Virus record (IMG/VR): IMGVR_UViG_3300037418_003885
Location: 7,249-71,248 of that record
Length of the DNA: 64,000 nt
Source of the DNA: a virus
Direction: 5' to 3' (one strand)
Shown: one piece after another, positions 1 through 64,000 of the stretch
How positions within the stretch are numbered: position 1 is the stretch's first letter
How the letters are laid out: every line of letters begins with the position of its first letter
The notes under the pieces: generated by a model
What the model was told of the DNA's origin: nothing
Databases searched by the model: none
What the model saw: only the letters and a program-made list of their open reading frames with translations
Made by a program: the position numbers and the translations under genes

Positions 1-96
1 CGTTGAGCGCGCCATGCGGAGCCCTCTCCTCTCATGCTGTCCGCCGCCGCAGCGCTCAGTGCTGCTGTCTCAGCCGCCATGGGAACTGGTCGGAAA

Positions 97-1236
97 TTAT
101 GTTCGATGAAGCGACGCAGCGCGGGCTCGCCGAACGTGGGCCTTAGTATTCGTCAAAGTGATCCCAAGCGCTTTAGCGATATCCTTAAGCATGAGACCTT
201 TCTTGCGCAACCGCACCACTTCTGCACGCTGCTTCGCGACGCGCTCTCTCGTTACCTCCCAACGTAGGGGTTGAGCGAGGTAATCGTCGAGAATGGCCCG
301 CTTGCGTGGAAAATAGAGGTCGCCGCAGTTCTTGTACAAGTAGTCGCGCAGCGTTCTAAGTTGTCCGCTCTGGCAAACGTAAGCACTGGCAATGCGTTTG
401 CTTGGAACGATCTTGGGTAACTGTCCGAGCAGTGACACAAGATAATTTCGTAACCCCTGAACAAACTCTGGATTACCGGCGAACGCTATCCTGACATGTT
501 TTTTTCCGCTCACACTGCCATCGCCATCAAGTACCCCGCGCAGGAAATGCGACATCAAGTGAACCGGGACAATATCCGCCGTCGGGAACCGCACCTTGAA
601 GGTCTTTCTTGGCGGAGCGCCAAGTTTTGTCAGTGCAGTGCCAAGCTGCTTTGAGGTTATTTCCAGTGATGTTTGCTGCTTTGACTTACCGAATTTTTTG
701 TCCTTGTTCACTTTGGGAAACCTAATCAGCAAAGGCCCGGTATACTCCAATTCACGCTTCAGTTTTCCGAGTATATGAGCGTCTGACGATTGCAGATTCC
801 AGATGATACGACGGCCCCTATTGTTGCCGTCGGTATAGAAAAGGCCCAATGCATATGCTTTCGCAGGCGTGTTGATGATGTCAAAAAAGCTGTGGTTGAC
901 CGTGTAAATTGCCATCGCCCTCGTAATGACGCCGAGTTCGCGCAGGATGTTTGAAACGTGGGTAGGGGTGAATTGGGTGCTGAGGCTCTTAGCGGTGGCG
1001 GTTTTACTCTCACCACTAGCATAACGCGTTTTCATTTCGTCATCAAGTTCCTGCGTTCGTTTGCGTCGCGGCGCTTTTCGACGCAACTTGACGTCCTGTT
1101 CTATCAAAATAGTTCTGATCATATCCAAACTGAGGCGGTTACCGAGGAGCGGCCGTATCTCAGCAATCGTATATTCCTTATAGTAGTTTACGATCGCTTT
1201 GATAATTTCGGGCGGTCTCTCAATCTTCGCTGGCAT
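97..1236 (-). CDS. Free-standing LAGLIDADG homing endonuclease with terminal HTH-like segments
   Basis: Two LAGLIDADG motifs (AYALGLFYTDG; HFLRGVLDGDGS); the 'VNHSFFDIINTPAKAY' lead-in is typical of phage LAGLIDADG HEGs. Confidence 0.85.
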   Translation of the reverse strand: MPAKIERPPEIIKAIVNYYKEYTIAEIRPLLGNRLSLDMIRTILIEQDVKLRRKAPRRKRTQELDDEMKTRYASGESKTATAKSLSTQFTPTHVSNILRELGVITRAMAIYTVNHSFFDIINTPAKAYALGLFYTDGNNRGRRIIWNLQSSDAHILGKLKRELEYTGPLLIRFPKVNKDKKFGKSKQQTSLEITSKQLGTALTKLGAPPRKTFKVRFPTADIVPVHLMSHFLRGVLDGDGSVSGKKHVRIAFAGNPEFVQGLRNYLVSLLGQLPKIVPSKRIASAYVCQSGQLRTLRDYLYKNCGDLYFPRKRAILDDYLAQPLRWEVTRERVAKQRAEVVRLRKKGLMLKDIAKALGITLTNTKAHVRRARAASLHRT

Positions 1237-1402
1237 CTCCTTCTCCCGCCGTCTTGTTTTGTCCCATTTTCCATCGCAGCACCAGTGTGTGCCGGCAAAT
1301 CAGTGTGGCAGCATTCGATCATCCGTTAATTTGCTTGTTAACACGGGCCGGCAGCGCTACCTAATATAAAAAAGCAAAGCTGGTATGTGTATGCTGCATA
1401 GA

Positions 1403-1454
1403 TACCGGGACTTTACCGGGGATAAATATCCAAGTTACGGGATAGCCCCGGTAA
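1403..1454. promoter_or_regulatory. Putative operator upstream of the YfbU-like gene
   Basis: Inverted repeat TTACCGGGG (1413-1421)/CCCCGGTAA (1446-1454) plus extra TAC(C)GGGA copies. Confidence 0.35.
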
Positions 1455-1470
1455 GGAAAGTAGATTTTAC

Positions 1471-2115
1471 ATGAGAATAGAAGTTGATTTAAACGGACAA
1501 ATCGTTGAAGAAGTAGAGAGATGGCGCCTGCTTAATAGCACGACGCGGGCGGATGCAATGCGCCGGCTAATCGAACGCGGCCTCCAAACGGATCAGTTTG
1601 CTCCGAGTAAAGTCGAATCGTTGATCCTATACCTCCTTTGTAACCCTCCCACGGTTTCGGAAGCGACCTTCATTACTCAAGCGATCGGTGGTGGTCATTT
1701 TTGGGCCGTCGAAGACATGTATGGTACTAGGCTCGCCGACAGGGCCGACTCAACCGCCGAAGTAACGTTCGTTCACGACGTCCTCGGGATGTTCCGCGAG
1801 CTTAAGTTCACGATCGGGAAGCTGCCCGCCGAAGATGCGCTGATGTTAAATGACAAGTATTACACGAGCTTCCGAGGGTTTGACGGCAACAATGAAGCAA
1901 GGCTAATGAATATTGCCCACTTCATCATTCACAATCAAGAGTATGAAGAGTTTCAGGGCCGGTTGAATAGTCATCAAGAGATGGCAGAGTGTTATGAGCG
2001 AATGTTGGAGCAATATAAAAGAGTAAAAGCTGACAAACCGGCGGGAGCATGGCGCATTACGTTCGATGAAATCGTTTCGATTTTCTCTGCCGCGACCCAC
2101 CCGGATAATCGTTAA
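1471..2115 (+). CDS. YfbU-family protein with N-terminal ribbon-helix-helix-like segment
   Basis: FRGFDGNNE, LNSH and YERML motifs of YfbU; N-terminal 'RADAMRRLIERGL' is RHH-like. Confidence 0.75.
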   Translation: MRIEVDLNGQIVEEVERWRLLNSTTRADAMRRLIERGLQTDQFAPSKVESLILYLLCNPPTVSEATFITQAIGGGHFWAVEDMYGTRLADRADSTAEVTFVHDVLGMFRELKFTIGKLPAEDALMLNDKYYTSFRGFDGNNEARLMNIAHFIIHNQEYEEFQGRLNSHQEMAECYERMLEQYKRVKADKPAGAWRITFDEIVSIFSAATHPDNR

Positions 2116-2121
2116 TAACAG

Positions 2122-2931
2122 ATGTTGCATTTAACCTCGATTCAATCTTTAGGTCCTGATAACTTTAGTCAGTATCGAAGCAACGGCAGGTACTCCATGG
2201 GCAATGGATTATACCTTCAAGTCCGAAAAGGTAGCCGCACGTGGATATATCAGTTTATGATCAATGGCAAGTCGTTCCAAATGGGCTTTGGAAGTGTCCG
2301 TGATGTGTCGCTAGGCGAGGCGCGGAATGCTGTTGCGGAAGCTCGGAAGTTGGCCAAGCAGGGCGTCAATCCAATTGAGCGCCGACGTGCCGAGCGGTTT
2401 GAACCGTCCAAGCATGTCCGATCGCTGACACAGGAAGAGCTACTAAGTCTGCTTAATTATGAGCCGACGACCGGAATGTTCACTTGGAAGCCAAGACCGA
2501 ATCTCCCCAGCTTCAAACGAATTAATGAACCTGCTGGTTTCCGCAAGGATAACTACATAGTTATTAAAATCGGCAACAAAAGCTATCCGGCTCATCGTTT
2601 AGCGTGGCTCTATATGACCGGGGAGTTGCCGCCCGCGTCGATGCTTATTGACCACAAGAATGGCAAACGCGATGATAATCGCTGGGATAACCTCCGGCTT
2701 GCAACGCCGGTGCAAAATTCGATGAACCGTGCTGTGCCCCGCAACAACACCTCAGGGCACATCGGCGTAACCCGCGAATTCAAGACCGGAGAAGAACGGT
2801 GGAGAGCAAAAATCAATTTCAATGGGCTTCGCCGCGATCTCGGCCACTACGCCACGATAGATGAAGCAATTGCTGCTCGTCGCGCGGCGGAGGCAAAGCT
2901 GCATGGCGAGTGGGGAGGACACGTGAGGTAA
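2122..2931 (+). CDS. Fusion of an integrase arm-type DNA-binding domain, HNH endonuclease and AP2-like domain
   Basis: N-term 'GNGLYLQVRKGSRTWIYQF...MGFGS..DVSLGEAR...GVNPIE' (arm-binding); 'AHRLAWLYMTGE...IDHKNGKRDDNRWDNLR' (HNH); 'NNTSGHIGV...WRAKI...LGHY' (AP2). Confidence 0.8.
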   Translation: MLHLTSIQSLGPDNFSQYRSNGRYSMGNGLYLQVRKGSRTWIYQFMINGKSFQMGFGSVRDVSLGEARNAVAEARKLAKQGVNPIERRRAERFEPSKHVRSLTQEELLSLLNYEPTTGMFTWKPRPNLPSFKRINEPAGFRKDNYIVIKIGNKSYPAHRLAWLYMTGELPPASMLIDHKNGKRDDNRWDNLRLATPVQNSMNRAVPRNNTSGHIGVTREFKTGEERWRAKINFNGLRRDLGHYATIDEAIAARRAAEAKLHGEWGGHVR

Positions 2932-2973
2932 TTGCCATATAGGAGCGATCTCTCGTCCCCGTAAATTTTTATA

Positions 2974-3034
2974 GGTAGAGGCGCTAAATGTGTCCTCTTT
3001 CCCTTCATTCACTGTTTAGCGCCAGCGGGCGTGG
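2974..3034 (+). repeat. Array element copy 1 (degenerate)
   Basis: ggtagag at 2974; AGCGCCAGCGGGCGTGG at 3018-3034; 3' end diverged. Confidence 0.6.
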
Positions 3035-3467
3035 CTGTCAGTGAATCCTATGGATACGGATTAGCTGCGAGCGCCCGTTCAAGCTCCGACTGGCTTATTT
3101 TTCCAGTATAGAAGGCCAAGAAGGTCTGTTGATGCACGCCGTCGCTCGCGCACGGAGAGATAAGTTTCGGTTGACAATTCGTTCAAAGTTGGTAATATGG
3201 AGTGTCTCTTGTGGGGGCTGCGATGGCGAACACATCCAAACGGAAGGCGCGCGCAGCGAATGCTGCGTCGGCTGCGGGCCGGCTTAAGTCGGCGCCGTCT
3301 GTGCGCCTGTCGAAGGCAAGCCGCAAAACGCAATTCAAGGAATCTCGAAAACCGGCGAGGCAGGGTGATGAACACAGTCAAATACATTGATTCGCTGAAG
3401 CGCCCACAGTTTGGTAGACGAGAACACAGGAGATATCATAACCGTATGGTGAAGAATTAACGAACCT

Positions 3468-3758
3468 ATGCTCCAGGCGGCGCACCGCCACTCGCTGGAC
3501 AACCGCGAGATTCTGGCTGCCGGCGGTCAGTGCGGCTGCTTCCACTGCTTACGCACCTTCGATGCTGGAGAGGTGATTAATTGGGGAGGGCGAGGCAGTA
3601 GTAATGCCGTCTGCCCCCATTGTCACTATGATACCGTTCTATCGGGCGCGGTTGACCCAATCGACGGGGGGTTCCTAAGGCAAATGCAGGCGCGGTGGTT
3701 TGGCGGCAAGGGCACACCACTCAATCTCTCGGCGGCGTCGCCCGAGAAAGCTGGCTAG
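3468..3758 (+). CDS. Small Cys-rich (CxCxxC...CPxC) conserved protein, copy 1
   Basis: AHRHS..NR, CGCFHC and CPHC motifs; near-identical paralog at 12540-12851. Confidence 0.8.
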   Translation: MLQAAHRHSLDNREILAAGGQCGCFHCLRTFDAGEVINWGGRGSSNAVCPHCHYDTVLSGAVDPIDGGFLRQMQARWFGGKGTPLNLSAASPEKAG

Positions 3759-3772
3759 CATGTCGGGATTGC

Positions 3773-3846
3773 GGGTAGACCGCGCGAGTCATGGGTAATC
3801 TGCAATCGGCCTGGAGCGTCGCCCGTCAACGGGCGTGGATGGCGCT
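3773..3846 (+). repeat. Array element copy 2
   Basis: gggtagac..atgggtaa..tcaacgggcgtggatggcgct. Confidence 0.9.
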
Positions 3847-3869
3847 GAGCAGTCGAGCGAAGACAGGCG

Positions 3870-4502
3870 TCAGTGCTTCTGACGCCAGTTGGCGAACGGG
3901 AAGGTTCCGTCATCGGCGGTATCGGGACCATCCCAGGGCCAGTATCCACCTGACCATTTCTGATAAGCGTCCACGGACGCATTGTCCCAGCCATTCGCGG
4001 CTATCCACGCCATGATCTCCGGGGCGAAGCGCGGACGACGACGTTGCTCTCCTTTTGGCGCAGGCAAGCCGACCATGTGACAGAAGCCACGGTTCGCGCG
4101 GACCTCGTCAGCATTCTCACCTGATACTAGGACTACAGCATCGCCCACTGGGAATTCGTATCCTCCCTCCCAGTCGCCACCCGGATCGTCGCCTCCAACA
4201 GCGCCGTGAAGCAGTGGCTTTGCTGATCGAACCATGAACGGGATCGCTTCGTTTTCCTCGATGCCGATTTCGGCCAGCATGCCATAGTGGGTTTCTTCAT
4301 AGGCATCCCAGACAAACACTTCGTCATGGACGGCGAATCCACGCAGATGTTTTGTCGCTGCGAGCCGCTGCAAATCGCGCGGGCTTAATTTGGTCCACAG
4401 ACCGGCAGAAACGAGCTTTGCCTCCCGCAAGGCAAGCGCGTCGGCCTCCTGCCCCTCAACCAATGTCATCCACCGTCGCAAATCGTTTTTCGCGTCCCTC
4501 AT
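3870..4502 (-). CDS. Leader-bearing cassette protein (MRDAKNDLRRWMTLVE), function unknown
   Basis: Start reassigned to the ATG 5 nt after TAAATA (tattta 4508-4513); shared leader. Confidence 0.75.
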   Translation of the reverse strand: MRDAKNDLRRWMTLVEGQEADALALREAKLVSAGLWTKLSPRDLQRLAATKHLRGFAVHDEVFVWDAYEETHYGMLAEIGIEENEAIPFMVRSAKPLLHGAVGGDDPGGDWEGGYEFPVGDAVVLVSGENADEVRANRGFCHMVGLPAPKGEQRRRPRFAPEIMAWIAANGWDNASVDAYQKWSGGYWPWDGPDTADDGTFPFANWRQKH

Positions 4503-4539
4503 GACTCTATTTAGAGACATACCGCAAGTTGCACTCTTT

Positions 4540-4613
4540 GGGTAGAGCGCCGCACTTCAGGGTAACCCTGATCGGCGAATGGTCGCCGTCTGCCAGCGGG
4601 CGTGGATGGCGCT
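4540..4613 (+). repeat. Array element copy 3
   Basis: gggtagag..cagggtaac..gccagcgggcgtggatggcgct. Confidence 0.9.
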
Positions 4614-4623
4614 GGACCCGTTT

Positions 4624-5205
4624 TTAGTCCTTGCGGAAGCGCGAGAAGGCGGCTCGTGCAGCCAGTTCATCTGCCTTGTCTTGCGTTGAGTACTGATTCC
4701 AAAACGCGCGGAAGGAGCCTCCATAAAGCTGCCTGAAGGCTCTGATCGCCGTGGGCCAATCGCGCTTCGTAACCGCGCCGCTAATGGTTTGCTCCAACTC
4801 TGCCTGCGAGGGCGACTTGCGCTTTGTCGGTATGCGCTTCAGCCCAGCCTTGAACGCATCAACTTCTTCTTCATACCAGGACGTGCCGTTGTTCCAGTAG
4901 TTCAGGAGCGCCTGATAATTCAGTGCAACCCATTGAATGACGAGGGGGGCGTACTCGTTCTTAACTTGTTCGGGTAGTGAGTTGGCTTCCACTCTAGGCG
5001 GGCGGCTGATGGTAACCGAGAAGCTCGGCTGGTCGTTCCCAGCGCGGCCTGCAAAGTATTTTACGCGCGCCCCGTGTTCGCCTTGCGCTGTGGAAATGTA
5101 CACGGTGCCGGGAATACCGGTTCGGTTTTCCCGTAGGTTAGCCATTTCAAACAGTGGCAGATCGGCCACCGCGACCTGCTCGTTCATGATCTCGTTCGCG
5201 CGCAT
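4624..5205 (-). CDS. Leader-bearing cassette protein (MRANEIMNE), 'MANL..TGIP..HGARVK' phage family
   Basis: TAAATA at 5226-5231 upstream; stop codon 10 nt from an array element. Confidence 0.7.
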   Translation of the reverse strand: MRANEIMNEQVAVADLPLFEMANLRENRTGIPGTVYISTAQGEHGARVKYFAGRAGNDQPSFSVTISRPPRVEANSLPEQVKNEYAPLVIQWVALNYQALLNYWNNGTSWYEEEVDAFKAGLKRIPTKRKSPSQAELEQTISGAVTKRDWPTAIRAFRQLYGGSFRAFWNQYSTQDKADELAARAAFSRFRKD

Positions 5206-5323
5206 ATCAAATCCGTGTTTCGGCCTATTTATGGTCTCGTCAGGGCAGCGGACATTATTATAGCAGGCGCTTAACATTCTGTCGAGCCGACGGGCTGGGT
5301 CGAGTGACTGATCTCACTTTCTT

Positions 5324-5395
5324 TGGTAGAGCACCAATTATGGGTAACACGCGCCCGACTTGAGAAATTCAGCGTCAGCGGGCGTGGATGGCGCT
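5324..5395 (+). repeat. Array element copy 4
   Basis: tggtagag..atgggtaac..ttcagcgtcagcgggcgtggatggcgctgaa. Confidence 0.9.
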
Positions 5396-5402
5396 GAACC
5401 AA

Positions 5403-5834
5403 TTACATGATGTTCTGCCGGCTCAGCATGAGTGGAGAGTTATAGATGACGCTCTCATAGATGGCCAAGCATGCCTGCCAGTCCTGCGCACTCTCTTCCC
5501 ACTGTTCCTCTAGGAGGCCGTGGTCTGCACCGGCGATGTGAGTGAGGACGGGGAAGTCGATCATGTTTTCATCTACTTGAAAGCCGCCGTGATGGAAGTC
5601 CGCCAGCGGCATGGCAAAGATAGCGGGCCGTCCGCCAGAGTCCGCGCACTCAGCTTTGGCGAAGTACCGGGCGACACGCAGTGTACCCCAATGGTTTGGC
5701 GCCAACAGGCCAACGCTGAGAATATCTTTAACGTGCTTTGACGACGTCCCGTGGTAAAGGACAGTCGGCAAGTCAAATTCTTGCGTCTCCACCAATCGCA
5801 TCCACCGTCGCAAATCGTTTTTTGTGTCGCCCAT
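5403..5834 (-). CDS. Leader-bearing protein (MGDTKNDLRRWMRLVE) with possible ADP-ribosyltransferase-like fold
   Basis: 'LYHGTS...ILSVGL' HGT motif; TAAATA 5 nt upstream (5840-5845). Confidence 0.6.
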   Translation of the reverse strand: MGDTKNDLRRWMRLVETQEFDLPTVLYHGTSSKHVKDILSVGLLAPNHWGTLRVARYFAKAECADSGGRPAIFAMPLADFHHGGFQVDENMIDFPVLTHIAGADHGLLEEQWEESAQDWQACLAIYESVIYNSPLMLSRQNIM

Positions 5835-5870
5835 CAGCTTATTTACAACTTACCACAAGTTGCGTCCTAT

Positions 5871-5935
5871 GGGTAGAGCGAGCACTTCATGGGTAACTGG
5901 CGCTGATTCGCCTGCCAGCGGGCGTGGATGGCGCT
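5871..5935 (+). repeat. Array element copy 5
   Basis: gggtagag..atgggtaac..gccagcgggcgtggatggcgct. Confidence 0.9.
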
Positions 5936-5958
5936 AAACTAGAGCTTCAACCGGTCTC

Positions 5959-6528
5959 TTAGGGTTTTGCCTTCTGATTAGCACGAGCCATATTTGCTCG
6001 TCTGGCAGCCGCACGCGCCTTTCGCTCATCCGCTTTTTGTAAGAGATATGGCAGATGTTGGCGCATGGGCTGTTGGTGCACCGGCGCAGATGAAGAACCC
6101 TCGACGTCCTCGGGGGGTGCGGGCGAAATCTCTCGCTTGTCGTCTTCGTTCATCTGTTGCTTCCTATATCGCATTGTCTCCGTTGGTCCAGCCTTGTAAA
6201 CTGAGATTACCCTAATCCACGTGTCTCCGGAAGTGTCGGAGAGATCGTCCTCAATTTCTTGATAGATTACCACCAAGAGGCTGCCACTTGCATCCGGGGC
6301 GATCAGTTTGATCCGCTCTTCACCCTCCTCGAAGATAACATCGAACTGACCGAGCGCCGAGAACAGTAGCGGGCCTCCATCCTCCAGAGCCAACCCGTGA
6401 TTTATTCGATTTGAAGCATCTTTGGCATTCTGCCATCCGATATGAAATACGCGCCCTTGAAAGGTTACCGTCTTCCAAGTCTCTCGTTGAGCCGGGGCAG
6501 CTTCGCGTAGGATGTCGCAGTATCGCAT
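5959..6528 (-). CDS. BrnT-like toxin domain with N-terminal leader (MRYCDILRE) and basic C-terminal tail
   Basis: 'W..AK.ASN..NHGL', 'LLVVIY', 'IRVISVYKA' match the BrnT pattern; TAAATA 4 nt upstream (6533-6538). Confidence 0.65.
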   Translation of the reverse strand: MRYCDILREAAPAQRETWKTVTFQGRVFHIGWQNAKDASNRINHGLALEDGGPLLFSALGQFDVIFEEGEERIKLIAPDASGSLLVVIYQEIEDDLSDTSGDTWIRVISVYKAGPTETMRYRKQQMNEDDKREISPAPPEDVEGSSSAPVHQQPMRQHLPYLLQKADERKARAAARRANMARANQKAKP

Positions 6529-6549
6529 CGGATATTTAGCCTGATTCGC

Positions 6550-6623
6550 GGGTAAATCCCACGGATCATGGGTAGCCCGCATCCGACCTGCGAAATTTAG
6601 CGCCAGCGGGCGTGGATGGCGCT
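6550..6623 (+). repeat. Array element copy 6
   Basis: gggtaaat..atgggtag..ttagcgccagcgggcgtggatggcgct. Confidence 0.9.
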
Positions 6624-6856
6624 GAGCGTCGTCATCGGCGCGCGATCTCCATCATCTCTCGCATCGAGGCTGGGCCGCCAAACTGACTTTGAAAACGCCG
6701 GGCGTATGTCGCAAGCGGCACCCCACCACGCCCCGCAGCTATAATCGCTTCGGCCTGCTGCGCTTTCTGCCAACCAACCCCTCGGTAGTCGTCTGTGCGC
6801 GTAAACAAGACACCCTTACGATTTAACACAAAAGGATCAAACCCCCGGAGGAATTT

Positions 6857-6881
6857 AGCGTCAGCGGGCGTGGATGGCGCT
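6857..6881 (+). repeat. Array element copy 7 (core only)
   Basis: agcgtcagcgggcgtggatggcgct, overlapping the stop codon of the 6881-7441 gene. Confidence 0.85.
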
Positions 6882-7441
6882 TAATTACCCGCCAGCTTCT
6901 TATTTTTGGGGGGTTGATCGCCGTTGGCTGCGGCTTGCCGCGCAAGGTAGGCTTGCCGCTTCTCCTTCTGCTGCTTAATCTTGGCAGCAATGCGATCTCC
7001 CCACCGTCCAGCCTGCTGGACGGGTTTCGCCTTGAGCTTGGGCGTTGTGTCCTCGTTCATTCCTACCTCCCTAATATCATTCGGTGTTGCTTTCCAGACT
7101 GAAATCAGGCGGGCGGCAGGTTCTTCCGCAGGTTCTGCTTCATCATCATGTACCCACTGGCAAATCACAACCAGCAGTACGTTGCTCTCTCCATATCCCA
7201 CAACCTTGTCCACCTCCTGACCCTGCTCATCGGTCTGAACGACGAAGCGATTGTCGGGATTGGCGATCACTGGAATGCCGTCGCGGAGCCTCAAGCCGTC
7301 GTGTTTGCCGGGATTCGCGGCTTCCTTATCGACCGTCCACCCGACGTTAATGGGGCCATACGGCGTCTCAACTCGTTCCCAATGCTCGGGCAGCAACGGG
7401 GAGACCGCTTCGATAATTTCACGCATCGTGGGGTAGCACAT
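6881..7441 (-). CDS. Second BrnT-like protein with leader (MCYPTMREIIE)
   Basis: 'W..DKEAAN.GKHDGL', 'LLVVIC', 'RLISVWKA'; TAAATA 5 nt upstream (7447-7452). Confidence 0.65.
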   Translation of the reverse strand: MCYPTMREIIEAVSPLLPEHWERVETPYGPINVGWTVDKEAANPGKHDGLRLRDGIPVIANPDNRFVVQTDEQGQEVDKVVGYGESNVLLVVICQWVHDDEAEPAEEPAARLISVWKATPNDIREVGMNEDTTPKLKAKPVQQAGRWGDRIAAKIKQQKEKRQAYLARQAAANGDQPPKNKKLAGN

Positions 7442-7467
7442 GTTTTTATTTACCCCTGTCGATGGAA

Positions 7468-7482
7468 GGCGTGGATGGCGCT
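7468..7482 (+). repeat. Array element partial copy
   Basis: ggcgtggatggcgct only. Confidence 0.7.
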
Positions 7483-7508
7483 GGCCTAAGGTATTGGTGT
7501 GGTTTTTT

Positions 7509-7581
7509 TGGTAGAGCACGCAGTCATGGGTAGGCCGAACTCTAACAAGATCGGCCAGCGTCAGCGGGCGTGGATGGCGCT
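7509..7581 (+). repeat. Array element copy 8
   Basis: tggtagag..atgggtag..cagcgtcagcgggcgtggatggcgct. Confidence 0.9.
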
Positions 7582-7585
7582 GAAA

Positions 7586-8077
7586 CTAGGTTTTTTCAGG
7601 CGTCAAGACGCTATGCGGATCAACCAACATAACCTCAGAACCGGTCATCCAGCCGCTGGCTAAGCCGCGCAGCGCCTCAGCAAGGTCTGGTCGATAGTAG
7701 GATTGGCCACCGAACGCAGCGCGACAAAGCCGTTCAAAGTTGTCCTGACCGTGGAAGGTTAGATCGATCATCTCGACGTCGGCGACGGTGCGAAAACGCA
7801 GCGTGCGTTCAACACCGGGATCATGGCCTGCGCGATGTAGGCCACGCGCCTTCCATCTGCCGGTTTCGTATGTGGTAAAGAAGGCGGGGCCTCGCGGGAT
7901 ATCAAAAGATTGAACGGCATCAGTGACATGAAACAGGATGCTGTCCTTGGGAAGCACGGTTTTTGCTATACGGGCGACGGCGCGGACAAGCTTCGCTTGT
8001 GCTGTCGGGTCTAGTGCCTCCCGCCCCTCAACCAACCGCAGCCACCGTCGCAAATCGTTTTTCGTGTCGCCTGTCAT
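7586..8077 (-). CDS. Leader-bearing protein (MTGDTKNDLRRWLRLVE), possible ART-like fold
   Basis: Shared leader; 'LFHVT...PAFFT...EVML' pattern. Confidence 0.65.
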   Translation of the reverse strand: MTGDTKNDLRRWLRLVEGREALDPTAQAKLVRAVARIAKTVLPKDSILFHVTDAVQSFDIPRGPAFFTTYETGRWKARGLHRAGHDPGVERTLRFRTVADVEMIDLTFHGQDNFERLCRAAFGGQSYYRPDLAEALRGLASGWMTGSEVMLVDPHSVLTPEKT

Positions 8078-8310
8078 GATTGTAAAAATCGGATTAATTC
8101 AAATAGTTCGGCCAAACATGTATTTCGGATGTGTGCGCCGTCGCCGGTTATACTAGCTGAGCGTAGCCAATCAGCGAGCCGGCGCGCCTCTGCCAGTACA
8201 GCAGCCGGATCATCTGCGGCTTGATTCCATAGATCGGTCACGCGCTGATCCAACCGCCTTCGCAGCAGCCTATAATCGGGCTCTACTTCAAATAATTCAT
8301 GGTATCTCAC
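8074..8310 (-). CDS. Small protein with leader-like start (MRYHELFE)
   Basis: Overlaps both neighbouring ORFs (translational coupling). Confidence 0.65.
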   Translation of the reverse strand: MRYHELFEVEPDYRLLRRRLDQRVTDLWNQAADDPAAVLAEARRLADWLRSASITGDGAHIRNTCLAELFELIRFLQS

Positions 8311-8533
8311 GCGCCAATTCCTCGTCGGAGCGCATCGCGCCGCGCTGCTGCATAGCCCGAAGTTCCTGATCGGACGGACAGTCGATGCCGCGCAGTGCGC
8401 GCAAATAATTGCCTATTGCTGCCTCGATCGCGTCCTCAGCAACGCCTCGCGCACGGAAAACGCTGCACAAGGCGCGATAACGAGCTTCGGGTAGCCCCAG
8501 CCGGCCCGCTACGGATTCCTCATTCATCAACAT
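8297..8533 (-). CDS. Small hypothetical protein (MLMNE)
   Basis: TAAATA 5 nt upstream (8539-8544). Confidence 0.6.
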   Translation of the reverse strand: MLMNEESVAGRLGLPEARYRALCSVFRARGVAEDAIEAAIGNYLRALRGIDCPSDQELRAMQQRGAMRSDEELAREIP

Positions 8534-8637
8534 AACCCTATTTAGCTGGGCGGAACTTTAACAGGCGGGCGATAAAAATCAAGACTTACTAGCGATGGTT
8601 GTATTTGCAGCGGACATAGCTGCAATCTCCCGCTTCC

Positions 8638-8710
8638 TGGTAAAGCAAACATTTACGGGTAAACGTGATGGATGGACAATCGGCCGAATTCAACGGGCGT
8701 GGTTGGCGCT
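8638..8710 (+). repeat. Array element copy 9
   Basis: tggtaaag..cgggtaaa..caacgggcgtggttggcgct. Confidence 0.8.
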
Positions 8711-8798
8711 GAACTCAGTTTATTTCCTGCGTCAAGTTGTTGACAAAACCGTACATTTTGATACGATCGGCCAATCGGGGCAAGCATCTTACGGGAGT

Positions 8799-9050
8799 AT
8801 GAACAGGATGAGTGATCGGTGGCACACAAAACAACTTTCGACCGGCAACCTGTTGATTATGGCATCGGAAACGCTGGTTGTTGGCAGCATCGTCCAGAAT
8901 GGCGGTAGATGGTTAGTTGAAGTCCCCTTCTGCGGAACCAATCTGACGTTTGACGCCCCGGATTATACATCATGTCTCGCGTTCATCGAAGGCGTCGAAC
9001 AAACTATCGCTGTGATTTCTGCTGCTGTGGCATTGCGGCAAAAGCCGTGA
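8799..9050 (+). CDS. Hypothetical protein
   Basis: GGAG RBS; sigma70-like TTGACA (8740)..TACGAT (8762) upstream. Confidence 0.5.
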   Translation: MNRMSDRWHTKQLSTGNLLIMASETLVVGSIVQNGGRWLVEVPFCGTNLTFDAPDYTSCLAFIEGVEQTIAVISAAVALRQKP

Positions 9051-9080
9051 CGCCTCAGTCCGGGTCACACGCCGATTTGC

Positions 9081-9144
9081 TGGTAGATTAGGCCGTTTGT
9101 GGGTAACCCGCTCGCGGCTTGCGCCAGCGGGCGTGGATGGCGCT
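9081..9144 (+). repeat. Array element copy 10
   Basis: tggtagat..gtgggtaac..gcgccagcgggcgtggatggcgct. Confidence 0.9.
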
Positions 9145-9152
9145 GAAGCGAT

Positions 9153-9251
9153 CTAGACGACGGCAGGATAGGTGCGCCCCACAAACTGATCCAGTACCGG
9201 CTTTTCGGCCATATGAACCAACCGCATCCACCGTCTTAAGTCGCTTTTATG
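9153..9251 (-). pseudogene. Remnant cassette: leader with almost no payload
   Basis: Reads HKSDLRRWMRLVHMAEKPVLDQFVGRTYPAVV* between two elements; no upstream ATG and the promoter motif has decayed (TAAACG). Confidence 0.7.
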
Positions 9252-9270
9252 ATCGTTTAGTGCGGTTCGC

Positions 9271-9343
9271 TGGTAGATCACACGCACTATGGGTAACCAG
9301 CATCCGACTTGAGGAACCCGGCGCCGGGGGCGTGGATGGCGCT
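9271..9343 (+). repeat. Array element copy 11
   Basis: tggtagat..atgggtaac..gcgccgggggcgtggatggcgct. Confidence 0.85.
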
Positions 9344-9349
9344 TGGGGG

Positions 9350-9835
9350 TCAGCGCCGTGCGGGCGGTTCAAATGCCAGAGCCTGTTCGATCGTCCAGGG
9401 ACACTGTGCCGGAAATCGCGAGCGGGCGACACCGGTCTCCGTCGCGGCGGCTCGCACTGCATGCGGATATGCCTCCGCGTATAGCTTGTCCTGATAATTC
9501 TTCAGACTTGGTGTGCTGGTGAGGAGAGCAATAATTTGGCGTTGCTGCTCCAGAACAGTCAGCGCCCAGCTTCGGGAGGCGCGACCGGGCTGGACCTGAT
9601 ATTTCAGCAGGTGTTGTAGCAACCGTACAAAATGATTCCCCAACTCGCGACGGTCGCGAATAGTCATTTCCGTCAGATACTGGACAAGATTTTCGCGATC
9701 AACCGCGTCCAATTTTCCGGCCTTCAGAAGGGCAATCTGCTCAAGCATCCACTGATGCTCGTCGGCTTCATATGACGAACGCGAGCCGCCGCCAGCGATG
9801 TCGATAAGCGTCCGCATGTCGGTCTTGTCGTTCAT
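9350..9835 (-). CDS. DUF29-family protein with N-terminal leader (MNDKTDMRTLIDIA)
   Basis: YE.D...W..EQ..LL, LLQHLLKYQ.QP, SRSW, FP.QCPW motifs; TAAATA 5 nt upstream (9841-9846). Confidence 0.85.
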   Translation of the reverse strand: MNDKTDMRTLIDIAGGGSRSSYEADEHQWMLEQIALLKAGKLDAVDRENLVQYLTEMTIRDRRELGNHFVRLLQHLLKYQVQPGRASRSWALTVLEQQRQIIALLTSTPSLKNYQDKLYAEAYPHAVRAAATETGVARSRFPAQCPWTIEQALAFEPPARR

Positions 9836-9946
9836 AAGCTTATTTAGGCGCACCTCGCGCAATTGTCAATTAACGCCTTCATCGTGCAACCTCCGGTTAC
9901 GCCGATGAGCCAGTCCCATGGCAGAGCGCACGCACGGTATGCGATG

Positions 9947-10144
9947 TCAATAATATGCAACCAAAGGATCGACGCCTGCTTCCGCGCACCGTTCAGCAAT
10001 TTCGCGCAGGATTTCCCGCTTCCGCTCCGTGCGCCGCGAGCCGCTGTTGCGATACAAGTCGTCGTCCGCATCGGTGATCCCTAACGCGGCCCGTCTGGCG
10101 TCGATCTCCTTCGCCAACTCGTAGTGGTCAATTTCGTCGGACAT
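9947..10144 (-). CDS. Small hypothetical protein
   Basis: ORF with plausible RBS; 'RNSGSRRTERKR' motif. Confidence 0.55.
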   Translation of the reverse strand: MSDEIDHYELAKEIDARRAALGITDADDDLYRNSGSRRTERKREILREIAERCAEAGVDPLVAYY

Positions 10145-10319
10145 CTTTCTTCCCAGCGAATAGTGAGATATCGCCGCCCTCGTCGGCCACGCGCTTCGTA
10201 AGATAATTCAAATCCAGTTGGCCGCCAAGCCGCTTGAGAAGTCGCGTGAACGAGTGCAAGGCGAGTCCCATAGCGCCGTCATCCGTCGTGTGATATTCAG
10301 GCGATGAACTAAATATGTC

Positions 10320-10754
10320 ATGGATATACGCTCTGCCATGAAGCTCGTTGAAGGTCTATACGACGATGAGCCAGATTCCGACGCACCCTGGTCCTTTGGG
10401 TGGTGGATATGGCCGAACGGCTCAGTGGACGAATGTCCAGATGAGGGCACCCATGTCGATCTGGCGTGGGACGTGCTAGACCGCCAGGGCGACCCGGACG
10501 ACGCGATTCACATTATGCTGGAGAAAGGCGCCATCCGCATCGCCACGTTCCACGGCTCCAATGAAATGAACATCAACTTCGACTCCCGGCACGTGACGCC
10601 TGTCGCCCGTAAATCACTGGCGCGCCTGCTTGTGCAAACCCGCTCCTGGTTCATGCGCTACCACTTCGACGACGCTAGCTTGCATGGAACTACCGGTCAT
10701 GTTTTGCGCATCTTAAGCTACCGGGAGGCAATGGCTGTCGCGCGCGGCAGGTAA
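10320..10754 (+). CDS. Leader-bearing protein (MDIRSAMKLVE)
   Basis: TAAATA at 10310-10315, 4 nt upstream. Confidence 0.75.
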   Translation: MDIRSAMKLVEGLYDDEPDSDAPWSFGWWIWPNGSVDECPDEGTHVDLAWDVLDRQGDPDDAIHIMLEKGAIRIATFHGSNEMNINFDSRHVTPVARKSLARLLVQTRSWFMRYHFDDASLHGTTGHVLRILSYREAMAVARGR

Positions 10755-10774
10755 TCGAGGTCTCATCCGCGTCA

Positions 10775-11233
10775 CTAACGCCACCGCTCTGGGTCACGCA
10801 CACGGCCTTCCTGATCTAGGATCGAATCAAAATCGGCAACACGTGCCGGCCCGTCTTCCACGCCGCGTCGTAAGGCTGCTTCCACTCGGTGCGTGCCGTC
10901 CCACAAAACCAGTTTGCCATTGTGCCGGTAGACGAAGGGCAGGTCGGCGTCAGAATGGTCAATGTAATGTTGCACGCGCGCCGGATAAACTGAATGTTCG
11001 ATTGCCACTAGATCAGGATAGTGCACAGTCTCGACAGTAGCGCGACGTTCGGCGTACTTGATGGCGTTGAGCTTGATCCCACTCATGCGCTGATTGTCGC
11101 CGGGCAGTGGACCCCACGGGTATCGATCATGGCCCCAGAACGCGAGATGATGCGGCTCACGATCAGCTTTATCCCACCGGCTCTCCACCACTGTCATCCA
11201 CCGTCGGATATTGCTTCGAAGATTGTCTACCAT
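10775..11233 (-). CDS. Leader-bearing protein (NLRSNIRRWMTVVE) with ParB/Srx-like domain
   Basis: 'PFVYRHNGKLVLWDGTHRVEAA' DGxHR motif; TAAATA 6 nt upstream. Confidence 0.7.
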   Translation of the reverse strand: MVDNLRSNIRRWMTVVESRWDKADREPHHLAFWGHDRYPWGPLPGDNQRMSGIKLNAIKYAERRATVETVHYPDLVAIEHSVYPARVQHYIDHSDADLPFVYRHNGKLVLWDGTHRVEAALRRGVEDGPARVADFDSILDQEGRVRDPERWR

Positions 11234-11264
11234 AGCTAATATTTAGCGGCAAAATGCGCAGATC

Positions 11265-11321
11265 ATGGGTAACCCCATCCGATCAAGGGGGTGTCACCTG
11301 TCAGCGGGCGTGGATGGCGCT
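11265..11321 (+). repeat. Array element copy 12
   Basis: atgggtaac..gtcagcgggcgtggatggcgct, running directly into TAAATA (11321-11326). Confidence 0.9.
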
Positions 11322-11331
11322 AAATATGCGC

Positions 11332-11667
11332 ATGGTGCACAGTATGCGATCTCTGATCACGCTCGTAGAGGCGGTGAACCGCCAATCCGACATCGAAGCC
11401 CTGCCCGACCAGTGGCAGCAGGTGATTCTACAAAAGGTGGTCGAGTACGTGCGCTATCTCGCATCATCGAACCGCTCGTGGCATCGCGGGGCAGCAGACT
11501 ACCATCGCGATCGCAATACCAACAAGGACGCGGATGACGCGGTCGAGGCATGGTGGGAGGCGGGCGCGCCGGTCCCTGAGATCGATGGACTGGGCATTCC
11601 CAGCGACGGGGCAGCCTTCAATGCATGGGCACGATCTTATATCGGATTGGAGCCGAAAGATCAGTGA
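11332..11667 (+). CDS. Leader-bearing protein (MVHSMRSLITLVE)
   Basis: ATG 5 nt after TAAATA; flanked by two elements. Confidence 0.7.
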   Translation: MVHSMRSLITLVEAVNRQSDIEALPDQWQQVILQKVVEYVRYLASSNRSWHRGAADYHRDRNTNKDADDAVEAWWEAGAPVPEIDGLGIPSDGAAFNAWARSYIGLEPKDQ

Positions 11668-11672
11668 TTCCT

Positions 11673-11746
11673 TGGTAAATCACGCAGGCTATGGGTAACC
11701 TGCACCCGGCCTAATACGCCGGCAGCCAGCGCGCGTGGATGGCGGT
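11673..11746 (+). repeat. Array element copy 13
   Basis: tggtaaat..atgggtaac..gccagcgcgcgtggatggcggt. Confidence 0.85.
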
Positions 11747-11856
11747 GAAAGGCGCGGGCTCCTCGTCATCCACGCCCGCAAGAAGGTCTTCTTCGTGAAG
11801 AGTCCGCTTGTCGTCGGCGCACGCCTATGTCTAAATATGAGGCATTGGAGTACGGC

Positions 11857-12456
11857 ATGAAGTGGACCGATATCAAGAGCCGGCTTGACGAGAACCCGCG
11901 CTCTATTCCCCAGCCGAAGGCGACGCGCTACGACGATCCGGTCTACAACAAGCGCTTTGCGGCGGACAAGTTGGCGCGGCAGACGGAAGTGATTGAGCAA
12001 CGCCCCGATTCGCGCATCATTCGGACCGGCGACGGCCATCGCGGCTGGATTATGCTCTACAATGACGCCCAACAAACGGCAGATTATGTGGTGCAATACG
12101 CGACGAGGCGTTGGCCGTTTCTCAATTCCCGCACCATCACGCAGGTGGAAATCTGGCGCGATCCGACAAGCCCGTTCGCGGCCGGCATCACGAAGCGCAT
12201 GTTCTTTGATTACCTCCCAGCGCGCTACGGGGCGATTATGAGCGACCGCGTCCAAACCCCGCAGGGCCACGATTTTTGGCAGACGAGGCTGAGAGATGCC
12301 GTGCAGCTTGGCCTTCACGCTGGCGTTGTTGGCTTGAACGAGAAGCAGGTGCGGTGGTTTGATCCGGCCGCCGGTCAGACACTCGCACAGTGGTTGGCCG
12401 CGACATATGGACCGAAGCACCATTTTGAGGCGATACGTTATCTGATCACCACGTGA
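11857..12456 (+). CDS. Protein with leader-like start (MKWTDIKSRLDE), possible GNAT-like fold
   Basis: TAAATA at 11832 and GGAG RBS; 'GITKRMF..IMSDRVQTPQG..FW' resembles phage GNAT-like proteins. Confidence 0.6.
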   Translation: MKWTDIKSRLDENPRSIPQPKATRYDDPVYNKRFAADKLARQTEVIEQRPDSRIIRTGDGHRGWIMLYNDAQQTADYVVQYATRRWPFLNSRTITQVEIWRDPTSPFAAGITKRMFFDYLPARYGAIMSDRVQTPQGHDFWQTRLRDAVQLGLHAGVVGLNEKQVRWFDPAAGQTLAQWLAATYGPKHHFEAIRYLITT

Positions 12457-12539
12457 TGCTGCGGCGTGGCGCCTCGCGACCTACGCGCTGCCGGTGTGAC
12501 CGCTGTGGTAGACGAAAACACAGGAGATATCATAACCGT

Positions 12540-12851
12540 ATGATGAAGATTAACGAGCCTATGCTCCAGGCGGCGCACCGCCACTCGCTCGACAACCGCC
12601 AGAGTCTGGCGGGCGGGGGTGAATGCGGCTGCTTCCACTGCCTGCGCACCTTTCATGCCAGCGAGGTGACCGCCTGGGGTGGCCGAGGTGCCAGCACCGC
12701 CGTCTGCCCGTATTGTCACTATGACACCGTGCTGTCGGGCGCTGTTGATCCCATCGACGCGGGGTTTCTGAGGCAGATGCAGGCACGGTGGTTCGGTGGC
12801 AGGGGCACGCCGCTGAATCTTGCCGCAACGTCGCCTGCCAAGGCCGGCTAG
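12540..12851 (+). CDS. Small Cys-rich protein, copy 2
   Basis: Paralog of 3468-3758, including ~55 bp of upstream DNA. Confidence 0.8.
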   Translation: MMKINEPMLQAAHRHSLDNRQSLAGGGECGCFHCLRTFHASEVTAWGGRGASTAVCPYCHYDTVLSGAVDPIDAGFLRQMQARWFGGRGTPLNLAATSPAKAG

Positions 12852-12862
12852 GCGCTTGGGTC

Positions 12863-12937
12863 TGGGTAGAGCAAGCTAGTCACGGGTAACCCGCACCGAC
12901 CTTCGTGCGCCGGCTGTCAGAGGGCGTGGATGGCGCT
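12863..12937 (+). repeat. Array element copy 14
   Basis: tgggtagag..acgggtaac..gtcagagggcgtggatggcgct. Confidence 0.9.
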
Positions 12938-12938
12938 G

Positions 12939-13577
12939 TTACTTTTTGCGCAAGATGAAAAAGATATCCTTTTGCGGGTCGGCGCTGTTGAAGCTCCACA
13001 ACTCAGGATCAATATCCGAATCTCTGGGGCCATGATCGATCAAGGCGTCGAGCGCGATCACCTTATTCGCAGAAACATCGACGACGTCAGTCGCAAAATC
13101 CGGCTCACGACTGAGCGACGCCCAAAGCCGCCGCGCACCGAGATACTGATTATAATCACAGATGATCGTATATCCGTGCCTCTCTATAAAGTAGCGCAAC
13201 ATTGTCTTAGCGATACCTGAGCCAATCAGCGATTTGGCTGCGCCTGCCGCATAGGATCGATAGAGCCGAGGATATTTTAAGCGATGTCCGAGTTGTCTCT
13301 CGCCGCGAAAGTTGATGAAAAACACGATATCATAAACCTGAACCGGCGTTCCGGTCCGTTGTTGGGTCTTTGTTACCAGACGGCCGACCTTCCAGGCATT
13401 TTCTACACGGTGGCGTAGCACATCATAAACAACCGGATTGCCCGCAAACTGAATTGTGTCGATCTTCCGCCAGTCCGCGTCCGCCACCGCTTTAGAAAAT
13501 TCAGCAATGTTCGCTGGGTCATAATCCCAGTTGCCATGCTTAGCGATCGGCGCCTCAACGATTTGTTCCCAACGCAT
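12939..13577 (-). CDS. Leader-bearing protein (MRWEQIVE), GNAT-like
   Basis: 'LIGSGIAKTMLRY..IICD..QY.GARRLW' resembles the acetyl-CoA-binding GNAT motif; stop codon 1 nt from an element. Confidence 0.6.
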   Translation of the reverse strand: MRWEQIVEAPIAKHGNWDYDPANIAEFSKAVADADWRKIDTIQFAGNPVVYDVLRHRVENAWKVGRLVTKTQQRTGTPVQVYDIVFFINFRGERQLGHRLKYPRLYRSYAAGAAKSLIGSGIAKTMLRYFIERHGYTIICDYNQYLGARRLWASLSREPDFATDVVDVSANKVIALDALIDHGPRDSDIDPELWSFNSADPQKDIFFILRKK

Positions 13578-13756
13578 ACTGTGCCTCGATCCTCAACCCA
13601 TACGCCGCGCTTAAGGATTGTTTACCATCAAACTCAAGAGCGTAGCAGGTCTCTCGGCTTTGGCAAGAGATTTCCGGGCCTTGTGGCCACGGCCATAAAT
13701 AATTTTGGACAATCGCTGCCCCTCTTGCTACCGTAAGGGGCCTATCGAGAACCGTC

Positions 13757-14032
13757 ATGACCGCCATCGATTGTATAGCGCTGAGCCTGAGCGTTCCACT
13801 ACCCGAGCCGCTGCGTGCCATAGACGTTGTTAGGCTCGTTGAAGCGGACGCTGTCGATGCGCGCTCGCGGGTGATCCTTGAGGCATTCTTAACCGAGATT
13901 AGCCAGGACCGCATCGCTGAGGCGGTCTTGGAAGGCAGCCTGTCGTTTGGCCAGATCGTGCATGTCGCCGAGGCCAATGGTCTTCGAGATACGCCCACGG
14001 CTCGTTGGAGCCGCGAGATGAGCGGATCATGA
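13757..14032 (+). CDS. Putative antitoxin partner of the AbiEii-like toxin
   Basis: Small ORF whose stop overlaps (ATGA) the start of the nucleotidyltransferase. Confidence 0.55.
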   Translation: MTAIDCIALSLSVPLPEPLRAIDVVRLVEADAVDARSRVILEAFLTEISQDRIAEAVLEGSLSFGQIVHVAEANGLRDTPTARWSREMSGS

Positions 14033-14688
14033 ACTGGCCGAATGCGCAGTCGGCTCGTCTTTTTGGCCTGATACAACCTGCATTGCAGGCGCTACCGAAC
14101 GATCTATCCTGGTCTTTGGGTGGCGGAACGGCGCTGACAATGTGGCTTGATCATCGCTTGAGTCACGATATCGATTTGTTTTTTGAATCGGCCAGAGCAT
14201 TACGCTTGCTGTCCCCGAATCGGAATCCTCTGACAAAGGCGATCACACCCAAAACGCAGCAGCCGGGCAATTATTTGAAGTTTGAAGTCGCGGGGGTCGG
14301 AGAGATCGACATCCTGGTAATACGGGACTGGACGTCAACACCGACCAAGAAAGTGACCGTTGGGTTAGTGCCCATGGATGTCCAGACACCTGCTGAAATA
14401 CTCGCCCGTAAAATCGCCTACTGCGCAACGAATTTCCAGGTACGAGATTTTTTTGACCTAGCGGCGACCGCTCTGTTTGCGACGCAGGAGTTAGTCGCAT
14501 TGCGCCCTCCCCTGACCGGCAAGCGTGCGGTGTTGGCTCAACGCTGGAAGGTCCTTGAGCCGCAAATCGAGCAATCCGTTAAGGCGGTCACTCCGACGGC
14601 GCGGGGCTCTACAGTTGTGCCGCACATGCGTTACGTGATTGGGCGCCTACTGGGCATCGTCTCGAAGAACGCGCTGGGTAGCTCCTGA
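14029..14688 (+). CDS. AbiEii/AbiGii-family nucleotidyltransferase toxin
   Basis: 'LGGGTAL...HRLSHDIDLF', 'EILARK', 'RDFFDL' motifs. Confidence 0.85.
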   Translation: MNWPNAQSARLFGLIQPALQALPNDLSWSLGGGTALTMWLDHRLSHDIDLFFESARALRLLSPNRNPLTKAITPKTQQPGNYLKFEVAGVGEIDILVIRDWTSTPTKKVTVGLVPMDVQTPAEILARKIAYCATNFQVRDFFDLAATALFATQELVALRPPLTGKRAVLAQRWKVLEPQIEQSVKAVTPTARGSTVVPHMRYVIGRLLGIVSKNALGSS

Positions 14689-14743
14689 TTGCAGGCTTGG
14701 CGGCATTCGAAATCAGCCGCCAGCCCCTTCCTGGGCGCTGACC

Positions 14744-15256
14744 CTACGAGTCTTTGGCGGAGTTCCACCCAATCAGCCCGCAAATGCCCTCGACGGTGGC
14801 TGGCGCATACCCAATGAAACGTCCATTTCGAAAGACATCCTCACCATCGGCTCCAGCCCTAAGCTCATATTCTCGGCTGGTGAACACGGCCACTTTGTCT
14901 CCGCCTCCGACATAGAACTCCGACATGACCTGCTGGTAAGCGTGACGCAGGGACGCAAGATCATGAAACGCAAAGCTCGACAGTCCGCGCTCTGGACTGT
15001 AACACCACAGCTTGCTCTTGGGGTCTTGCAGTGGCTTTCGCAACAACGATGATGTCTTTGCCAATTCCACGGCTTCTTGGTGGTCCGCCGTCCATGTGCC
15101 AGCATAACAACTGAAGTTCCTCTGGAGGTCCCCATCCGGGTCAGCCGTATCTCGCAAAAAATACATTGGGGCGGCTCCCGGTCGTTCAGGCTTCTTAGCT
15201 TGCGCCTCAACCAACTGCATCCACCGTCGTAACTCATTTGTCGTATCGCTGATCAT
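14744..15256 (-). CDS. Leader-bearing protein (MISDTTNELRRWMQLVE)
   Basis: Shared leader; TAAATA 5 nt upstream (15262-15267). Confidence 0.75.
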   Translation of the reverse strand: MISDTTNELRRWMQLVEAQAKKPERPGAAPMYFLRDTADPDGDLQRNFSCYAGTWTADHQEAVELAKTSSLLRKPLQDPKSKLWCYSPERGLSSFAFHDLASLRHAYQQVMSEFYVGGGDKVAVFTSREYELRAGADGEDVFRNGRFIGYAPATVEGICGLIGWNSAKDS

Positions 15257-15267
15257 GCGCGTATTTA

Positions 15268-15332
15268 GGGGTAATACAAGCGATTACGGGTAAACGGCAG
15301 TCGTACGGGGCACAGAGGGCGTGGACGGCGCT
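15268..15332 (+). repeat. Array element copy 15 (last seen)
   Basis: ggggtaat..cgggtaaa..acagagggcgtggacggcgct. Confidence 0.8.
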
Positions 15333-15509
15333 ACCGTGACAACGGAGATAGCCGTCTCGGCGCGTGCATTGCTCATCGTCACTTCGGGAGGAAGGCACTG
15401 GCGGACATTAACAGCGCGGTGTACCACAAGGGCGTAGAAGCGGCTCTGGCGCTGATGCAGTGGATGCGCTGAGGTTGCTTTGTCGCGCCTTTGCCAGTAA
15501 TCGGCTAGC

Positions 15510-16013
15510 ATGCGCGACGACGTCGTTACCGCCGGCTATATCGCAGAGACGGCGCGGGAAACCTTCGAACCGCTCTGGGTTGGATGGAAGCGGGCTTGCG
15601 GCCATCCCGATCCAGAGCGGCCACCAGCCTCATTGGATGCCTGCATCCCCAGCAGCATTGCCCTTTGCGAGATAATGAACCGCGTTCTGTATCACGACGG
15701 CTGGCGGTTCCGCGTGACCGGCGGGCGGCCGACCAAAAAGACCCCGCAGGGCGGCTTTTGGATGAACGGGCGTGGGGGCACCCACGCCTGGGTCGCTGGC
15801 TGGGACGTCCGTCATCGCCGACGCATGGTCATCGACATCACCGCCGACCAGTACGGCGGCTCGGCGGTTTACTGCGAACCCACCTCGGCGTATCACGTCG
15901 CCAACTATAGTCACAGCACGATCAAAATGTTTTACCAGCGGGAACGGCTGAATGCTGAACTCTGGACGATGGCGCTTGTCTTTGCCTTACAAGAGCCCCC
16001 GTTCCATAGGTGA
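15510..16013 (+). CDS. Hypothetical protein, possible Cys-His-Asp (transglutaminase/papain-like) fold
   Basis: 'AC..SS', 'THAWV', 'IDITADQY' pattern. Confidence 0.5.
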   Translation: MRDDVVTAGYIAETARETFEPLWVGWKRACGHPDPERPPASLDACIPSSIALCEIMNRVLYHDGWRFRVTGGRPTKKTPQGGFWMNGRGGTHAWVAGWDVRHRRRMVIDITADQYGGSAVYCEPTSAYHVANYSHSTIKMFYQRERLNAELWTMALVFALQEPPFHR

Positions 16014-16206
16014 TCGTATCCGGGCATAGCGTTAGTCCATCGGCACTGGAAGGAGGGGGCGCTCATTTCGCGCCCCCTTTCTACCTCCTTCAGCGCCTAG
16101 CTAGATTTTCCTACGCCGCCGAGCGGCAACCGGCGTTGTCGGGCGTTAACTCGCACGACCTTCTGCAATTGTCCCTCGTTTGGACGAATGTATTTGACCT
16201 GATCTT

Positions 16207-16575
16207 CTACTGGCCATTCACCGCCGAGTATGGGTTTGGTTCGCGCGCCACCTGTCGCGGGTCGGCCTGCATGCACGTGCCTTTGTTCTTGCTGGCCGCC
16301 ACAGCACAGGTCTGGTAATCGGCGTACGCGCAAACCGCCGCACCGGATGGGGAGACAACGCAGTACTGGCCATGCGCCTGCGAGAAGCGGCGTTCGGCCG
16401 GGTTGGGCGCGCAGAGCCCGCCTTGACGGCTAGCGTCGTGCGCACACTGGTTGGCATCGTAGTAAATGCATTGTGGCGGAATGACCTGATTGGTCAGACA
16501 GAACGGAGCAGCCGCGACCGGATTGTTCGCAAGCCCCAAAACAACAGCCACCGTGAGTGGAAAATACCAGCGCAT
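16207..16575 (-). CDS. Secreted Cys-rich protein (DUF3551-like, two repeats)
   Basis: Signal peptide followed by 'APFCL..QC.Y..NQC' and 'QYCVV..C.Y..YQTC'. Confidence 0.65.
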   Translation of the reverse strand: MRWYFPLTVAVVLGLANNPVAAAPFCLTNQVIPPQCIYYDANQCAHDASRQGGLCAPNPAERRFSQAHGQYCVVSPSGAAVCAYADYQTCAVAASKNKGTCMQADPRQVAREPNPYSAVNGQ

Positions 16576-16635
16576 GGCCTTGAGCCTCTCATCGGTTCCG
16601 CGAGGCGTCAACCCACGCCCCCGTGATGCTGCCTC

Positions 16636-17103
16636 TCAGTCATCTCTCCAGGCGAAGGTGCTTGAGCCGTCGGCATGGACAGCCAGCACCTTGATGTCGT
16701 GCAGCCGAATCATCTCGGCTGTGGCCGCCGCGAATTGACGCGCCTCATCGGCAGATAGCGTAAAGAGCTTTCGGCCGTAGCTGTCCCCCAGCCGGTTAAT
16801 CAGTAGCTCCATCAAAGCCATTACGTCCCGAACCGGTTCCTTAGGACGCTGACTGGGCGCCGACGTATTTGCTGGTGCTTCTGGATCGTCGATCAAATAC
16901 TGCCACTGTGGCAGCAGCCTGACGGCGCCGTACGGCACACTTGTGATGCCTTCGATGTTGCAGTCGCGCCTCGGGCAGCCGGCGATAAATTCCTTCCGGC
17001 CATCGGTGAGGCCGACCTGAGACATAAAGGTCCCGTGCACAGGGCACATACCTCGCGACAGCCGGGAAAGCCGGTCCTCCCGACTCTGACGGCGACCGCT
17101 CAT
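16636..17103 (-). CDS. Hypothetical protein with CPxH/CxxxxC motifs
   Basis: ORF; start uncertain. Confidence 0.45.
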   Translation of the reverse strand: MSGRRQSREDRLSRLSRGMCPVHGTFMSQVGLTDGRKEFIAGCPRRDCNIEGITSVPYGAVRLLPQWQYLIDDPEAPANTSAPSQRPKEPVRDVMALMELLINRLGDSYGRKLFTLSADEARQFAAATAEMIRLHDIKVLAVHADGSSTFAWRDD

Positions 17104-17238
17104 TGTTCCAAAGCCGAAAAGTATTGTTGGGAGAGTCCATTCATGCATCGGTTCCTGTATCTTGGCGTCCGACACAATCAAGGGTAATCTACAACCAGTC
17201 AAGGGTCACTCGGGGCGCTGAAAGCCAACCTACAGCAG

Positions 17239-17493
17239 TCAGGTGTTCGAAAAAGTTACGTAGGACAGATCGTCCTCGTCGTCGGGATCAAGGCCAATCT
17301 GTTCCATCCACGCCTTGATCTTCGCGTGCAGTTCCGCCTTGGTGGTCGCGTGGATGACAGTACGGTCAATAACCGTGCTGGACTGATTTTTCGGCCCGTT
17401 GAGGCGCACTACCTCGTAGGCGGGTGGCTGCGCTCCCTTTGCCTCAACCAACGTCATCCACCGGCGGATATCGCCTTTAACATCATCCCTCAT
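17239..17493 (-). CDS. Leader-bearing small protein (MRDDVKGDIRRWMTLVE)
   Basis: Shared leader; TAAATA 6 nt upstream (17500-17505). Confidence 0.75.
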   Translation of the reverse strand: MRDDVKGDIRRWMTLVEAKGAQPPAYEVVRLNGPKNQSSTVIDRTVIHATTKAELHAKIKAWMEQIGLDPDDEDDLSYVTFSNT

Positions 17494-17559
17494 AGGGAAT
17501 ATTTAGCGGTCGGGTGATACTCGGCGTAGCTGGCGCTGTTTCTCCGCTAACACTCGGAC

Positions 17560-18531
17560 TTACGTCGTCATCGTCGTCCACGGCACAGGAATGCTCTCAC
17601 TGTTCTGCATCATCCCCGTTGGTGCCGATGGGACGGTCGCCGACGGCAAGTTAAACGACTGCGGCGTTGTTGCCCGCTGCGCCGTCAGTGTGTCGCCTCG
17701 CGTCAACTCGGGGCGAATGTTGGACGCTTGGCTCACTGCAAACAGCGGTGTCAAAGGTGTCGTTGACAGACCGCTGGCATCCTGTACCAGTGCAACATCG
17801 AGCGGCGAGATCGTATAACGAAACGCTTTCAGCAAATCGACCCCGTTCATCAAATCCTGAAGGCCGACCCCGACGCCGCGCAGATGATAGATATTTTCGA
17901 AGCTTCTCGCGTCACTACTCGGGAACTGTTCCAGCGGCACCGGACCTCCGCCACCAAAAACCGCCTCAGCGTGCTGTCCAACGAAGCTTGGCCGATTGTC
18001 GCTGCCGAAATTGACCCAGCGATCGAAGCCTGATTCGGTGCCGCCGAGAGAGGCGGTATTCGTGGCATCGAGTGGATAGTAGCCTTGGATTCCCAAAGCA
18101 TGGCCAAACTCATGCTCGATCACCGAGATCATATCAACCCGGTCGGGCGGGATGTCTGTACTGGTTTCCGGTGTCGGATCGATAAAATAGTTCTGCATTG
18201 CGAACGCCTTGTCGATCCGAATGATTACATCCGCGCCGGTGCCGACCAGATTGCCATAGTTGGTGTTATGGATGCCGTCGCGCAGCACGCTATCGACGCT
18301 GGTGATGGTGAGGTTCCGTCGCGTGCCGTTGAACGCGGTGAAGGTCCCATCGGCCACCGGATTGACCACGCCGCCGGCGCGATGGATGTTTTGCGTGCCG
18401 TACTCGATCTTGACCACCAGTTCGCCTTGACCCGACAGCCGGTTGGACCATTGGCGGATGGCGAAGTCGGCGTCTTTAACCAGTTCCGGCTCGACGTCGG
18501 GAGCGGCGACGATGCGATATGCGAACGTCAT
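17560..18531 (-). CDS. Zinc metalloprotease (metzincin-like)
   Basis: HEFGHALG zinc-binding motif, later H and 'LM' Met-turn. Confidence 0.75.
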   Translation of the reverse strand: MTFAYRIVAAPDVEPELVKDADFAIRQWSNRLSGQGELVVKIEYGTQNIHRAGGVVNPVADGTFTAFNGTRRNLTITSVDSVLRDGIHNTNYGNLVGTGADVIIRIDKAFAMQNYFIDPTPETSTDIPPDRVDMISVIEHEFGHALGIQGYYPLDATNTASLGGTESGFDRWVNFGSDNRPSFVGQHAEAVFGGGGPVPLEQFPSSDARSFENIYHLRGVGVGLQDLMNGVDLLKAFRYTISPLDVALVQDASGLSTTPLTPLFAVSQASNIRPELTRGDTLTAQRATTPQSFNLPSATVPSAPTGMMQNSESIPVPWTTMTT

Positions 18532-18664
18532 GGCGGTTCCTCCCAAAGGGGTTTAGCCAGCAAGCACCATTATCCATCATCACCGGCGGACGCCTATGAA
18601 GCGCTTCATACCTCGGTTGCCGTCAAAGAAACCGCTTGACTTTTGCTAATTAGAGGAACGCAGT

Positions 18665-19006
18665 ACCGGTTGCTCTGATGATGACGCTCACCCAGGGGAA
18701 ACACATGATGACAGTCGGTCTAGCGCACGGCGATCAGTGGCTCGCTTTCAACCAAAGGATCGGTCACAGCCAAGAGGACGCCGAGCGCGTCCGCAACGCG
18801 GTCGAAAGCTTTGACACAGGCTTGTGACAGGCGCGCGTGGGCGGGCTGAGCTACAGTCAACGTGGCGGTTATCCGCCGGAGGTGGGAAATATCGGACCCA
18901 CGTTCGATGAAGCTAGTACAAGGCGCGGACTCATCTGCCACTCCTTTGGGCTAGAAGGAAGGGTGAGTTCGTTTTAAGACCGGGTTCCGATACCCGGCCT
19001 TTTTTT
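18665..19006 (+). ncRNA. Candidate structured RNA ending in an intrinsic terminator
   Basis: Long-range pairing GCTCACCC (18686-18693)/GGGTGAGT (18961-18968), several internal hairpins, terminator at 18980-19006; a 40-codon ORF is an alternative reading. Confidence 0.4.
18980..19006 (+). terminator. Intrinsic terminator
   Basis: CCGGGT-tccgat-ACCCGG followed by a T-run. Confidence 0.7.
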
Positions 19007-19013
19007 CTTTTAA

Positions 19014-19355
19014 GTGGGGCGACGGAAGATGAGGAGAGAGTTCGACGAGAAAACGGCGATCCTGAAAAAAGCATTGGTCAGAATATTGATGGAGCCCATG
19101 TCAAAAGAGGCCGCGACAAAACTAGCTGAGGCCGGCGAACAGATGTTGGAGGTGGCGGAAAAATCGGGGGCGAGTGCCGCCTACCTTGATATTGTCGGCA
19201 TGTTGGATAAGGCCGCTGAATATTCAGCCGCATTGATCGTCCTCGACGATTTACTTGGGCGCGTTTTGCCGGCTCAAGGCATAACACCCGACGACATTTT
19301 GATCGCGTTGCGGCGGGAAATTGCCGAGCGTGGTGCACATCACAAGACGCACTGA
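19014..19355 (+). CDS. Hypothetical protein
   Basis: Helical ORF with plausible composition. Confidence 0.5.
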   Translation: MGRRKMRREFDEKTAILKKALVRILMEPMSKEAATKLAEAGEQMLEVAEKSGASAAYLDIVGMLDKAAEYSAALIVLDDLLGRVLPAQGITPDDILIALRREIAERGAHHKTH

Positions 19356-19554
19356 GGCTCGACAATGACACTATAGGAGGCATTTAGGCGCCCTATCTTC
19401 AGCGAGACCTACGGAAATCCGTGCCCTGCGGTGATGATCCCGCTCGTCGGGATTTCACCAGGGATATTCCCCTGCCTGCCAAATCCACCACACTTAGGAT
19501 CAGGCCGGAAAATCATTGACAAAAATTACGCACCGGCTACAATGACGATCCCTG

Positions 19555-19962
19555 ATGAGCACACGCACAGCGCTATCCATGGTCTCTCTAACGGCGCTCG
19601 TCGCAGGTGCTGGACTGCTTTTGGCATTTACGCCGGGCGTCACCCACCTAACAGGCGACCATAGCGTGGTGGCAACGCCAATAGCCAATGAACCAATCAC
19701 CGTCGCCAATGGCTATGATCTTGCGGGCATCGTCAGGCGCCCTAGCGGCACCGTGTCACGTGTTGGCGGCCCGGTAGATCGACCTGTGGTAAGTGACTAC
19801 GCCGCCGTGTCACAGCGTGGTGCCGTTGACCTACAGTCGCAACAGCCACCGATTCGTGGCGACGAATTCTTTGCGGACGCGCTGTCAGAGCTTCATGATC
19901 ATCGACCGGGCGGGCGGCGAAATTCCGGCGCGACACCACTACCGCGTCTATGGGTCTGGTAG
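19555..19962 (+). CDS. Hypothetical exported or membrane-anchored protein
   Basis: N-terminal hydrophobic segment; TTGACA..TACAAT promoter just upstream. Confidence 0.45.
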   Translation: MSTRTALSMVSLTALVAGAGLLLAFTPGVTHLTGDHSVVATPIANEPITVANGYDLAGIVRRPSGTVSRVGGPVDRPVVSDYAAVSQRGAVDLQSQQPPIRGDEFFADALSELHDHRPGGRRNSGATPLPRLWVW

Positions 19963-20187
19963 CGCCTCAGGCTTTGCCCCCCTTGCAAATTGCAGAATAC
20001 CGATCACTGCCGACAGCGGAATCTGAAACTGCTCAGCGATCTCTTCAGGATCAACACCGGCGTCGTAGTTCTCGACGATGGCATCGGCGGGCATGCGTGT
20101 GCCTTTGAGACAGGGCTTTCCTGACATCCTGCCGGGGACGGAGTCCACCAGATCACACTGGCTCCAGTCAATTTCGTCGTCTTCCAT
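19948..20187 (-). CDS. DUF433-family protein (antitoxin-type), orphan
   Basis: 'PGRMSGKPCLKGTRMPAD.IV...G..PEEIAEQF' signature. Confidence 0.85.
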   Translation of the reverse strand: MEDDEIDWSQCDLVDSVPGRMSGKPCLKGTRMPADAIVENYDAGVDPEEIAEQFQIPLSAVIGILQFARGAKPEALPDP

Positions 20188-20417
20188 GTTGCTCAACCCT
20201 CCGGTAGAGTCGGTACCATACCATCGTCGGTCGTAGAGTTGAAGATCGATTTCAAGCGGACCGCACTCAAGAAGTAATTTTGTTGCAAGCCTGGAGCCAG
20301 ACAAGTACCAGATGAAGATTCTAATGTTTGACACGTGGAAGCGCTCTGTGGCCGATCGACCGGAAATTGACGATGATATTTGAGATGCGGATTAGGTGCG
20401 AGCAGATGCGCAATCCG

Positions 20418-20843
20418 TTAGCCATTATGCCCGCTGTAAATTTCGCAGCTTGCGAAACTGAATGCGAGATATAAGAACGCGGTGGCGAGATCACTCCATG
20501 CTAAGTCAGCAGTGGTCACCATAAAAAGCAAATTGATCAACAGTAGCAGACGCACCACGCGGAACTTGTATCGCCAGACATTACCCCCACCCGGCTGCAA
20601 CAGGCGTGCTATGCGCGAAAAGACGAGACGCAAGGTTATGGTCACAAGGGCTGTGGCCCCAGACAGCAACCCAAACACGAGGCGCATGTCGTCCGACGCC
20701 CAGAGCATCGCAAAGATGATCGCGACGATGGCGCCGTCCAGGAAAAACTGGCCAATGTGCGGGCCGTCCGTCCACCGGGCTAAACGGTTGCAGATGGGTT
20801 GATAGATGCGGTCCAGCAATATTGCGTCGGGCACGAATGTCAT
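20418..20843 (-). CDS. Membrane protein
   Basis: About four hydrophobic segments. Confidence 0.55.
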   Translation of the reverse strand: MTFVPDAILLDRIYQPICNRLARWTDGPHIGQFFLDGAIVAIIFAMLWASDDMRLVFGLLSGATALVTITLRLVFSRIARLLQPGGGNVWRYKFRVVRLLLLINLLFMVTTADLAWSDLATAFLYLAFSFASCEIYSGHNG

Positions 20844-20926
20844 GATTATCCCTTCGCCGGTTGAAGCTAGATTATAGTCGGTTACTATTTGCTTGACAAT
20901 TCCTCCAAAACTGATAATATGCCGAC

Positions 20927-21232
20927 ATGGCAAAGCGACCTGTCCTGCAATATCGATTTGATCGCATCGAGGGCAATCTGCCCAAGAGTGGATGGAATAA
21001 AGTTCGCGCTGCCTACCGAGTTTCGGTTGGCGGTAAGCATGTCGGAACTGTGTTCGACATTTATGTCACGCACCTGGAGCAAAGCGCCTGGGAAGCCAAC
21101 GGGTTCGATGGCCATCGCGGTGTGCATCAGCATCAATGGCAGGCGGCGTTGGCGCTCTCCTGGGACCCCACCGTCGAAGCGGATCAATCCCCTTACAAGG
21201 CAGCGCGGAGGCGCGAAGTGGAAATCGTTTAG
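20927..21232 (+). CDS. Hypothetical protein
   Basis: ORF directly after TTGACA..TAATAT. Confidence 0.5.
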   Translation: MAKRPVLQYRFDRIEGNLPKSGWNKVRAAYRVSVGGKHVGTVFDIYVTHLEQSAWEANGFDGHRGVHQHQWQAALALSWDPTVEADQSPYKAARRREVEIV

Positions 21233-21510
21233 AGCGATGTGATTAGGGTTCGCCGAAACCAAACACGATAGCACACTCGGTCGCACTGAATTAGCGGTTG
21301 TTAACAAACGAAGTCGCCTCGGAGATTGGGCTTTGGCGCCAACCGAAGCGGCGGTTCTCGGCCAGCGAAAACGCCGATATAGTCCAGTGGGCGGAATTAA
21401 CGTGTCGAAGCGACGCGCCGCTGTCTGTCCTGCGCTGGACCATTTGCGGGCGTTCGGCCCGCGTCAAGGGAACGTATTTGCGCAGACTGCAAGAGGATGC
21501 GAGCCGGACG

Positions 21511-21867
21511 ATGAAGGCTGTTGCGGGTGTCTGCTGTATTCTGATTCTCAGCGCCTGTGGCCGACTGCCGCCCAGCTATTACGACGGTCAGTATTCCGGG
21601 GTGACCAAAAAGGATCGATGTCAACCAGCCTCGCAGATCAGCGCAATCGTCTATCAGAGCCAGTTCCGTTTGGCGGTCTACCGTTATCGGATCAACGGCT
21701 CGGTGGATGCTGACGGCTACCTTAACGGCGTTGCCGACGGTGACTACGGTCACGTCACGTTTAGGGGGCACATCGCTCGTCCGATCTTCGGGAAATTGTT
21801 TTCCGGCGATGTAACCGACGGCCGGTGCAACCCGTATATTGAGTTGTCACCTGGAATGCCGGATTAA
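21511..21867 (+). CDS. Putative lipoprotein
   Basis: Lipobox LSAC; 'YDGQYSG' shared with the next gene. Confidence 0.65.
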   Translation: MKAVAGVCCILILSACGRLPPSYYDGQYSGVTKKDRCQPASQISAIVYQSQFRLAVYRYRINGSVDADGYLNGVADGDYGHVTFRGHIARPIFGKLFSGDVTDGRCNPYIELSPGMPD

Positions 21868-22340
21868 TGCGGAACTTATTGTTCGTTGCTCTGATCGGTG
21901 CGGTCGCTGCATGTTCGCCGGTCCAGCCGATCGCATCCGCCCGCTATGACGGCCACTATAGCGGAACACGCCGCTCCAATTCAAACGACGCCTGTGGCAT
22001 CATTGATCTCCGTGGCCGCACACACGCTGATATCGTCGGCGGCGAGATCACCTTGCCGTTGTTTGGTCCCAGATCGATGTTGGAGGGGACAGTCGGCGCC
22101 AGCGGTGAGATTCGTGCGTCAGGCATGTGGCAGAGCCAACCGACGTCGCATTTTCCGGGGATTACCACCTTCACTGGCCAGATAACAGGGGGCGAGTTAG
22201 ACGGCGAGGCGAGCAACTTTAAATGCCAGACGATTGTTCGGTTGCGCCGAACTCAGCCCGCTCTACCGGTGCCGCCGCTACCCCCACGTCACAAATCGGC
22301 CCGCCAGTGCTGCAATAAGCCAGCATCTCGTACCCCTTGA
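21867..22340 (+). CDS. Putative lipoprotein (tandem paralog)
   Basis: Lipobox VAAC; 'YDGHYSG'. Confidence 0.65.
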   Translation: MRNLLFVALIGAVAACSPVQPIASARYDGHYSGTRRSNSNDACGIIDLRGRTHADIVGGEITLPLFGPRSMLEGTVGASGEIRASGMWQSQPTSHFPGITTFTGQITGGELDGEASNFKCQTIVRLRRTQPALPVPPLPPRHKSARQCCNKPASRTP

Positions 22341-22360
22341 ATGGGTAGAGGAGATGAAAC

Positions 22361-22588
22361 ATGAAAAGCAGGCGCGAACAAGCCGTCACCGACATGTGGC
22401 GGGATGTTGAAGTTATCGTCGGCAACTGGACGGTTGATGATCGCAGCCGTGAACAGGAAACCCTCCAGAGGCTCCTATTGGAAATCGCTTACAACCCTTC
22501 GGTACCGCTCAGCGTCGTGTCCGATATCGGCATGGCGATCCGCATCGCGTATGACCTCGGCCGGATAAAAAGAGCCAGCGTCAACTAA
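22361..22588 (+). CDS. Hypothetical protein
   Basis: GGAG RBS; compact ORF. Confidence 0.5.
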   Translation: MKSRREQAVTDMWRDVEVIVGNWTVDDRSREQETLQRLLLEIAYNPSVPLSVVSDIGMAIRIAYDLGRIKRASVN

Positions 22589-22754
22589 GCCGTCGTCATA
22601 AGGCATATCCATTGCGGCAGCAGGATTACAGCGCACCACCGTTGATGTTTGCTCACTACCAATTTTTCTCCGACTGTCTTGCGGCCAAGTTCGCATTCTG
22701 GAAAACAGATGTGGCCGGGACGCCGTTGTCTCGGCAGTGGGAGTAAGACGAACC

Positions 22755-22949
22755 ATGCACGAATTACGAGTACTCGACGAGCATGAACTTGATCTGGTGA
22801 GCGGTGGTGCGGCGGGCGTCAATACATCAGGCACTGGCGACAACCCGTCCTCTGCTAACTCATTTGGTAGCGGCGCGACCTGCAACTATATCATGCGTGC
22901 CCCTGGCGTCAGCACGGGAGCGCCGACGATAACTCACGAGAAGATGTAA
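22755..22949 (+). CDS. Double-glycine-leader peptide precursor
   Basis: MHELRVLDEHELDLVSGG followed by a G/S/T/N-rich core; GC hairpin at 22953-22981 follows. Confidence 0.7.
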   Translation: MHELRVLDEHELDLVSGGAAGVNTSGTGDNPSSANSFGSGATCNYIMRAPGVSTGAPTITHEKM

Positions 22950-22996
22950 TACGCGGGGGGGGCGCGCTTGCGCCCCCCCCGACTCTGAAGATGATT

Positions 22997-23533
22997 CTAT
23001 GTCGTCCGCTCATCGACAAACAGCGACGCGGAACGCTCTTCAGACATCCATATGGTCAGGGTATAGCGCGGGCTGTGAACAGTGTTGACGCCGTGCAGCA
23101 CACGCTTGTCGTAAGCGAGCATCATCGCTCGGCGCGGCATGATGGTGGTGCCCAGCGTGGGAAACACGATCTCGCCGCCGTCATCTTGATCGTTCAAGTA
23201 AATGATCGCCGTATGGCTGCGGTTGCTGGTATGGGGATTTTGCCCGTCGCGGTGGATCAGCATGGAGTCGCCGTCATCCCAGCGGACCATGCTGACCGTC
23301 TCGGCAAACAGCGTTGTTTGAAAGTGTCGCCCGACTACAGACGTCACCTGCAACGTCATGCGCGATACAACGTATTGCACGTCGCTGCTCATGCGCTGTA
23401 AGTAGAGAACTCGATTGTCGAAGTAGTCGTCGATGTCGGGATTCAACACGCGCTTATTGGGATTGCGTTCAAACTCGGCGATCAACGTATCGCAGGCCGC
23501 GCCATCCATGATGTCATTAAAAATAATAAGCAT
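22997..23533 (-). CDS. 2OG-Fe(II) oxygenase (prolyl-hydroxylase-like)
   Basis: HxD (IHRD), 'IIYLND..DGGEIVF', distal H and RYT. Confidence 0.85.
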   Translation of the reverse strand: MLIIFNDIMDGAACDTLIAEFERNPNKRVLNPDIDDYFDNRVLYLQRMSSDVQYVVSRMTLQVTSVVGRHFQTTLFAETVSMVRWDDGDSMLIHRDGQNPHTSNRSHTAIIYLNDQDDGGEIVFPTLGTTIMPRRAMMLAYDKRVLHGVNTVHSPRYTLTIWMSEERSASLFVDERTT

Positions 23534-23581
23534 TTCCGGTTCCTGTCGGCGGCAAAATTACAGCATCCGGCCTCCGCGCCA

Positions 23582-26053
23582 TTACATGTACTGCTCGACG
23601 CTGACATAGTCGAGGTCAATATTCCGCAGCGTCGCCGTCTTCGAGTAACCGCATGCGACTGGACTGATGACTGCCGACGCCGTGATCGCACCTACCATCA
23701 CTGAGCCGACCACCACGCCCTCGCGAACAAACGTAGCCGCGCCGGCTGAGGTCAGTTCGACGCGCCAGCGCTCATACGTGGCGGCCACCGGCGCCACACC
23801 GGAAAACACATGTTGCGCCGAGGCACCGGCAACACCGCATAAGCACCATTGCTGCGTGGTCGCCGAAGTATCGAAGAGTACGCCGACAGCATCAGTTGCG
23901 GCAGCGGTGAACACATCGCCTGACGCCAGAGTGAATGGCATCGTTAGTGTGTTCCCCTGAGCCGTGAGGCCCACAAAAACCGCCACGCTCGTGATCGATG
24001 ATATGCGGACACGGAACTCGGCAACAAGGCCGCCGTTCGCGGCAGACCATGCAGGCAACGCTTCCATACGGGTGCCGTTCACGGCCATCGTTGCACCGGC
24101 CCCAGCGCCGGTCACCATCCGTCCAACGCCATCACTGCCGCTAACGGTGGTCGCAAACGCTGCCGTGGCATCAGAGCCTTTCAACGTCAGCCAATTAGTT
24201 GAGAGTGCCCGGCCCAGGAAATCATCGATGAATTGTGGCCCACGGCGGCTCTGGATAACTGGACCGTCGGAATTACCGATGATGACGTTCGCGTCTGAAC
24301 CACCGCTCGTCGTATTCAACACGCGACCGGTATAGCCATAGCCGCGCGCTCGGTTGATCTCGACGCTGATTGTGCTGGCAGAGCGCCTGATCAAGTCCGT
24401 TACTTTGGCGTCGGAACTATGCACGAGTAACCGTTCGATAGTAATCTGCGCCGGAAAATTTGTTGCCAGGATATCAATCGCGACAGGCGCTGTAGCAGTC
24501 GATTGGCAAACATCCTTGACTTTGAGATGGTACGAGTTGCGCTTGGCCACACCGTTACGGCCAACTGTAATCGCCGGCCCGCCAGATCGCGAGATGTTCG
24601 CTTCGATCTGCGTATCGTAGCCTTCGTCGAGTATCGCGCCGTATTCACGCCAGTCAAACCCGACCTCGACATCATTGCTGGTGTTCGTGTTGTTGCTGGA
24701 AAATCCCTGGATCAAGCATTCGTCGGCAGCGGTAGAAACCGCCTGCCCGCCGCGAATCCAAAGGGCGGGACCAAAACAATCGCGGGCGGAACAGCCGATC
24801 ATTTGCATACGATAGGACCGCAACTGGAACCCGCAAAACCTGCCGCCGATCGTATGTAAATTGTTGAACGCGATGTCGAGACCGGCGGTGTGGCTGTCCC
24901 AACCGGCATTTTTGGCATCAATGTGAACGCCGTTGGCGATGATGCTACCGATCGGCACGCCGAGGTTGCGCCCAGGGTAACCACCAATCGTGGTGTAGCC
25001 GTGTCTTATCCTTTCAAAGTGCAAATTATTTGCAACCAAGCCCTGGTTCAGCGCCTCCTCTCGAATGCCGTAGCCATAGCCGCCAGGACCATCGACACTT
25101 GTTGGGTCGGAACTCCCGGTTGTTGTGGAGCCGAAGTCATACGCCGATAACCCATCGATGTGTCCGTTGAGACATCCGGTCAGGCATACGGCAGCGTGGA
25201 TGCCGTTCCGCAGTGAGACGCGCTGGATAGCCGGACGGTGACACCACGCGAAGTCCAATCCAAACGCTTCCTGATAGGAGTTGCTGTTCCCTATGGTCGT
25301 GGTGATATCCATGACCAGATCGAGATCGCGGTAGCCAACGCCCCTCAGCAACGTGACCGTTCCAAGTTGCGCTGCACTCGCCACCGCAAATGATTGTTTC
25401 GTCGGCCCCCACAAGTTGACCACATCGCCGACAACAGAACGCACACGCACAAACTCCGCCTTCTGTGTATTTTGGTTTGGTAACGGCGGGCTGGTGTCTG
25501 TCAGTACGTAGGTCGTGTCGGCAGTGATGCTGGCGCCTTTACCGGTCGCTAGCGTGATCGACAGCGCGCCATACGCAACGTCGGCCGCGAGCGTGAGGCC
25601 AGAAAAAGCTGGCGCTGTGCCAGATGCTTGAAACAAGCTTAACAACCCGTGTTTGTAAATGGTGGTTTGACCCGGCTCGCCCGAAAGGAACACGCCCGGG
25701 TTGATGAGTCGGGTGTCGGGGTCGGTTTGATAATTGCCGCCCGCTAAACGAACCGAACGGAACCCCTGCGTACCAAAATCACTGATCATATCACCCCACA
25801 GCGCGTTGAGGGTCGCGTTGCCGGTGCGCACGGCTGTGCGCTGAGTGTCCGAGGTCGCATAGTCGAGAATATCCATCACCCGCTGCGATCGATCCTGCAT
25901 GATCGCGACTTGAGCTTGAACATCGGGTGCGATAGTGCCGGTAATTCCCTCAACGTCAGGAAATATCAGCGCCACATCGTCCGAACGGGCTGCCATGCTT
26001 GGTACCGGTGGAACGCTGCCCCACCTTGTGCGGACGGTATTGTTGTTCGGCAC
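23582..26053 (-). CDS. Tail fibre/spike-like protein with pectin-lyase-like beta-helix
   Basis: 823 aa, G/T/A/S-rich beta-helix-like repeats ('RIRHGY', 'AGWDSH'); TAAATA at 26078-26083. Confidence 0.6.
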   Translation of the reverse strand: MPNNNTVRTRWGSVPPVPSMAARSDDVALIFPDVEGITGTIAPDVQAQVAIMQDRSQRVMDILDYATSDTQRTAVRTGNATLNALWGDMISDFGTQGFRSVRLAGGNYQTDPDTRLINPGVFLSGEPGQTTIYKHGLLSLFQASGTAPAFSGLTLAADVAYGALSITLATGKGASITADTTYVLTDTSPPLPNQNTQKAEFVRVRSVVGDVVNLWGPTKQSFAVASAAQLGTVTLLRGVGYRDLDLVMDITTTIGNSNSYQEAFGLDFAWCHRPAIQRVSLRNGIHAAVCLTGCLNGHIDGLSAYDFGSTTTGSSDPTSVDGPGGYGYGIREEALNQGLVANNLHFERIRHGYTTIGGYPGRNLGVPIGSIIANGVHIDAKNAGWDSHTAGLDIAFNNLHTIGGRFCGFQLRSYRMQMIGCSARDCFGPALWIRGGQAVSTAADECLIQGFSSNNTNTSNDVEVGFDWREYGAILDEGYDTQIEANISRSGGPAITVGRNGVAKRNSYHLKVKDVCQSTATAPVAIDILATNFPAQITIERLLVHSSDAKVTDLIRRSASTISVEINRARGYGYTGRVLNTTSGGSDANVIIGNSDGPVIQSRRGPQFIDDFLGRALSTNWLTLKGSDATAAFATTVSGSDGVGRMVTGAGAGATMAVNGTRMEALPAWSAANGGLVAEFRVRISSITSVAVFVGLTAQGNTLTMPFTLASGDVFTAAATDAVGVLFDTSATTQQWCLCGVAGASAQHVFSGVAPVAATYERWRVELTSAGAATFVREGVVVGSVMVGAITASAVISPVACGYSKTATLRNIDLDYVSVEQYM

Positions 26054-26183
26054 GATTAGCCCCCAGTTACTTTCTGGTATTTACATCAGACTTATCAGAC
26101 ACACCGACAGGGACTTTTTATCACGCGTGATATTTGTCCGCGTCCCGAGGGGTAAATACATCCGTCAAGCAGGGAGACGGGTG

Positions 26184-26558
26184 ATGCTGAAGTGGCTGAA
26201 ACGGGGTAACGAATGGCTGGCGATCAGACTAACGCTCGTTGTGAGCACGATGGAGTGCGTGTGGCTTTTCACTCTGTGGAGTCTGATGCCGCTCGTGCTT
26301 CCAGCCACGCGTGATACGGTGTTCTACATCTCAGGCGGAATCCTACAGCTTGTCTTCCTACCGCTGATCCTGGTTGGCCAGAGCCTGCTGTCGCGTGCCT
26401 CCGAAGACCGCGCTGCGCAGGATCACCGCGCGCTGATGAAACTTCTGCGCGAGAACCAGCATATCCTGAAAGAGCAACGCATTGAGGACGCCGACCTGAC
26501 CGACATCGTCAAGCGGCTCGATGTAATTGAAAATCAGATCGGCGGGCTGGCGCGCTGA
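26184..26558 (+). CDS. DUF1003-like membrane protein
   Basis: Two TM segments, 'LQLVFLPLILVGQ...RAAQD'; TAAATA at 26153. Confidence 0.6.
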   Translation: MLKWLKRGNEWLAIRLTLVVSTMECVWLFTLWSLMPLVLPATRDTVFYISGGILQLVFLPLILVGQSLLSRASEDRAAQDHRALMKLLRENQHILKEQRIEDADLTDIVKRLDVIENQIGGLAR

Positions 26559-26831
26559 CATAAGCTTCAGCGTCTGCCGCGCAAGCGCCTTTCGCGCAGC
26601 ATCTCCAACTCAGCCTGATCGTCGATCAGTCGCGCGCGTGCCCGCTCCTCAGGCGATCGGCCGCACCGAATGATGAACATAAAAGTCGGGATACACAGCA
26701 GGCCAAGCGCGAGCCAAATCCCGATAATCCACACGGTCCATCGTAGCCAATCAGGCATTAACATCATCTCCCGATGTGGCCCCCAATATCTGTGAGGGAC
26801 CACACCCGGTTGACTACGATGCTTTCGACGG

Positions 26832-27251
26832 TCAGTCCAGCTTCAGGAAGCCGATCGCCGCCACGACGTAGCGTTGACCGCCGATCTCAAAAAGATCGCC
26901 CATCATCGCCGAGCGGTGGCCGTAGGCGCCGACGCCGTCCACCTCGATCGGGTCCAGCAGCGGCTTGAGGCCGTGCGGCGGCTCAAGGGTCCACGAGTCG
27001 CTGAAAACGCCGTTCTGCATCATGCGGTAGGCGTAATCCAAGCTGAACTCGACGCCAACCCGGGTATCGTGGGGCACGGCGGCAACCGGGACATAAGCGT
27101 GCTGCTCGCACAGTTTCTTCGCCGCCGCGACAAGTCTACCGGCATCATGGCCTGTCAAATCGTAGCGAGTGTCGCGGTCGAGATCATACGGCGCGAAATA
27201 GACGATGATGTGACGCTGCATCAGCGGCGGCTCGGTGACATCTTTGACCAT
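26832..27251 (-). CDS. Hypothetical phage protein
   Basis: 'HRSAMMGDLF...YVVAAIGF' motif. Confidence 0.55.
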   Translation of the reverse strand: MVKDVTEPPLMQRHIIVYFAPYDLDRDTRYDLTGHDAGRLVAAAKKLCEQHAYVPVAAVPHDTRVGVEFSLDYAYRMMQNGVFSDSWTLEPPHGLKPLLDPIEVDGVGAYGHRSAMMGDLFEIGGQRYVVAAIGFLKLD

Positions 27252-27435
27252 CTGCCTGTTTCCGTTTAGTTGTTGACGACGCTATAATACCGGTTTGGCA
27301 CGGATTGTCAACTGGATTGTCAAAACGATTTTCGCCTTGCCGCAGCAGAGCAGGCTGTAGCACTGCGATGACCGCTTGACGGCAAAGCAGCCGTCAAGTA
27401 ACCATCCAACCTCCTTCAACTAGCGGGAGGTATTG

Positions 27436-27561
27436 ATGACGAAGAATAGCGCATCCAGCCGCGACACCGTCGAGTTCCAGGATCGATATCAAGAATATCG
27501 TAGGAAGAAGCGACGGGCGGCGCGAAAAGCGCGCAAGATCACACGAAGATTTGCCAAATAA
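27436..27561 (+). CDS. Small basic protein (41 aa, not in the ORF track)
   Basis: GGAGG RBS; Arg/Lys-rich C-terminal half. Confidence 0.4.
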   Translation: MTKNSASSRDTVEFQDRYQEYRRKKRRAARKARKITRRFAK

Positions 27562-27654
27562 TCACGCCACACCCCGGCGCTCTCGCCGTGCAGTCCGTGA
27601 CAGCAGCGGGGCGATATGATAGGCCGATAGGGGTCAGCGGAGGGGGGATTAAAC

Positions 27655-28572
27655 ATGGGCGAGGCGCGGCGGCGTAAAGCAGCGGGTGAGTACGCGCAGA
27701 CACAGGTCATCGTCGAGTATGAAGATCAGCCATATGTAAAGATCGACGGTATAACGACCGAGGATGTGTTGCGAGCAATTCGACAGGCATTTCCACCCCC
27801 GCTGCCAAGCAGCCGAGAAATCTACGAGCGCATCTGCGCGATGCACACCGCGTTGCGGGAGGATGTGGCGAATATTCGCGACTACGGCTTGCCGGAATGT
27901 GACGATGGCCGGTTTCTGCGAGACCTGTTAATTGTGGTGGAGCACGCGCTAAGTCAACGCGATAAATCGATGAAACACGTTCGGGCGGTGATCTTGAACT
28001 ATCGAGCCGGGCAAAATCCATACGCGCCGGAGCGCCCGTCGTTTTCTGTGGTCGGGCTAGGCAGCGCGATCAGCAATGAGGAATTTCTCCAAGCAGCGCC
28101 GACCAAGCACGCCTACATATCGAGGCCAGACGGCACGATGGAGAAGATCACAAAACCACCGCGCGGGGCGGTCGGTGTCGAATGCCGCATTGCCGGGTTT
28201 TGGCGCAACGATCAGCCGAACGGCATCTGTATCAAAGTTGCGCCCAATCCCGACCCGCAGCTTTACGCCCAGAGCGTCGCCGAAATCCGTCTGGCGGCCG
28301 AGGCCATCGACCTGCTGGTGGCCGATTATATCGCTGCTGATCGATCGCAAAGTGATTGTTTGCGGATTCTTGAAGCCTTTGCCGCACGCGGGCGCGATGC
28401 GGTTGTGCCCATACCTGAAGCCGTGCAGATCATGGCGACAATTAGCTATATGGAAGATCGCGGCTGGCTGGTCAGCGACGAGTTTAACGGCATGCAGTGG
28501 TTCTATGTTGATGCTACAGGCGCCACTGAGATTCGCGGCGATAAGCCACCCCGCCGCCACTCGTATCATTAA
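27655..28572 (+). CDS. Hypothetical protein (MGEARRRK start)
   Basis: 305-aa ORF with RBS. Confidence 0.6.
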   Translation: MGEARRRKAAGEYAQTQVIVEYEDQPYVKIDGITTEDVLRAIRQAFPPPLPSSREIYERICAMHTALREDVANIRDYGLPECDDGRFLRDLLIVVEHALSQRDKSMKHVRAVILNYRAGQNPYAPERPSFSVVGLGSAISNEEFLQAAPTKHAYISRPDGTMEKITKPPRGAVGVECRIAGFWRNDQPNGICIKVAPNPDPQLYAQSVAEIRLAAEAIDLLVADYIAADRSQSDCLRILEAFAARGRDAVVPIPEAVQIMATISYMEDRGWLVSDEFNGMQWFYVDATGATEIRGDKPPRRHSYH

Positions 28573-28677
28573 GCCATCTGGGAGGGTCCTAGGCGCCGTT
28601 GCTGCGCGCAATCCGCTCAGCAGGTGCGCCAATACGACACGCCGCCTACGACCCCTCAGAGCCGTCGCAAAAGGCTA

Positions 28678-29439
28678 CTAGAGAATAACGACCTTGCCCT
28701 TGACCGAGGCCAGCATTTCACGGAAGCGCTTGGTCAAGACGGCCGCAATTTTATCCAGCAATTCATTGGCCTCAGCGGCCAAGCCGTCGCGCGACTTGGG
28801 TCCGTCGGCGGTCTCAATGGTCAAAGGTTCATTGAAGTGAAGGAACTTGAGACTGCCGGTGATCATGTACTGTGAAAATAATTCGAAGACGAACTCGTGG
28901 GTATTGTTGAGCCGCTTTTGGCGCACCGACTTCATCGTGCCGATGGCGTACACTACGTCGATTGAACGGACATCAAGGGCATCGCCGACATAGCTCAATA
29001 CGTCCCTTAGCGTGTGATACAGGTTGGTGAAGACCTGCGGCTCGGCAAAGGCGATAGCGTGGCCGATGCGATGCGCCATGATCCACGGTGTCAGCGGAAT
29101 GCGATTGTTGCCCTCATTGTTAGTATAGACCATCTGGATGGCGTCGGGTGTTGACGGCGGCGGTAACTTGCGATGCAAGCGGCGCTCCGCACCGGCATGA
29201 TCCCAGATACCGGCGATTCTCTCCGCCAGTGCCAAAACGTCACCGACCTTCGAGACCAGGGGCACAAAGATCAAGTCGATGGTCTCGGGGATGTTGCGAA
29301 AGGCGTGCTGCACCTTCGGCAGCGTCTGGTCGTACTGAATGATGCGGCGATCACTGGGCTGAAATGAGCCACGCTCAGAGAAATCGCCGACCACGTCATA
29401 CGAACCCAGGGGGGCCTCAAAGAGATCAATGATGTGCAT
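28678..29439 (-). CDS. Leader-bearing protein (MHIIDLFE), conserved phage hypothetical
   Basis: TAAATA 4 nt upstream (29444-29449); 'PLTPWIMAHRIGHA' motif. Confidence 0.7.
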   Translation of the reverse strand: MHIIDLFEAPLGSYDVVGDFSERGSFQPSDRRIIQYDQTLPKVQHAFRNIPETIDLIFVPLVSKVGDVLALAERIAGIWDHAGAERRLHRKLPPPSTPDAIQMVYTNNEGNNRIPLTPWIMAHRIGHAIAFAEPQVFTNLYHTLRDVLSYVGDALDVRSIDVVYAIGTMKSVRQKRLNNTHEFVFELFSQYMITGSLKFLHFNEPLTIETADGPKSRDGLAAEANELLDKIAAVLTKRFREMLASVKGKVVIL

Positions 29440-29489
29440 GATGTATTTACCTTAAAGGCTGATCTAAATAGCCTGGGAGGCTGATCACC

Positions 29490-29936
29490 ATGGACGCACT
29501 AGTTGATATAATGAAGGTGACGTTAGGCACTACTTTTGTCTTCTATGTCACGTGCCACGCTTATCACTGGAATTGCGAAGGACCGTTTTTCCCAGTCTAT
29601 CATGCCTTGTTTGGTAAAATTTATACCGACGTCTGGAACTCGATCGACGATATGGCTGAGCAAATTCGTCAGCTTGATGCCTATGCTCCGGCGTCGCTGG
29701 AGCGGATGATCGCTTTGTCGCGCATTAATCGCAGTAATAGCGGCATGCTGCCGACGGGTCAGATGCTGACCGGCCTGTTTGAAGACAATGACGTTGTCAT
29801 TGCCGTGCTGACCGAGGCACTGCACGTAGCAGAGGCCGAAGATAAACAAGGTTTAGTCAATTTTCTCGCCGGGCGGCTAGAGGCGCACAGCAAATGGCGC
29901 TGGCAATTGCGTGCCAGCGCCAAACGAGTTGGCTAG
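29490..29936 (+). CDS. dps: Dps/ferritin-like DNA protection protein
   Basis: HAYHWN.EG..F...H..F...Y, D.MAEQIR, H.K..WQL ferroxidase motifs. Confidence 0.9.
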   Translation: MDALVDIMKVTLGTTFVFYVTCHAYHWNCEGPFFPVYHALFGKIYTDVWNSIDDMAEQIRQLDAYAPASLERMIALSRINRSNSGMLPTGQMLTGLFEDNDVVIAVLTEALHVAEAEDKQGLVNFLAGRLEAHSKWRWQLRASAKRVG

Positions 29937-29986
29937 TGGCGACTCCCGCCAGCAAAAGCGAGGCGGTGCCGGCATTCATCGGCTGA

Positions 29987-31018
29987 TCATTGCGCCCCGC
30001 TCGGGTTTGGTTCCAGAAGACCAAATACCCCGTGTTGCCGGTCGGTCCCTCCCGCCGTGAAATATAAAGCGTAGGGTTCGCCGGCCAGGGTGCCATTGCC
30101 GGGCGAGATCGACCACAGTCCCGGGTTCGTAATTGAGTTGCCGTCTCGGTCAGTCAGCGGTCCGAGAAACTCGTGTGTCATCGGGTCGAACACGTTGATC
30201 GCCCCGTCGCCATTGTTGCCGATCAGCAGCTTGTTGGCAAATGCTCCAAAGCTCTGCGGCGCGATCGCTAGCCCGTAAGGATTGCTTAACGGACTGCCGA
30301 TCGCCACTTGCGCAACCCCGTTGCCGTCGAGGTCGTACTGCTCCACCACCGGGCGCAGGCCAGTTATTGAGCCGGGCGTGTTGCGAGGCAGATACGTGAC
30401 ATACAATTGGTTGTTCAACACGGCGACGCCGAACGGCGCGAGATTGGCGGTGAACGAGATACTTTTAATCAGTCTAAAATGGCTATCATACATATCGACG
30501 GTGTTGCCGGCGTTGTTCGCCGCGTACAGCGTCGGGCCGGTGGAACTGGTGCCAATTGCCAGTCCGGTGTAAACAGCCCCCGGCGTTGTGACGTCAACTT
30601 CGGTTTTGGCCCCGAGCGCCTGATTCCAGCCGCTGATTGTGCCGTTGGTGGAGGCGAACAAAAACGTCGCCGGTTGGCCGTTCGGCAGCACAAAGGCGTT
30701 TGGAAAACTGTTGAACACTGCGCCGCTCGGCGACGGCGTCGAAATCGGTGGCAACAGGTTCAGGAACGGCGCGCCGCGTGACGCGCTAAGTCCCGATGGT
30801 TCAGTGAGGGCATCGACGCTCGCCAAGTTCCTGCCCTCTTCTGCGAGCCAGAACGGCCCTTGCGGCGCAAACGACATACCCAACGGATTGATAAGGTTGG
30901 CGTCGATGACCGACGCCGGAACTATGCCGTCCGAAATGATATTGGTTTGTGTGAAGGTGGGTTTCAGTGGATGCGTCGAGATGGCGCTAATGACCGCAGA
31001 GGTCGTCGTATCGCTCAT
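29987..31018 (-). CDS. TIGR03118-family beta-propeller-like protein, copy 1
   Basis: 'QTNIISD..DANLINPLG', 'AVYTGLA', 'NPYGLAIAP..FG.F...LLIGN.GDG.IN.FD', 'LYFTAG'. Confidence 0.85.
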   Translation of the reverse strand: MSDTTTSAVISAISTHPLKPTFTQTNIISDGIVPASVIDANLINPLGMSFAPQGPFWLAEEGRNLASVDALTEPSGLSASRGAPFLNLLPPISTPSPSGAVFNSFPNAFVLPNGQPATFLFASTNGTISGWNQALGAKTEVDVTTPGAVYTGLAIGTSSTGPTLYAANNAGNTVDMYDSHFRLIKSISFTANLAPFGVAVLNNQLYVTYLPRNTPGSITGLRPVVEQYDLDGNGVAQVAIGSPLSNPYGLAIAPQSFGAFANKLLIGNNGDGAINVFDPMTHEFLGPLTDRDGNSITNPGLWSISPGNGTLAGEPYALYFTAGGTDRQHGVFGLLEPNPSGAQ

Positions 31019-31373
31019 TTTTTAGCTCTCCTTGTTTGCCTGCGTTGACCGAGCGGCGCCGCTTTTTCAACTCGTCGATCGCCGCGCGAATATTGAGAAT
31101 AAGGTCAGGGATGCCAGCTTCTTCAGGATCGCCCGGAAAGCTGTGTATGGTCGTCTCCAGTTTGTTCGCGACCGCTTTGGCTTCCAGCAGCGTTAGACCG
31201 AGACCAACCGGGCCTATTGTCGGATGTTCGATCATCAGCACCAGCATCTCGGTATCCGGCTGATCCACCGGCGAAGCGAGATAGACGGTGACGTAAGCGT
31301 CGGGTGGGGCAACGAAATACGCGCGTAAAAACTCACTGAGACCGTCAGGGCCGGTTTTAACCGAGGTTTTCAT
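30987..31373 (-). CDS. Hypothetical protein
   Basis: ORF overlapping the start of the downstream gene. Confidence 0.5.
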   Translation of the reverse strand: MKTSVKTGPDGLSEFLRAYFVAPPDAYVTVYLASPVDQPDTEMLVLMIEHPTIGPVGLGLTLLEAKAVANKLETTIHSFPGDPEEAGIPDLILNIRAAIDELKKRRRSVNAGKQGELKNERYDDLCGH

Positions 31374-31639
31374 AATGACGGCACCCTGTGTTTGATCAAG
31401 CCCGTTGTACTACCATACATTGCAAATTCTCCTGTTTGGGCCTGCGTCAGTATAGTGCACGGTGCGTCATTAGGCCGCACACGCTTTCGTAAGCTCCTGA
31501 TTGTGCCGGTACATTGATCGGACAAAAGGCCCGCGTAAGCGTATGCTGCTCTCTTATCGTGACTACTGGCGTCAGTAATGACGCTGCTGCGACCGTCGAA
31601 CGACGTACAGTCACTTGACCTTGTATACAGAGGAGAGCA

Positions 31640-32881
31640 GTGATGAGCGGCACGATAACAGTAACCGGCGGCAGTGCCACGGGCGGCAGTGCCACGGGCG
31701 GTAGCGTCGGACCTAATGGGGCAACCCCTGGCACAGCGACGGCCGGTACAGCGACGGCTGGAACGATCATCAATGGAAGCGGTACAGTCACGCCCGGCAC
31801 CGCGACGAGCGGAAGTGGTGGCGCGGGCGTCGGGGGCAGTGCGATCGGCGGCAACGCGACGAGCACGCCGTTGGTCACGCCGCAGACAACTCCGTTGGTG
31901 ACGCCCCAGACCCTGTTGTTGCCGAGCACACCCAAATTTATTCAAACCAACCTGATTTCCGACGGCTCTGTTCCGGCGAAGGTGACCGACCCGAATCTGA
32001 TCAACCCTTGGGGTGTCTCATTTTCGGCAACCAGCCCGTTCTCGGTTTCCGACCAGGGGACGAATTTCGCCAGCCTGGATTCCGTGACGACCAGCGCGAC
32101 GGGTGACAACTCGGTGGCGCTGAACGTCTTTCCACCGCTGGCAACACCCTCGCCAACCGGGCAAGTCTTCAATAGTTTTCCGAGCGCCTTTGCGCTGACC
32201 AACGGGCAACCGGCTACTATCCTCTTCGCCTCGACGGCCGGGCAGATCATCGGCTGGAACGGGGGCGCCCAGGCGACCATCGGCGTGAATAACCCGAACG
32301 CCGTTTACACCGGTTTGGCGATCGGCATGAGTGCTAGCGGGCCGACGCTCTACGCCGCAAACGCGCGCGCGGGCACCGTCGATATGTACGACGGCAGCTT
32401 CAAACTAATAAAGACCATTTCGGACCCGTCGATCCCGCCCGGCTTCACCCCGTACGGAGTTCAGGTGCTGAAAAATCAGTTGTTCGTCACTCATGCTCCG
32501 GCGAATAGCCGCCTTAATGGCGCCGGACAGGGCATGGTTGATCAGTTCGACCTCAACGGTAACCGCGTCGGTCTGGTCGCGGCTGGCAATCCGTTGAACG
32601 CGCCGTGGGGTTTAGCCATCGCCCCGTCAAGCTTCGGTGCGTTTGCAGGCGCGTTGCTGGTTGGAAATTTCGGTGACGGAACTATCAGCGCGTTTGACTA
32701 CTCGACACATGCGTTCCTCGGTCAACTCAACGGAACCGACGGGCAGCCGCTCGTCAACCAAGACCTCTGGGCGATCACGCCGGGCAATGGCGGCTCAGCC
32801 GGCGATCCGTACCAATTATACTTTACGGCTGGACTCATGGACGAACGGCACGGCTTGTTCGGCAGCATCAAGGCGGCTTAA
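31640..32881 (+). CDS. TIGR03118-family protein, copy 2, with G/T-rich low-complexity N-terminus
   Basis: Same motifs as copy 1; GGSAT, TATAG and TPLVTPQT repeats. Confidence 0.85.
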   Translation: MMSGTITVTGGSATGGSATGGSVGPNGATPGTATAGTATAGTIINGSGTVTPGTATSGSGGAGVGGSAIGGNATSTPLVTPQTTPLVTPQTLLLPSTPKFIQTNLISDGSVPAKVTDPNLINPWGVSFSATSPFSVSDQGTNFASLDSVTTSATGDNSVALNVFPPLATPSPTGQVFNSFPSAFALTNGQPATILFASTAGQIIGWNGGAQATIGVNNPNAVYTGLAIGMSASGPTLYAANARAGTVDMYDGSFKLIKTISDPSIPPGFTPYGVQVLKNQLFVTHAPANSRLNGAGQGMVDQFDLNGNRVGLVAAGNPLNAPWGLAIAPSSFGAFAGALLVGNFGDGTISAFDYSTHAFLGQLNGTDGQPLVNQDLWAITPGNGGSAGDPYQLYFTAGLMDERHGLFGSIKAA

Positions 32882-32909
32882 GCGACCCACAGCGAATTAG
32901 GAGCGTGTC

Positions 32910-33509
32910 ATGCCAGATGAAGAGTTCGAACGCTGGCGACAAAGAGGTAAAGGCGCCGCTGCGCGCTATACGATGAACCTCGATGAACTGGGGCTGACAT
33001 TATGCGCCCGCTGGGGCGTGCAGCACGATGAGCGGTTGAACCTCGATGTGCTGCGCGTTTTGGAAATGGACGAACTTGCTCGCTATCTAGACGGCGAGCT
33101 TTCGGACGGGCGTTTTGCAGCGATCTATTTTGCATTTCAGCGCATCTTGCGCACCTATCGCTTTCCCGAACTTGATATGAACGTTCTTATCGACATGGAT
33201 ACAATCCTGGCTGATGTGCTGTATCCAGATGATGAGGACGAGGACAATAAGAGCATAATAGCGCCCCCGATCGATGTAAACGAGAAGTGGCTCGACTGGG
33301 TCATTCGCGTGCTGAAACTCGATAATCGCTCGGACTGGGGACCACTGTTTCTCGACATCGAGCCGCTACTCGACTCACTCGATCATTCAGCAGGTCCGCC
33401 TGACGACACTGAAAAGGAAGCGGCGCGGCTGCTTGATATCGTCATAGCGTGTAAGCGGCTGGAGGTGCTTGGGATTCAGCCGACCAATTCTCCGAACAAG
33501 CCGGAGTAG
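32910..33509 (+). CDS. Hypothetical acidic protein
   Basis: GGAG RBS; 199 aa. Confidence 0.55.
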   Translation: MPDEEFERWRQRGKGAAARYTMNLDELGLTLCARWGVQHDERLNLDVLRVLEMDELARYLDGELSDGRFAAIYFAFQRILRTYRFPELDMNVLIDMDTILADVLYPDDEDEDNKSIIAPPIDVNEKWLDWVIRVLKLDNRSDWGPLFLDIEPLLDSLDHSAGPPDDTEKEAARLLDIVIACKRLEVLGIQPTNSPNKPE

Positions 33510-33634
33510 TAGGCTGCACAACGCGCCGCGAACTCCCGAAAATGTGTTTCTGAGAACTTTCGCCAGCGCTGTACGTTTCGCTGCTACTTGCGGTAGGACT
33601 CCCAGGCCGGCGTGTATCCGGCAGGGAGGAAACT

Positions 33635-33808
33635 ATGAGAGTAGAACGCAATTCTTTGGTGGAACTGACTGACGCTGAGTTGGATCAGGTGTCCGGCGGC
33701 GCGAATATCGATCAAGGCAGCGGCAAGAACCCGAGCGGCAATAAGGTCGGACCGTTTGAGGGTAATCCGCATGATCAGCCGGGCGCAAACGCCCTGGTAA
33801 CCCCCTAA
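33635..33808 (+). CDS. Second double-glycine-leader peptide precursor (57 aa, not in the ORF track)
   Basis: GGAGG RBS; MRVERNSLVELTDAELDQVSGG followed by ANIDQGSGKNPSGNKVGPFEGNPHDQPGANALVTP; terminator follows. Confidence 0.75.
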   Translation: MRVERNSLVELTDAELDQVSGGANIDQGSGKNPSGNKVGPFEGNPHDQPGANALVTP

Positions 33809-33824
33809 AATTACTTTTGCATTG

Positions 33825-33849
33825 AGCCCCGTTCGCGGGGCTTTTTTTT
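33825..33849 (+). terminator. Intrinsic terminator
   Basis: AGCCCCG-ttcg-CGGGGCT followed by a T-run. Confidence 0.8.
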
Positions 33850-34289
33850 GTGTCTCACGTGCGCTTTGAAGGCCAAGCATCGCACGACCGCGATGTTCAT
33901 GTGCTTGCTGCTGATAAACAGCACGTCGCGTGGGCCGCGTGCAGCAATGAACGGCGCTACTAGACGCTCGTTCGCCCAGCCGCGTTCGGCATATTCATGG
34001 GACGCTCGCACAGCGTTTGTACCGCGTCGCGCATGGTTTGATCGTGCCAACTCGCCCATCGGCTCGCATGGCAGATGATGTTTTGCTTTGGAAACAGGCC
34101 AGCGTGGTCGATTTCGATGCGCGCCTCAAGGCGCTGTAGCGTCGTCATTTCCACCATCCCGATGCTCCTTTTCGGTTTAAAGCTACAGAGCATAGCGTGG
34201 GCGATGTTGCTGTCTATGGCCGATTGGTGCAAAAGAAAACCCCGGCTTTCGCCGGGGTGTTTAACCAATGCTACTAAATGATAATATCA

Positions 34290-34541
34290 TTAATGCCGAT
34301 TGAGAGTTGGATCAGCAACGATGCCCGCGACGTCATTTACTACATACTCGCCACAGACACCTGCGACGATGACATCGCGAACAAGGTTATGAATTATACC
34401 CAACTTGATCGTGTTTAGGTCTACGCCGTGGCCCGCTGCGAGGTAATTTTCCGCAGCAGTCGAAACAATGTTGGTAAGCACATCCGCATATTCCATTGAT
34501 TCGTTCATCATTTCAAGAGTAAGTCCGTCGATATCTTCCAT
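34290..34541 (-). CDS. Hypothetical protein
   Basis: GGAGG RBS. Confidence 0.55.
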   Translation of the reverse strand: MEDIDGLTLEMMNESMEYADVLTNIVSTAAENYLAAGHGVDLNTIKLGIIHNLVRDVIVAGVCGEYVVNDVAGIVADPTLNRH

Positions 34542-34571
34542 GTTTTTACCTCCAGTGTTAATTGAAAGTTC

Positions 34572-36017
34572 TTATCTTGACCGCTTCTTCATGACAGCGG
34601 GCATATAATGCGGGTCGAACCAGCTTTCGTTTTTGAGGACTTTATGGAGTGACGCTCTACAAACGTTATATTTTTTTTCAAATGATGCCATCTGACCTCG
34701 TTCGCCAGTGAACGAGGTTCTTATTTCATTAACAAGCTCCCAAGTCAAGTCTGAATTATTCCGTCGAGCTTCACCTTTGCTTAGCTTAGATAGCACGTTG
34801 GCTCGTTCTTTCGGGGCGGCTTTCAGAATCTTGTCGCGAGCTTCGACAGCTTCCCCCACCGTGTCGAAGCGACCGTACATTACGCCTTCGACTTTGACCA
34901 TCCATTTCTCGCGGCTGGCGTCAAACGTGACGCCATATTCGCCCGACTGTGGCAGGTTCTTACGGCTGATGCGGCGTTTGCCTCTGGACCTTTCATGATA
35001 AGCTTTGGCTTTTTCAGATTGTTGTCCAATAGACATTTTGATTTTGTGCTCCTCCTTTCGCGGAACACCACGCATGCGTTCTGCCATCGCCCGTCGCGCC
35101 GTCGTTGAGCCTCCAATCTTAAGCTTCGTCTCCTCGCTTCTGGGTCTGCCGGTATTGACGAGGCGGGCGGCTTCCGTGGCTTTCTGTTGATGTTGGGGTG
35201 TGACTGTTAGCTTGGCTATTTCGGAGGCTCGTGCCCGCTGTTCAGGTGTGGCTGGGATGCCCTTATTCCAAGCCTCTTGACCTTTTTTGCTTTCTGAAAT
35301 CTTCTGTTTAACTTCATCCGACCATTCCAGCCCCTTGTTCCAAGGGATACGCCCTTTTAATTTTTCCCGCCACGCTTCTTTGTCTTCCTCGCTGAGGGCC
35401 GCCCAGTAAGCGTCACGAGCCGCGAAAAACGCTTCTTTGCGTTCAGCGGCCATGGGCACGCCTTTATTGTGAGGCGTTCTGCCTCTGGCTTTACCGGTTC
35501 GGCCTACCGACTGTCGTTGTAGGATTTCTCTTGCGGCTACTTCGCCGAAGATTTCAATGAACGTCTTACCCTTGCGGAGCGCGCTGTAATACTGTTTGAC
35601 GTCCGGATCGTTCATATAGGCTTTGGAAGCTTCGGATATTCTTCCCTTCTGATAGTCCGAGATGATTCTGCCTTTTAGCTTTTCAATCGTTTCGGGCGAC
35701 GACTTTGACCCGAGGCGAGAATTTGCCTTGGGAAGGATATTGTACTCAGGCATCAAGAGATCAATGTAATGCTGTTCTCTCGACGTCAGCGTTGCGCGCG
35801 TCGCTTCACATTCCTCTAGAACAATGAACGTAAAATGCTCTAGGCCATACTTCCGGATCGCTGGATATAATTTACTCCGTGTCGGATAGTCTGGATTGAA
35901 TGCGTCTAGCCGATGTTGTGACCAACGATGATCAATGTTCTTGGATGAACCGACGTAGGATTTTCCGTTTACCTCGTTTACGATTTGGTAAACACCTGCC
36001 CTGATATGTTTTCTCAA
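34572..36017 (-). CDS. GIY-YIG homing endonuclease with NUMOD3-like repeats
   Basis: 'GVYQI.N.VNGKSYVGSS..I..RW.QH', 'REQHYID', 'YN'; repeated (P/A)(W/H)NKG and SEETK motifs. Confidence 0.9.
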   Translation of the reverse strand: MRKHIRAGVYQIVNEVNGKSYVGSSKNIDHRWSQHRLDAFNPDYPTRSKLYPAIRKYGLEHFTFIVLEECEATRATLTSREQHYIDLLMPEYNILPKANSRLGSKSSPETIEKLKGRIISDYQKGRISEASKAYMNDPDVKQYYSALRKGKTFIEIFGEVAAREILQRQSVGRTGKARGRTPHNKGVPMAAERKEAFFAARDAYWAALSEEDKEAWREKLKGRIPWNKGLEWSDEVKQKISESKKGQEAWNKGIPATPEQRARASEIAKLTVTPQHQQKATEAARLVNTGRPRSEETKLKIGGSTTARRAMAERMRGVPRKEEHKIKMSIGQQSEKAKAYHERSRGKRRISRKNLPQSGEYGVTFDASREKWMVKVEGVMYGRFDTVGEAVEARDKILKAAPKERANVLSKLSKGEARRNNSDLTWELVNEIRTSFTGERGQMASFEKKYNVCRASLHKVLKNESWFDPHYMPAVMKKRSR

Positions 36018-36089
36018 AATATTCTCATAAAAAAACCCGTTGACTTGGATTAGCCAACGGGTTTATTTATCAAGGTGTCAAAAAAAGAA

Positions 36090-36815
36090 TCAACTGATTC
36101 GTAGCAACGCAGCGGCGCTCGTTGTCGGCGGCATTACTACGGTGAAGTTCCCGGCTGACACCGTCTGAGTGCCACCGAAGTCAAAAACTCCACACGCACG
36201 GTTCAAGCCGGTCGTTACTGTTCCCGTCTGAGACGCCCCGCCCGAGCGCGTCGAGGTGATCGACGCACCGTTCACACCGTTGACCAAGTTTCCAGCGTTG
36301 TAGATCATGCAGCCAATGGTCGAGAACGTCGCCGTGGTCCAGGTCGGATTGGCGAAGCTGACGATCGCCGTGGAGGTGCCGGTCAGCACCGGCGTGACGT
36401 TGGTCAGCGCGAGGCCACCAGCGGAATAGCCGGTGCCGGAGGCTTCATCCGATGCGCTGGTGATCTCAGCGTAATTGGTATTAGCGGCACCATACGTCGC
36501 CACCGAGGTGGCCTTGATCAGCGCCATCTTGAACACGTCGCCGTTGAAGGTGATCGCCGAGGTCGCGCCCGTCGAGGCGGCCGACGCGGTGAAGGCGTTG
36601 CTGCCGGTGATCGCCAACACTACCGTGTTGGTCGGCAACGTTGCTGAGGTGACCTGCATGCCGATGCTGACGCCGGTTAGCACGGGCGAAACGGCGGTGA
36701 ACGAGGTCGAGCCCGAAGAATTTGTGCACGTCGCTGCCAGCGGGGCGTTGAAGCAATGTCCGCCCTGCATGAGTTCCATCTTAAACGAGTTGCACATAGC
36801 CGTGGTAATTGCCAT
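36090..36815 (-). CDS. Virion structural protein
   Basis: 'MAITTAMCNSFK.EL', 'FK.AL', 'E.SGTGY.AGG', 'DFGG' phage structural family. Confidence 0.7.
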   Translation of the reverse strand: MAITTAMCNSFKMELMQGGHCFNAPLAATCTNSSGSTSFTAVSPVLTGVSIGMQVTSATLPTNTVVLAITGSNAFTASAASTGATSAITFNGDVFKMALIKATSVATYGAANTNYAEITSASDEASGTGYSAGGLALTNVTPVLTGTSTAIVSFANPTWTTATFSTIGCMIYNAGNLVNGVNGASITSTRSGGASQTGTVTTGLNRACGVFDFGGTQTVSAGNFTVVMPPTTSAAALLRIS

Positions 36816-36837
36816 CTGGGTAATCCTTTCTTATGAG

Positions 36838-37287
36838 TTAGCCGTGATACTTGGCGAAGTATTGCTTGCTCGGCTCACTCTCGTTATGCGCCGCATGCCA
36901 CAGCCGCTCGGCGTGCTGCACTGAGCGCACGTGTTGGGCCACCACCTCATGTATCGCCGCCTGCACTTCGGGATCGGCAAAATGCTGCTCCCACGGGGTG
37001 CCTTTCGCCGCCTTGGCGACATCGGCGACGACGTGATCGACGTAGTCAGCGGCATCGAGCGGGTTGTGGAAATGCTCAGCATCCTCCATCTTGCGCCGCT
37101 CGTCGTCGATCACCCTGCCGTGATGACCGGCGATGATTTCCGCCAGAGCGGTTTGCAGCTTCTGGCCGGCAATCAGGCGCTCGCCGATCAACGCAGCATC
37201 TTCCAATGGAAAGATCATTTCGGCGGTGCACATCGCCCACTTCTCGGGGGAGTGTGTGCCGTTATTAGTAATAAGAATCCGCGCCAT
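36838..37287 (-). CDS. Hypothetical late protein
   Basis: TAAATA at 37321-37326 upstream; GGAG RBS. Confidence 0.6.
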   Translation of the reverse strand: MARILITNNGTHSPEKWAMCTAEMIFPLEDAALIGERLIAGQKLQTALAEIIAGHHGRVIDDERRKMEDAEHFHNPLDAADYVDHVVADVAKAAKGTPWEQHFADPEVQAAIHEVVAQHVRSVQHAERLWHAAHNESEPSKQYFAKYHG

Positions 37288-37615
37288 AATTGGCTCCTGT
37301 GTTCCTGTATTCGAATGAACTATTTAGTCGGCAAGCTACTCGATGTCCCATTCAGCGAGATCATCTTCGAGCGTGGTCAAATATTCCAACATCAGATCGA
37401 GATCGGCGTCACTGATCAGGTTCTGTTGCCAACGATGGAACTCGGCGGTCGCCTCCGGCAACTCGGCGCTATTATGCTGACTGGCCTGTTGAATCTCATG
37501 CAGTCGTTTGGCGATGGCGTCATAATCATCTGCGATCATACTAAAATCCTCCTAGCAATAGAAAAAGGGAGCCGTGTGGTGCTCCCTCTTCATGATAGTT
37601 CTGTGCTGATAGCAA

Positions 37616-38239
37616 TTACAGCGATGGAATCTGCAAAATGAAGCTAGTGATCGATACATTGATCGTCGTGCTCAGCGTCGTGTTGCCGATGATGATATCG
37701 GTGCCCGAGGTGCCGACCGTAAAGTCAGCGACGACGGTGGCGGTGGCCGGGCCGAGATACTGCCAGACCACCTGTGAGGCGCTCGAAGCGTTGTCCACCA
37801 CCGGGCTGGTCGTCGCTGAAGGACCCGACCCAGACCCGGCCGAGGTACCGCCCTTCAAGCAGTAGTAGAGGTTGGAGTTGGCGGTGACGATTTTGCCGGC
37901 GGTATACGCGGTGTTGATCGCCCACGCCGTGGTGGCCATCGTGGCCCGCGCCCAGACCACAGTGCCGTTATTACTCGGCGCCACCGAACTGGCGACGAAG
38001 CTGGCAGTCTGCTGCTCAAAGCCAGGGCTAGAGCCGCCGGACGTGGGCGAGCCGGGGTTGACGTTGGAGGCGCCGAAGGCCGGAGTAGAAAAGGTGAAGG
38101 TGGCGAGCGGGGTGTTACCCGACAGACCGGTCTCGCTGTTCACTGGCTGCGTCCCGGAATAGAAAACAAGTGTGCCGCCAGCCAGCAACTCGGTCACTGA
38201 CGTCAGGGCGTTCACAGCGGATACCGTTGCGAGGTTCAA
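37616..38239 (-). CDS. Virion structural protein with a small carbohydrate-binding-like insert
   Basis: 'LVFYSGTQP...LATF' family; 'WAINTAYTAG.IV....LYYC..GGTS' insert. Confidence 0.6.
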   Translation of the reverse strand: MNLATVSAVNALTSVTELLAGGTLVFYSGTQPVNSETGLSGNTPLATFTFSTPAFGASNVNPGSPTSGGSSPGFEQQTASFVASSVAPSNNGTVVWARATMATTAWAINTAYTAGKIVTANSNLYYCLKGGTSAGSGSGPSATTSPVVDNASSASQVVWQYLGPATATVVADFTVGTSGTDIIIGNTTLSTTINVSITSFILQIPSL

Positions 38240-38331
38240 AGGCGTTCTCCTAAAATTCTTTGCTGAAAAAACCAGCCGTGTTGTCGCTATTTATTCGCTC
38301 ATGACAGCGGCGCTGCGGCCATAAATAGGCG

Positions 38332-38817
38332 ATGCGATATGCAGAACTTATCACTGAGGCGATCGATACGGACACGCCCGGATTCAAAGCGTGGTTCGCC
38401 AATTCAAAGGTGATGAAACACGGCAAGCCGATGATGATGTTTCACGGCACAGGCGCGAGTTTCGAGGAGTTTCATCGCGGTTCGCATTTCGGCACAGCAC
38501 GGGCCGCCAATCATCGCCTCGGCCAGCAAGGCTTGTTGCGGCATCAGGGGCGGATGCTTCCTGTGTACCTCAGCATCAAAAACCCCCTACGCCTGAAGGC
38601 GGACCTGCATTCGGCTGACGAGGCGGCGCTGCTCAATGCCATCAAGCGCGGCGAATATCCTGACATTAATTTGGACTTCGCCAACCAGCACGGCGCCTAT
38701 GCAGCAGCCGAAGCGGCCGGGTATGATGGTCTGGCCTACAAAAACGGTATGGAGGATCGCGGCAAGCTCTCTTGGGTCGTGTTCCGCCCGGAGCAGGTCC
38801 GATCAGCTATTAGTTAA
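38332..38817 (+). CDS. Leader-bearing (MRYAELITE) ADP-ribosyltransferase-like protein (polyvalent-protein ART type)
   Basis: 'FKAWF..SKV....P..MFHGT', 'PVYLSIKNP', 'GYDG', 'VVF.PEQVRSA'; TAAATA 4 nt upstream. Confidence 0.75.
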   Translation: MRYAELITEAIDTDTPGFKAWFANSKVMKHGKPMMMFHGTGASFEEFHRGSHFGTARAANHRLGQQGLLRHQGRMLPVYLSIKNPLRLKADLHSADEAALLNAIKRGEYPDINLDFANQHGAYAAAEAAGYDGLAYKNGMEDRGKLSWVVFRPEQVRSAIS

Positions 38818-38824
38818 GCTATTG

Positions 38825-39466
38825 TCATTGCTCGACCATCAAATCGCCGCTGCATATCACAGGACCGCCGATGGTGATTGTCGTCGTGTTCATTTTCATC
38901 GCGGCGTCCGAGGCATTATCGCCGCAATCAAAGTCAATGACACCGATACCGTCGGACGTGACGACCCTGGCGTAACCGGCGACACCGGTAGCGGTCGCGC
39001 TTGCGACGGTGATCGGATTGAACGTCAATTGGCCGGTGAGCAGCAGACTGAGCGCGGCTCCGGTGAGCCCACCGCCGGTTACTGGCTCATTGTTCAAATC
39101 ATCCGGTGCAACGCTATAGGCTCCAGGCGAGATCACGCTATTGATATTGATAATAGCGCCGTCTGAGACGGTGACAGAGGCTTGGAACTTGGTACCGGTG
39201 CCGGTCGTGCCGGTGACCAGTTGCGCGCCGTCGGTGCCGCCTGTGCCGCCGCTGGTGATGCCGATCACAGCCTTTACAGCCAACGACGCGACTGCTGGTG
39301 GCGATGACAGCGGCAAGGTCACCAACAGGCTACCGGTGGCTGGGTAATCAGGGCTGAGCGGTGGCTCCCCGGTATAGAGAAGCATATTCCCGCCCGCACC
39401 AATAGAGGCGGCGATTTGCGCCGCTCGGGCCATTTTGGTCGCGGCGGCAAGATTGATGTAGGACAC
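38825..39466 (-). CDS. Virion structural protein, paralog of 37616-38239
   Basis: 'LLYTGEPP...LLVTLPL...GYAR' pattern; TAAATA at 39490-39495. Confidence 0.6.
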   Translation of the reverse strand: MSYINLAAATKMARAAQIAASIGAGGNMLLYTGEPPLSPDYPATGSLLVTLPLSSPPAVASLAVKAVIGITSGGTGGTDGAQLVTGTTGTGTKFQASVTVSDGAIININSVISPGAYSVAPDDLNNEPVTGGGLTGAALSLLLTGQLTFNPITVASATATGVAGYARVVTSDGIGVIDFDCGDNASDAAMKMNTTTITIGGPVICSGDLMVEQ

Positions 39467-39529
39467 AGGCGATTCCCGAAACGTCGGGATATTTATCGCG
39501 TTTTCAGGAACAGATGTTTCACAGCCAGC

Positions 39530-39537
39530 TATAAATA
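39530..39537 (+). promoter_or_regulatory. T4-like late promoter TATAAATA
   Basis: Exact match upstream of the tail gene; TAAATA recurs before many late-type genes. Confidence 0.7.
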
Positions 39538-39562
39538 AACTGAGGTTTCGAGGGGTTTCGCG

Positions 39563-40846
39563 TTGACGGCAGATTCTACTGATATGGCCAAGGATAGCGC
39601 GCTGGCCAAGCCTGCTGCCTTGAGCCCGTTAGCAGCGACCGTTCCACCTGCTTTTTCCCGTGGCCTACAAATATCAACGTCAACCTCAACCACGGCTTAT
39701 GACGGTTTGATTACGGCCACCAATGCCGGCACGCTATCGGGGCAAGGGACGATCAACTACTCCGGTGGTTTGCATCAGTTCAACACGCTTGACGGGACGA
39801 CGCAGTTCGCTATCGGCACGCAGACGCATTCTTATAATTACTGGCAAGCGGTCGGCGCCCAGCCGACAGTGCCGCCCACTTTCCTCGTCTCTGGCATCGA
39901 TACGAATATCTCCGGCAGCTTTGCCGCTAAGGGGACCGGCGGATTTAATTTCGGCAACGGCAGCGGAATGCTGCTTCAGCTTGTCGATATCGGCACGCAG
40001 ATAATCAACATCCCGACGATAAAGCCCGGCGCGTCGAACGGTAGCGTAATCTACGGTGTGAGCGGTGGTGACGGCCTCCCATGCAATGTCGCTTTGAATG
40101 CCAATCTAAACGGCACAGTCGCGCTGGGTAACAGCGACGGGCCGCTCGGCACGTTTAGTGACGGCAACAGCTTCGGCACGCCGGTCATCGCGTATTTCAC
40201 GGCCATTACAGCGAAGACGGATGGCACGCCGGTCACGATCACCGTCGGTAATCAAGTCAACGCCGGCATCAAGATGGCGTCACGTGGCACCGGCACGGTC
40301 TATCTCGGTACCGGCTCCGGTTCGCTGATGCAAATCATCGATCCCGGCAGCACGGTCATCAACGCGCTGCAACTCTCCGGCGGCCTGTCCAACAGCGCGC
40401 TGACTTTGCGGGCGGTCGCCGCGCCTGGGGACAGCCTGCCGTGCGGTGTCCGGCTCTGGGCGTTGCTCAACGGCTCGGCGACCCTCAGCAATGACAACGG
40501 CCCGCTCGCGACCTTCACCGATGCCAACAGCAGCAGCACTGCGGCGCTTGGCTATTTCGTGTTCACGACGCAGGCGACCGCTGGCACCGCGCCGACGATT
40601 TCCGTCACCGGCAGCACCAACAACTCGATAAAATTGCTGTCGAAAGGAACTGGCACAGCGCTGGTGAGTGCGGGCGGCACCGGATCGGTGCAGCTTGGCA
40701 TCTCCGGCGACAAAATCGCGTTCCTCGGCGCCACAGCAATCACGAAGCCGTCCGTATCAGGTTCCTGGGCAGGCAACGTCGCCGGGCAGGCCCTTGCTGC
40801 CGCGCTGGCGAACCTCGGCCTCATCACCAACAACACAACGGCATAG
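39563..40846 (+). CDS. Tail fibre-like protein with an internal ~120-aa duplication
   Basis: G/T/S/N-rich; 'GSG.L.Q..D.G...IN...GD.LPC.V.L.A.LNG...L.N..GPL.TF.D.NS' occurs twice. Confidence 0.6.
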   Translation: MTADSTDMAKDSALAKPAALSPLAATVPPAFSRGLQISTSTSTTAYDGLITATNAGTLSGQGTINYSGGLHQFNTLDGTTQFAIGTQTHSYNYWQAVGAQPTVPPTFLVSGIDTNISGSFAAKGTGGFNFGNGSGMLLQLVDIGTQIINIPTIKPGASNGSVIYGVSGGDGLPCNVALNANLNGTVALGNSDGPLGTFSDGNSFGTPVIAYFTAITAKTDGTPVTITVGNQVNAGIKMASRGTGTVYLGTGSGSLMQIIDPGSTVINALQLSGGLSNSALTLRAVAAPGDSLPCGVRLWALLNGSATLSNDNGPLATFTDANSSSTAALGYFVFTTQATAGTAPTISVTGSTNNSIKLLSKGTGTALVSAGGTGSVQLGISGDKIAFLGATAITKPSVSGSWAGNVAGQALAAALANLGLITNNTTA

Positions 40847-40848
40847 AC

Positions 40849-41955
40849 ATGGCAAGTGGTATCAATTTCGGCGCCATTCGTTTCGACGCTTGGTACTTGT
40901 GGGATAATTGGGGTCTTGTGATGGGCGAGGAGCAACAGTGCTTGGCGCCGAGTGCGTACCAGAGCCGCCTGCCATGGTTTTGCTCGATTGTATCACCGTA
41001 CGACGTACGGTGCCAGCCCACGCAATCGCATATGGATTTGGAGTGCACGATCGCGGCGGCGAACGGGATCAAGTACTGGGCGTTTGACAGCTACCAAGCA
41101 TCCAGCGGCAACGCGGGTCACAATGACAGCCTCAGCACCGCCTGGAACATGTATCAGGCCAGTCCAAACAACAACTTGGTGAAGTGGTGCTGGATAATGG
41201 GTGGCTCCATGCTCGGCGCACCGACATGGTCTGATAACTCCTGGCAACCATACATGACGACGCTGGCGCAGCAGATGGCACAGTCAAACTACATGACGGT
41301 GCTCTCAGGCAGGCCGCTCTTGTATGTGATATGGGACGATAGCTACGTGACCAGTTGGTTCCAGGGCAGCAACGCCAATTTCGCCACCACGCTCACTTAC
41401 CTGCGGACACAGTGCTCCAATCAGGGAATTGGCAACCCCTACATCGTCTTGATAAGCCTGGGCGTATCCACGACCACGATCTCATCCCGACGCGCAACCG
41501 TCGGCGCCGACGCCATCTCGCAGTACGCGCCGATCATGTTTTCCGAGTATACGGGTTCGTTACCGAATGCCTGGAGCTTGGCCGATACCCGCATACAGGC
41601 GCAGTGGGCGGCAATGGTTGCCACGGGTTCGCCGGTTATTCCCTGTGCGATGACCGGCTGGGACAAGCGTCCGCGCATAGACCACCCTGATGTGGTGGGC
41701 GGCACGGTCGCGCCGCCGTTTATCGGTCATAACCTGTATTACGTCACCCCGACTAATACCGAGGTGGCCAACCACATGCAGGCCCTAGTGAACTACGTCA
41801 ATGCCAATCCATCCGCCTGTCCGTCAGGTGCGGCGCTGATCTATTCCTGGAACGAATGCTCAGAGGGCGGTAACGGCTTGATCCCGACGCTCGGCAGGCC
41901 GCCGAGCAACAATACGACCAGTTTGCTCTCCGCAATCGCGCCGGTGATATCGTAG
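40849..41955 (+). CDS. Glycoside hydrolase family 99-like (WbsX-like) protein
   Basis: 'NY.TV..GRPLL', 'GWDKRPR', 'IYSWNE.SEGG..LIPT' motifs. Confidence 0.7.
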   Translation: MASGINFGAIRFDAWYLWDNWGLVMGEEQQCLAPSAYQSRLPWFCSIVSPYDVRCQPTQSHMDLECTIAAANGIKYWAFDSYQASSGNAGHNDSLSTAWNMYQASPNNNLVKWCWIMGGSMLGAPTWSDNSWQPYMTTLAQQMAQSNYMTVLSGRPLLYVIWDDSYVTSWFQGSNANFATTLTYLRTQCSNQGIGNPYIVLISLGVSTTTISSRRATVGADAISQYAPIMFSEYTGSLPNAWSLADTRIQAQWAAMVATGSPVIPCAMTGWDKRPRIDHPDVVGGTVAPPFIGHNLYYVTPTNTEVANHMQALVNYVNANPSACPSGAALIYSWNECSEGGNGLIPTLGRPPSNNTTSLLSAIAPVIS

Positions 41956-41982
41956 CGCTGGTCGGGCGCTGGCTACGAAGAA

Positions 41983-42071
41983 AGCTGGAGGCGGGATTTG
42001 AACCCGCGAGGGAGGTATTCTCCCGGCAGATTACAAATCTGCTCCAATAAACCGGACTATGGGACTCCAGC
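41983..42071 (-). tRNA. tRNA-Thr(UGU) with an atypical long variable arm
   Basis: Acceptor GCTGGAG/CTCCAGC, anticodon arm GCAGA-TTTGTAA-TCTGC, T arm GCGGG-TTCAAAT-CCCGC; no encoded CCA. Confidence 0.85.
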
Positions 42072-42175
42072 ATTAGACATCACCGCCCCGAACTACAAAA
42101 TATCTATCGATCCATTATTGAACTATTTGTGTTCATTTCTACGCCAATCTTCGCGCCACCGAAGCAGAGAAGAGA

Positions 42176-42475
42176 ATGAAGATATGTCCGGAGTGTGGCA
42201 GCCCTATGCACTATGGTAAATGTGTCTGTTCAGTCATCTGTAGTGCAAAACGACGCCGACGGGTCGATTGGGACACTATCGATTTGCCCGGAATGGCGAG
42301 CAAGATGTCTAAAATCGCTATCGGCAAAGCTCTTGGTGTATCAGATAATGCCGTTCGCAAACGTTTAAAGAGATTAGCAAAGGTGGCTCCTGGGGAGGGA
42401 CTTGAACCCCCAATTGGCGTTTCCACCGACGCGTTAACAGCGCGCTCCAATACGATTCTGGGCACCCAGGAATAA
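42176..42475 (+). CDS. Zn-ribbon/HTH protein, probably a homing-endonuclease remnant; 3' end runs antisense into tRNA-Asn
   Basis: CPECG..C...C and 'IGKALGVSDNAVRKRL'. Confidence 0.45.
   Translation: MKICPECGSPMHYGKCVCSVICSAKRRRRVDWDTIDLPGMASKMSKIAIGKALGVSDNAVRKRLKRLAKVAPGEGLEPPIGVSTDALTARSNTILGTQE
42384..42471 (-). tRNA. tRNA-Asn(GUU) with an atypical long variable arm
   Basis: Acceptor TCCTGGG/CCCAGGA-G-CCA, anticodon arm GCGCG-CTGTTAA-CGCGT, T loop TTCAAGT. Confidence 0.85.
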
Positions 42476-42557
42476 ACAATATATATCCAGCACCCACGCC
42501 AAATGCAAGCATATTATTGGACATCCCAGAACCATTGAATACCGAGAGGCTCGATTC

Positions 42558-42998
42558 TTAGTCATTCTTTCCAAAACGCCGCCGGTTCCGTGGATAGATT
42601 GGGCGTTCCCCAGCAAGGACCAGCACGTCGGCTGTGTCGGTTGTCCACTTCTCAACTGGAGAAACCGGTTCCCTTTGGGCTCGCCGGATCATTATCGCCA
42701 CATACGACTGTCCCTCACGAGCATACGCCGCAATTTCGGCGGTGCTATAGCCTAGCTGGCGAATCTTCAACAGATCACGCCGATATTCCCAGTGGGCTTG
42801 CCGTTCGGCCACGGATGATGGCACCAGATCGCGCCAGGGTGAGGAGTCGTAGCGGTGCTGGGGGTCTGGCAGCTTCCAGCCGTCCGGCAATGGCCGGAGT
42901 TCGATCCACGTGTCAGTATTTGGGTCGTCATTGCGGCGGACGAGCCGTCTGCCACCCGGCTTCCACGAGCCCCAGACGTAGGAAACGGCGTCCTCCAT
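42558..42998 (-). CDS. Hypothetical protein
   Basis: Start reassigned downstream of tRNA-Leu. Confidence 0.5.
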   Translation of the reverse strand: MEDAVSYVWGSWKPGGRRLVRRNDDPNTDTWIELRPLPDGWKLPDPQHRYDSSPWRDLVPSSVAERQAHWEYRRDLLKIRQLGYSTAEIAAYAREGQSYVAIMIRRAQREPVSPVEKWTTDTADVLVLAGERPIYPRNRRRFGKND

Positions 42999-43040
42999 CC
43001 GGCAATGGTGGCCAAGCTGCGGAAAGTTGTCAATCGGGTA

Positions 43041-43123
43041 TGCGGGTGGCCGGACTCGAACCGGCAAGGGGTCGCCCCCGTCAGATTTTGAGTCTGATGC
43101 GGTTACCATTTCGCCACACCCGC
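43041..43123 (-). tRNA. tRNA-Leu(CAA)
   Basis: GCGGGTG/CACCCGC-A, TCAGA-CTCAAAA-TCTGA, normal class II variable arm, GGTTCGAGT. Confidence 0.95.
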
Positions 43124-43221
43124 TCACGGGAAACGTTCTAGGTCACCAATCGCGCCCAGTCAACCCCATATCTAGTTACATAAATATGGCCGCTATTTGG
43201 TCCGGTGAGACACGATTTGTA

Positions 43222-43593
43222 ATGGACGACAGTATCAAAGAACTCTTGGAAATTTATCCGTTCCTATCGTTCGGCTGGATGCAAGACAAAAACTATTTGG
43301 GCGTGGTGCAGAACTGCGACGCCCAATTGATCTCGATGTATATCCTTACGGATATCCCGACCGAGGAGTTGCGCAAGAATTTTCTCAATGCTGCCGCCGA
43401 CTGGTGGTGGGGCAGCAACCGACAGGTGCCAATCAATATATTCTTGAAAGAGCGGTTTCTGCCGTATCGGCAGTATCTTAAGCACTTCGCCCGCAAGGAG
43501 TTCAATCTGGAGGCCGGGCCGGTAGTGTCATTACAAGATGCCATCGCCCGCCGCGTGCGCAAGCGGCAGATCACATTGGTCCGCCGAACATGA
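43222..43593 (+). CDS. Conserved jumbo-phage hypothetical protein
   Basis: 'YPFLS..YLGVVQN..WWW.SNRQ.PINIFL..RKRQITLV'; TAAATA at 43181. Confidence 0.7.
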   Translation: MDDSIKELLEIYPFLSFGWMQDKNYLGVVQNCDAQLISMYILTDIPTEELRKNFLNAAADWWWGSNRQVPINIFLKERFLPYRQYLKHFARKEFNLEAGPVVSLQDAIARRVRKRQITLVRRT

Positions 43594-43622
43594 AAAAACC
43601 GTCTGGCACCAGACGGTTTTTC
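43594..43622. terminator. Bidirectional terminator
   Basis: AAAAAACCGTCTG-gcac-CAGACGGTTTTT between convergent genes. Confidence 0.8.
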
Positions 43623-43775
43623 CTTGCTTTACTCCAAGTAAAGGAGCACAGTCTTCTGGCAGCAGTTGATCTGCTGCACGTTTCCTCCCGAAACTAGGCG
43701 GTGGACTTTCGCCCACCGCCTTTTTTTCATATTGGTCGAACTCGGTCAATAGGCCATCATGTCACGAGTTCGTGT

Positions 43776-44150
43776 TCAGCGCCACCGCAGCGCGAACACC
43801 GCTGCGTCAGTCGCCGAGAAAAATGAGAAATCTAGCGCGAAATTGGCCACGTCCCTGGGTATGCCGCGCATACTCCACGTATCGAGGTTGTACTCGTCGA
43901 TCCACTCAATGATCGGGCTGAGCCCGACCGGCCACTGCAACTGATCCTTCTTGATGGTGATCGGATGGGCCTGTGCCGAGCGGTTGAACTTGCGAAACCG
44001 CCCGCCGCACAAATCGAACTCATTGCCCCGCAATGCCATCAGCCGCACGGAATAGATCAATTCGGTTCGGCGCGTGCTGTAGCAAGCGCAGTGCAACATG
44101 CCCTCTTCATCCACTTCGAGGGTGGATACGATCCTCTGAATGTCCGGCAT
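43776..44150 (-). CDS. Hypothetical phage protein
   Basis: C-terminal 'F.F....DA..FALRW' motif common in jumbo-phage small proteins. Confidence 0.6.
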   Translation of the reverse strand: MPDIQRIVSTLEVDEEGMLHCACYSTRRTELIYSVRLMALRGNEFDLCGGRFRKFNRSAQAHPITIKKDQLQWPVGLSPIIEWIDEYNLDTWSMRGIPRDVANFALDFSFFSATDAAVFALRWR

Positions 44151-44176
44151 TTCTAACTCTCACTGAAAAAAGTGAT

Positions 44177-44764
44177 CTAAACTTGGCCGCGTTGTTCTAA
44201 CAGCAGATTGAGTTGCACGACGATCGCTGAGGCATAAGCGATCGAATGCGATTTCTTATAGTAAAAAGCCGTGGTTGGGACCCAAATATCGCGGTCAATC
44301 TCGGCCCGCGACCGGTGCGTGAGATACCGCTTGCCGGGCCGGATTAACGCGATGCAAATTGCCAAATCGATAATACTGCGCGGCCTGATCGCCTGTACCA
44401 CGTCGAAATGGTCAGCCACGTGTGCGAGTTGGCCGACGATGTTCGGATCGTCGAAAACCTCCCAGGGCACTGGGCGGGTCAACAGATCGACCAGATGGGC
44501 CTCATCGCGCACGCCGTTGTACATCCCGACGGAAAGGAAATCGAGCTTGAAATAGCCGCGTCGCTCGGCCTCTTTATGATCCCAGACCGCGAGGCCATCC
44601 AACGGGTGGATGGGAATATTCTGGAAATACACAGCCGAGGCGTGCTTCTCGCGCTCGGCGTTACGCACGCCCTCGGTGCAATCCAATCCGCGTAGCGCAG
44701 CGGCCCGATCCGCCAAATCAATGTCAATGTCGGCCGAATGGCGCATCAGGGACTTGTACTCCAA
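44177..44764 (-). CDS. Miniature DNA polymerase III alpha (DnaE)-like protein
   Basis: DIDID, KHASAVY, GYFKLDFL, ALIRPG, KKSHSIAYA motifs. Confidence 0.75.
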   Translation of the reverse strand: MEYKSLMRHSADIDIDLADRAAALRGLDCTEGVRNAEREKHASAVYFQNIPIHPLDGLAVWDHKEAERRGYFKLDFLSVGMYNGVRDEAHLVDLLTRPVPWEVFDDPNIVGQLAHVADHFDVVQAIRPRSIIDLAICIALIRPGKRYLTHRSRAEIDRDIWVPTTAFYYKKSHSIAYASAIVVQLNLLLEQRGQV

Positions 44765-44959
44765 CCAAGAGCCGACCGGGCGATGATGGCGATCTCCTCC
44801 AACGCCTCGGCCATGCGCTCGCGGATTTCGATGCTGCTCAGCGCGTGGTGGCGATAGCCCGCCTCCAACGACCGATATAGCGGACGTTCGGCCAATTGCA
44901 GAACGTCCTCAAAGGACTCCAACAGCATATCAATTCTCTCATCGGATTCCATGACGTAG

Positions 44960-45424
44960 TTACTCCTCGAATTGGTTATCAATGACCACGCGCAGCGTCG
45001 AATGCGGCGGTGGTGCCATGAGCACGTCGAGCCGAGCGCTATACTCATACAGCACATCGTCGGCGCGCACCCGATTGAGCCGCAACACGTCGATGGTGCT
45101 GCCAGTGCGGCCTTCAAGCACCGAAATCAGCGAGCACAACAGAAACAACAGACGGGCAACGAGCGGATGCGTCCGCTCATTGATCGCTTGCGCCGTCTGC
45201 TCGCCGCACAGACTAACGACGTTGACGATCAAGGCATGAAAATGCTTGATCTCCAGCGCCGCCCAGTCGGTGCATCCGGCGAAGAACGGGTGCCCCGTGC
45301 ACATCGTTAGTACATCGTCGGGCTGCTGCCAACGCTGCCGTTGAGCGGCGAAGTCGTGTTGATCAAGCACGAAGATCAACCGCCGCTCGGCGACGTAGTC
45401 CGAGATGATAACTTGACAGATCAA
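44960..45424 (-). CDS. Hypothetical protein
   Basis: Part of an overlapping operon. Confidence 0.55.
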   Translation of the reverse strand: MICQVIISDYVAERRLIFVLDQHDFAAQRQRWQQPDDVLTMCTGHPFFAGCTDWAALEIKHFHALIVNVVSLCGEQTAQAINERTHPLVARLLFLLCSLISVLEGRTGSTIDVLRLNRVRADDVLYEYSARLDVLMAPPPHSTLRVVIDNQFEE

Positions 45425-45750
45425 ATGTGGTCTCGCTTCTTGCCAAGTTCGCGGCGCAGGTCGAGCAACTCGCGCTCGAACTTGGTCTGTGATGTGCGAG
45501 CACGCATCAGCGAAGTGACCAAGCGCTCGATTAGTACCTGGAACTGCTCGACGCTCTGCCGTTGACGGGCCAAGGTCTGCTCCAACTGTTCGACGTAGGC
45601 CAAGGTTGGAACCTCATATTCAATCGCGCCGACGCGGATTTTCCGCGATCGGCTGGCGAACGCCACGACCGGTTGCCGGGCGGCCATCGCCGGCTCATCG
45701 TCGAGATACATGGCAGCGAGACGCGCCGCTCGAAGTTCTGGATCGTCCAT
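45421..45750 (-). CDS. Coiled-coil hypothetical protein
   Basis: Part of the operon; heptad pattern. Confidence 0.55.
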   Translation of the reverse strand: MDDPELRAARLAAMYLDDEPAMAARQPVVAFASRSRKIRVGAIEYEVPTLAYVEQLEQTLARQRQSVEQFQVLIERLVTSLMRARTSQTKFERELLDLRRELGKKRDHI

Positions 45751-45753
45751 CTT

Positions 45754-46482
45754 TTAAATTCCACTCTCTTCTAGGATATCACGTATTGTATCGACGTCTT
45801 TCTGATGACGCTCGATCTTCAAGCGCCAAAACTCCGGATCGATCGTTTGTTCGACCAGGATGATCTGATCGCGCGTCAGCCGCGTCATCAGCCGGTGAGC
45901 ACTGCTGGCGATAAACAGCACCCACGGGCTAATGCGGCCGGTGGTGATCCACAGCACCGCTAGCGGCGTTTCCAGCAGGCTGAAGAAGGCTCGCCAGTCG
46001 TTATTGGTCTCGTGCGCCCATTGTTGCATCAGGCTGAAGCTGCGCTCCAGTGCATCCAAAGGGGTCTCGTTCCTGTTCAACTCACGAATGTAGGTCTGAT
46101 ACACCGCTTGCTTCGTCCAGGTATCGATCGGTGCCTCGATACGCAAGAGGAAATCGATGAAGCCAAGCGGATTGACCGCGTTGAGGTCCACAACATGACG
46201 GCCGAACGCGACGAACGCGGTGTATAATTTGCTGCGGGCGAAGGTCTCGTAGGTTGGTTGCTGCTTATGCGCCATGGCGCGGCGATAGAATTGCTGATAG
46301 GCGATGAAGGCCAGCCGCACCGGCTTTTCATCCCGTTGCAGGTGACGGCGTTTTTGCTCGCAGCAATGGGCGAAGAGTGAGCGCTCCCGAACAAATGATC
46401 TTTTACAGAATGTGCAGATGAACTCACTGCCGCTGCTGACCTTTTTCGCCGATTTGCTTCGGGAAGAGTTTGTCGTAGGCAT
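45754..46482 (-). CDS. Conserved jumbo-phage protein with an N-terminal zinc finger
   Basis: 'C.FC.RSF.RE.SL.AH.CEQKRR', 'GRISPW'. Confidence 0.7.
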   Translation of the reverse strand: MPTTNSSRSKSAKKVSSGSEFICTFCKRSFVRERSLFAHCCEQKRRHLQRDEKPVRLAFIAYQQFYRRAMAHKQQPTYETFARSKLYTAFVAFGRHVVDLNAVNPLGFIDFLLRIEAPIDTWTKQAVYQTYIRELNRNETPLDALERSFSLMQQWAHETNNDWRAFFSLLETPLAVLWITTGRISPWVLFIASSAHRLMTRLTRDQIILVEQTIDPEFWRLKIERHQKDVDTIRDILEESGI

Positions 46483-46945
46483 TCATCACCTCCTTCGCGT
46501 CCTTCTCCTGCACGCCGCAGCCCTTGACGAATTCGCCGAAGCTCGTGCGGTCAAACTGGTCAAGTAGCAGGCTGATTTCAGCGTCGCTGGCCTCTGGAAA
46601 GACGGAGGCGACCAACGTTGCAGCGGCATTGGCCTTGCTGAGCCGCGTTGGCGGCGCCAGCCATACGTGCTTCTGCTGACTTCCCACACCACAGGTCGCG
46701 AGCAAGCGAAAGATAAGATCGGGATGCTTGTGAAGATCGTACAGGTGCAAGTTCACATGCTCATTCACGACCCACAGCATATACGCGGCTTCATCGCCGT
46801 CTTTCGCTAGGGTGGCGGTCCAGCGCATGGCGACCGGTGGGGCGAACTCGCGGCGGACGTCGGCCGGTTGGCGTTGCAACCAGTCGCCGTCGCAGCGATC
46901 TACTGCTTGCAACAGATTAATGATGTCCAGTTTACGCTTAGACAA
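46424..46945 (-). CDS. Conserved phage protein, possibly clamp-loader small subunit-like
   Basis: 'LDI...L.AVD', 'VN..L..L.KHP.L', 'H.WL' pattern; function tentative. Confidence 0.45.
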   Translation of the reverse strand: MSKRKLDIINLLQAVDRCDGDWLQRQPADVRREFAPPVAMRWTATLAKDGDEAAYMLWVVNEHVNLHLYDLHKHPDLIFRLLATCGVGSQQKHVWLAPPTRLSKANAAATLVASVFPEASDAEISLLLDQFDRTSFGEFVKGCGVQEKDAKEVMNAYDKLFPKQIGEKGQQRQ

Positions 46946-47186
46946 AGCAACTCCTGTTTTTGCGAGTTAACCCACGTCTCGATGGAAAAGCTGCTAAATA
47001 ACGATGGGGACGCGCAATGGATGTCTCCAAAGGTTGCTAGGAGGCCCGCCGTCAGATCGGCGGGCCTCTGTCGTTGATCACCGAAACGGTTGATCGCCGA
47101 TCCTTTTCAATATCATCAAGTACAGCAGAACGATGACGCTGATGAACCCCGGCATCAGTACCAAAATGAACAGCCAAATCACCGGC

Positions 47187-47567
47187 TCAAACATCGGGCT
47201 GCGGCTTCCTGTTATTGGAGCGAATACGGCGAGGATTGCCGAACTTGGTCAGCCCGTAGGGGGCGTTTTTCAATGGCACTCGTGCGATGGTCGTGGTCGT
47301 CGCCGTTGTTGGCGACGGTTCGCTGCTGCAAGGCGGTCGATGTTCATCGCCAATCGTCGGGTCCGAAACCGACGGGGTCTCGACCGGGTCCGGATGAAAA
47401 TGTGGCGCGCCGAGGCCGCCCGGCGGGATTGATGCGCTGGACATCATACCGAGCATCAGGCGGAGAATTTCATATAGCGTCTTGTGCGCGTCCTTGACGT
47501 TGCCCTTGCCGGTAAGATACTGAAAATGCCGCAAGTGTGCTTCAATTTCGTCGTCAAAATCTATCAT
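47187..47567 (-). CDS. Hypothetical protein
   Basis: Co-oriented ORF within the operon. Confidence 0.5.
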   Translation of the reverse strand: MIDFDDEIEAHLRHFQYLTGKGNVKDAHKTLYEILRLMLGMMSSASIPPGGLGAPHFHPDPVETPSVSDPTIGDEHRPPCSSEPSPTTATTTTIARVPLKNAPYGLTKFGNPRRIRSNNRKPQPDV

Positions 47568-47614
47568 TGATAAGCCTTTATGTAGAGGTGCTGCGAGACG
47601 ATTTATAATTACGG

Positions 47615-48169
47615 CTAAGAGAATATCTTGGTAATGTCAAGCTGATCCGGCAGCCGAGCACAGTCTTTGGCGAGTAAACAGCAGGCCGGGTTGCGCTTGT
47701 TTTCCAGTGGCACCACCAGGATGTGGCCGAACTTCAGCTTCGGCATGGTCCACATGACGTCGGGGAAGTTGTTGACGTGCGTGATCTCGCCGAAGTCTGG
47801 CATGTAGCTGGTGATCGGGTTCATGATAAACGCTTCGAACGGCCGATCGCGCAGGTCCTTGATCTCAATGATCTCCATATGGCCGAAATCCTTGTCGGCG
47901 ATGACGATCGACCAGTCGAGCGGCATCTGGATGCGATACGGGCCGATTTGCAGATCAGCCGACGGGCGGGCGAACGAGTCGAGGAACACCAACGGGATAA
48001 AGTAAAAATCCACGTCCTGGCCGTTGCTGTAGTCAAGCACGCAGTAGCGCAGTTCATCGACTTCATCCGGAATACTGGTGTTGGCCGTCATCGTCAGCGG
48101 AATCATGTTCATGTTGAATGGGCGATTTTCCGAGGTAAGTATGAGCATCTCAGGTCTCCTGCGAGGCAA
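47615..48169 (-). CDS. Conserved jumbo-phage hypothetical protein
   Basis: 'ILT.EN..F', 'RYCVLD.S...DF.F.PL.FL.SF..P', 'MPLDWS'. Confidence 0.7.
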   Translation of the reverse strand: MPRRRPEMLILTSENRPFNMNMIPLTMTANTSIPDEVDELRYCVLDYSNGQDVDFYFIPLVFLDSFARPSADLQIGPYRIQMPLDWSIVIADKDFGHMEIIEIKDLRDRPFEAFIMNPITSYMPDFGEITHVNNFPDVMWTMPKLKFGHILVVPLENKRNPACCLLAKDCARLPDQLDITKIFS

Positions 48170-48350
48170 TGCTATGAAAATTTATTTTGAGGCGTTCAGC
48201 GTCGCAACATGTTTCTTCGATGATTTCTTCTGATCGCCGCCTTCACGGCGCGGCGCAGATACTTGCGCGGATAGAATAGCACGACGACGGTGATCACGGC
48301 CATGATCGCATAGCAGGTAGATAATGGCATGTTGTTGTGTTGCCTTTGAC

Positions 48351-49772
48351 TCAGCGGTAATCGACTTTGGTCACGGCAAACGGATAGCCAGCGTCCTTAT
48401 AGTATTCCTTACGCTTGCTCTGATGCCGCCGGGAAAATTTTAGGCTTGACGAGATGTCATAGATTGTCGCCGACGACTTGTCGTTTGCCTTGCGTAGAGT
48501 TCGGCCGATGGACTGCACTGTACGGACGAAACTCTTGCCGCACTCTATTAACACACAGTTAAAGAGTCGAGGGATATTGATGCCAACGGCGGCGACACCG
48601 TAAGTAGCGATAATGACCTTGTCACCGGCAGTTTGAACTTCATCATATTCCTTCTGCCGGGTCTTCTGCTTCGTCGCCCCTGAGACGAACACCGAATCTG
48701 GGATAAGCTTGTGCAGCGTTTCGCCGGTCTCAATACGATCAACCAAGACCAGGGTGTTGCCGCTGTCAGCGATCGACTGCACACGCTGGGCGAGCCAGTT
48801 CAACCGCGTCTTGTCGGTGACCAAAAAGGTATGTTCGGTGTCGTAGTCGGCGAAACCCACGTGGTCGTCTTGCATTTGCAGGATTTCTATTTTACAGCGT
48901 GCCAGAACGCCGCGCTCTTGTAGCTCGGCGGCGCGCAACTCGCCGACGATCGGCCCCAACGCCGCGAGCAACGAGACAGCCTCATGCTCCGCCTTGGGGA
49001 TGGTCCCCGTCAAACCCCAACGGATCGGAATTTGTCCGAACGGGCCGCACAACAGATTACGCAGGTCGTTTCCGCGTACGCTGTGGACTTCATCGACTAT
49101 GACGCAGGTGACCCCCTCAATGAAATCCATGATCGTTGGCGTATCTTCGGCGCGACGGCTCCTCTTGGAGAATACGCTGAGGGACTGCCATGTACAGATG
49201 GTGTGCTGATGGCCCCATTCCTTGCGGTCGCCGAAGAATACGCCGACATCGAGGCCGATGTTGCGGTAGTCGGCCTCGGTCTGCACCACCAAACTCTTGC
49301 TTGGCACGATGATGATCGAGCGTCCGTAGGGTTCAATGATCGAGGATAAGGCGGCCGTGAGGAGCGTGTTGTGATGTATAATTCCAGCAGCATCACAGTA
49401 CAGATGCGGAGCGTCTATACCAATGTCATAGAATTCTTGCTGGGGTAGCGCTTTGTTTGCGGCAACGGTTAAGACACCGACGGCAGTCAGGACCGTAGAG
49501 TCCGGTGGAAGATCGCAGGCGAACACCTCATTCTCATCCCCACCTAAAAGAATATGTCGCTCGGCGCATCTGAGTACATGCCCGTTCGTGAACTTGATTT
49601 CTCGACCGGCACAGGATTTCTTAATCATGCCGTTGACACGGGCGTCTCCCGTTGGCGTTGGAACTTTAATATCTAACGTGGAAACTCCAATCGTTTCATC
49701 AAAACGCAATGTTTGCGCCGAGAAATCGGCCGCAGCCTGTACTAAATCGCCGATTTTAACTCTGATTTTCAT
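48351..49772 (-). CDS. uvsW: UvsW-like SF2 helicase C-terminal part preceded by a 135-aa split-intein C half
   Basis: Intein blocks 'LRCAERH' and 'FYDI.I...H.Y....IIHHN/T' (49368-49772), then DEVH, GLTGT and QSIGR helicase motifs. Confidence 0.9.
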   Translation of the reverse strand: MKIRVKIGDLVQAAADFSAQTLRFDETIGVSTLDIKVPTPTGDARVNGMIKKSCAGREIKFTNGHVLRCAERHILLGGDENEVFACDLPPDSTVLTAVGVLTVAANKALPQQEFYDIGIDAPHLYCDAAGIIHHNTLLTAALSSIIEPYGRSIIIVPSKSLVVQTEADYRNIGLDVGVFFGDRKEWGHQHTICTWQSLSVFSKRSRRAEDTPTIMDFIEGVTCVIVDEVHSVRGNDLRNLLCGPFGQIPIRWGLTGTIPKAEHEAVSLLAALGPIVGELRAAELQERGVLARCKIEILQMQDDHVGFADYDTEHTFLVTDKTRLNWLAQRVQSIADSGNTLVLVDRIETGETLHKLIPDSVFVSGATKQKTRQKEYDEVQTAGDKVIIATYGVAAVGINIPRLFNCVLIECGKSFVRTVQSIGRTLRKANDKSSATIYDISSSLKFSRRHQSKRKEYYKDAGYPFAVTKVDYR

Positions 49773-49870
49773 TTAAACGTTCCAGTATGAAGTTTTGGAC
49801 GAGACGTATGCTTGCAGGCACCGGCTCATTGTCCCAGACGGTTAGCAGGTGAAAACCAGCGGCCTCATGC
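49763..49870 (-). pseudogene. C-terminal remnant of a Vsr/DUF559-like endonuclease between the uvsW halves
   Basis: Frame reads EAAGFHLLTVWDNE...VQNFILERLNENQS* and overlaps the start of the C half. Confidence 0.55.
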
Positions 49871-50012
49871 CCTGGTGATGCCGACAACGCGGCGGCGGAT
49901 CAACCTCCTCTGCTCGATCAAGCGACGCACGCCATCTCCGCTGTCGCTCCAACTAAGAGCAAAACGTGTACTCCAGACCGTTTTGCCTATAGCATGTAGT
50001 AGTTCGCAGTTT

Positions 50013-50621
50013 TTATTGGCTACCGTCCGTTTCCACTGTCGCTCTGGAATTTTCTGAAAACGTTCTATCCACTCCTGTACCGGTCGCGACCTTCTGGTAA
50101 TTGACCGTATTTAATAAGAACTTACCGAACTCCGTCGTTTCGTCGATGTCTATTTCCAGCAACGTATCTTGATCTAAACATTTACCTGCCGCAGTCGCTA
50201 TAACCGCTATGCCTTGTAGATTATCGATGAATTGATTGATGGCGTTGACTTGATAGTCGCGAAGCTCAATCTGGCGACCGGCCAGCGGGTGGCCGGGCGG
50301 CCAAACGCGATCGGCGAAGTGATCGGCGTGTACCCGCGCAAGGCGAAAATCATAAAGTGGGCGTTGGTCATCGATCTCAATTTCGACTTTGGCGTCGCCG
50401 AGGATCGGCAGAATCCGGTCGAGCAAGTTTAAATAAGTTGCCCCGCCGATCGAACAGAACGACACCGTCCCGTCCCAGCGGCCCAACTTATACAACGGCA
50501 TATGCCGCGCTTCCGGCACCTTAAACTTTAACGCGTCGCTAATTTTTCTGCGGACAGCGACGTCAAGTCCCTCAAACCGCACATTGACGGCGTCGCGGAC
50601 GATCAATTTGCACTTATTCAT
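50013..50621 (-). CDS. uvsW: UvsW-like helicase N-terminal part with a short split-intein N half
   Basis: 'YKLGRWDG', 'LRDYQ', Walker A TAAGK interrupted by CLDQDT (from 50180). Confidence 0.9.
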   Translation of the reverse strand: MNKCKLIVRDAVNVRFEGLDVAVRRKISDALKFKVPEARHMPLYKLGRWDGTVSFCSIGGATYLNLLDRILPILGDAKVEIEIDDQRPLYDFRLARVHADHFADRVWPPGHPLAGRQIELRDYQVNAINQFIDNLQGIAVIATAAGKCLDQDTLLEIDIDETTEFGKFLLNTVNYQKVATGTGVDRTFSENSRATVETDGSQ

Positions 50622-50659
50622 TACAACCCATTTAAAAAAAGGTGGTGTAATTACTTATG

Positions 50660-50880
50660 ACTGTGAGCGCAGAATGTTTTCCACAACAAGATAGCCGGGT
50701 TTACCCGCCATCTTGTGCGGTAATATCTGGTTGGTGGATGGCCTTCCACCAACCAGCCGACCTCTCGCCTGACTACACAGGCACGGACCGGTTCCCCGCT
50801 GCCACGGGTGGACGATTTGCCAGCGACCCTTGGCAGGGGGTGCCGATTGTCGCCCTAGAGATCAAGAATTAGAGTACAGC
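50660..50880 (-). ncRNA. Candidate structured RNA or 5' leader upstream of uvsW
   Basis: Consecutive hairpins, including a perfect 12-bp stem at 50727-50756. Confidence 0.35.
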
Positions 50881-51027
50881 GGCGGTATACGTCAAGACAA
50901 ATAGTCCATAACGTCGTTTTGTTTATTGTCACCGGCGGTGTCATTTCGGCTGCGACAAGGGGTGCATATTTCGCTAGGTACTTGATCCAGTCTGGGCTAT
51001 AGGCCGAGGCGGGACAGGAGAGCGCAT

Positions 51028-51285
51028 ATGAACGATGAAATTATTAAGTTGGTTGTCACCGAGGAAGGCTCTGTGGACTTCGCCAAAGTTCCAAACCTCG
51101 CGCTACGCGACGTCGCAAACAAATACTGCATGGCCGTCACCGAGCCGGAAATTGTCAGTACACTACTGCGAAATCTTTTATTGCACGCCAGCGGCCGGGC
51201 GCTCATCAACATTCTGAAGGACCTGCGCGATGCCGCCATCCGGCACGGTGCGGGTGACAGTGTCGTCTTGACTGGGAAAGGCTGA
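51028..51285 (+). CDS. Hypothetical protein
   Basis: AGGAG RBS. Confidence 0.5.
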   Translation: MNDEIIKLVVTEEGSVDFAKVPNLALRDVANKYCMAVTEPEIVSTLLRNLLLHASGRALINILKDLRDAAIRHGAGDSVVLTGKG

Positions 51286-51325
51286 ACTTGGTAGCACTCC
51301 GTAGGTCTTCCTGCGGAGTGCCGCT

Positions 51326-51601
51326 ATGCCAACATGGCAACAGATGTCAGACAAGAAGCGCCGGTGGGCCATCTATCGCAAGGTACTGCATTTGCAGGGA
51401 CAGGCGCACGATCGAGCCATTTGGGCCGGTCTGATCGAACAGTACGGTGCTGACTGTTCGCTCAGTTGGGTGTGTCGCCGCTTAAAAGATTTCGAAAGAC
51501 GCGGTCACTTACAATGCACTTTTGAACGTGGCGCTGACAACGTCGTCCAGCGCTACTGGCATCCAAAAGGAAAGCGGAAAGGATGCGGTCAGCAATACTG
51601 A
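51326..51601 (+). CDS. Hypothetical protein (possible winged helix)
   Basis: GGAG RBS; 'VCRRLKDFERRGHL'. Confidence 0.45.
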   Translation: MPTWQQMSDKKRRWAIYRKVLHLQGQAHDRAIWAGLIEQYGADCSLSWVCRRLKDFERRGHLQCTFERGADNVVQRYWHPKGKRKGCGQQY

Positions 51602-52198
51602 CCGCATCAGTCTTATTCGGCTTCAGCTAGCCGCCCATCCGCCAGTCAACGCAAAATAGGTCAGCGTCAAAAAACCGCCGCCGAAAACGATAATACCCAC
51701 CACAGTCCAAAGTTTTTCCACCGTTGGGTCCTCCAGGCCGCTGCACGACGCCTCGATAACGCTTTTACCGTCGGCGCACAACGAACAACGCCGTGACCTT
51801 TCAACGCTGTACGCGGCCTCGGTGCACGATGGCGCACTCCGGATGGCTCTTAAGGGCCTTGTGATGGCGTAATTCGGTGACCGCTCGGTCGTCCATTTGA
51901 CGCATCCAGCGCAGCCAGTTGCGACGCCGGTAACGGGCGATCAGTTGATCGACACTCAACGGTGAGCCAAGCTCCTGCGCCTTGTGATGCACCTCCAGGA
52001 TCGTGAGGCGGGTGGCAATAGGCACCCAGTGGTCTGGGGCGGTGTCGGTCTTAACAGCAATTGTCCGAGCAATGAACTCTCCCTCGCACCATTGGACAAG
52101 CGTTGTCCAATGGTCCTGCAACCACATTCTAGGTGTCATATCATGTCCAGGGAAGTAAAGGCGGGAATGATCCCCGTCGAACGCAAGGCGCTTAAATA

Positions 52199-52885
52199 CT
52201 ACGCCGCGCTCGCAAGCGGGGCGCTCTTCGGCTTGTGTTTCAGCAGCCAAAGAGCTTCCGCGTGACGATCCGGCTTGGCCAATAGCCGCTCCAAGCTCCA
52301 GCCCAGGCTCGCGGCGATCAACGGCAATCGTTCTTCCTTGGGATAGCCGCGTCCAGAGCGCCAGTGCGTGACCGCCGACTGGCCGACGTTCGTCTGTGTG
52401 GCCATAGCCTGATTGCGCATGCGCAGTTCGGTCATGCGGGTGTCCAGATTGACGCAGAAATGGGCCGCCCAGGCGGGACGACGCGCCTCCGTGATCAGCC
52501 GTTTGCTGTCGCGTGGTGCTCGGATGTTAGCCGGGACCAAATGAATTTTTCCCTTAACGCCGCCAACGGCCCCGTTTAGCAAGCCCATAGCGAACAGCGT
52601 TTTGGCCCGGCTGAGGGGAATTTCTTCCCTCAGCGCCCATTGCGCGATCGGCAACATCGCCGGGATCGCAGTGTCGCTGTCTTCGAACAGGGCACTCGGC
52701 CGAGAGCCCAACACCCGCGCGATATCAATTATGCGATCGTCGGTCGGAATTGCCGTCCCGCGCCGATATTGGTTTACCATCTGACGCGACACCGAGATTG
52801 CCCGCGCCAACTCGGCGTTGCGCATCGAGTTTAGCGTCATCAAACGGTCAAGATTTGCGGCGAAAATTGCCGGATTGCGCTCCAT
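52199..52885 (-). CDS. Regulator with two XRE-type HTH domains
   Basis: 'ELARAISVSRQMVNQYRRG..IP' and 'MATQTNVGQSAVTHWRSG..YP'. Confidence 0.8.
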   Translation of the reverse strand: MERNPAIFAANLDRLMTLNSMRNAELARAISVSRQMVNQYRRGTAIPTDDRIIDIARVLGSRPSALFEDSDTAIPAMLPIAQWALREEIPLSRAKTLFAMGLLNGAVGGVKGKIHLVPANIRAPRDSKRLITEARRPAWAAHFCVNLDTRMTELRMRNQAMATQTNVGQSAVTHWRSGRGYPKEERLPLIAASLGWSLERLLAKPDRHAEALWLLKHKPKSAPLASAA

Positions 52886-52971
52886 TCAGCCAAGTCCTCT
52901 TTCGGAGTCGAACCATACCAGCCGAACCGCTGGTTGTCAAGACACGGATAGAATTGAAAATTAGCAACTGC

Positions 52972-53565
52972 TTAGCCCTGGTCGAGCACTGCCTGCCGCA
53001 GTGCCTCGATCGTCTCAGTGGGCGTATGGCGATAAATTTCGATCAGTGTCGCACGATAGTCGGCATCGGCGAGATAACGCTCGTGCACCTTGTCGATCGT
53101 CTCGTTGCCCAGGCCCCGATGCATTAGACGGAGCTTGGCAAGTTCCCAGGCGGCGTTGGCGAATGGCTCCGCACGCGGGCCTTCTTGCACCACGACGCCC
53201 GGCCTACGGCGGTAGGGCTGAGCGGGTCGAAAACGTGCCGGGCGTTGTGGCTCATCGAAGGAAAAATGATTTTCGCCGGTCCGCTTTTTGTGCTTCTTCT
53301 TGTGTTTTTTCGCCGGTTCAGTCGCTGGCGAAGGATACACGGCGGTTGATTGCGCGAGGCGCGGGCCGTCAACGAACGCCCGGCGCATCTCGCCTTGGAT
53401 CGCCCCGACATTGCGGAACGGCGTGCGTGCGCCACAAATCACCGGGCGTGCCCGCGCATGAACGAGGGTATATCGATCGTCTTCGACTTTCGCCACCTCC
53501 CACCCTTCGCGCCGCCAGTGATACAACGCTTCTTCGATTTCTTTGATCAAGTTGCCCTCGCTCAT
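52972..53565 (-). CDS. Hypothetical protein
   Basis: 197-aa co-oriented ORF. Confidence 0.5.
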   Translation of the reverse strand: MSEGNLIKEIEEALYHWRREGWEVAKVEDDRYTLVHARARPVICGARTPFRNVGAIQGEMRRAFVDGPRLAQSTAVYPSPATEPAKKHKKKHKKRTGENHFSFDEPQRPARFRPAQPYRRRPGVVVQEGPRAEPFANAAWELAKLRLMHRGLGNETIDKVHERYLADADYRATLIEIYRHTPTETIEALRQAVLDQG

Positions 53566-53612
53566 GGCTATGGAACACGCAGGTTCGTATCCGGCGGTGC
53601 TTCGGTCAAGGT

Positions 53613-54092
53613 TCAGAATACAGCGTCATTGACTCCGGCGACGATCAACTTCGTTAGATTGCTAAGCTGGAAATGCAGATACTCGTGTTGCTTGGTCACA
53701 GCAAGGAACTTGTTGCGGATCAGTGCAAGCCGATTACGGATCATCGCCAGAGCCAAGACCTCATCATCGGCCTCCACATACTTCTCTACGGTGGTTGCAG
53801 TCAGCGCCCGATTATAGTGCTCCAGGTAATGCTTGCGACGAGCACCCCTGACTGCAATCTCACGGATTTCCAGCAGGCCGAGGATCGCTTCAAGCTCTTG
53901 AAGCTGTCGCCAACGATAGCCGACGATGCCCGGCAACCGCTTTTGGATGTCCTCGACGCGCATGCCGCGCAGCGCCGTCATGTCGATCTCGGCGCTAGCG
54001 GCTGCATATTCATCTTCGAAGTAATCACTGGCATCGAGTATCGCCGTGGTGTCCGTCGGATCATTGAATATGTGCGCGTACCATGATCTCAA
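53613..54092 (-). CDS. uvsY: UvsY-like recombination mediator
   Basis: 'LPGIV..R..QLQE.EAIL', 'YLE.YNRAL....EKYV', 'LIRNKFL'; adjacent to UvsX. Confidence 0.8.
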   Translation of the reverse strand: MRSWYAHIFNDPTDTTAILDASDYFEDEYAAASAEIDMTALRGMRVEDIQKRLPGIVGYRWRQLQELEAILGLLEIREIAVRGARRKHYLEHYNRALTATTVEKYVEADDEVLALAMIRNRLALIRNKFLAVTKQHEYLHFQLSNLTKLIVAGVNDAVF

Positions 54093-54358
54093 TCTTCAAA
54101 ATCCTCTGGTTCATCCGCATCGTCCTCGTCGGCGAAGACGGTGGCAAACGCGGAAGCCATATCGGGGTCTTCATCGATGATCGAGGCGCAATCGCCGGCC
54201 TCGAAGCCATAGTCCTGGAATGCCTGGAGAATATCCTCAGCAATCGCCGGACGCTTACCGTGGGGCACGTTGTCGCGCACCACCTCCCAGATATCGAGAA
54301 TAACCTGCGCTTCACTCGACATTTTCAGGCTCCTGTTCAATTTCATCGACTTCAACAT
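54089..54358 (-). CDS. Small acidic conserved protein
   Basis: Coupled between uvsX and uvsY; start may be 54322. Confidence 0.6.
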   Translation of the reverse strand: MLKSMKLNRSLKMSSEAQVILDIWEVVRDNVPHGKRPAIAEDILQAFQDYGFEAGDCASIIDEDPDMASAFATVFADEDDADEPEDFED

Positions 54359-54842
54359 TGACGGCAGGGCCGGACTTATCGTCCTGCCATTCGGCCATCA
54401 CCATGTCAAAGAACTCGGGCGTCATTGCCTTGCGAAACAATTTATGTTCGGTGCCGTCCTTGCTCACATATTTGTAGCGATTGCCGTCCTTGACGAAGAC
54501 GGTCTTTTCGAACAGGTCGAACAGGCCCGAGTACCGTGACATCCCTGATGCATACGGTATATGCAGTTCGACCTCCTCGAACGGCTTTGCATAGCGCGTC
54601 TTGACGCACTTAATTTTCGCGCGGATACCAGCTACGTCGGTGATCTTGTTGCCGTGCTCGTCTTCTTTCAACTTGCGCTTGTTCATCGACACGACGATCG
54701 AAGACGCGAAGAGAAATCCAGAATTATGAGATGCAATGGCATTTGCCCCGATTAGATAGTGATTTTCTCCGGCAACCTCGATGTCATAAACCGGCACAAC
54801 ATCATGCTGGAACGTCTTTTTCAAAACCGTTAACTTTTTCAT
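54312..54842 (-). CDS. uvsX: UvsX/RecA C-terminal part preceded by a 40-aa split-intein C half
   Basis: 'VYDIEV...HY......SHN/S' (54723-54842), then 'SGFLFASSIVV..KLKED..KTRYAKPFE'. Confidence 0.9.
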   Translation of the reverse strand: MKKLTVLKKTFQHDVVPVYDIEVAGENHYLIGANAIASHNSGFLFASSIVVSMNKRKLKEDEHGNKITDVAGIRAKIKCVKTRYAKPFEEVELHIPYASGMSRYSGLFDLFEKTVFVKDGNRYKYVSKDGTEHKLFRKAMTPEFFDMVMAEWQDDKSGPAVNVEVDEIEQEPENVE

Positions 54843-55038
54843 AGTCAATCCCATGTAAAATACAATGTTTTTCAATTGCGCTGATACAGGCCGCAAGTAG
54901 CGCTGGTCTGTCGCGACGGCGTCTATGCATCGGTGTATTAGCCGTGTTCACGCCGACGCGCCTTTGATGCTCACAGCGCAAGCGCTCGCTCTCTTCGATG
55001 GGATGCCCTTTCTTTAGCCAGCTAGCGGAAGACATCAC
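54802..55038 (-). pseudogene. Probable internally deleted homing-endonuclease remnant between the uvsX halves
   Basis: 'WLKKGHPIEESER...HQ' resembles W..KG.S.EEA repeats of phage HEGs; overlaps the start of the C half. Confidence 0.4.
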
Positions 55039-55048
55039 ATCAGGCGGG

Positions 55049-56398
55049 TCAGAAGGCTAAGATATTCACGCCTTCCGCGATATCATCGGCGGTTCTCCAA
55101 ATCTGTCCGTCGTCGCTGTCTACCAAGAACTTGTGCTCGGGGCTGCATTCAATTATTTCGCCGTCCGATAGTTCAAGCCTGTACGTTGGTTTATTGAAAT
55201 TCCAGCGATGTGTAACAGAAGCATCACCAAACAGTGTCTTCACCTGATCATCCAGATGCACATCTTCAATCGCACGCATCGATCCGTCAGCCATATGGAC
55301 CAACGTGTCTGCTTTCAAGCAACCACCCGAGATCACATCATCCGGGCTGTATAGGTCTTGCGACTTATACGTATGATTGGTCGCCACCAGTCCAATCTCA
55401 TAGCCGGCGAACAGCCGAATGCAGTTGGCCACCAGCATTTTCAGCATCTTCGCCTTGATGCCTTTGTCGCCTTTCAGTTCATTCTTGTCGAACTGATCGA
55501 TCTCCGCCTGTGTTTGCACGACGCCAAGAGAATCAACGACAAACAACACCTTGTTCTGCTGCTCGCGCGGGGTGTCTTTGTTCGCCTCAACATAATGCTT
55601 CGTGAATTCGCGGACGACATCCGCCACTTCGTCGATGGTAGACACCACCTCTTTCGTGAGGTTGGGATGATCGGTGTCGATGCCGAGATTGCGCATCCAA
55701 GTTTGCTTCAGCGCATCTTCAGTGTCCATCAGCACGACGTAGATGCCTTTGGCCAACGCGTCGCGCACGATATTACCCGAAACGATATAGCTTTTGCCGC
55801 TGTTATGGCTAGAGATACCATCGCCCCAATAACGATGATTGGGATGATCGATCTCGAAGTCATAGCATTCCTGGTCGTCCGCCGTGCCGACCAATGTGAC
55901 CAACTTATCGCCGTCTATGGTGCGAATGATGTCGCCGCGATGGAGATCGCCTGCTGGCACCCACTGGCTGTCGTGCCGCTGCACAAGGTGATTGTGGGCA
56001 CAAACACTGCGCAAGCCATTGACGGTCTCGATGACCACCATCGGAAGCACACCTTTGTCCCACCAGGAGATGATTTTTTGCCACCCATCGGGTGTGTCGA
56101 TCTCAAGCGCGATGTCATCGCGCTGAAAGAGATGCCGCAATCCGCCGACGGTGACATTCACCGGCATTCCCGCATCCAAACGGACGCGCACGGTGGCGTC
56201 AGCCGGCAGACAACCGCTCTCCCCAGCAAACACGGTCACGGCACCGAGCGGCACACCGCGATCAAAATGGCCGGAGATCATCTTGTTCAGGGCGTAATTG
56301 CCGGTGTCGATCCAGGTGATCGGATCGGAAAAGCCGCCGCGCAATCCTAAACGCTTATTGCGATCTTTACGTATTTTGGAGAAATCAAACGCTGTCAT
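55049..56398 (-). CDS. uvsX: UvsX/RecA N-terminal part with a cis mini-intein in the P-loop and a 90-aa split-intein N half
   Basis: GESG/C...SHN/SGKS (intein 55802-56212); 'VVDSLG', 'TNHTY'; ISGG/CLKADT...CSPEHKF (55052-55321). Confidence 0.92.
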   Translation of the reverse strand: MTAFDFSKIRKDRNKRLGLRGGFSDPITWIDTGNYALNKMISGHFDRGVPLGAVTVFAGESGCLPADATVRVRLDAGMPVNVTVGGLRHLFQRDDIALEIDTPDGWQKIISWWDKGVLPMVVIETVNGLRSVCAHNHLVQRHDSQWVPAGDLHRGDIIRTIDGDKLVTLVGTADDQECYDFEIDHPNHRYWGDGISSHNSGKSYIVSGNIVRDALAKGIYVVLMDTEDALKQTWMRNLGIDTDHPNLTKEVVSTIDEVADVVREFTKHYVEANKDTPREQQNKVLFVVDSLGVVQTQAEIDQFDKNELKGDKGIKAKMLKMLVANCIRLFAGYEIGLVATNHTYKSQDLYSPDDVISGGCLKADTLVHMADGSMRAIEDVHLDDQVKTLFGDASVTHRWNFNKPTYRLELSDGEIIECSPEHKFLVDSDDGQIWRTADDIAEGVNILAF

Positions 56399-56789
56399 TA
56401 TTAATCAAACCCTCGGCTACATCTGAGATCATAATATCTCTAAATCGATCTATCAAGTTTACGCCGACGACATTGGCGAAGCGCTGTAAAGCTAGAACAG
56501 CGGCCTCTTCGATATTGGCCAGTCGTTGGTGGCCGTTACCAGAAGCCACCATGCGCATCGTCGGGCTTTCCGCCAGCCCGAGAATGTGGGCAAGCGCCAC
56601 ATGCGTGAGTTCGTGTTCCTGACATAGGCGCAGAGTGTCATCGCGGTAGCCGTGTTCTGCTGCCGTCTCCCTATAACTGTCGGTGTCTTCTGGCATGCCG
56701 CAGATCGTAGCACCGTCGTGGAGTGTTATGCGCGTGCTATCGGGAAAAAACTCGACGCGGTTCGCACCGAACGTCAACATCAATGTCAT
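56385..56789 (-). CDS. Hypothetical protein with HExxH motif
   Basis: 'QEHELTH'; coupled to uvsX. Confidence 0.55.
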   Translation of the reverse strand: MTLMLTFGANRVEFFPDSTRITLHDGATICGMPEDTDSYRETAAEHGYRDDTLRLCQEHELTHVALAHILGLAESPTMRMVASGNGHQRLANIEEAAVLALQRFANVVGVNLIDRFRDIMISDVAEGLINNDSV

Positions 56790-56883
56790 GTGTCACCAAA
56801 AACACAGGCGCGGAACAGTATTGCCCGCGCCATTCGGAAAAAGTCCGTGGGGAAACTCGCTCCCCACGGTTCAAATTGTCTTT

Positions 56884-57915
56884 TTAGCCTCGGTTAGCCG
56901 TGCGCTGCCGCAGTCTTGCTAATAAATCCTGCGGTTCGGAGTCGGCACGGGCCGCTACCGTCGGCCGGTTTTCCACGGCTTCAACTTCCTCGTCCAGAGT
57001 TGTTGTCGTCGTCGGCTCTGAGACGTAGGGTTGTTGTGGCTGCATCGGTTTCGATGCTACTGCCCGCACCGCACTGTCAAGGGCATCGGCCGCCTCCGAC
57101 GCCATACGGCCACCACCAAACGGCCGATAGTAGCTGCCAAACGACGCGTAGTCGAAGGGTTCTCCCGCGACCGAAGCCTCGAACATCGCCCTGATGACTG
57201 CAACGCCGTCGGCATCGGGACGAGCCCCCTTAAACTCCTTCAGGTCCCACAGGCCGTACTGCTCAATCGCCAACATTTCCGACTCAGTGAGTGCCCGCGA
57301 ACGCCGCGCCCATTCACTGGTATCATAATTGTTGTACTCCCCCTTCCGTGTCTTGCGGATGCGGAAGTCGCAGCCATTGAGATAGTCGGTCGGCAGGTTC
57401 TCCATGTCTGGATCAACCAGACCGGCCTTGATCTTCTCCAGGAGCGCGCTGCCCAGGACAAAGCGACGGATTGGGTTCTCTGGCGTGTTCGCCTCAACAA
57501 GCGGCGACGAGACGACAAACCCTTGGGTGATGTAGCTCCGCTTCTTGTAGTACTTCCGCGCCTTGTCCCTTCGTTCGTCGTTCCACCATGGCCGCGTCGC
57601 GGCGATGATCGGACAAATGTCACCGAACATATCAACGCAAGGCACGGTGACCGTCACCAAGCGATCGGTGGGATAATCGCCGCCGACAACACCCTGAAAG
57701 GGCAGCCGAATGGTCTGCCGCGCAATCCAGAAAAACGGATTGTTGTTGTCCTTGTCGGGGAGAAATCGCAAGGTAGCCGCTGCATTTTCCGGAATGTCCC
57801 AGAACGGGTAGGATGCGTTATCGCCTCCGCTAGAGGCGGATGCTCGGTTGCCGTTTTTCTTTTCCGCTTCCTCCCGGATGCGGGCGCGCAAGGCTTCAAG
57901 TTTAGAATCTGCCAT
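56884..57915 (-). CDS. T4 gp32-like single-stranded DNA-binding protein
   Basis: 'LRFLPD..N..FFW', 'PC..M....CPI', 'PTDY..G.DF.I.K..KG.Y..Y..S.W', acidic tail. Confidence 0.85.
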   Translation of the reverse strand: MADSKLEALRARIREEAEKKNGNRASASSGGDNASYPFWDIPENAAATLRFLPDKDNNNPFFWIARQTIRLPFQGVVGGDYPTDRLVTVTVPCVDMFGDICPIIAATRPWWNDERRDKARKYYKKRSYITQGFVVSSPLVEANTPENPIRRFVLGSALLEKIKAGLVDPDMENLPTDYLNGCDFRIRKTRKGEYNNYDTSEWARRSRALTESEMLAIEQYGLWDLKEFKGARPDADGVAVIRAMFEASVAGEPFDYASFGSYYRPFGGGRMASEAADALDSAVRAVASKPMQPQQPYVSEPTTTTTLDEEVEAVENRPTVAARADSEPQDLLARLRQRTANRG

Positions 57916-58023
57916 AAAGTATTTGCCTTTCTAGTTTGCCAATGAAATTTGCCTGACACCGATCGTTTGATCAACGTCGGCGTATTTATCGGTGCAGTTA
58001 TTGTCTGCACTGACAAGAACAAC

Positions 58024-58668
58024 CTAACCCAATTGTGATGTCGATTTCAAGAAGTTTATCAGAGGAATAACTTGATGACGGAGACCGCTGGCGGCTAGTT
58101 CCGGATGCGCTGCACCGAGTATCTTCCACATCACTTCTTCAAGACGTGAGTTCGGGCCGGAGGCCACCTTGTGGATTTGCGGCAGACGGAAAACCTTGGT
58201 GAACAACACGTCCATGTGGTCGTCGATCAGGCGTATCTGCGTCTGATCCTGAAAGCGAACTCCGTCGGCAATCGATGCATTCGCTATCGGCGGCAATAAA
58301 AAGATCAAGTCATAGCGGCCGAGGAAAAGGTCATTCACCAAAAAGCGATGCATATCCTGTAACACCAAACGCTGCCGCCGATCGCTCGGATCAGCGTATA
58401 GACAGGCGTAAAAATACGGACTGATAGTCCCGCTGTCGCAGACGATGAACTTGATGTCGGCCGGTACGGCGTCTTCGATTTCCTGTTGATATAGTCGGGT
58501 ACGGTATTGCTCCCAGATTGAGGTCATCGGGCCGTTCTTGGCGATCTCACCTCTGATCCATTCAGGCACAAGTTCGGTGCTGCGGCCTGCCTGTTTCAGC
58601 GCGGCGAAAACCTGCGTCGCCAGCGTGCTTTTGCCGGAAGTGGGCGCGCCCACAAAAACAATGCGCAT
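58024..58668 (-). CDS. AAA_28/NadR-like P-loop kinase or ATPase
   Basis: GAPTSGKST, 'VPE..R', 'IVCDS', 'YDLIFLL', 'DGVR'. Confidence 0.75.
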   Translation of the reverse strand: MRIVFVGAPTSGKSTLATQVFAALKQAGRSTELVPEWIRGEIAKNGPMTSIWEQYRTRLYQQEIEDAVPADIKFIVCDSGTISPYFYACLYADPSDRRQRLVLQDMHRFLVNDLFLGRYDLIFLLPPIANASIADGVRFQDQTQIRLIDDHMDVLFTKVFRLPQIHKVASGPNSRLEEVMWKILGAAHPELAASGLRHQVIPLINFLKSTSQLG

Positions 58669-58758
58669 CGTTATTGATCCTAGATAAGTGCGATAAAACT
58701 AAAATCCCCGCCGAAGGCGAGGATTGTTTATATCCGATCAACGCTTAGCGCGGCTATA

Positions 58759-58965
58759 TCATTCAGAATTCAGTGGCTCCTCAACATCAAAGCCGAAATA
58801 GCTCAGACCCTGGAACTTGGTGCCTGGAAGCTCTCGCTTAATCGCGGTCAACGAGCGCGACAACGCCACGTTAAAGCTGGACGCAGACTCGCTATAGGCT
58901 CGCTGATGAACCGTGCCGTTGACCTCAACAACTCTGACAACAAACTTGTAGCGCATTGCTGCCAT
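58759..58965 (-). CDS. Small hypothetical protein
   Basis: ORF followed by a hairpin near 58703-58726. Confidence 0.45.
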   Translation of the reverse strand: MAAMRYKFVVRVVEVNGTVHQRAYSESASSFNVALSRSLTAIKRELPGTKFQGLSYFGFDVEEPLNSE

Positions 58966-59002
58966 GTAGCTGACGCGCGATGGCCGTGCAAGGACTAGCG
59001 CC

Positions 59003-59962
59003 CTAAGCGGCGACGCCTGCCAGCAACCGGAGCCGCGTCAGCCCGTGGTCGCCGCCTTCAGTGACCTGTTCGGTGACTTGTTGCTCATGGTCATCTTCAT
59101 TGCTGGGAACCACCGCCTTGCGAATTTCACCAGACAAAGAATCGGTCTGATTTTTACTCGGCAGCAGCACGTCTTCGCGTGTCAGATCGCCATTCGCTTC
59201 CTCCGCCAATGGCGCATCGCTCTCGTCTTCGACCATTTCGCGCAAAACGTGATCGGGCATAAAGCTGTCGGCCCAGTCGAGGAACTCCCGCACCACCGGA
59301 TTGCTGCCAAAAATACTTAGAGGAGCAGCACCGCACGTAATGCGTCGGCCAATCGGATCGTGGACCGAGCCACCAGCATCAACATGCCGGGCAAGCGATA
59401 ACGCCGCGCCTAAATCGGCGGTGGGGAACTGCATGCGCTGACCATCCGCGCCTTCAATAAAGATACTGCCGATGTGCTGCGTCCGGGTGCACTGGGCCAC
59501 CGGCCGTGTGTGATGAACGATCACCTTGGCGTTTTCGAGCAACACGTAGCTCGATTTCGACGTGCCATAAATGCCCTTACACAGGTTCATAAGATTTCCC
59601 TCCGAGACCGAAACAAGGTTTTGATAATCCTTGGGGTCGATCTCTTTACCGTACTGTTTTGGTTCAAACGTCATATTATATTTAGTGGCCACCGAACGCA
59701 GTGACTGCAACAGCCCTTCAATATCATTCACGCGCGTCGATTTACCGAACAACAATCCGATATGCGAGTCGTCATCGGCGTCAATGACCGAGACCAGGAT
59801 GTTGGGTGACGCGGCAAACATGCGCCGGGCCTCGGACGGCTCGGCGACGGCCATGCCGTCGGCATCGAACATTTTTACGACATAGTCGTACTCCAAAAGG
59901 ACTTGAAATACTTCCTTAGCGGCACCGGCGACATTCATGAGAGGGCCTACGAACTTTTGCAT
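59003..59962 (-). CDS. Conserved jumbo-phage (probable virion) protein
   Basis: 'EP.EARR.F', 'G.SKSSY..LENAK.I..H', 'I.SIFIE...G.R', 'ARHV..GG...D..G'; TAAATA at the 5' end. Confidence 0.65.
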   Translation of the reverse strand: MQKFVGPLMNVAGAAKEVFQVLLEYDYVVKMFDADGMAVAEPSEARRMFAASPNILVSVIDADDDSHIGLLFGKSTRVNDIEGLLQSLRSVATKYNMTFEPKQYGKEIDPKDYQNLVSVSEGNLMNLCKGIYGTSKSSYVLLENAKVIVHHTRPVAQCTRTQHIGSIFIEGADGQRMQFPTADLGAALSLARHVDAGGSVHDPIGRRITCGAAPLSIFGSNPVVREFLDWADSFMPDHVLREMVEDESDAPLAEEANGDLTREDVLLPSKNQTDSLSGEIRKAVVPSNEDDHEQQVTEQVTEGGDHGLTRLRLLAGVAA

Positions 59963-59998
59963 ATTTATTGTTACGTGACACAATGAATAAATCGATGC

Positions 59999-60463
59999 AT
60001 GAAGACACTTATCGCCGGGATGGCTTTTATATTGTGCTCAGCACAAGCGGCACCACCGATTACCCCCAATCCGCTCCTTACACCCGGCGCCTATATTCAG
60101 CCGCCGACACCGCTTGACGTGCTGTGCAAGCCTGGGCACAGCGCCGAGATGCGCGATGTCACGCAGGCGACTAAACGTCAAGTGTTTCAGGAATATGGTC
60201 TCGCAAATCTGAGCGATGCCGAGCGGGCCGCCTTCGAGGTCGATCACCTCATTCCGCTCAGCCTTGACGGTTCAAATGATTTAAAGAACCTGTGGCCGCA
60301 AAGCTACAGAACCCAGCCGTTGAACGCGCACCGTAAGGACATGCTGGAACTAGTGCTGCATGTTATGGTTTGTCGCCATCAGCTTGACCTACTCACGGCC
60401 CAGCACGCGATCGCGACAGACTGGGTGACAGCCTACAACCACTATGTGTTGCACCAGCCCTGA
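59999..60463 (+). CDS. HNH-motif protein with a signal peptide
   Basis: 'EVDHLIPLSL.GSN..KNLWPQ', 'KD.LE..LH..VC'. Confidence 0.75.
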   Translation: MKTLIAGMAFILCSAQAAPPITPNPLLTPGAYIQPPTPLDVLCKPGHSAEMRDVTQATKRQVFQEYGLANLSDAERAAFEVDHLIPLSLDGSNDLKNLWPQSYRTQPLNAHRKDMLELVLHVMVCRHQLDLLTAQHAIATDWVTAYNHYVLHQP

Positions 60464-60714
60464 CATTGATTGACAAATCGTTCAAACCTGATAATATCGC
60501 CGGAGATGGAGCTACCCAGAATGATCATTCTGAAAAATCTTACCGAGATCGTGCTGGCAAAGCGCCAGCAGATCACCGAAGCCGAAGAGGCCGAAACCGC
60601 ACTGCGCAAGGAGCTTGATGGGCTGGGCACCGAGCCGACCGTCAGCTTTAAGGGTCCACAGGCGGCGACCGATCTTTTGGATTGGCTTGACGCAACCGGC
60701 TGAGGGGAACGGCG

Positions 60715-61203
60715 ATGAGCGTTTCATTTTGCGGCTATGTTTGGAACGGAAATGGCCTCGATTTCCCGCCCGAGATCAGCAAGCGTCTGCCGGAGTCAAT
60801 CATGCCGGTGCACGGGACGCCGGAGTTTCAGGATTGGTATAATGGCGAGGGCGATCAGTCGCGCTTTAGCAATCCCGACTATGATCCGCGCCTGACCGTC
60901 AATCTAAACCAGCGCAATGCCCGCTACGTGCTGAACGAGCTTGGCTTCCTCGCGGATCAAGACGGCGAGTTGAGTGGCGTTATGGCACTCGACAGCTTCG
61001 TCATCGGCGTTTCTGAAGCCATCCGCCGGTTGGGCAACGAACGGGAGCCCGGTTTTGGCAGCTACATCGAGCGCACGCCGGGTAGGATGATCAGCATCAA
61101 CTGCGGCATACCCGACGGCTACCTGAACGACCGGCTCGCAAGCCTGCTGAGGCTGGCCGAAGCCGCGAAAGAGTATGGTGCCACCCTTATCGGGTGGGAC
61201 TAA
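60715..61203 (+). CDS. Hypothetical protein
   Basis: ORF with RBS in a co-oriented run. Confidence 0.55.
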   Translation: MSVSFCGYVWNGNGLDFPPEISKRLPESIMPVHGTPEFQDWYNGEGDQSRFSNPDYDPRLTVNLNQRNARYVLNELGFLADQDGELSGVMALDSFVIGVSEAIRRLGNEREPGFGSYIERTPGRMISINCGIPDGYLNDRLASLLRLAEAAKEYGATLIGWD

Positions 61204-61220
61204 TAAAGCCGCCATCGACC

Positions 61221-61532
61221 ATGCCCAAGCCCGTCACACTCGCCGACATGCGCGCTGCGCAGATGGAAGCCGAACGTCTCGTTGAGCAACACGGCTTTCA
61301 CCGGTTTGGTGCGACGGCGTCGCGCACCGCCTACACAGACGGCGGAAAGGCCGTGACGTTGCCATCACGCAAGCGCTGGGCGCACCGCGACGGCTTGCGC
61401 GTGACGATTGGCCGTGACACGACATATTTCTATCAAATGGTCGGCAAGCAGCCGGTGACCGTGGCCGTGCTGAAAACCCTTGAGACGCTCGCCCTGCGGC
61501 GAACACTGAAGCGGTTGTTGATGTTGAGGTAG
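61221..61532 (+). CDS. Hypothetical protein
   Basis: Co-oriented ORF. Confidence 0.45.
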   Translation: MPKPVTLADMRAAQMEAERLVEQHGFHRFGATASRTAYTDGGKAVTLPSRKRWAHRDGLRVTIGRDTTYFYQMVGKQPVTVAVLKTLETLALRRTLKRLLMLR

Positions 61533-61540
61533 AAGATCGA

Positions 61541-62107
61541 ATGCAGGAACTTGCTGAAAACACGCCGAGGTTGGCGATCCCGATCCCGAAGATGCTGCGG
61601 GTGCGCCCGGTTGACCGACGCGGCTATCCGATCCCGTTCATCGTCGTGATCGACGGCGAGGGGCGCCCGCAATTTACAATCAACAACCAAAAAGCGGTGC
61701 ACGAGTGCATCACACGGCGGCTGTGTGGCCTCTGTGGACGGCGGCTAACCCGAAACGAGGTATGGTTTATCGGCGGAACCCGGTGCTTTACGGACCCCAA
61801 TGGGGCATTCGTTGATCCGCCATCACACGAGGAATGCGCCCGCTACGCGATTCGCGTCTGTCCGTATCTGGCCGCACCGTCCTATGGTCGCCGAATTGAC
61901 GACAAGCTTCTCGGCTCGATGCCAGCGGGCTTCCCGACACTTGTCAAGGACATGCGCATGCCGGATGACCGACCTGACGCCTTTGGCCTCGGCATGGCGC
62001 ACAGGTACACGATCATCCCGGAACCGGGCATGCCGTTGTTCCGCGTCAAGAATTGGGTTGTGTTCGAGCGCTGGCGACACGGCCAGCGCGTGACTGAAGC
62101 CGCTTAA
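61541..62107 (+). CDS. Conserved Cys/His-rich hypothetical protein
   Basis: 'RGYPIPF', 'LCGLCG', 'FIGG', 'DPP.H.ECA.YA..VCPYL'. Confidence 0.65.
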   Translation: MQELAENTPRLAIPIPKMLRVRPVDRRGYPIPFIVVIDGEGRPQFTINNQKAVHECITRRLCGLCGRRLTRNEVWFIGGTRCFTDPNGAFVDPPSHEECARYAIRVCPYLAAPSYGRRIDDKLLGSMPAGFPTLVKDMRMPDDRPDAFGLGMAHRYTIIPEPGMPLFRVKNWVVFERWRHGQRVTEAA

Positions 62108-62130
62108 GAAAGGCCGTCTACATTGGGGGC

Positions 62131-62490
62131 ATGCGCGTGCGTTTGATAGACCTAAAAGGCAAAACCTTTGGCCGGTTAACGGTTAAAGGACTGGATCGCG
62201 ACTCACACGCGAACAGTGGCGCTATGTGGAAATGCGAGTGTGTATGCGGCGGTAAAAAAACAGTCTCCGGCCATCACCTGCGAAACGGCTCTACAAGCTC
62301 ATGCGGTTGTCTGCGCCGGGAGTCGCAGACCCGAAACATCATGGCCGCAAACAAGGCGGGGCTCAATCGAGGCCCCCGGGCGGCGCAGCCTGGAGACATA
62401 GTCCTAGCAGTGGGCAAGCAGAGATTTGTGCTATCACCGTCCGAGGCACATCAACTTAAAAAGCGTTTGGACGAGGTTCTATCCGATTAA
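62131..62490 (+). CDS. Zn-binding N-terminal module of HNH/AP2 endonucleases, lacking a nuclease domain
   Basis: 'IDL.GK.FGRLTV', 'WKCEC.CG', 'L..G.T.SCGC'. Confidence 0.65.
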   Translation: MRVRLIDLKGKTFGRLTVKGLDRDSHANSGAMWKCECVCGGKKTVSGHHLRNGSTSSCGCLRRESQTRNIMAANKAGLNRGPRAAQPGDIVLAVGKQRFVLSPSEAHQLKKRLDEVLSD

Positions 62491-62511
62491 CAGGAAAAAG
62501 GTTGTAGTCTA

Positions 62512-62763
62512 ATGACAGATGTTAAAGATAACGTGGGCAGCGTTGCGCGAATCCGTAAAGGAATGGAACGAGTGCTCAAGGCGTTAGAGAATGATGATAC
62601 AGTGGGCAAACATGAAGTCGTGGAGATCACCGGGGCGCTCTTTGCCATGTTGTTCGAGACCATGGAAAAAGATGGCCGCATCATTGAGAGCTTGACGACA
62701 TTGAACCTCGCGCTCTCACAGAGAGCAACGTCGGATGAAGTGATGACCGTGACGATCCAATAG
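62512..62763 (+). CDS. Hypothetical protein
   Basis: Co-oriented ORF. Confidence 0.5.
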   Translation: MTDVKDNVGSVARIRKGMERVLKALENDDTVGKHEVVEITGALFAMLFETMEKDGRIIESLTTLNLALSQRATSDEVMTVTIQ

Positions 62764-62889
62764 GGGTTCAGGAGACATCGATGCATACGTGTAGATTTTG
62801 CGGGGGTTGCGTCGAATAGCATATAGCTCGGGGCGGTGCCACCCGAACTTTGTGACCTCTCGCCTCAAGTCCACGATTCTAAATAGCAG

Positions 62890-63507
62890 ATGTTTCTATT
62901 TGAAGTCTTGCAACGGGACCGCACGCTGGCGGCGACATCGCGATTTCGTGAGACCTTCAAGATATTTCAGACCGGCTATCCGGAACTCGGCAAAGCACTA
63001 TTCGAATTCGTCAAGTTCCGATTGGCCAACAATATCCCGTTCGGGCCAAAGGATCGTCCCTTCAACAACAAACTTCGCGGCTACTGGCACTACCATCTGA
63101 TCCACGGCCGCGCCATCGTGGTCTACCAAATCAATCAACATGAACTTAAATTGTTTTGCGTGACCGATCATAGCTACACGCAGCCGCGTGGCGTGGATCG
63201 GCTAGCCGGTTATCTGCAACAGCCCAACGTCACGTTCAGCGAGTATAACATCGACTCGAAGCGAACGCTGTCGCCTGCTCAGGTCAAAGACATCCGAGAT
63301 TTATTCTTTCTCCTGGCGGCTGATCGCGAGGCCCGTGCACATGTCAAGAGCTTCGCCGATTTGCTGGACTATGTGCGCGCCGTCATCGACGAGCCGACGT
63401 GGTCGGAGCGCGAGAAGGACGCAGCCGCGCTCGCCGCGTTCGGCGGTAAAGACGCGATGCTAAAGATGTTGAACACAGCCTTGCGCCAGACAGCAATTCA
63501 TGCTTAA
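62890..63507 (+). CDS. RelE/YafQ-like ribonuclease domain protein with leader-like start (MFLFE)
   Basis: 'KD.P....LRGYWHYHL..G..IVVY.I....L.L....DH'; TAAATA 4 nt upstream (62880-62885). Confidence 0.65.
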   Translation: MFLFEVLQRDRTLAATSRFRETFKIFQTGYPELGKALFEFVKFRLANNIPFGPKDRPFNNKLRGYWHYHLIHGRAIVVYQINQHELKLFCVTDHSYTQPRGVDRLAGYLQQPNVTFSEYNIDSKRTLSPAQVKDIRDLFFLLAADREARAHVKSFADLLDYVRAVIDEPTWSEREKDAAALAAFGGKDAMLKMLNTALRQTAIHA

Positions 63508-63552
63508 GCTCACGTGTTATTGAGCAGTTTTTTTAAGTGAAAGCGAATTCTT

Positions 63553-64000
63553 ATGCAAATCGAACAAACTATCCTGCCCTCTGGGCTGGTGGTTCTGACC
63601 AGCCCGTCTGCCTATCTTGATTCAGCGGCCTTTGGCGCATTTGTAAATGTCGGCTCTCGTCATGAGACGGTCGAGCAAAACGGCATCGCGCACATGACCG
63701 AACATCTGCTTTTTAAGAGAACTTCGACGCGGGATGCGCTCGACATTTCCCGTGAGATCGAAGTGCTCGGCCTGGAGATCAACGCCTTTACCTCTACCGA
63801 CATGACCGCCTATCATTGCACTGGTCTCGGATCGCACATCGACGATTCGATCGAGATCATCGGTGACATGCTGACCGATTCGCAATTTGCGCCCGAAGAT
63901 ATCGCACTCGAAAGCGGCGTGATCCTCCAGGAGATTAGCCGCCACGACGACTCGCCCAGCAGTGTCATGCACGATGCGCTACAGGCCATATCGTATCCCG
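63553..64000 (+). CDS. M16 (pitrilysin-family) zinc peptidase, runs off the window end
   Basis: 'LPSGL.V', 'VGSRHE...NGIAHMTEHLLFK', 'INAFTS' inverted HxxEH motif. Confidence 0.9.
   Translation, partial: MQIEQTILPSGLVVLTSPSAYLDSAAFGAFVNVGSRHETVEQNGIAHMTEHLLFKRTSTRDALDISREIEVLGLEINAFTSTDMTAYHCTGLGSHIDDSIEIIGDMLTDSQFAPEDIALESGVILQEISRHDDSPSSVMHDALQAISYP

Follow-up and report, generated by a model that had tools for sequence, protein, structure and literature searches.

Gene content of the locus

The window, a stretch of 64,000 nucleotides at positions 7,249 to 71,248 of IMG/VR record IMGVR_UViG_3300037418_003885, comes from a T4-related jumbo phage from soil; the record (71,248 bases) represents ~19% of the genome. 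Genes found in this phage include gp32 (PF08804), a helicase, GIY-YIG, HNH and LAGLIDADG endonucleases and weak RecA-family pieces, and its gp32 is 44% identical to that of PA5oct-like phages and Atu_ph07. Window positions 3014–15333 (all coordinates below are window positions) are occupied by an array in which sixteen same-direction copies of an element of 70–80 bases (13 full, one half and two partial, all on the + strand) separate about fifteen small accessory-gene units. At the array head lies a + strand HNH gene (2122–2931) matching Arm-DNA-bind_3 (E 4e-20) and HNH_3 (E 7e-16); it belongs to a family of HNH homing endonucleases that is common in phages, with 2837 phage records containing it, and the window holds two further homing-endonuclease genes plus inteins.

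The preliminary description took the separated genes to be unrelated, which does not hold: they include a family with a common N-terminal leader (7–9 genes), a BrnT-like pair and a zinc-finger-like pair. Likeness within the leader family is confined to ~20 N-terminal residues, terminating in LVE. Its members are found at 3870–4502 (- strand), 5403–5834, 7586–8077, 10775–11233 and 14744–15256, with a remnant at 9153–9251 and a member outside the array at 17239–17493. The BrnT-like gene (5959–6528, - strand; PF04365, E 1e-7, under the cut-off) has a paralogue at 6881–7441, and a small Cys-rich gene (3468–3758, + strand; phrog_30788) has one at 12540–12851 with ~80% identical DNA, an element following each. 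Other cargo includes a DUF29 gene (9350–9835, - strand; E 2e-38) and, within the last unit, an AbiEii-type nucleotidyltransferase gene (14005–14688, + strand; E 4e-11).

Extent and orientation of the array

An nhmmer profile made from 12 copies was scanned against the whole record and found 13 full-length copies (E 4e-19 to 9e-12), a half copy (6849–6884, E 9e-7) and two partial cores (3014–3037, E 0.012; 7465–7484, E 0.018), with no further match at E < 0.2 anywhere in the record. The 20-nt core, with up to three mismatches allowed, gave 14 matches between 3827 and 15332, on the + strand only, where shuffles predict 0.01; a 14-mer with at most one mismatch gave 15 forward matches and 1 reverse match in the 71,248 bases, none outside the array. 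The whole-record scan called for in the preliminary description thus shows the element to be confined to the array, and the profile and core searches recovered all 16 positions listed there, in the single orientation claimed. Its count of ~16 composite elements stands for the 13 full copies, while the other three are fragments. With nhmmer the element is absent from the replication/recombination gene region of the same record, and so is not a general promoter class. Our searches found no relative carrying it and none for a comparison of cassette order.

Orientation stays constant whatever the arrangement of the neighboring genes, which run in either direction as had been described: the full copies occupy seven tandem leftward, three convergent, two divergent and one tandem rightward junctions. 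It matches the majority gene direction, and on the leftward strand nine of the 13 full copies have their boxes upstream of where the following leftward gene starts. Four (E2, E11, E14, E15, numbering copies from the left) face the 3' end of a rightward gene and are among the best conserved. Stop codons, said to lie within 0–30 nt of an element, are 0–23 nt from the core for the ten leftward genes that abut one (10 of 14 core-bearing copies); at about three or four copies the core instead adjoins the 5' region of a rightward gene.

The individual copies differ in context. E1 (2974–3042), 43 nt after the HNH gene, is degenerate: it keeps the half of the core nearer the boxes, and a GGTAGAG resembling box1. 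E2 (3769–3848; 64.3 bits) sits at a convergent junction, between the 3' ends of the Cys-rich gene and the 3870–4502 leader gene, and E3 (4536–4616; 54.9 bits) between two leftward genes. The leftward gene downstream of E4 (5320–5398) has its own sigma-70-like promoter at 5285–5257. E5 (5868–5938) belongs to a short-spacer class (box2–core 30 bp), and its match to E3 runs from the core into the leader codons. E6 (6546–6625) is upstream, in the leftward sense, of the first BrnT-like gene; the half copy E7, a core plus 15 nt without boxes, has as neighbors the second (6881–7441) and a 65-aa ORF (6632–6829). E8 (7465–7484) keeps only the box-distal 15 nt of the core, fused to the TAAATA promoter of gene 6881–7441, and we read it as a deletion scar. 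E9 (7504–7584; 63.8 bits) is full, as is E10 (8634–8713), which lies at a divergent junction near a sigma-70-like + strand promoter (8740–8767). E11 (9077–9147), of the short-spacer class (29 bp), separates convergent genes, and in run X5 one contig showed a strong difference there. The unit left of E12 (9267–9344) is 126 nt long and contains solely the truncated leader gene 9153–9251. E13 (11244–11324), with a degenerate box1, is at a divergent junction, its core end overlapping the TAAATA of + strand gene 11332–11667. E14 (11668–11749) has + strand genes on both sides and an inverted core fragment of 13–15 nt nearby (11765–11779). E15 (12861–12939), at a convergent junction, follows the paralogue of the gene before E2, and E16 (15264–15333; short-spacer class, 30 bp) ends the array.

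Conservation and spacing within the element

Conservation is position-specific, with mean pairwise identities of 93% for the core, 88% for box2, 82% for box1, 51% for the inter-box segment and 42% for the spacer. The two GGTA(G/A) boxes are 18–20 bp apart, as first described (20, 19 and 18 bp in 9, 3 and 1 copies, the 20s including degenerate E13). The box2–core distance is quantised, at 38–40 bp in ten copies and 29–30 bp in three, a gap of about one helical turn; spacing differences of this size are characteristic of phase-dependent protein–DNA complexes. The core has 5–7-bp inverted ends and an asymmetric invariant centre. Two details of the preliminary description held in part: the inverted repeat AGCGYCA/TGGCGCT is complete in E4, E6, E7 and E9 and incomplete elsewhere, and CCGAC does occur in spacers, in just 4 of 13. 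The central CCACGCC persists in each of the three core fragments, namely E1, E8 and the inverted sequence near E14, and read leftward the element is rich in C. Identical tracts between copies span 7–29 nt (median 16; at least 20 nt in 29 of 91 pairs), and sub-families of copies have up to 29 nt of shared identity that continues past the core. Protein identity between the BrnT-like paralogues is as low as 33%, whereas their upstream cores are identical at 20 of 20 positions; specific positions have therefore been kept, and whole tracts have not.

Promoter and RNA signals

Most units have their own promoter-like signal. Within the elements a sigma-70-type promoter (9/12 match) was seen in only one of 13 copies (E4), and the region has no excess of promoter-like matches (9, against 7.7 ± 2.7 expected). 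Neither a sigma-70 -10 element nor a MotA-type activator was found. These findings weigh against assigning the element a regulatory role, as do two others: almost every unit already has a promoter-like signal, and a leftward promoter at E2, E11, E14 and E15 would yield antisense RNA only.

We found no conserved RNA fold. In the alifold consensus there are 3 pairs and covariation is absent, Rfam families gave 0 matches in the element, palindrome content is not above that of shuffles, and a stem-loop of the PeSL type (see below) is absent. Fold z-scores over the 13 copies average 0.00 (+ strand) and -0.17 (- strand) from box2 to core and -1.0 for the whole element, where three copies beat shuffles (z -2.6 or lower). 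A T-run follows one copy only, E15; with no conserved fold either, we rejected the element as a terminator, and the fold, Rfam and T-run checks uphold the earlier view that it is not an attC site, a CRISPR repeat or a terminator. We read the element as a DNA signal recognised by a protein and reject an RNA structure; the box and core layout, earlier likened to a site-specific recombination site, fits a protein–DNA site in its fixed, helically phased spacing.

Comparison with known systems

PeSLs, or promoter-early stem-loop cassettes, have been described for phages RB49/phi1, PST/T4 and nt-1/KVP40 (PMC2839356, PMC4122927) as conserved composite elements that cluster between genes in T4-type hyperplastic regions; they mediate indels and mini-circles, the authors leaving open the help of specific proteins (PMC2839356). 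PeSLs share with the present element a composite conserved build (~70–100 bp), a hyperplastic region of small non-essential genes in a T4-related phage, co-orientation around single genes or small groups, and a proposed role as portable linkers in recombinational shuffling. The definition of PeSLs, however, combines a sigma-70-consensus promoter with a stable terminator stem-loop, neither of which the present element has; its conserved parts are instead a 20-bp core that is not palindromic and a pair of short direct boxes, at helically phased distances. Here the units carry their own promoters, and elements occur at convergent and divergent junctions as well.

Other systems resemble the locus in part. 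Large chromosomal integrons carry toxin–antitoxin-type genes and own-promoter units in either orientation, as here, and their gene units likewise each end in a conserved site of one orientation. Unlike integrons, the record has neither IntI nor another tyrosine recombinase, attI or Pc, most units have promoters, and the element lacks the imperfect palindrome and conserved fold of attC. We judge that the layout resembles T4-type PeSL cassettes more than it does a true integron. The internal-protein (IP) genes of T-even phages are reportedly flanked by a conserved ~70-bp promoter and inverted-repeat sequence, proposed to mediate shuffling (Repoila et al. 1994, EMBO J); the repeat here is no early promoter with an inverted repeat. 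T-even IP loci hold variable genes that have only an N-terminal capsid-packaging leader in common (PMC12373910, PMC3012670). The present variable genes appear to follow the same pattern, but their leader is unrelated in sequence, its packaging and cleavage are putative, and toxin-like genes without leader are also present. Arm-plus-core sites used by tyrosine integrases, and promoters of the class I activator-dependent or T4 middle type, offer analogies only: both set short direct boxes at a fixed, phased distance from a larger core, with one helical turn of allowed variation, but no integrase catalytic domain was found here, nor were the MotA-type activator and sigma-70 -10 of such promoters. 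REP/BIME repeats are also short and intergenic and carry a GTAG-like head, after which comes GC-rich sequence that varies, but this core is non-palindromic, palindrome content is at shuffle level, copies share one orientation within one 12-kb region, and the record has no Y1 transposase of the RAYT kind.

Possible recombination or regulation at the element

Three pairs of paralogous units were aligned; in the two where the limit of homology is clear, it falls within ~2 nt of the core's outer edge. Judged from sequence, the truncated core E8, half copy E7, the 126-nt gene-stump unit and two duplicated units would be marks left by unit turnover. It is unlikely that the element is a dedicated recombination or nicking site, forming an integron-like or homing-type platform. 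On this reading a sequence-specific enzyme would bind the phased boxes as arm-type sites and act at the core, allowing capture, excision or exchange of cassettes with their promoters; the enzyme might be the HNH nuclease with the Arm domain encoded 43 nt from E1, or a recombinase from the ~80% of the genome that the record lacks. In a sub-variant, strand-specific core nicks would be fixed entry points for recombination or clamp-dependent late transcription. The single orientation at every junction type, own-promoter cassettes in either orientation, the sharp homology ends, the CCACGCC kept in all core fragments, the arm-like phasing and the HNH gene at the array head are consistent with such a site, and the PeSL authors raised a specific recombinase as a possibility (PMC2839356). 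Yet a homologous crossover inside the core would equally leave homology ending at its edge, and adjacency of the HNH gene may be chance, given its widespread family and the other homing-endonuclease genes and inteins in the window. No Phage_integrase, Resolvase or Y1_Tnp match occurs in the 71-kb record, which extends to the whole record, for tyrosine and serine recombinases, the earlier remark that no recombinase is visible; this absence is weak evidence because the record is a ~19% fragment. Recombinase core sites are not known to have 5–7-bp inverted ends around an asymmetric invariant centre. Across four runs no excision or junction contig, or joint at any element, was seen, and the site-specific recombination first proposed drew no evidence from the tests run. 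Homologous recombination between the repeats, the alternative offered at the time, matches the PeSL precedent (PMC2839356) but would be inefficient, because identical tracts are short.

Two further accounts are weaker candidates. It is quite improbable that the element is an RNA-level signal on leftward transcripts, a linear sequence, read by a nuclease or an RNA-binding protein, that sits directly after the upstream stop and governs the 3' end, the processing or the stability of the transcript. The short stop-to-core distances, the C-rich leftward strand and the three well-folding copies would suit it, but there is no conserved structure or covariation, a U-tract is lacking, the 10-nt spacer quantum and two-turn box spacing have no obvious RNA meaning, and the three or four cores beside a rightward 5' region follow no leftward stop. 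Very improbable is a functionless junction repeat, an ancestral intergenic piece copied with tandem duplications and kept alike by gene conversion. Paralogous flanking genes and the sub-families of copies speak for it, but whole tracts should have become uniform under conversion or recent duplication, whereas three blocks remain 82–93% identical around a 27-nt spacer that has kept its length while its identity fell to 42%, and identical cores stand beside genes diverged to 33%.

We tentatively favor, at somewhat less than even probability, a PeSL-like regulatory boundary module whose repeats permit recombinational shuffling. We infer protein binding, a regulatory role and recombination at the element. 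The three conserved blocks would lie on one helix face, with box2 about two turns from box1 and the 20-bp core three or four turns further. The module would mark unit boundaries within a hyperplastic accessory-gene region, and its most likely role may be phage-specific regulation of leftward transcription, as an activator- or repressor-dependent promoter/operator or an insulator, acting besides each unit's own late-type or sigma-70-type promoter. In function it would then correspond to T4-type PeSL cassettes. Since its 13–16 copies are direct repeats, the phage recombination system could delete, duplicate or swap units, and the cargo shuffled in this way would be leader-tagged, probably capsid-targeted proteins and toxin-like genes.

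Distribution and anatomy of the element

The repeated element is present in 16 copies (E1 to E16), every one of them intergenic, confined to 12.4 kb and with none in the remaining ~59 kb of the record. Searching the whole 71-kb record with a 12-copy profile recovered 13 full-length copies, one half copy (E7) and two core fragments (E1 and E8), all on the + strand at 3014-15333; every position listed in the preliminary description was thereby recovered, and no further significant match was found in the record. The 20-nt core, CAGCGGGCGTGGATGGCGCT, gave 14 matches at up to three mismatches, on the + strand only, where shuffled sequences gave 0.01. Counts of core sub-words outside the array were not enriched.

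Read along the + strand, a full copy consists of box1 (GGTAGA or GGTAAA), 13-15 variable bases, box2 ((T)GGGTAAC), a variable spacer and the core. Mean pairwise identity is 93% in the core, 88% in box2 and 82% in box1, falling to 51% between the boxes and 42% in the spacer. Distances are far more constant than sequence across copies. Nine copies have box1 and box2 20 bp apart, three have them at 19 bp and a single copy at 18 bp. The core anchor stands 39 bp from box2 in eight copies, 38 and 40 bp in one each, 29 bp in E11 and 30 bp in both E5 and E16. E5 is a close copy of E3 except for a 9-nt gap in the spacer, and thus at least one of the spacer shortenings was an independent event. Box spacing of two helical turns, together with a spacer change of about one turn, is how a protein-DNA complex with several sites behaves. 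Compared by eye, box2 (TGGGTAAC) and the right half of the core (TGGATGGC) look alike, so that the element may conceivably present three same-direction boxes on one helical face.

Tests of RNA structure, promoters, terminators and known repeat classes

Rfam gave no matches at E<=1 in window 1-20000, and the RNAalifold consensus contained three invariant pairs at -1.2 kcal/mol with no covariation. Whole elements folded singly on the leftward (-) strand had a mean z of -1.0, with z <= -2.6 in three of 13, and the segment from box2 to the core folded no better than shuffles (mean z 0.00 and -0.17 on the two strands). A terminator-like match occurred in only one of the 13 full copies (E15). On the fold z-scores, the consensus fold and the terminator scan, we reject a structured RNA or terminator. 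The preliminary description had stated that the element is not attC, is not a CRISPR repeat and lacks a terminator U-tract; this holds, given the lack of a conserved fold, the gene-bearing intervals and the single terminator-like copy.

A sigma-70 consensus match fell within one of the 13 full copies (E4, 9/12). The three strong sigma-70-like matches of the region (3171-3198 and 8740-8767 on the + strand, 5285-5257 on the - strand; 10-11/12 each) all lie outside elements, and both sigma-70-like and terminator-like sites occur in the region at background frequency. On the consensus scan we reject a sigma-70 promoter. Compared by eye, none of the established consensus sequences for heat-shock, ECF and sigma-54 promoters, antitermination boxA or Chi-type hotspots fits all copies.

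Other repeat classes were also rejected. The element ends are not inverted repeats and no Y1 transposase (PF01797) was matched in the 71-kb record, which argues against a MITE or transposon. Start-to-start intervals of 99-2,395 bp contain genes, rather than the short regular spacers of a CRISPR array. A tRNA-like origin was dismissed since the three tRNAs that ARAGORN found in the window lie only at 41983-43123. Position-specific conservation, fixed phased spacing and the lack of RNA structure together indicate that a specific protein binds the element as DNA.

Phage and genome setting

The window spans bases 7249-71248 of an IMG/VR virus record (71,248 bases) with a CheckV completeness of 19%; the complete genome is probably that of a jumbo phage of several hundred kb. 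G+C is 56% for the whole record and 57% for the array. Window genes include those for a gp32-type ssDNA-binding protein and a helicase, homing-endonuclease genes of the GIY-YIG, HNH and LAGLIDADG kinds, and inteins. The gp32 is 43-44% identical to that of Pseudomonas phage PA5oct and its relatives and of Agrobacterium phage Atu_ph07. Two weak RecA-family pieces (54537-54710 and 55664-55804; 20.6 and 13.7 bits, below cut-off) share an ORF with an intein splicing domain (55049-56398), in agreement with the intein-interrupted UvsX of the preliminary description.

Units and their genes

Most array genes are leftward, that is, on the - strand. On that strand the typical order is the stop codon of the upstream gene, the core 0-23 nt on, the spacer, box2, box1, and the next start codon 12-57 nt on. 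Seven junctions are tandem leftward, three convergent (E2, E11 and E15), two divergent (E10 and E13) and one tandem rightward (E14); the copies at convergent junctions are among the best-scoring in the profile search. Five of the units, as we call the stretches between elements, contain rightward genes.

Nearly every unit has its own start signal, either sigma-70-like or TAAATA followed after 4-6 nt by ATG. Among the 37 TAAATA hexamers of the 71-kb record, 17 stand 4-6 nt before the ATG of an ORF of at least 40 aa; 11 of these 17 are at 4502-17493, the others being scattered (e.g. 29439, 38332, 59674 and 62890). No Shine-Dalgarno sequence is evident before these starts. By comparison with the T4 late promoter consensus, the TAAATA signal looks like a T4-late-type promoter that would give leaderless mRNA.

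The genes between the elements had been described as unrelated, which does not stand, for the array contains a leader family, a BrnT-like pair and a Cys-rich pair. Members of the leader family share ~20 N-terminal residues (...NDLRRWM.LVE...) and nothing else; they comprise five full genes (3870-4502, 5403-5834, 7586-8077, 10775-11233 and 14744-15256), a stump (9153-9251) and one gene outside the array (17239-17493). Two rightward genes (10320-10754 and 11332-11667) have a looser leader ending in LVE. A search for the leader at near lengths among 5.8 billion proteins returned a single candidate, the query itself.

The two BrnT-like genes (5959-7441), 33% identical to each other, have long Lys-rich C-terminal extensions and flank a 65-aa ORF (6632-6829) that might encode a cognate antitoxin; a core-only copy of the element lies between a BrnT-like toxin-like gene and this ORF. 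The two Cys-rich genes are ~80% identical in DNA, and a piece upstream of them is 95% identical (3412-3455 versus 12506-12549), with a box1-like GGTAGA at the -35 place, TATCAT 17 nt on and the ATG a further 6 nt away. The array genes also encode DUF29 and AbiEii domains. The AbiEii-type nucleotidyltransferase gene overlaps an upstream 91-aa ORF (13757-14688), possibly an AbiE-type pair on a virulent-type phage.

Footprints of unit turnover

Several copies show where similarity between units begins and ends. E3 and E5 match from the first core base through both boxes, TAAATA, the ATG and the leader codons, and are unrelated on either side. The Cys-rich units match from a box1-like GGTAGAC at the promoter through gene and element, ending at the last core base. 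E8 is the first 15 nt of the core joined to a TAAATA promoter, E1 is the other core half, and an inverted 13-nt core piece lies 20 nt from E14; all three of these core fragments retain the central CCACGCC. One unit of 126 nt contains only the 32-codon stump of a leader gene. These patterns show that units have undergone duplication, truncation and re-joining, the breakpoints falling at the element or within it. They fit homologous and site-specific recombination alike, as crossing over within the core would give an identical pattern.

Relatives and sequencing runs

Neither the element nor a close phage relative was found in IMG/VR, JGI metagenome contigs or GTDB genomes. The sequence scans for the element report exact matches only, and the window's own record was possibly left out of them. 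A 16-mer gave 116 stretches in IMG/VR viral contigs, none with the element (the box-bearing ones all lie in one unrelated conserved gene), and a box2-plus-core pattern gave 22 stretches there, none of them the element. The same pattern gave 115 single matches across many phyla in GTDB genome contigs, none the element, and a 20-mer gave seven stretches in JGI metagenome contigs, all unrelated and without boxes. The leader family had no match among viral contigs, an 823-aa protein none in phages or viral contigs, and megablast of the array none in phages. The HNH protein search returned one distant locus (L117), without comparable repeats, and the Cys-rich protein search three distant matches.

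The stretch is contained in 12 sequencing runs from soil and rhizosphere metagenomes, their type recorded as 'DNA?' and with no RNA run listed among them. Four of these (X2 to X5) were examined as Logan contigs, which are short pieces at depth 2-11 (32 of 135 records listed). The listed contigs bridge E2, E3, E4, E7, E8/E9, E10, E11, E12, E13 and E14 in reference order with 0-1 differences; they are uninformative on plasticity because they come from the same strain, and the refuting condition of the preliminary description, an identical gene order in relatives, does not apply to them. As for the excised circles or junctions at elements that the preliminary description suggested looking for, no supported joint lies at any element among these short contigs of the one strain in four runs. 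The sole listed joint, 7678->11553, is in one X3 contig (side 21, below the tool's reliability guide) and does not end at an element, its sides lying inside the genes 7586-8077 and 11332-11667. In a further entry, 7567/11403 (X2 and X4), one of the two sides falls within the core of E9; we draw nothing from it. X2 and X5 are uncovered at 13248-15383, roughly the E15-E16 unit; we do not use this gap as evidence because no contig joins across it.

One X5 contig (8879-9117, depth 6.9) departs from the reference by at least eight substitutions and at least 12 indel positions at 9062-9117, in the boxes and spacer of E11, and by five positions in the preceding gene (8799-9050), where X2 and X4 match exactly. 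This is a hint that a diverged related strain with another version of the element may exist.

Comparison with known systems and choice among explanations

In phages, conserved intergenic repeats that share one orientation usually serve to control transcription. Among described systems, the promoter-early stem-loop (PeSL) cassette of T4-type phages comes closest. PeSLs are conserved composite promoter-terminator elements concentrated in hyperplastic regions, and recombination between them accounts for indels between close relatives and yields mini-circles (PMC2839356, PMC4122927); their authors consider that small homology patches suffice for T4 recombination and leave a dedicated helper protein open (PMC2839356). 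Like PeSLs, the present element is intergenic and concentrated where a T4-related phage has a hyperplastic region filled with small accessory genes. However, the sigma-70 early promoter (-35/-10) of the PeSL is absent here apart from the E4 match, and its stable stem-loop terminator or attenuator is without counterpart. On indels or replacements that break at the elements in close relatives, and on mini-circles, the present material offers internal footprints and contigs of the same strain in the same order.

We tentatively favour the reading that the element would mark unit boundaries in the manner of a PeSL, with a signal that differs and depends on a factor, while giving it somewhat less than an even chance. 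We go no higher because both defining PeSL features are absent, because the element faces the wrong way for four units, because units have their own promoters, and because identical tracts between copies are just 7-29 nt (median 16). MotA_activ is absent from this fragment.

Several facts would be explained no less well by a dedicated site for recombination or nicking than by the PeSL-like module, yet we consider such a site unlikely. The elements keep their orientation whichever way the genes run, each unit is self-sufficient, homology ends at the edge of the core, and the geometry is like that of arm and core sites; moreover, a rightward gene with Arm-DNA-bind_3 and HNH_3 domains (2122-2931, + strand) ends 43 nt before the degenerate E1. 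But this gene is of the free-standing homing-endonuclease type, the family of its product occurs in 2837 phage records, and further such selfish genes stand elsewhere in the window (a LAGLIDADG-like gene with HTH domains at 97-1236 and a GIY-YIG + NUMOD3 gene at 34572-36017, both on the - strand). The recombinase search proposed in the preliminary description, run on the 71-kb record (a fragment of ~19%), gave no Resolvase domain and no match to PF00589 (Phage_integrase) at E<=1, and no junction was seen among the listed contigs. The fullest version of this idea, which we rate as rather improbable, would be a phage cassette platform with a bipartite site (two phased arm-type boxes plus the 20-bp core) cut, nicked or recombined by a dedicated enzyme, candidates being the HNH nuclease with the Arm domain encoded next to the array or a recombinase encoded where the genome is still unsequenced; it would be an integron analogue made of different parts, by which jumbo phages trade promoter-bearing cassettes that encode capsid-targeted effectors and toxin-like proteins. 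A signal acting at the RNA level is more doubtful, and a functionless homogenised repeat very doubtful, each being a poor fit to the pattern of spacing and conservation.

No positive evidence was found for the integron-like mechanism originally proposed. Integrons have IntI next to the array, whereas the gene adjoining this one encodes an Arm domain and an HNH nuclease and no recombinase core. The attC hairpin pairs inverse-core and core sites; here there is no conserved pairing or excess folding on either strand. Integron cassettes are mostly promoterless, co-oriented and served by a common promoter, in contrast to the present units with their own signals and, in five, rightward genes. REP/RAYT systems differ in their Y1 (IS200/IS605-like) transposase and hairpins, since this element has no excess hairpin potential.

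The leader invites a separate comparison. T-even internal proteins typically combine a shared leader with unrelated small proteins that are packaged into the capsid and injected (PMC12373910, PMC3012670). The present proteins likewise join a common N-terminal leader to otherwise unrelated small proteins, and the resemblance to a capsid-targeting leader is only an analogy. The T-even leader is removed by the prohead protease; this fragment has the shared leader and no match to the protease (PF03420, S77).

Significance

Large phages keep their host-range, anti-defence and toxin-like genes in hyperplastic regions and exchange them there. To our knowledge, the movement of such genes is understood, in outline only, for T4-type coliphages and vibriophages, via PeSLs. 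Repeat-bounded accessory-gene cassettes in a large virulent phage are thus known already; what is new is a three-block, helically phased linker, neither promoter nor hairpin, that goes with leader-tagged proteins and comes from a jumbo phage of soil that is uncultured. The array shows a GC-rich phage of the PA5oct/Atu_ph07 lineage organising such genes in the same way but by another type of linker, whose phased blocks indicate that a specific factor binds the DNA. As a regulator, this factor would define a transcription class new to these phages; as a nuclease or recombinase, it would be the 'helper' about which the PeSL authors speculated, and virulent phages would have their first dedicated system for cassette exchange. 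In addition, the array supplies a clean set of leader-tagged proteins on which capsid targeting could be tested outside the T-even phages.

What the first reader, a model, noticed from the sequence alone, without database searches (positions are those of the whole stretch)
5403..13577. Cassette payloads are toxin/enzyme domains without their usual antitoxins
Seen by motif: two BrnT-like RNase domains (5959-6528, 6881-7441) with no BrnA gene, DUF29 (9350-9835), HGT/ART-like proteins (5403, 7586, also 38332), a ParB/Srx-like domain (10775), GNAT-like proteins (11857, 12939) and, outside the array, a RelE/YafQ-like domain (62890). Each follows a leader. In both BrnT-like proteins the domain is followed by 'MNED' and a basic tail, which could be a second x-x-E cleavage site. 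Inference: host toxin-antitoxin domains have been repurposed as delivered effectors for host takeover, anti-defence or competition between phages.
Basis: partly seen in the sequence, partly recalled or inferred. Interest (0 to 1): 0.72.

Follow-up and report, generated by a model that had tools for sequence, protein, structure and literature searches.

The report
Leader-tagged toxin-fold cargo genes in phage
A fragment of a giant phage carries a row of small genes for toxin-like enzymes that share a short N-terminal tag resembling the one phage T4 uses to load proteins into its head, so they are probably injected with the DNA, though nobody has measured this.

Summary
The window is 64 kb of a 71-kb virus record rated 19% complete. 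Its single-strand DNA-binding protein is closest to the jumbo phages PA5oct and Atu_ph07.

Payload calls, checked one by one:
- Confirmed: DUF29, and an ART-PolyVal ADP-ribosyltransferase at 38332.
- Likely: two paralogous BrnT-like RNase domains, a ParB/Srx-like domain at 10775, and a GNAT-like fold at 11857.
- Weak: a YafQ/RelE-like domain at 62890.
- Leads only: ART-like 5403 and 7586, and GNAT-like 12939.

No BrnA is found in the record. The shared 'MNED' followed by a basic tail is real.

Nearly all payload genes start 3-7 nt after a TAAATA box. Their leaders end in [L/I/V/M]-x-Glu. The leader peptide recurs in another viral contig with different codons.

Best reading (0.6): these are T4-style capsid-targeted cargo, cut by the head protease and injected. 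The domain set matches that of known injected 'polyvalent proteins', but here each domain is a solo tagged protein. This is a new variant of a known kind. Packaging and cleavage are untested, and no head genes lie on the fragment.

Earlier notes of this scan report the same theme on other DNA.

The parts
5403..5834 (-). 143-aa protein. Long leader MGDTKNDLRRWMRLVE (5787-5834), then a small domain with a YHGT motif. Possible ART-fold (Tpt1/PARP-like NAD lobe).
   Evidence: Weak hits: Pfam PTS_2-RNA E 0.0045 and PARP E 0.016; PHROG RNA 2'-phosphotransferase E 0.045; NCBIfam E 0.0028. Atlas leads point to Tpt1-like, Arr and Tox-ART-HYD1 clusters. The ART-PolyVal model gives no hit. AlphaFold without an alignment failed, pLDDT 34.
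5959..6528 (-). 189-aa BrnT-like protein. Short leader MRYCDILRE (6502-6528); BrnT-like domain about 6178-6435; MNED at 6142-6153; basic 61-aa tail at 5962-6144.
   Evidence: Pfam BrnT_toxin E 9.6e-8, 32.7 bits (cut-off 34.5), profile 1-77/77. PHROG 4399 'ribonuclease toxin' E 1.6e-4. PDB 7vd7_A E 0.029. Domain charge -6, tail +4. Coordinates checked.
6881..7441 (-). 186-aa paralogue of the BrnT-like protein. Leader MCYPTMREIIE (7409-7441); domain about 7079-7339; MNED at 7049-7060; basic 56-aa tail at 6884-7051.
   Evidence: 33% identity to 5959 over 136 aa, E 1e-15. Pfam BrnT E 0.0044. Alignment. Domain charge -13, tail +10.
6632..6829 (-). Small ORF (65 aa) between two repeat elements, lying between the two BrnT-like genes. 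It has no leader and no TAAATA box, and its coding status is uncertain.
   Evidence: No Pfam family. Codon score 0.07 against a mean of 0.22 for the training genes.
7586..8077 (-). 163-aa protein with the long leader (8027-8077) and an FHVTD motif. Possible ART/RES-like NAD-utilising fold. It is the last gene of a three-gene cassette.
   Evidence: No Pfam or PHROG family. Atlas features point to a cluster in which 20% of members carry ART-PolyVal, and to an AcrIF11 ART cluster. The Atlas model matches RES NAD+ phosphorylases at TM 0.65 by query.
8074..8533 (-). Two 78-aa ORFs (8297-8533 and 8074-8310) that overlap each other and the start of 7586. Both have short Glu-ended N-termini (MLMNE.., VRYHELFE..). 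No known family.
   Evidence: TAAATA lies only before 8533.
9350..9835 (-). 161-aa DUF29 protein with a degenerate leader, MNDKTDMRTLIDIAGG (Asp in place of Glu).
   Evidence: Pfam DUF29 E 2.3e-38. Homologues of 42% identity in 29 Ralstonia phage records (sizes listed 5.9-11.7 kb) align from residue 20 onward, so they lack the leader.
10775..11233 (-). 152-aa protein with the long leader (11183-11233) and a ParB/sulfiredoxin-like domain carrying the motif LWDGTHR.
   Evidence: 26 homologues found. 5 of 17 aligned members hit ParBc_2 and 5 of 17 hit PF23719. PDB profile hits are sulfiredoxin and SbnI. The domain also occurs fused to portal proteins, to an ART and to an XkdF-type protease. Pfam ParB_N gives no hit.
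11857..12456 (+). 199-aa protein with short leader MKWTDIKSRLDE and a GNAT-like fold. Belongs to a family with no Pfam model (PHROG 1349).
   Evidence: PHROG 1349 E 5.5e-14. 19 homologues, most starting with M-R-Y/W/F-x-E/D-L/I. AlphaFold pLDDT 80. Best structural matches are GNAT enzymes: Foldseek E 6e-3; VIA Z 7.7, rmsd 3.1 over 114 residues.
12939..13577 (-). 212-aa protein with short leader MRWEQIVE. Function unknown. The GNAT-like reading rests on a motif only.
   Evidence: PHROG 15502 E 1.3e-11, function unknown. Two close homologues only. hhalign against the 11857 family: probability 0.7%, E 0.08. No PDB match.
38332..38817 (+). 161-aa ADP-ribosyltransferase of the ART-PolyVal family with short leader MRYAELITE. 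Lies outside the array.
   Evidence: Pfam PF18760 E 1.6e-14, 55.3 bits, cut-off 31.2. Homologous stretches lie in 14 GenBank phage records, one annotated 'large polyvalent protein'. TAAATA lies 4 nt before the ATG.
62890..63507 (+). 205-aa protein: 12-residue N-terminus MFLFE.., a YafQ/RelE-like domain (62926-63174), and an unassigned C-terminal half of about 100 aa.
   Evidence: YafQ_toxin 16.6 bits, E 5e-4 for this record, profile 3-84/88, cut-off 30. PDB 4nrn_A and 2otr_A E 0.05-0.07, aligned end to end. TIGR00053 E 0.014.
3015..15335 (.). Array of 14-15 copies of an intergenic repeat (core GCGGGCGTGGATGGCGCTG on the + strand) that separates the cassettes.
   Evidence: families D1, D2 and D4.

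Best explanation
The region is a hypervariable locus of head-cargo genes in a jumbo phage with T4-type core genes. Each small gene is transcribed from its own late-type TAAATA box. Each encodes an unrelated payload behind a short N-terminal propeptide. Two leader forms occur: a lineage-specific 16-17-residue form (..D/N-L/I-R-R-W-M-x-L/V-V-E) and a 8-12-residue T4-like form (M-R-x-x-E/D-L/I-x-E).

By analogy with the T4 capsid targeting sequence, the leader would dock the protein to the scaffolding core of the prohead. A gp21-type prohead protease would then cut after the Glu, and the mature protein would be ejected into the next host with the DNA.

The payloads would act at once on host RNA, proteins, NAD or DNA, for takeover or counter-defence. 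They are BECR-fold RNases of BrnT and YafQ type, ADP-ribosyltransferase-like proteins, a ParB/Srx-like domain, GNAT-like proteins and DUF29. No antitoxin would be needed, because the proteins are made late in a cell that is about to lyse and are sequestered in proheads. The BrnT-like proteins may also lose their basic C-terminal tail at M-N-E|D.

Shown here: the folds (to the degrees listed), the leaders, the promoter-like boxes, and the absence of BrnA in the record. Inferred: late transcription, packaging, cleavage, injection and targets.
For: 1. Promoter-like box. TAAATA-N(3-7)-ATG occurs 16 times against 0.93 expected; 0 of 100 shuffles reach 16. In a nearly identical scan (spacer 3-8 nt, ORFs of at least 60 aa), 13 of 15 such ORFs carry [LIVMF]-x-E within about the first 21 residues. 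Among other ORFs of at least 100 aa the figure is 17 of 101, and among random 18-residue windows it is 21%.
2. Shared leader, unrelated bodies. Six proteins share only the long leader; their bodies are unrelated.
3. Peptide-level conservation. The same peptide heads proteins in another viral contig (L123, record G001), encoded with different Arg and Leu codons: AGA CGA / CTT against CGA CGG / TTG. Conservation is therefore at the peptide level.
4. Leader-tagged ARTs elsewhere. In L123 three leader-tagged proteins are ARTs by Pfam: ART-PolyVal at 46.6 and 31.3 bits, and ADPrib_exo_Tox at 44.6 bits. This mirrors T4 Alt, a packaged ART cut at both ends by gp21 (passages of PMC9026906).
5. Leader is an add-on. 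The 11857 family carries the short leader in most of its 19 homologues, which come from other metagenomic contigs. DUF29 homologues in small Ralstonia phage records lack it.
6. Protease in relatives. The two relatives tested, PA5oct and Atu_ph07, each encode a T4 gp21-type protease (Peptidase_S77, 85 and 77.5 bits).
7. Head-associated homologues. The 10775 domain also occurs fused to portal proteins, to an ART and to an XkdF-type head protease.
8. Matching repertoire. ART, GNAT, ParB/Srx and RelE-fold RNases are the repertoire described for injected polyvalent proteins (passages of PMC5512222).
9. MNE motif. 'MNE' occurs 4 times in 19 leader proteins against 0.16 expected by composition. Two are inside N-terminal leaders and two are at the BrnT domain/tail boundary.
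10. No BrnA model hit in the record.
Against: - No prohead protease, capsid or portal gene is on the 71-kb record, nor on the three contigs that share the leader. All are fragments, so the link to a head protease rests on relatives.
- The long leader is absent from PA5oct and Atu_ph07. No virion proteome therefore covers it.
- The mature payloads are not uniformly basic, unlike the T4 internal proteins: calculated pI ranges from 4.7 to 9.8.
- The DUF29 leader has Asp where cleavage would need Glu.
- The leaders within this phage are near-identical at the DNA level. Gene conversion, not selection, may explain their similarity inside the array.
- The BrnT-like proteins score below Pfam's cut-off. 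By my alignment to 7vd7_A, 5959 has Asn for the Lys of the K-H pair, and 6881 has Ala and Asp at the positions of the Phe and Glu. PMC10714953 (passages) reports these residues as needed for RNase activity in a BrnT relative.
- The ART, GNAT and YafQ calls for 5403, 7586, 12939 and 62890 are weak.
Confidence: 0.6

Rival explanations
1. The leader is not a capsid-loading signal. It could be a shared N-terminal helix with another role, such as binding a common phage or host partner, localisation, or efficient translation of near-leaderless late mRNAs. Alternatively it is simply part of the recombining junction block of the cassettes. On this reading the payloads act inside the producing cell late in infection, for example in shut-off, exclusion of competing phages or nucleic-acid turnover, and are not injected.
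For: The ATG lies only 3-7 nt from the TAAATA box, so the first codons may be constrained at the RNA level. Leaders inside the array share codons and flanking DNA (families D5, D6, D13), as expected for gene conversion. No head genes are on the fragment.
Against: The peptide is kept with different codons in another phage. The leader ends in [LIVM]-x-Glu followed by a small residue in almost all cases, which an RNA-level constraint does not explain. AlphaFold models the leader region of 11857 as disordered, pLDDT under 50 for residues 1-29. The payload repertoire and the portal and protease fusions of the 10775 domain point to the head.
Confidence: 0.17
2. These are ordinary phage-borne toxin-antitoxin or toxin-immunity modules whose partners are simply unrecognised. 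Candidate partners are the small ORFs at 6632-6829, 8074-8310 and 8297-8533, or the C-terminal tails. They would serve in addiction, abortive infection or exclusion of other phages.
For: The 7586 gene overlaps two upstream small ORFs in one cassette, in the order used by Xre-RES-type modules (that order is recalled, not tested). A 65-aa ORF lies directly downstream of the BrnT-like gene 6881. BrnT-BrnA fusions exist in nature (passages of PMC11980606).
Against: The BrnA model gives no hit at E<=10. The small ORFs match no Pfam family. 5959 has no small ORF after it. Most cassettes hold one gene. Two of the small ORFs themselves begin with leader-like, Glu-ended N-termini. The phage shows no sign of lysogeny in this window.
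Confidence: 0.1
3. The payloads are packaged, but many are catalytically dead binders or decoys rather than active toxins. For example, they might be toxin-fold proteins that soak up host antitoxins, RNAs, NAD-derived signals or defence proteins.
For: Catalytic positions are only partly kept in the BrnT-like pair. The acetyl-CoA loop motif of GNATs is not conserved in the 11857 family. The known T4 cargo IPI* is an inhibitor, not an enzyme (passages of PMC3012670). An inactive RelE-fold domain in the Mu head protein MuF is described (passages of PMC5512222).
Against: The His of the K-H pair is kept in both BrnT-like proteins. ART-PolyVal 38332 keeps the His of the family's H-Y-D site in its FHGT motif; H38 is invariant, and the site is described. 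I could not check the other catalytic residues.
Confidence: 0.13

Closest known systems
Phage T4 internal proteins IPI, IPII, IPIII and Alt, with their capsid targeting sequence and gp21 processing
   Same: A short N-terminal propeptide is the only thing shared by otherwise unrelated small proteins, and the locus is hypervariable. The cargo is injected with the DNA and serves counter-defence or takeover. Alt is an ADP-ribosyltransferase and is trimmed at both ends (passages of PMC3012670 and PMC9026906). The leaders here likewise end in hydrophobic-x-Glu. That the T4 cleavage motif is L/I-x-E is recalled; the papers' passages speak of processing residues 8 and 10 and of a Glu-ended motif.
   Different: A second, longer leader (RRWM-x-LVE) is not found in the two characterised relatives tested. 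The payloads include TA-type RNase folds (BrnT, YafQ-like), a ParB/Srx domain and GNAT-like folds, rather than small basic inhibitors. The cassettes are separated by a 30-66-nt repeat. Packaging and cleavage are unproven, and no gp21 gene is on the fragment.
Polyvalent proteins of phages and conjugative elements (Iyer et al. 2017, PMC5512222; passages read)
   Same: The domain repertoire is the same: ART-PolyVal, GNAT, ParB/Srx-type domains and RelE-fold (BECR) RNases. Delivery during invasion is proposed for both. Solo versions next to late genes are mentioned there. 38332 is a Pfam member of ART-PolyVal.
   Different: Polyvalent proteins string 2-15 domains in one giant polypeptide, often with a zincin peptidase to cut them apart. 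Here each domain is a separate small protein with its own promoter-like box and leader. The BrnT and YafQ families are not among the PBECR families named in the passages I read; 'BrnT' occurs 0 times in that text.
MuF- and portal-fused phage toxins
   Same: Toxin domains ride into the capsid attached to a head component (fusions of RNase domains to MuF and portal are described in passages of PMC5512222). Homologues of the 10775 domain are fused to portal proteins.
   Different: Here there is no MuF or portal carrier domain, only a leader of 8-17 residues. The MuF polymorphic-toxin paper itself was not read (recalled, and named in scan notes).
BrnT/BrnA type II toxin-antitoxin system
   Same: The BrnT-type fold is matched end to end. 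The His of the K-H pair is kept.
   Different: There is no BrnA. The scores lie below Pfam's cut-off. The proteins have an N-terminal leader plus linker of about 30 residues and a basic C-terminal tail of 56-61 residues. They have a late-type promoter box rather than an autoregulated operon.
Inner-body and ejection proteins of phiKZ-like giant phages
   Same: Many head-internal proteins are trimmed after Glu by a T4-related protease (S/A-X-E motif; passages of PMC9026906).
   Different: This phage groups with PA5oct, Atu_ph07 and RaK2-like phages by its ssDNA-binding protein. The residue two before the Glu is hydrophobic (L/I/V/M), as recalled for T4, not S/A.

Membership tests
T4-type capsid-targeted internal proteins (CTS cargo) | Short N-terminal propeptide, shared by otherwise unrelated proteins, ending in hydrophobic-x-Glu | tested here: met
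   13 of 15 TAAATA-ATG ORFs carry the motif; six long leaders have R-R-W, V and E invariant.
T4-type capsid-targeted internal proteins (CTS cargo) | gp21-type (Peptidase_S77) prohead protease in the same genome | tested here: inconclusive
   No hit in the 71-kb record (19% complete) or in three related fragments. Present in PA5oct and Atu_ph07.
T4-type capsid-targeted internal proteins (CTS cargo) | Late expression | tested here: inconclusive
   The TAAATA box lies 3-7 nt before the ATG, 16 times against 0.93 expected. That this is a late promoter is inferred from the T4 late-promoter core (recalled). No transcript data.
T4-type capsid-targeted internal proteins (CTS cargo) | Presence in virions, removal of the leader, ejection into the host | not testable with these tools
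   Needs virion mass spectrometry or reporter fusions.
BrnT toxin (Pfam PF04365) | Score over the curated cut-off of 34.5 bits | tested here: not met
   32.7 bits (5959) and 17.7 bits (6881). A database record of the same protein carries a precomputed PF04365 label.
BrnT toxin (Pfam PF04365) | End-to-end match of the domain | tested here: met
   Profile 1-77/77. PDB 7vd7_A residues 2-92 of 94.
BrnT toxin (Pfam PF04365) | Residues reported as needed for RNase activity (Lys-His pair, a Phe, a C-terminal Glu; PMC10714953 passages) | tested here: inconclusive
   By my alignment: 5959 has N-H, F, E; 6881 has K-H, A, D. The equivalence of positions is my inference. The original BrnT paper is not held.
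Type II toxin-antitoxin module (BrnTA) | Adjacent cognate antitoxin gene (BrnA) | tested here: not met
   PF14384 gives no match at E<=10 in the record. Neighbouring small ORFs match no family.
ART-PolyVal (Pfam PF18760) | Score over the cut-off of 31.2 bits | tested here: met
   38332 scores 55.3 bits and 53.9 bits in the six-frame scan. For 5403 and 7586 the same scan gave no hit, so for those two the feature is not met.
ADP-ribosyltransferase fold (5403, 7586) | Fold recovered by profile or structure search | tested here: inconclusive
   5403: Tpt1/PARP hits at E 0.003-0.05 in three libraries, Atlas leads, model failed. 7586: Atlas model matches RES NAD+ phosphorylases at TM 0.65 by query. 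No PDB sequence hits.
DUF29 (Pfam PF01724) | Score over the cut-off of 22.5 bits | tested here: met
   132 bits, E 2.3e-38.
ParB/sulfiredoxin superfamily (10775) | Match to a ParB-type model and the D-G-x-H-R motif | tested here: inconclusive
   ParB_N gives no hit. 5 of 17 family members hit ParBc_2, best E 1.1e-5. The family profile's top four PDB hits are sulfiredoxin x2 and SbnI x2, E 0.16-1.8. D, G, H and R are invariant in 17 sequences.
GNAT acyltransferases (11857) | GNAT fold | tested here: met
   Model pLDDT 80. Nearly all of the top 50 rows in both searches are GNAT enzymes; best Z 7.7, rmsd 3.1, 114 residues aligned; Foldseek E 6e-3. Z under 8 is middling by the tool's own note.
GNAT acyltransferases (11857, 12939) | Acetyl-CoA pyrophosphate loop motif (Q/R-x-x-G-x-G/A; recalled) | tested here: inconclusive
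   In the 20-sequence alignment the Gly of the candidate loop varies (G/N/D/H). 12939 has G-S-G-I-A, but its fold was not tested.
YafQ/RelE toxins (62890) | Score over the cut-off (30 bits for PF15738; 87 bits for TIGR00053) | tested here: not met
   15.2-16.6 bits and 15.9 bits. The alignments are nevertheless end to end, also to PDB HP0892-type toxins.
Polyvalent proteins | Two or more unrelated effector domains in one polypeptide | tested here: not met
   Each payload here is a single-domain protein of 84-216 aa.

The most novel reading that the evidence does not exclude
Protease-gated pro-toxins that replace the antitoxin by compartment. The BrnT-like RNases, and perhaps other payloads, would be made as inert precursors. 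The N-terminal leader tethers them to the prohead core. The oppositely charged basic C-terminal tail masks the acidic RNase domain, acting as a built-in antitoxin. The head protease cuts both off (after the leader Glu and at M-N-E|D) only inside the sealed capsid. An active, antitoxin-free toxin therefore exists solely as injectable cargo. The array with its repeat elements would be a shuffling device that lets the phage swap such cargo.
Probability: 0.2. Interest if true: 0.75.

Novelty: new variant of a known kind. Interest (0 to 1): 0.55.

Why it matters
If these proteins are packaged, this phage lineage delivers the effector toolkit known from giant polyvalent proteins as a set of small, individually tagged and individually exchangeable proteins. 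The set includes RNase folds otherwise known as toxins of bacterial toxin-antitoxin pairs.

That gives three things:
- a simple, readable signature (late box, Glu-ended leader, payload) for finding injected effectors in uncultured phages;
- a natural test case for how a phage handles a toxin without an antitoxin;
- candidate counter-defence or takeover enzymes (ADP-ribosyltransferases, RNases, a ParB/Srx-type domain) for testing against defence systems in laboratory strains.

It also suggests that the T4 head-targeting principle reaches into the PA5oct, Atu_ph07 and RaK2-like jumbo phages.

Tried and rejected
Searches and models that gave nothing useful:
- Near-identical DNA in GenBank phages: none.
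- tblastn against GenBank phages with 5959, 11857 and 10775: no match.
- A scan of viral contigs for a 16-nt core of the repeat: only single, apparently chance matches; none of the 80 loci printed (of at least 116 matched) has more than one copy. The array was therefore not found elsewhere.
- Single-protein locus searches for 5403 and 7586: nothing.
- Locus search with the 11857-family alignment in viral contigs: nothing.
- The same alignment in metagenome contigs: 9 short loci. I scanned 8 of them; 2 of those 8 have the TAAATA box before a leader-bearing homologue.
- Word-based homologue search for 5959: found only itself.
- AlphaFold of 5403 without an alignment: unusable, pLDDT 34. No fold search was run on it.
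- PDB sequence searches for 10775 alone, DUF29, 5403, 7586 and the 12939 alignment: nothing meaningful.
- PADLOC: no hit for any of the ten payloads.

Readings considered and dropped:
- WWE domain for the 11857 family. It rested on one PDB hit, the PARP14 WWE domain at E 0.058. I dropped it because the structure model matches GNAT enzymes instead.
- The Pfam name 'VapB-like antitoxin' (PF23719) for the 10775 family. The model does not hit 10775 itself. The family equally hits ParBc_2 and carries the DG-x-HR motif.
- Homology between 12939 and 11857: not shown (hhalign probability 0.7%).

Complex prediction of the 7586 product (residues 20-163) with the upstream 8074-8310 product returned 'no answer'. 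This is no evidence either way.

Literature. Two full-text searches listed no paper describing capsid-targeting leaders on BrnT- or YafQ-type toxins. I judged this from the listed titles and abstract starts only. One search for 'DUF29' found a single unrelated paper. A search for '7VD7' found none. Supplements of papers were not opened; those of PMC5512222 may list solo BrnT- or YafQ-like phage proteins.

Full report
WHAT THE DNA IS

The window is bases 7249-71248 of a 71,248-base virus record that CheckV rates 19% complete. That implies a genome of several hundred kilobases. The window has no near-identical relative among GenBank phages. Its gp32-like single-strand DNA-binding protein is 41-44% identical to those of the jumbo phages PA5oct and its kin, Atu_ph07, and RaK2-like Yersinia phages. 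Most other large ORFs match no PHROG family.

THE ARRAY AND THE LEADERS

Between about 3.0 and 15.3 kb, 14-15 copies of a 30-66-nt repeat separate small genes, most of them on the minus strand.

Six products share a 16-17-residue N-terminus, with R-R-W, V and E invariant, and nothing else. Other products begin with a shorter M-R-x-x-E/D-L/I-x-E type of N-terminus.

The hexamer TAAATA lies 3-7 nt before an ATG 16 times in the window. The expectation is 0.93, and 0 of 100 shuffles reach 16. In a nearly identical scan (spacer 3-8 nt, ORFs of at least 60 aa), 13 of 15 such ORFs have [LIVMF]-x-E within the first ~21 residues. The background is 17 of 101 other ORFs and 21% of random 18-residue windows. 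The leaders are related to one another, so these are not 13 independent events.

The long leader is kept as a peptide, not merely as DNA. An alignment-based scan of viral contigs found it in three other records. There the Arg-Arg-Trp-Met-x-Leu-Val-Glu core is written with other Arg and Leu codons.

That related contig (L123) carries further long- and short-leader proteins. Three of them are ADP-ribosyltransferases over Pfam's cut-offs: ART-PolyVal at 46.6 and 31.3 bits, and ADPrib_exo_Tox at 44.6 bits.

THE PAYLOADS, ONE BY ONE

DUF29 (9350-9835). Certain, at E 2.3e-38. Its function is unknown. I found no literature on it beyond one incidental mention. Homologues of 42% identity lie in 29 Ralstonia phage records (sizes listed 5.9-11.7 kb). 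They align only from residue 20 onward, so the leader is an add-on. This leader has Asp where the others have Glu. For T4, an Asp at the last position of the targeting sequence is reported to block processing but not targeting (passages of PMC9026906). Whether that applies here is speculation.

The two BrnT-like proteins (5959-6528 and 6881-7441).
- They are paralogues: 33% identity, E 1e-15.
- The first matches the whole Pfam BrnT model at E 9.6e-8, but at 32.7 bits it lies just under the 34.5-bit cut-off. The second scores 17.7 bits.
- PHROG 4399, 'ribonuclease toxin', matches the first at E 1.6e-4.
- A profile of the pair finds a 94-residue PDB 'toxin' (7vd7_A) as its best hit, aligned end to end at E 0.029.
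- A BrnT relative needs a Lys-His pair, a Phe and a C-terminal Glu for RNase activity (passages of PMC10714953). By my alignment, 5959 has Asn-His, Phe, Glu and 6881 has Lys-His, Ala, Asp. Activity is possible but not assured.
- Both proteins have about 30 extra N-terminal residues (leader plus linker).
- Directly after the domain, both carry the identical tetrapeptide MNED, followed by a basic tail of 56-61 residues. The domains are acidic (charge -6 and -13) and the tails basic (+4 and +10).
- 'MNE' occurs four times in the 19 leader-type proteins against 0.16 expected by composition. Two occurrences are inside N-terminal leaders (4624 and 8297 products) and two are at the BrnT domain/tail boundary. 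T4 Alt is likewise trimmed at both ends by gp21 (passages of PMC9026906).
- No BrnA model hit exists anywhere in the 71-kb record at E<=10.
- The only nearby unexplained ORF (6632-6829) has no family and a weak coding score.

ART-like proteins.
- 38332-38817 is a member of ART-PolyVal (55.3 bits, cut-off 31.2). It has homologous stretches in 14 GenBank phage records, one annotated 'large polyvalent protein'.
- 5403 is supported only by concordant weak hits to the NAD-binding lobe of RNA 2'-phosphotransferase and to PARP, in three libraries at E 0.003-0.05. Language-model neighbours are labelled Tpt1-like, Arr and Tox-ART-HYD1. Its structure model failed.
- 7586 has no profile hit. The Atlas's own model of it resembles RES-family NAD+ phosphorylases (TM 0.65 by query). 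Feature neighbours include ART-PolyVal (20% of one cluster) and AcrIF11 clusters.
- I treat both 5403 and 7586 as leads.

ParB/Srx-like (10775-11233).
- Pfam ParB_N gives no hit.
- An exhaustive HMMER search found 26 relatives.
- In an alignment of 17, the residues D, G, H and R of a D-G-x-H-R motif are invariant.
- 5 of the 17 hit ParBc_2 and 5 hit PF23719.
- The family profile's four best PDB hits are two sulfiredoxins and two SbnI proteins, all aligned on that motif at weak E-values of 0.16-1.8.
- The same domain sits C-terminal to portal domains in two proteins, next to an ADP-ribosyltransferase in one, and next to an XkdF-type head protease in one. This ties it to phage heads.
- Several small relatives begin with leader-like N-termini.

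GNAT-like (11857-12456 and 12939-13577).
- The 11857 family has no Pfam model. It has 19 homologues of 41-69% identity, most beginning M-R-Y/W/F-x-E/D-L/I..E.
- With that alignment AlphaFold gives pLDDT 80, and the first 29 residues are disordered.
- Foldseek (best E 6e-3) and the Foldseek-independent search (best Z 7.7, rmsd 3.1, 114 residues) both return lists made almost wholly of GNAT acetyltransferases. These include the TA toxins AtaT and TacT.
- The Z values are middling by the tool's own note, so this is a fold-level call. The glycine of the usual acetyl-CoA loop is not conserved.
- For 12939 nothing beyond a motif resemblance was obtained.

YafQ/RelE-like (62890-63507). Three libraries give the same weak, end-to-end answer: YafQ_toxin at 15-17 bits, TIGR00053 at E 0.014, and the Helicobacter HP0892-type toxins in PDB at E 0.05. 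A C-terminal half of about 100 residues is unassigned.

HOW IT MOST LIKELY WORKS

The combination matches what is described for the T4 internal proteins and Alt:
- a late-type box;
- a short, disordered, Glu-ended leader that is portable across unrelated bodies and conserved as a peptide between phages;
- payloads from conflict-type enzyme families;
- homologues fused to head proteins.

[quoted passage not shown] In T4 the first 10 residues suffice for loading, and the head protease then removes them (passages of PMC9026906).

The two relatives I tested, PA5oct and Atu_ph07, each encode a gp21-type protease. One is therefore expected in the missing four-fifths of this genome. None is on the fragment.

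The domain set is that of the injected 'polyvalent proteins' (passages of PMC5512222). Here it is unbundled into separately tagged proteins.

I put this reading at 0.6. Packaging, cleavage, injection and targets are all inferred. The rivals are listed with their evidence in their own section: a leader with another role, unrecognised partner proteins, and inactive decoys.

NOVELTY

The principle is known. Three things appear new relative to the papers I could search:
- TA-type RNase folds (BrnT, YafQ-like) as solo leader-tagged cargo without antitoxins, possibly with a second, C-terminal propeptide;
- a second, longer leader type;
- the setting in this jumbo-phage group, with repeat-bounded cassettes.

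Notes of this scan report the same general theme on other genomes. I did not test those notes, and they did not change my scores.

Noticed in passing
window 7586-8533: One cassette holds three overlapping genes (8297-8533, 8074-8310, 7586-8077) with a single TAAATA box before the first. Every other cassette seen holds one gene. The two small products have no known family and begin with Glu-ended leader-like N-termini.
   Followed up: partly
window 3412-3758 and 12506-12848: About 340 nt are duplicated 9.1 kb apart on the + strand (80-95% DNA identity). They encode a Cys-rich protein (C-x-C...C-x-x-C pattern, PHROG 30788, function unknown; 83% amino-acid identity between copies), one copy near each end of the array.
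   Followed up: partly
window 3870-4502; L123 4658-5149 and 9107-9523: The payload of the first long-leader gene carries a motif V-F-V-W-D-A...H-Y-G that recurs in two leader-tagged proteins of the related contig. This is a conserved cargo family of unknown function.
   Followed up: no
L123 2463-9029: In the related viral contig the leader-tagged genes are interleaved with two copies each of a DNA methyltransferase-like gene and a transposase-like gene (roughly 336-339 aa), plus a third transposase-like gene. This assignment is by eye from the translations only.
   Followed up: no
proteins P0036, P0040, P0042, P0050 (homologues of window 10775-11233): The ParB/Srx-like domain occurs after portal domains (two proteins), before an ADP-ribosyltransferase (one), and between a histidine phosphatase and an XkdF-type head protease (one). 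In P0040 Pfam labels the stretch 'VapB-like antitoxin' (PF23719), a name that sits oddly with the DG-x-HR motif.
   Followed up: partly
window 9350-9835: The closest GenBank phage relatives of the DUF29 payload are in small Ralstonia solanacearum phage records (RSS1 type; 29 records, 42% identity). This may hint at the host range of the gene pool.
   Followed up: no
window 34572-36017: A 481-aa GIY-YIG/HNH-type homing endonuclease (PHROG 314, E 5e-29) lies in a stretch of lower G+C (0.50 against about 0.57).
   Followed up: no
window 28678-29439: A 253-aa protein of no known family, with TAAATA 4 nt before its ATG and the N-terminus MHIIDLFE-AP. It is a further candidate leader-tagged cargo outside the array.
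   Followed up: no
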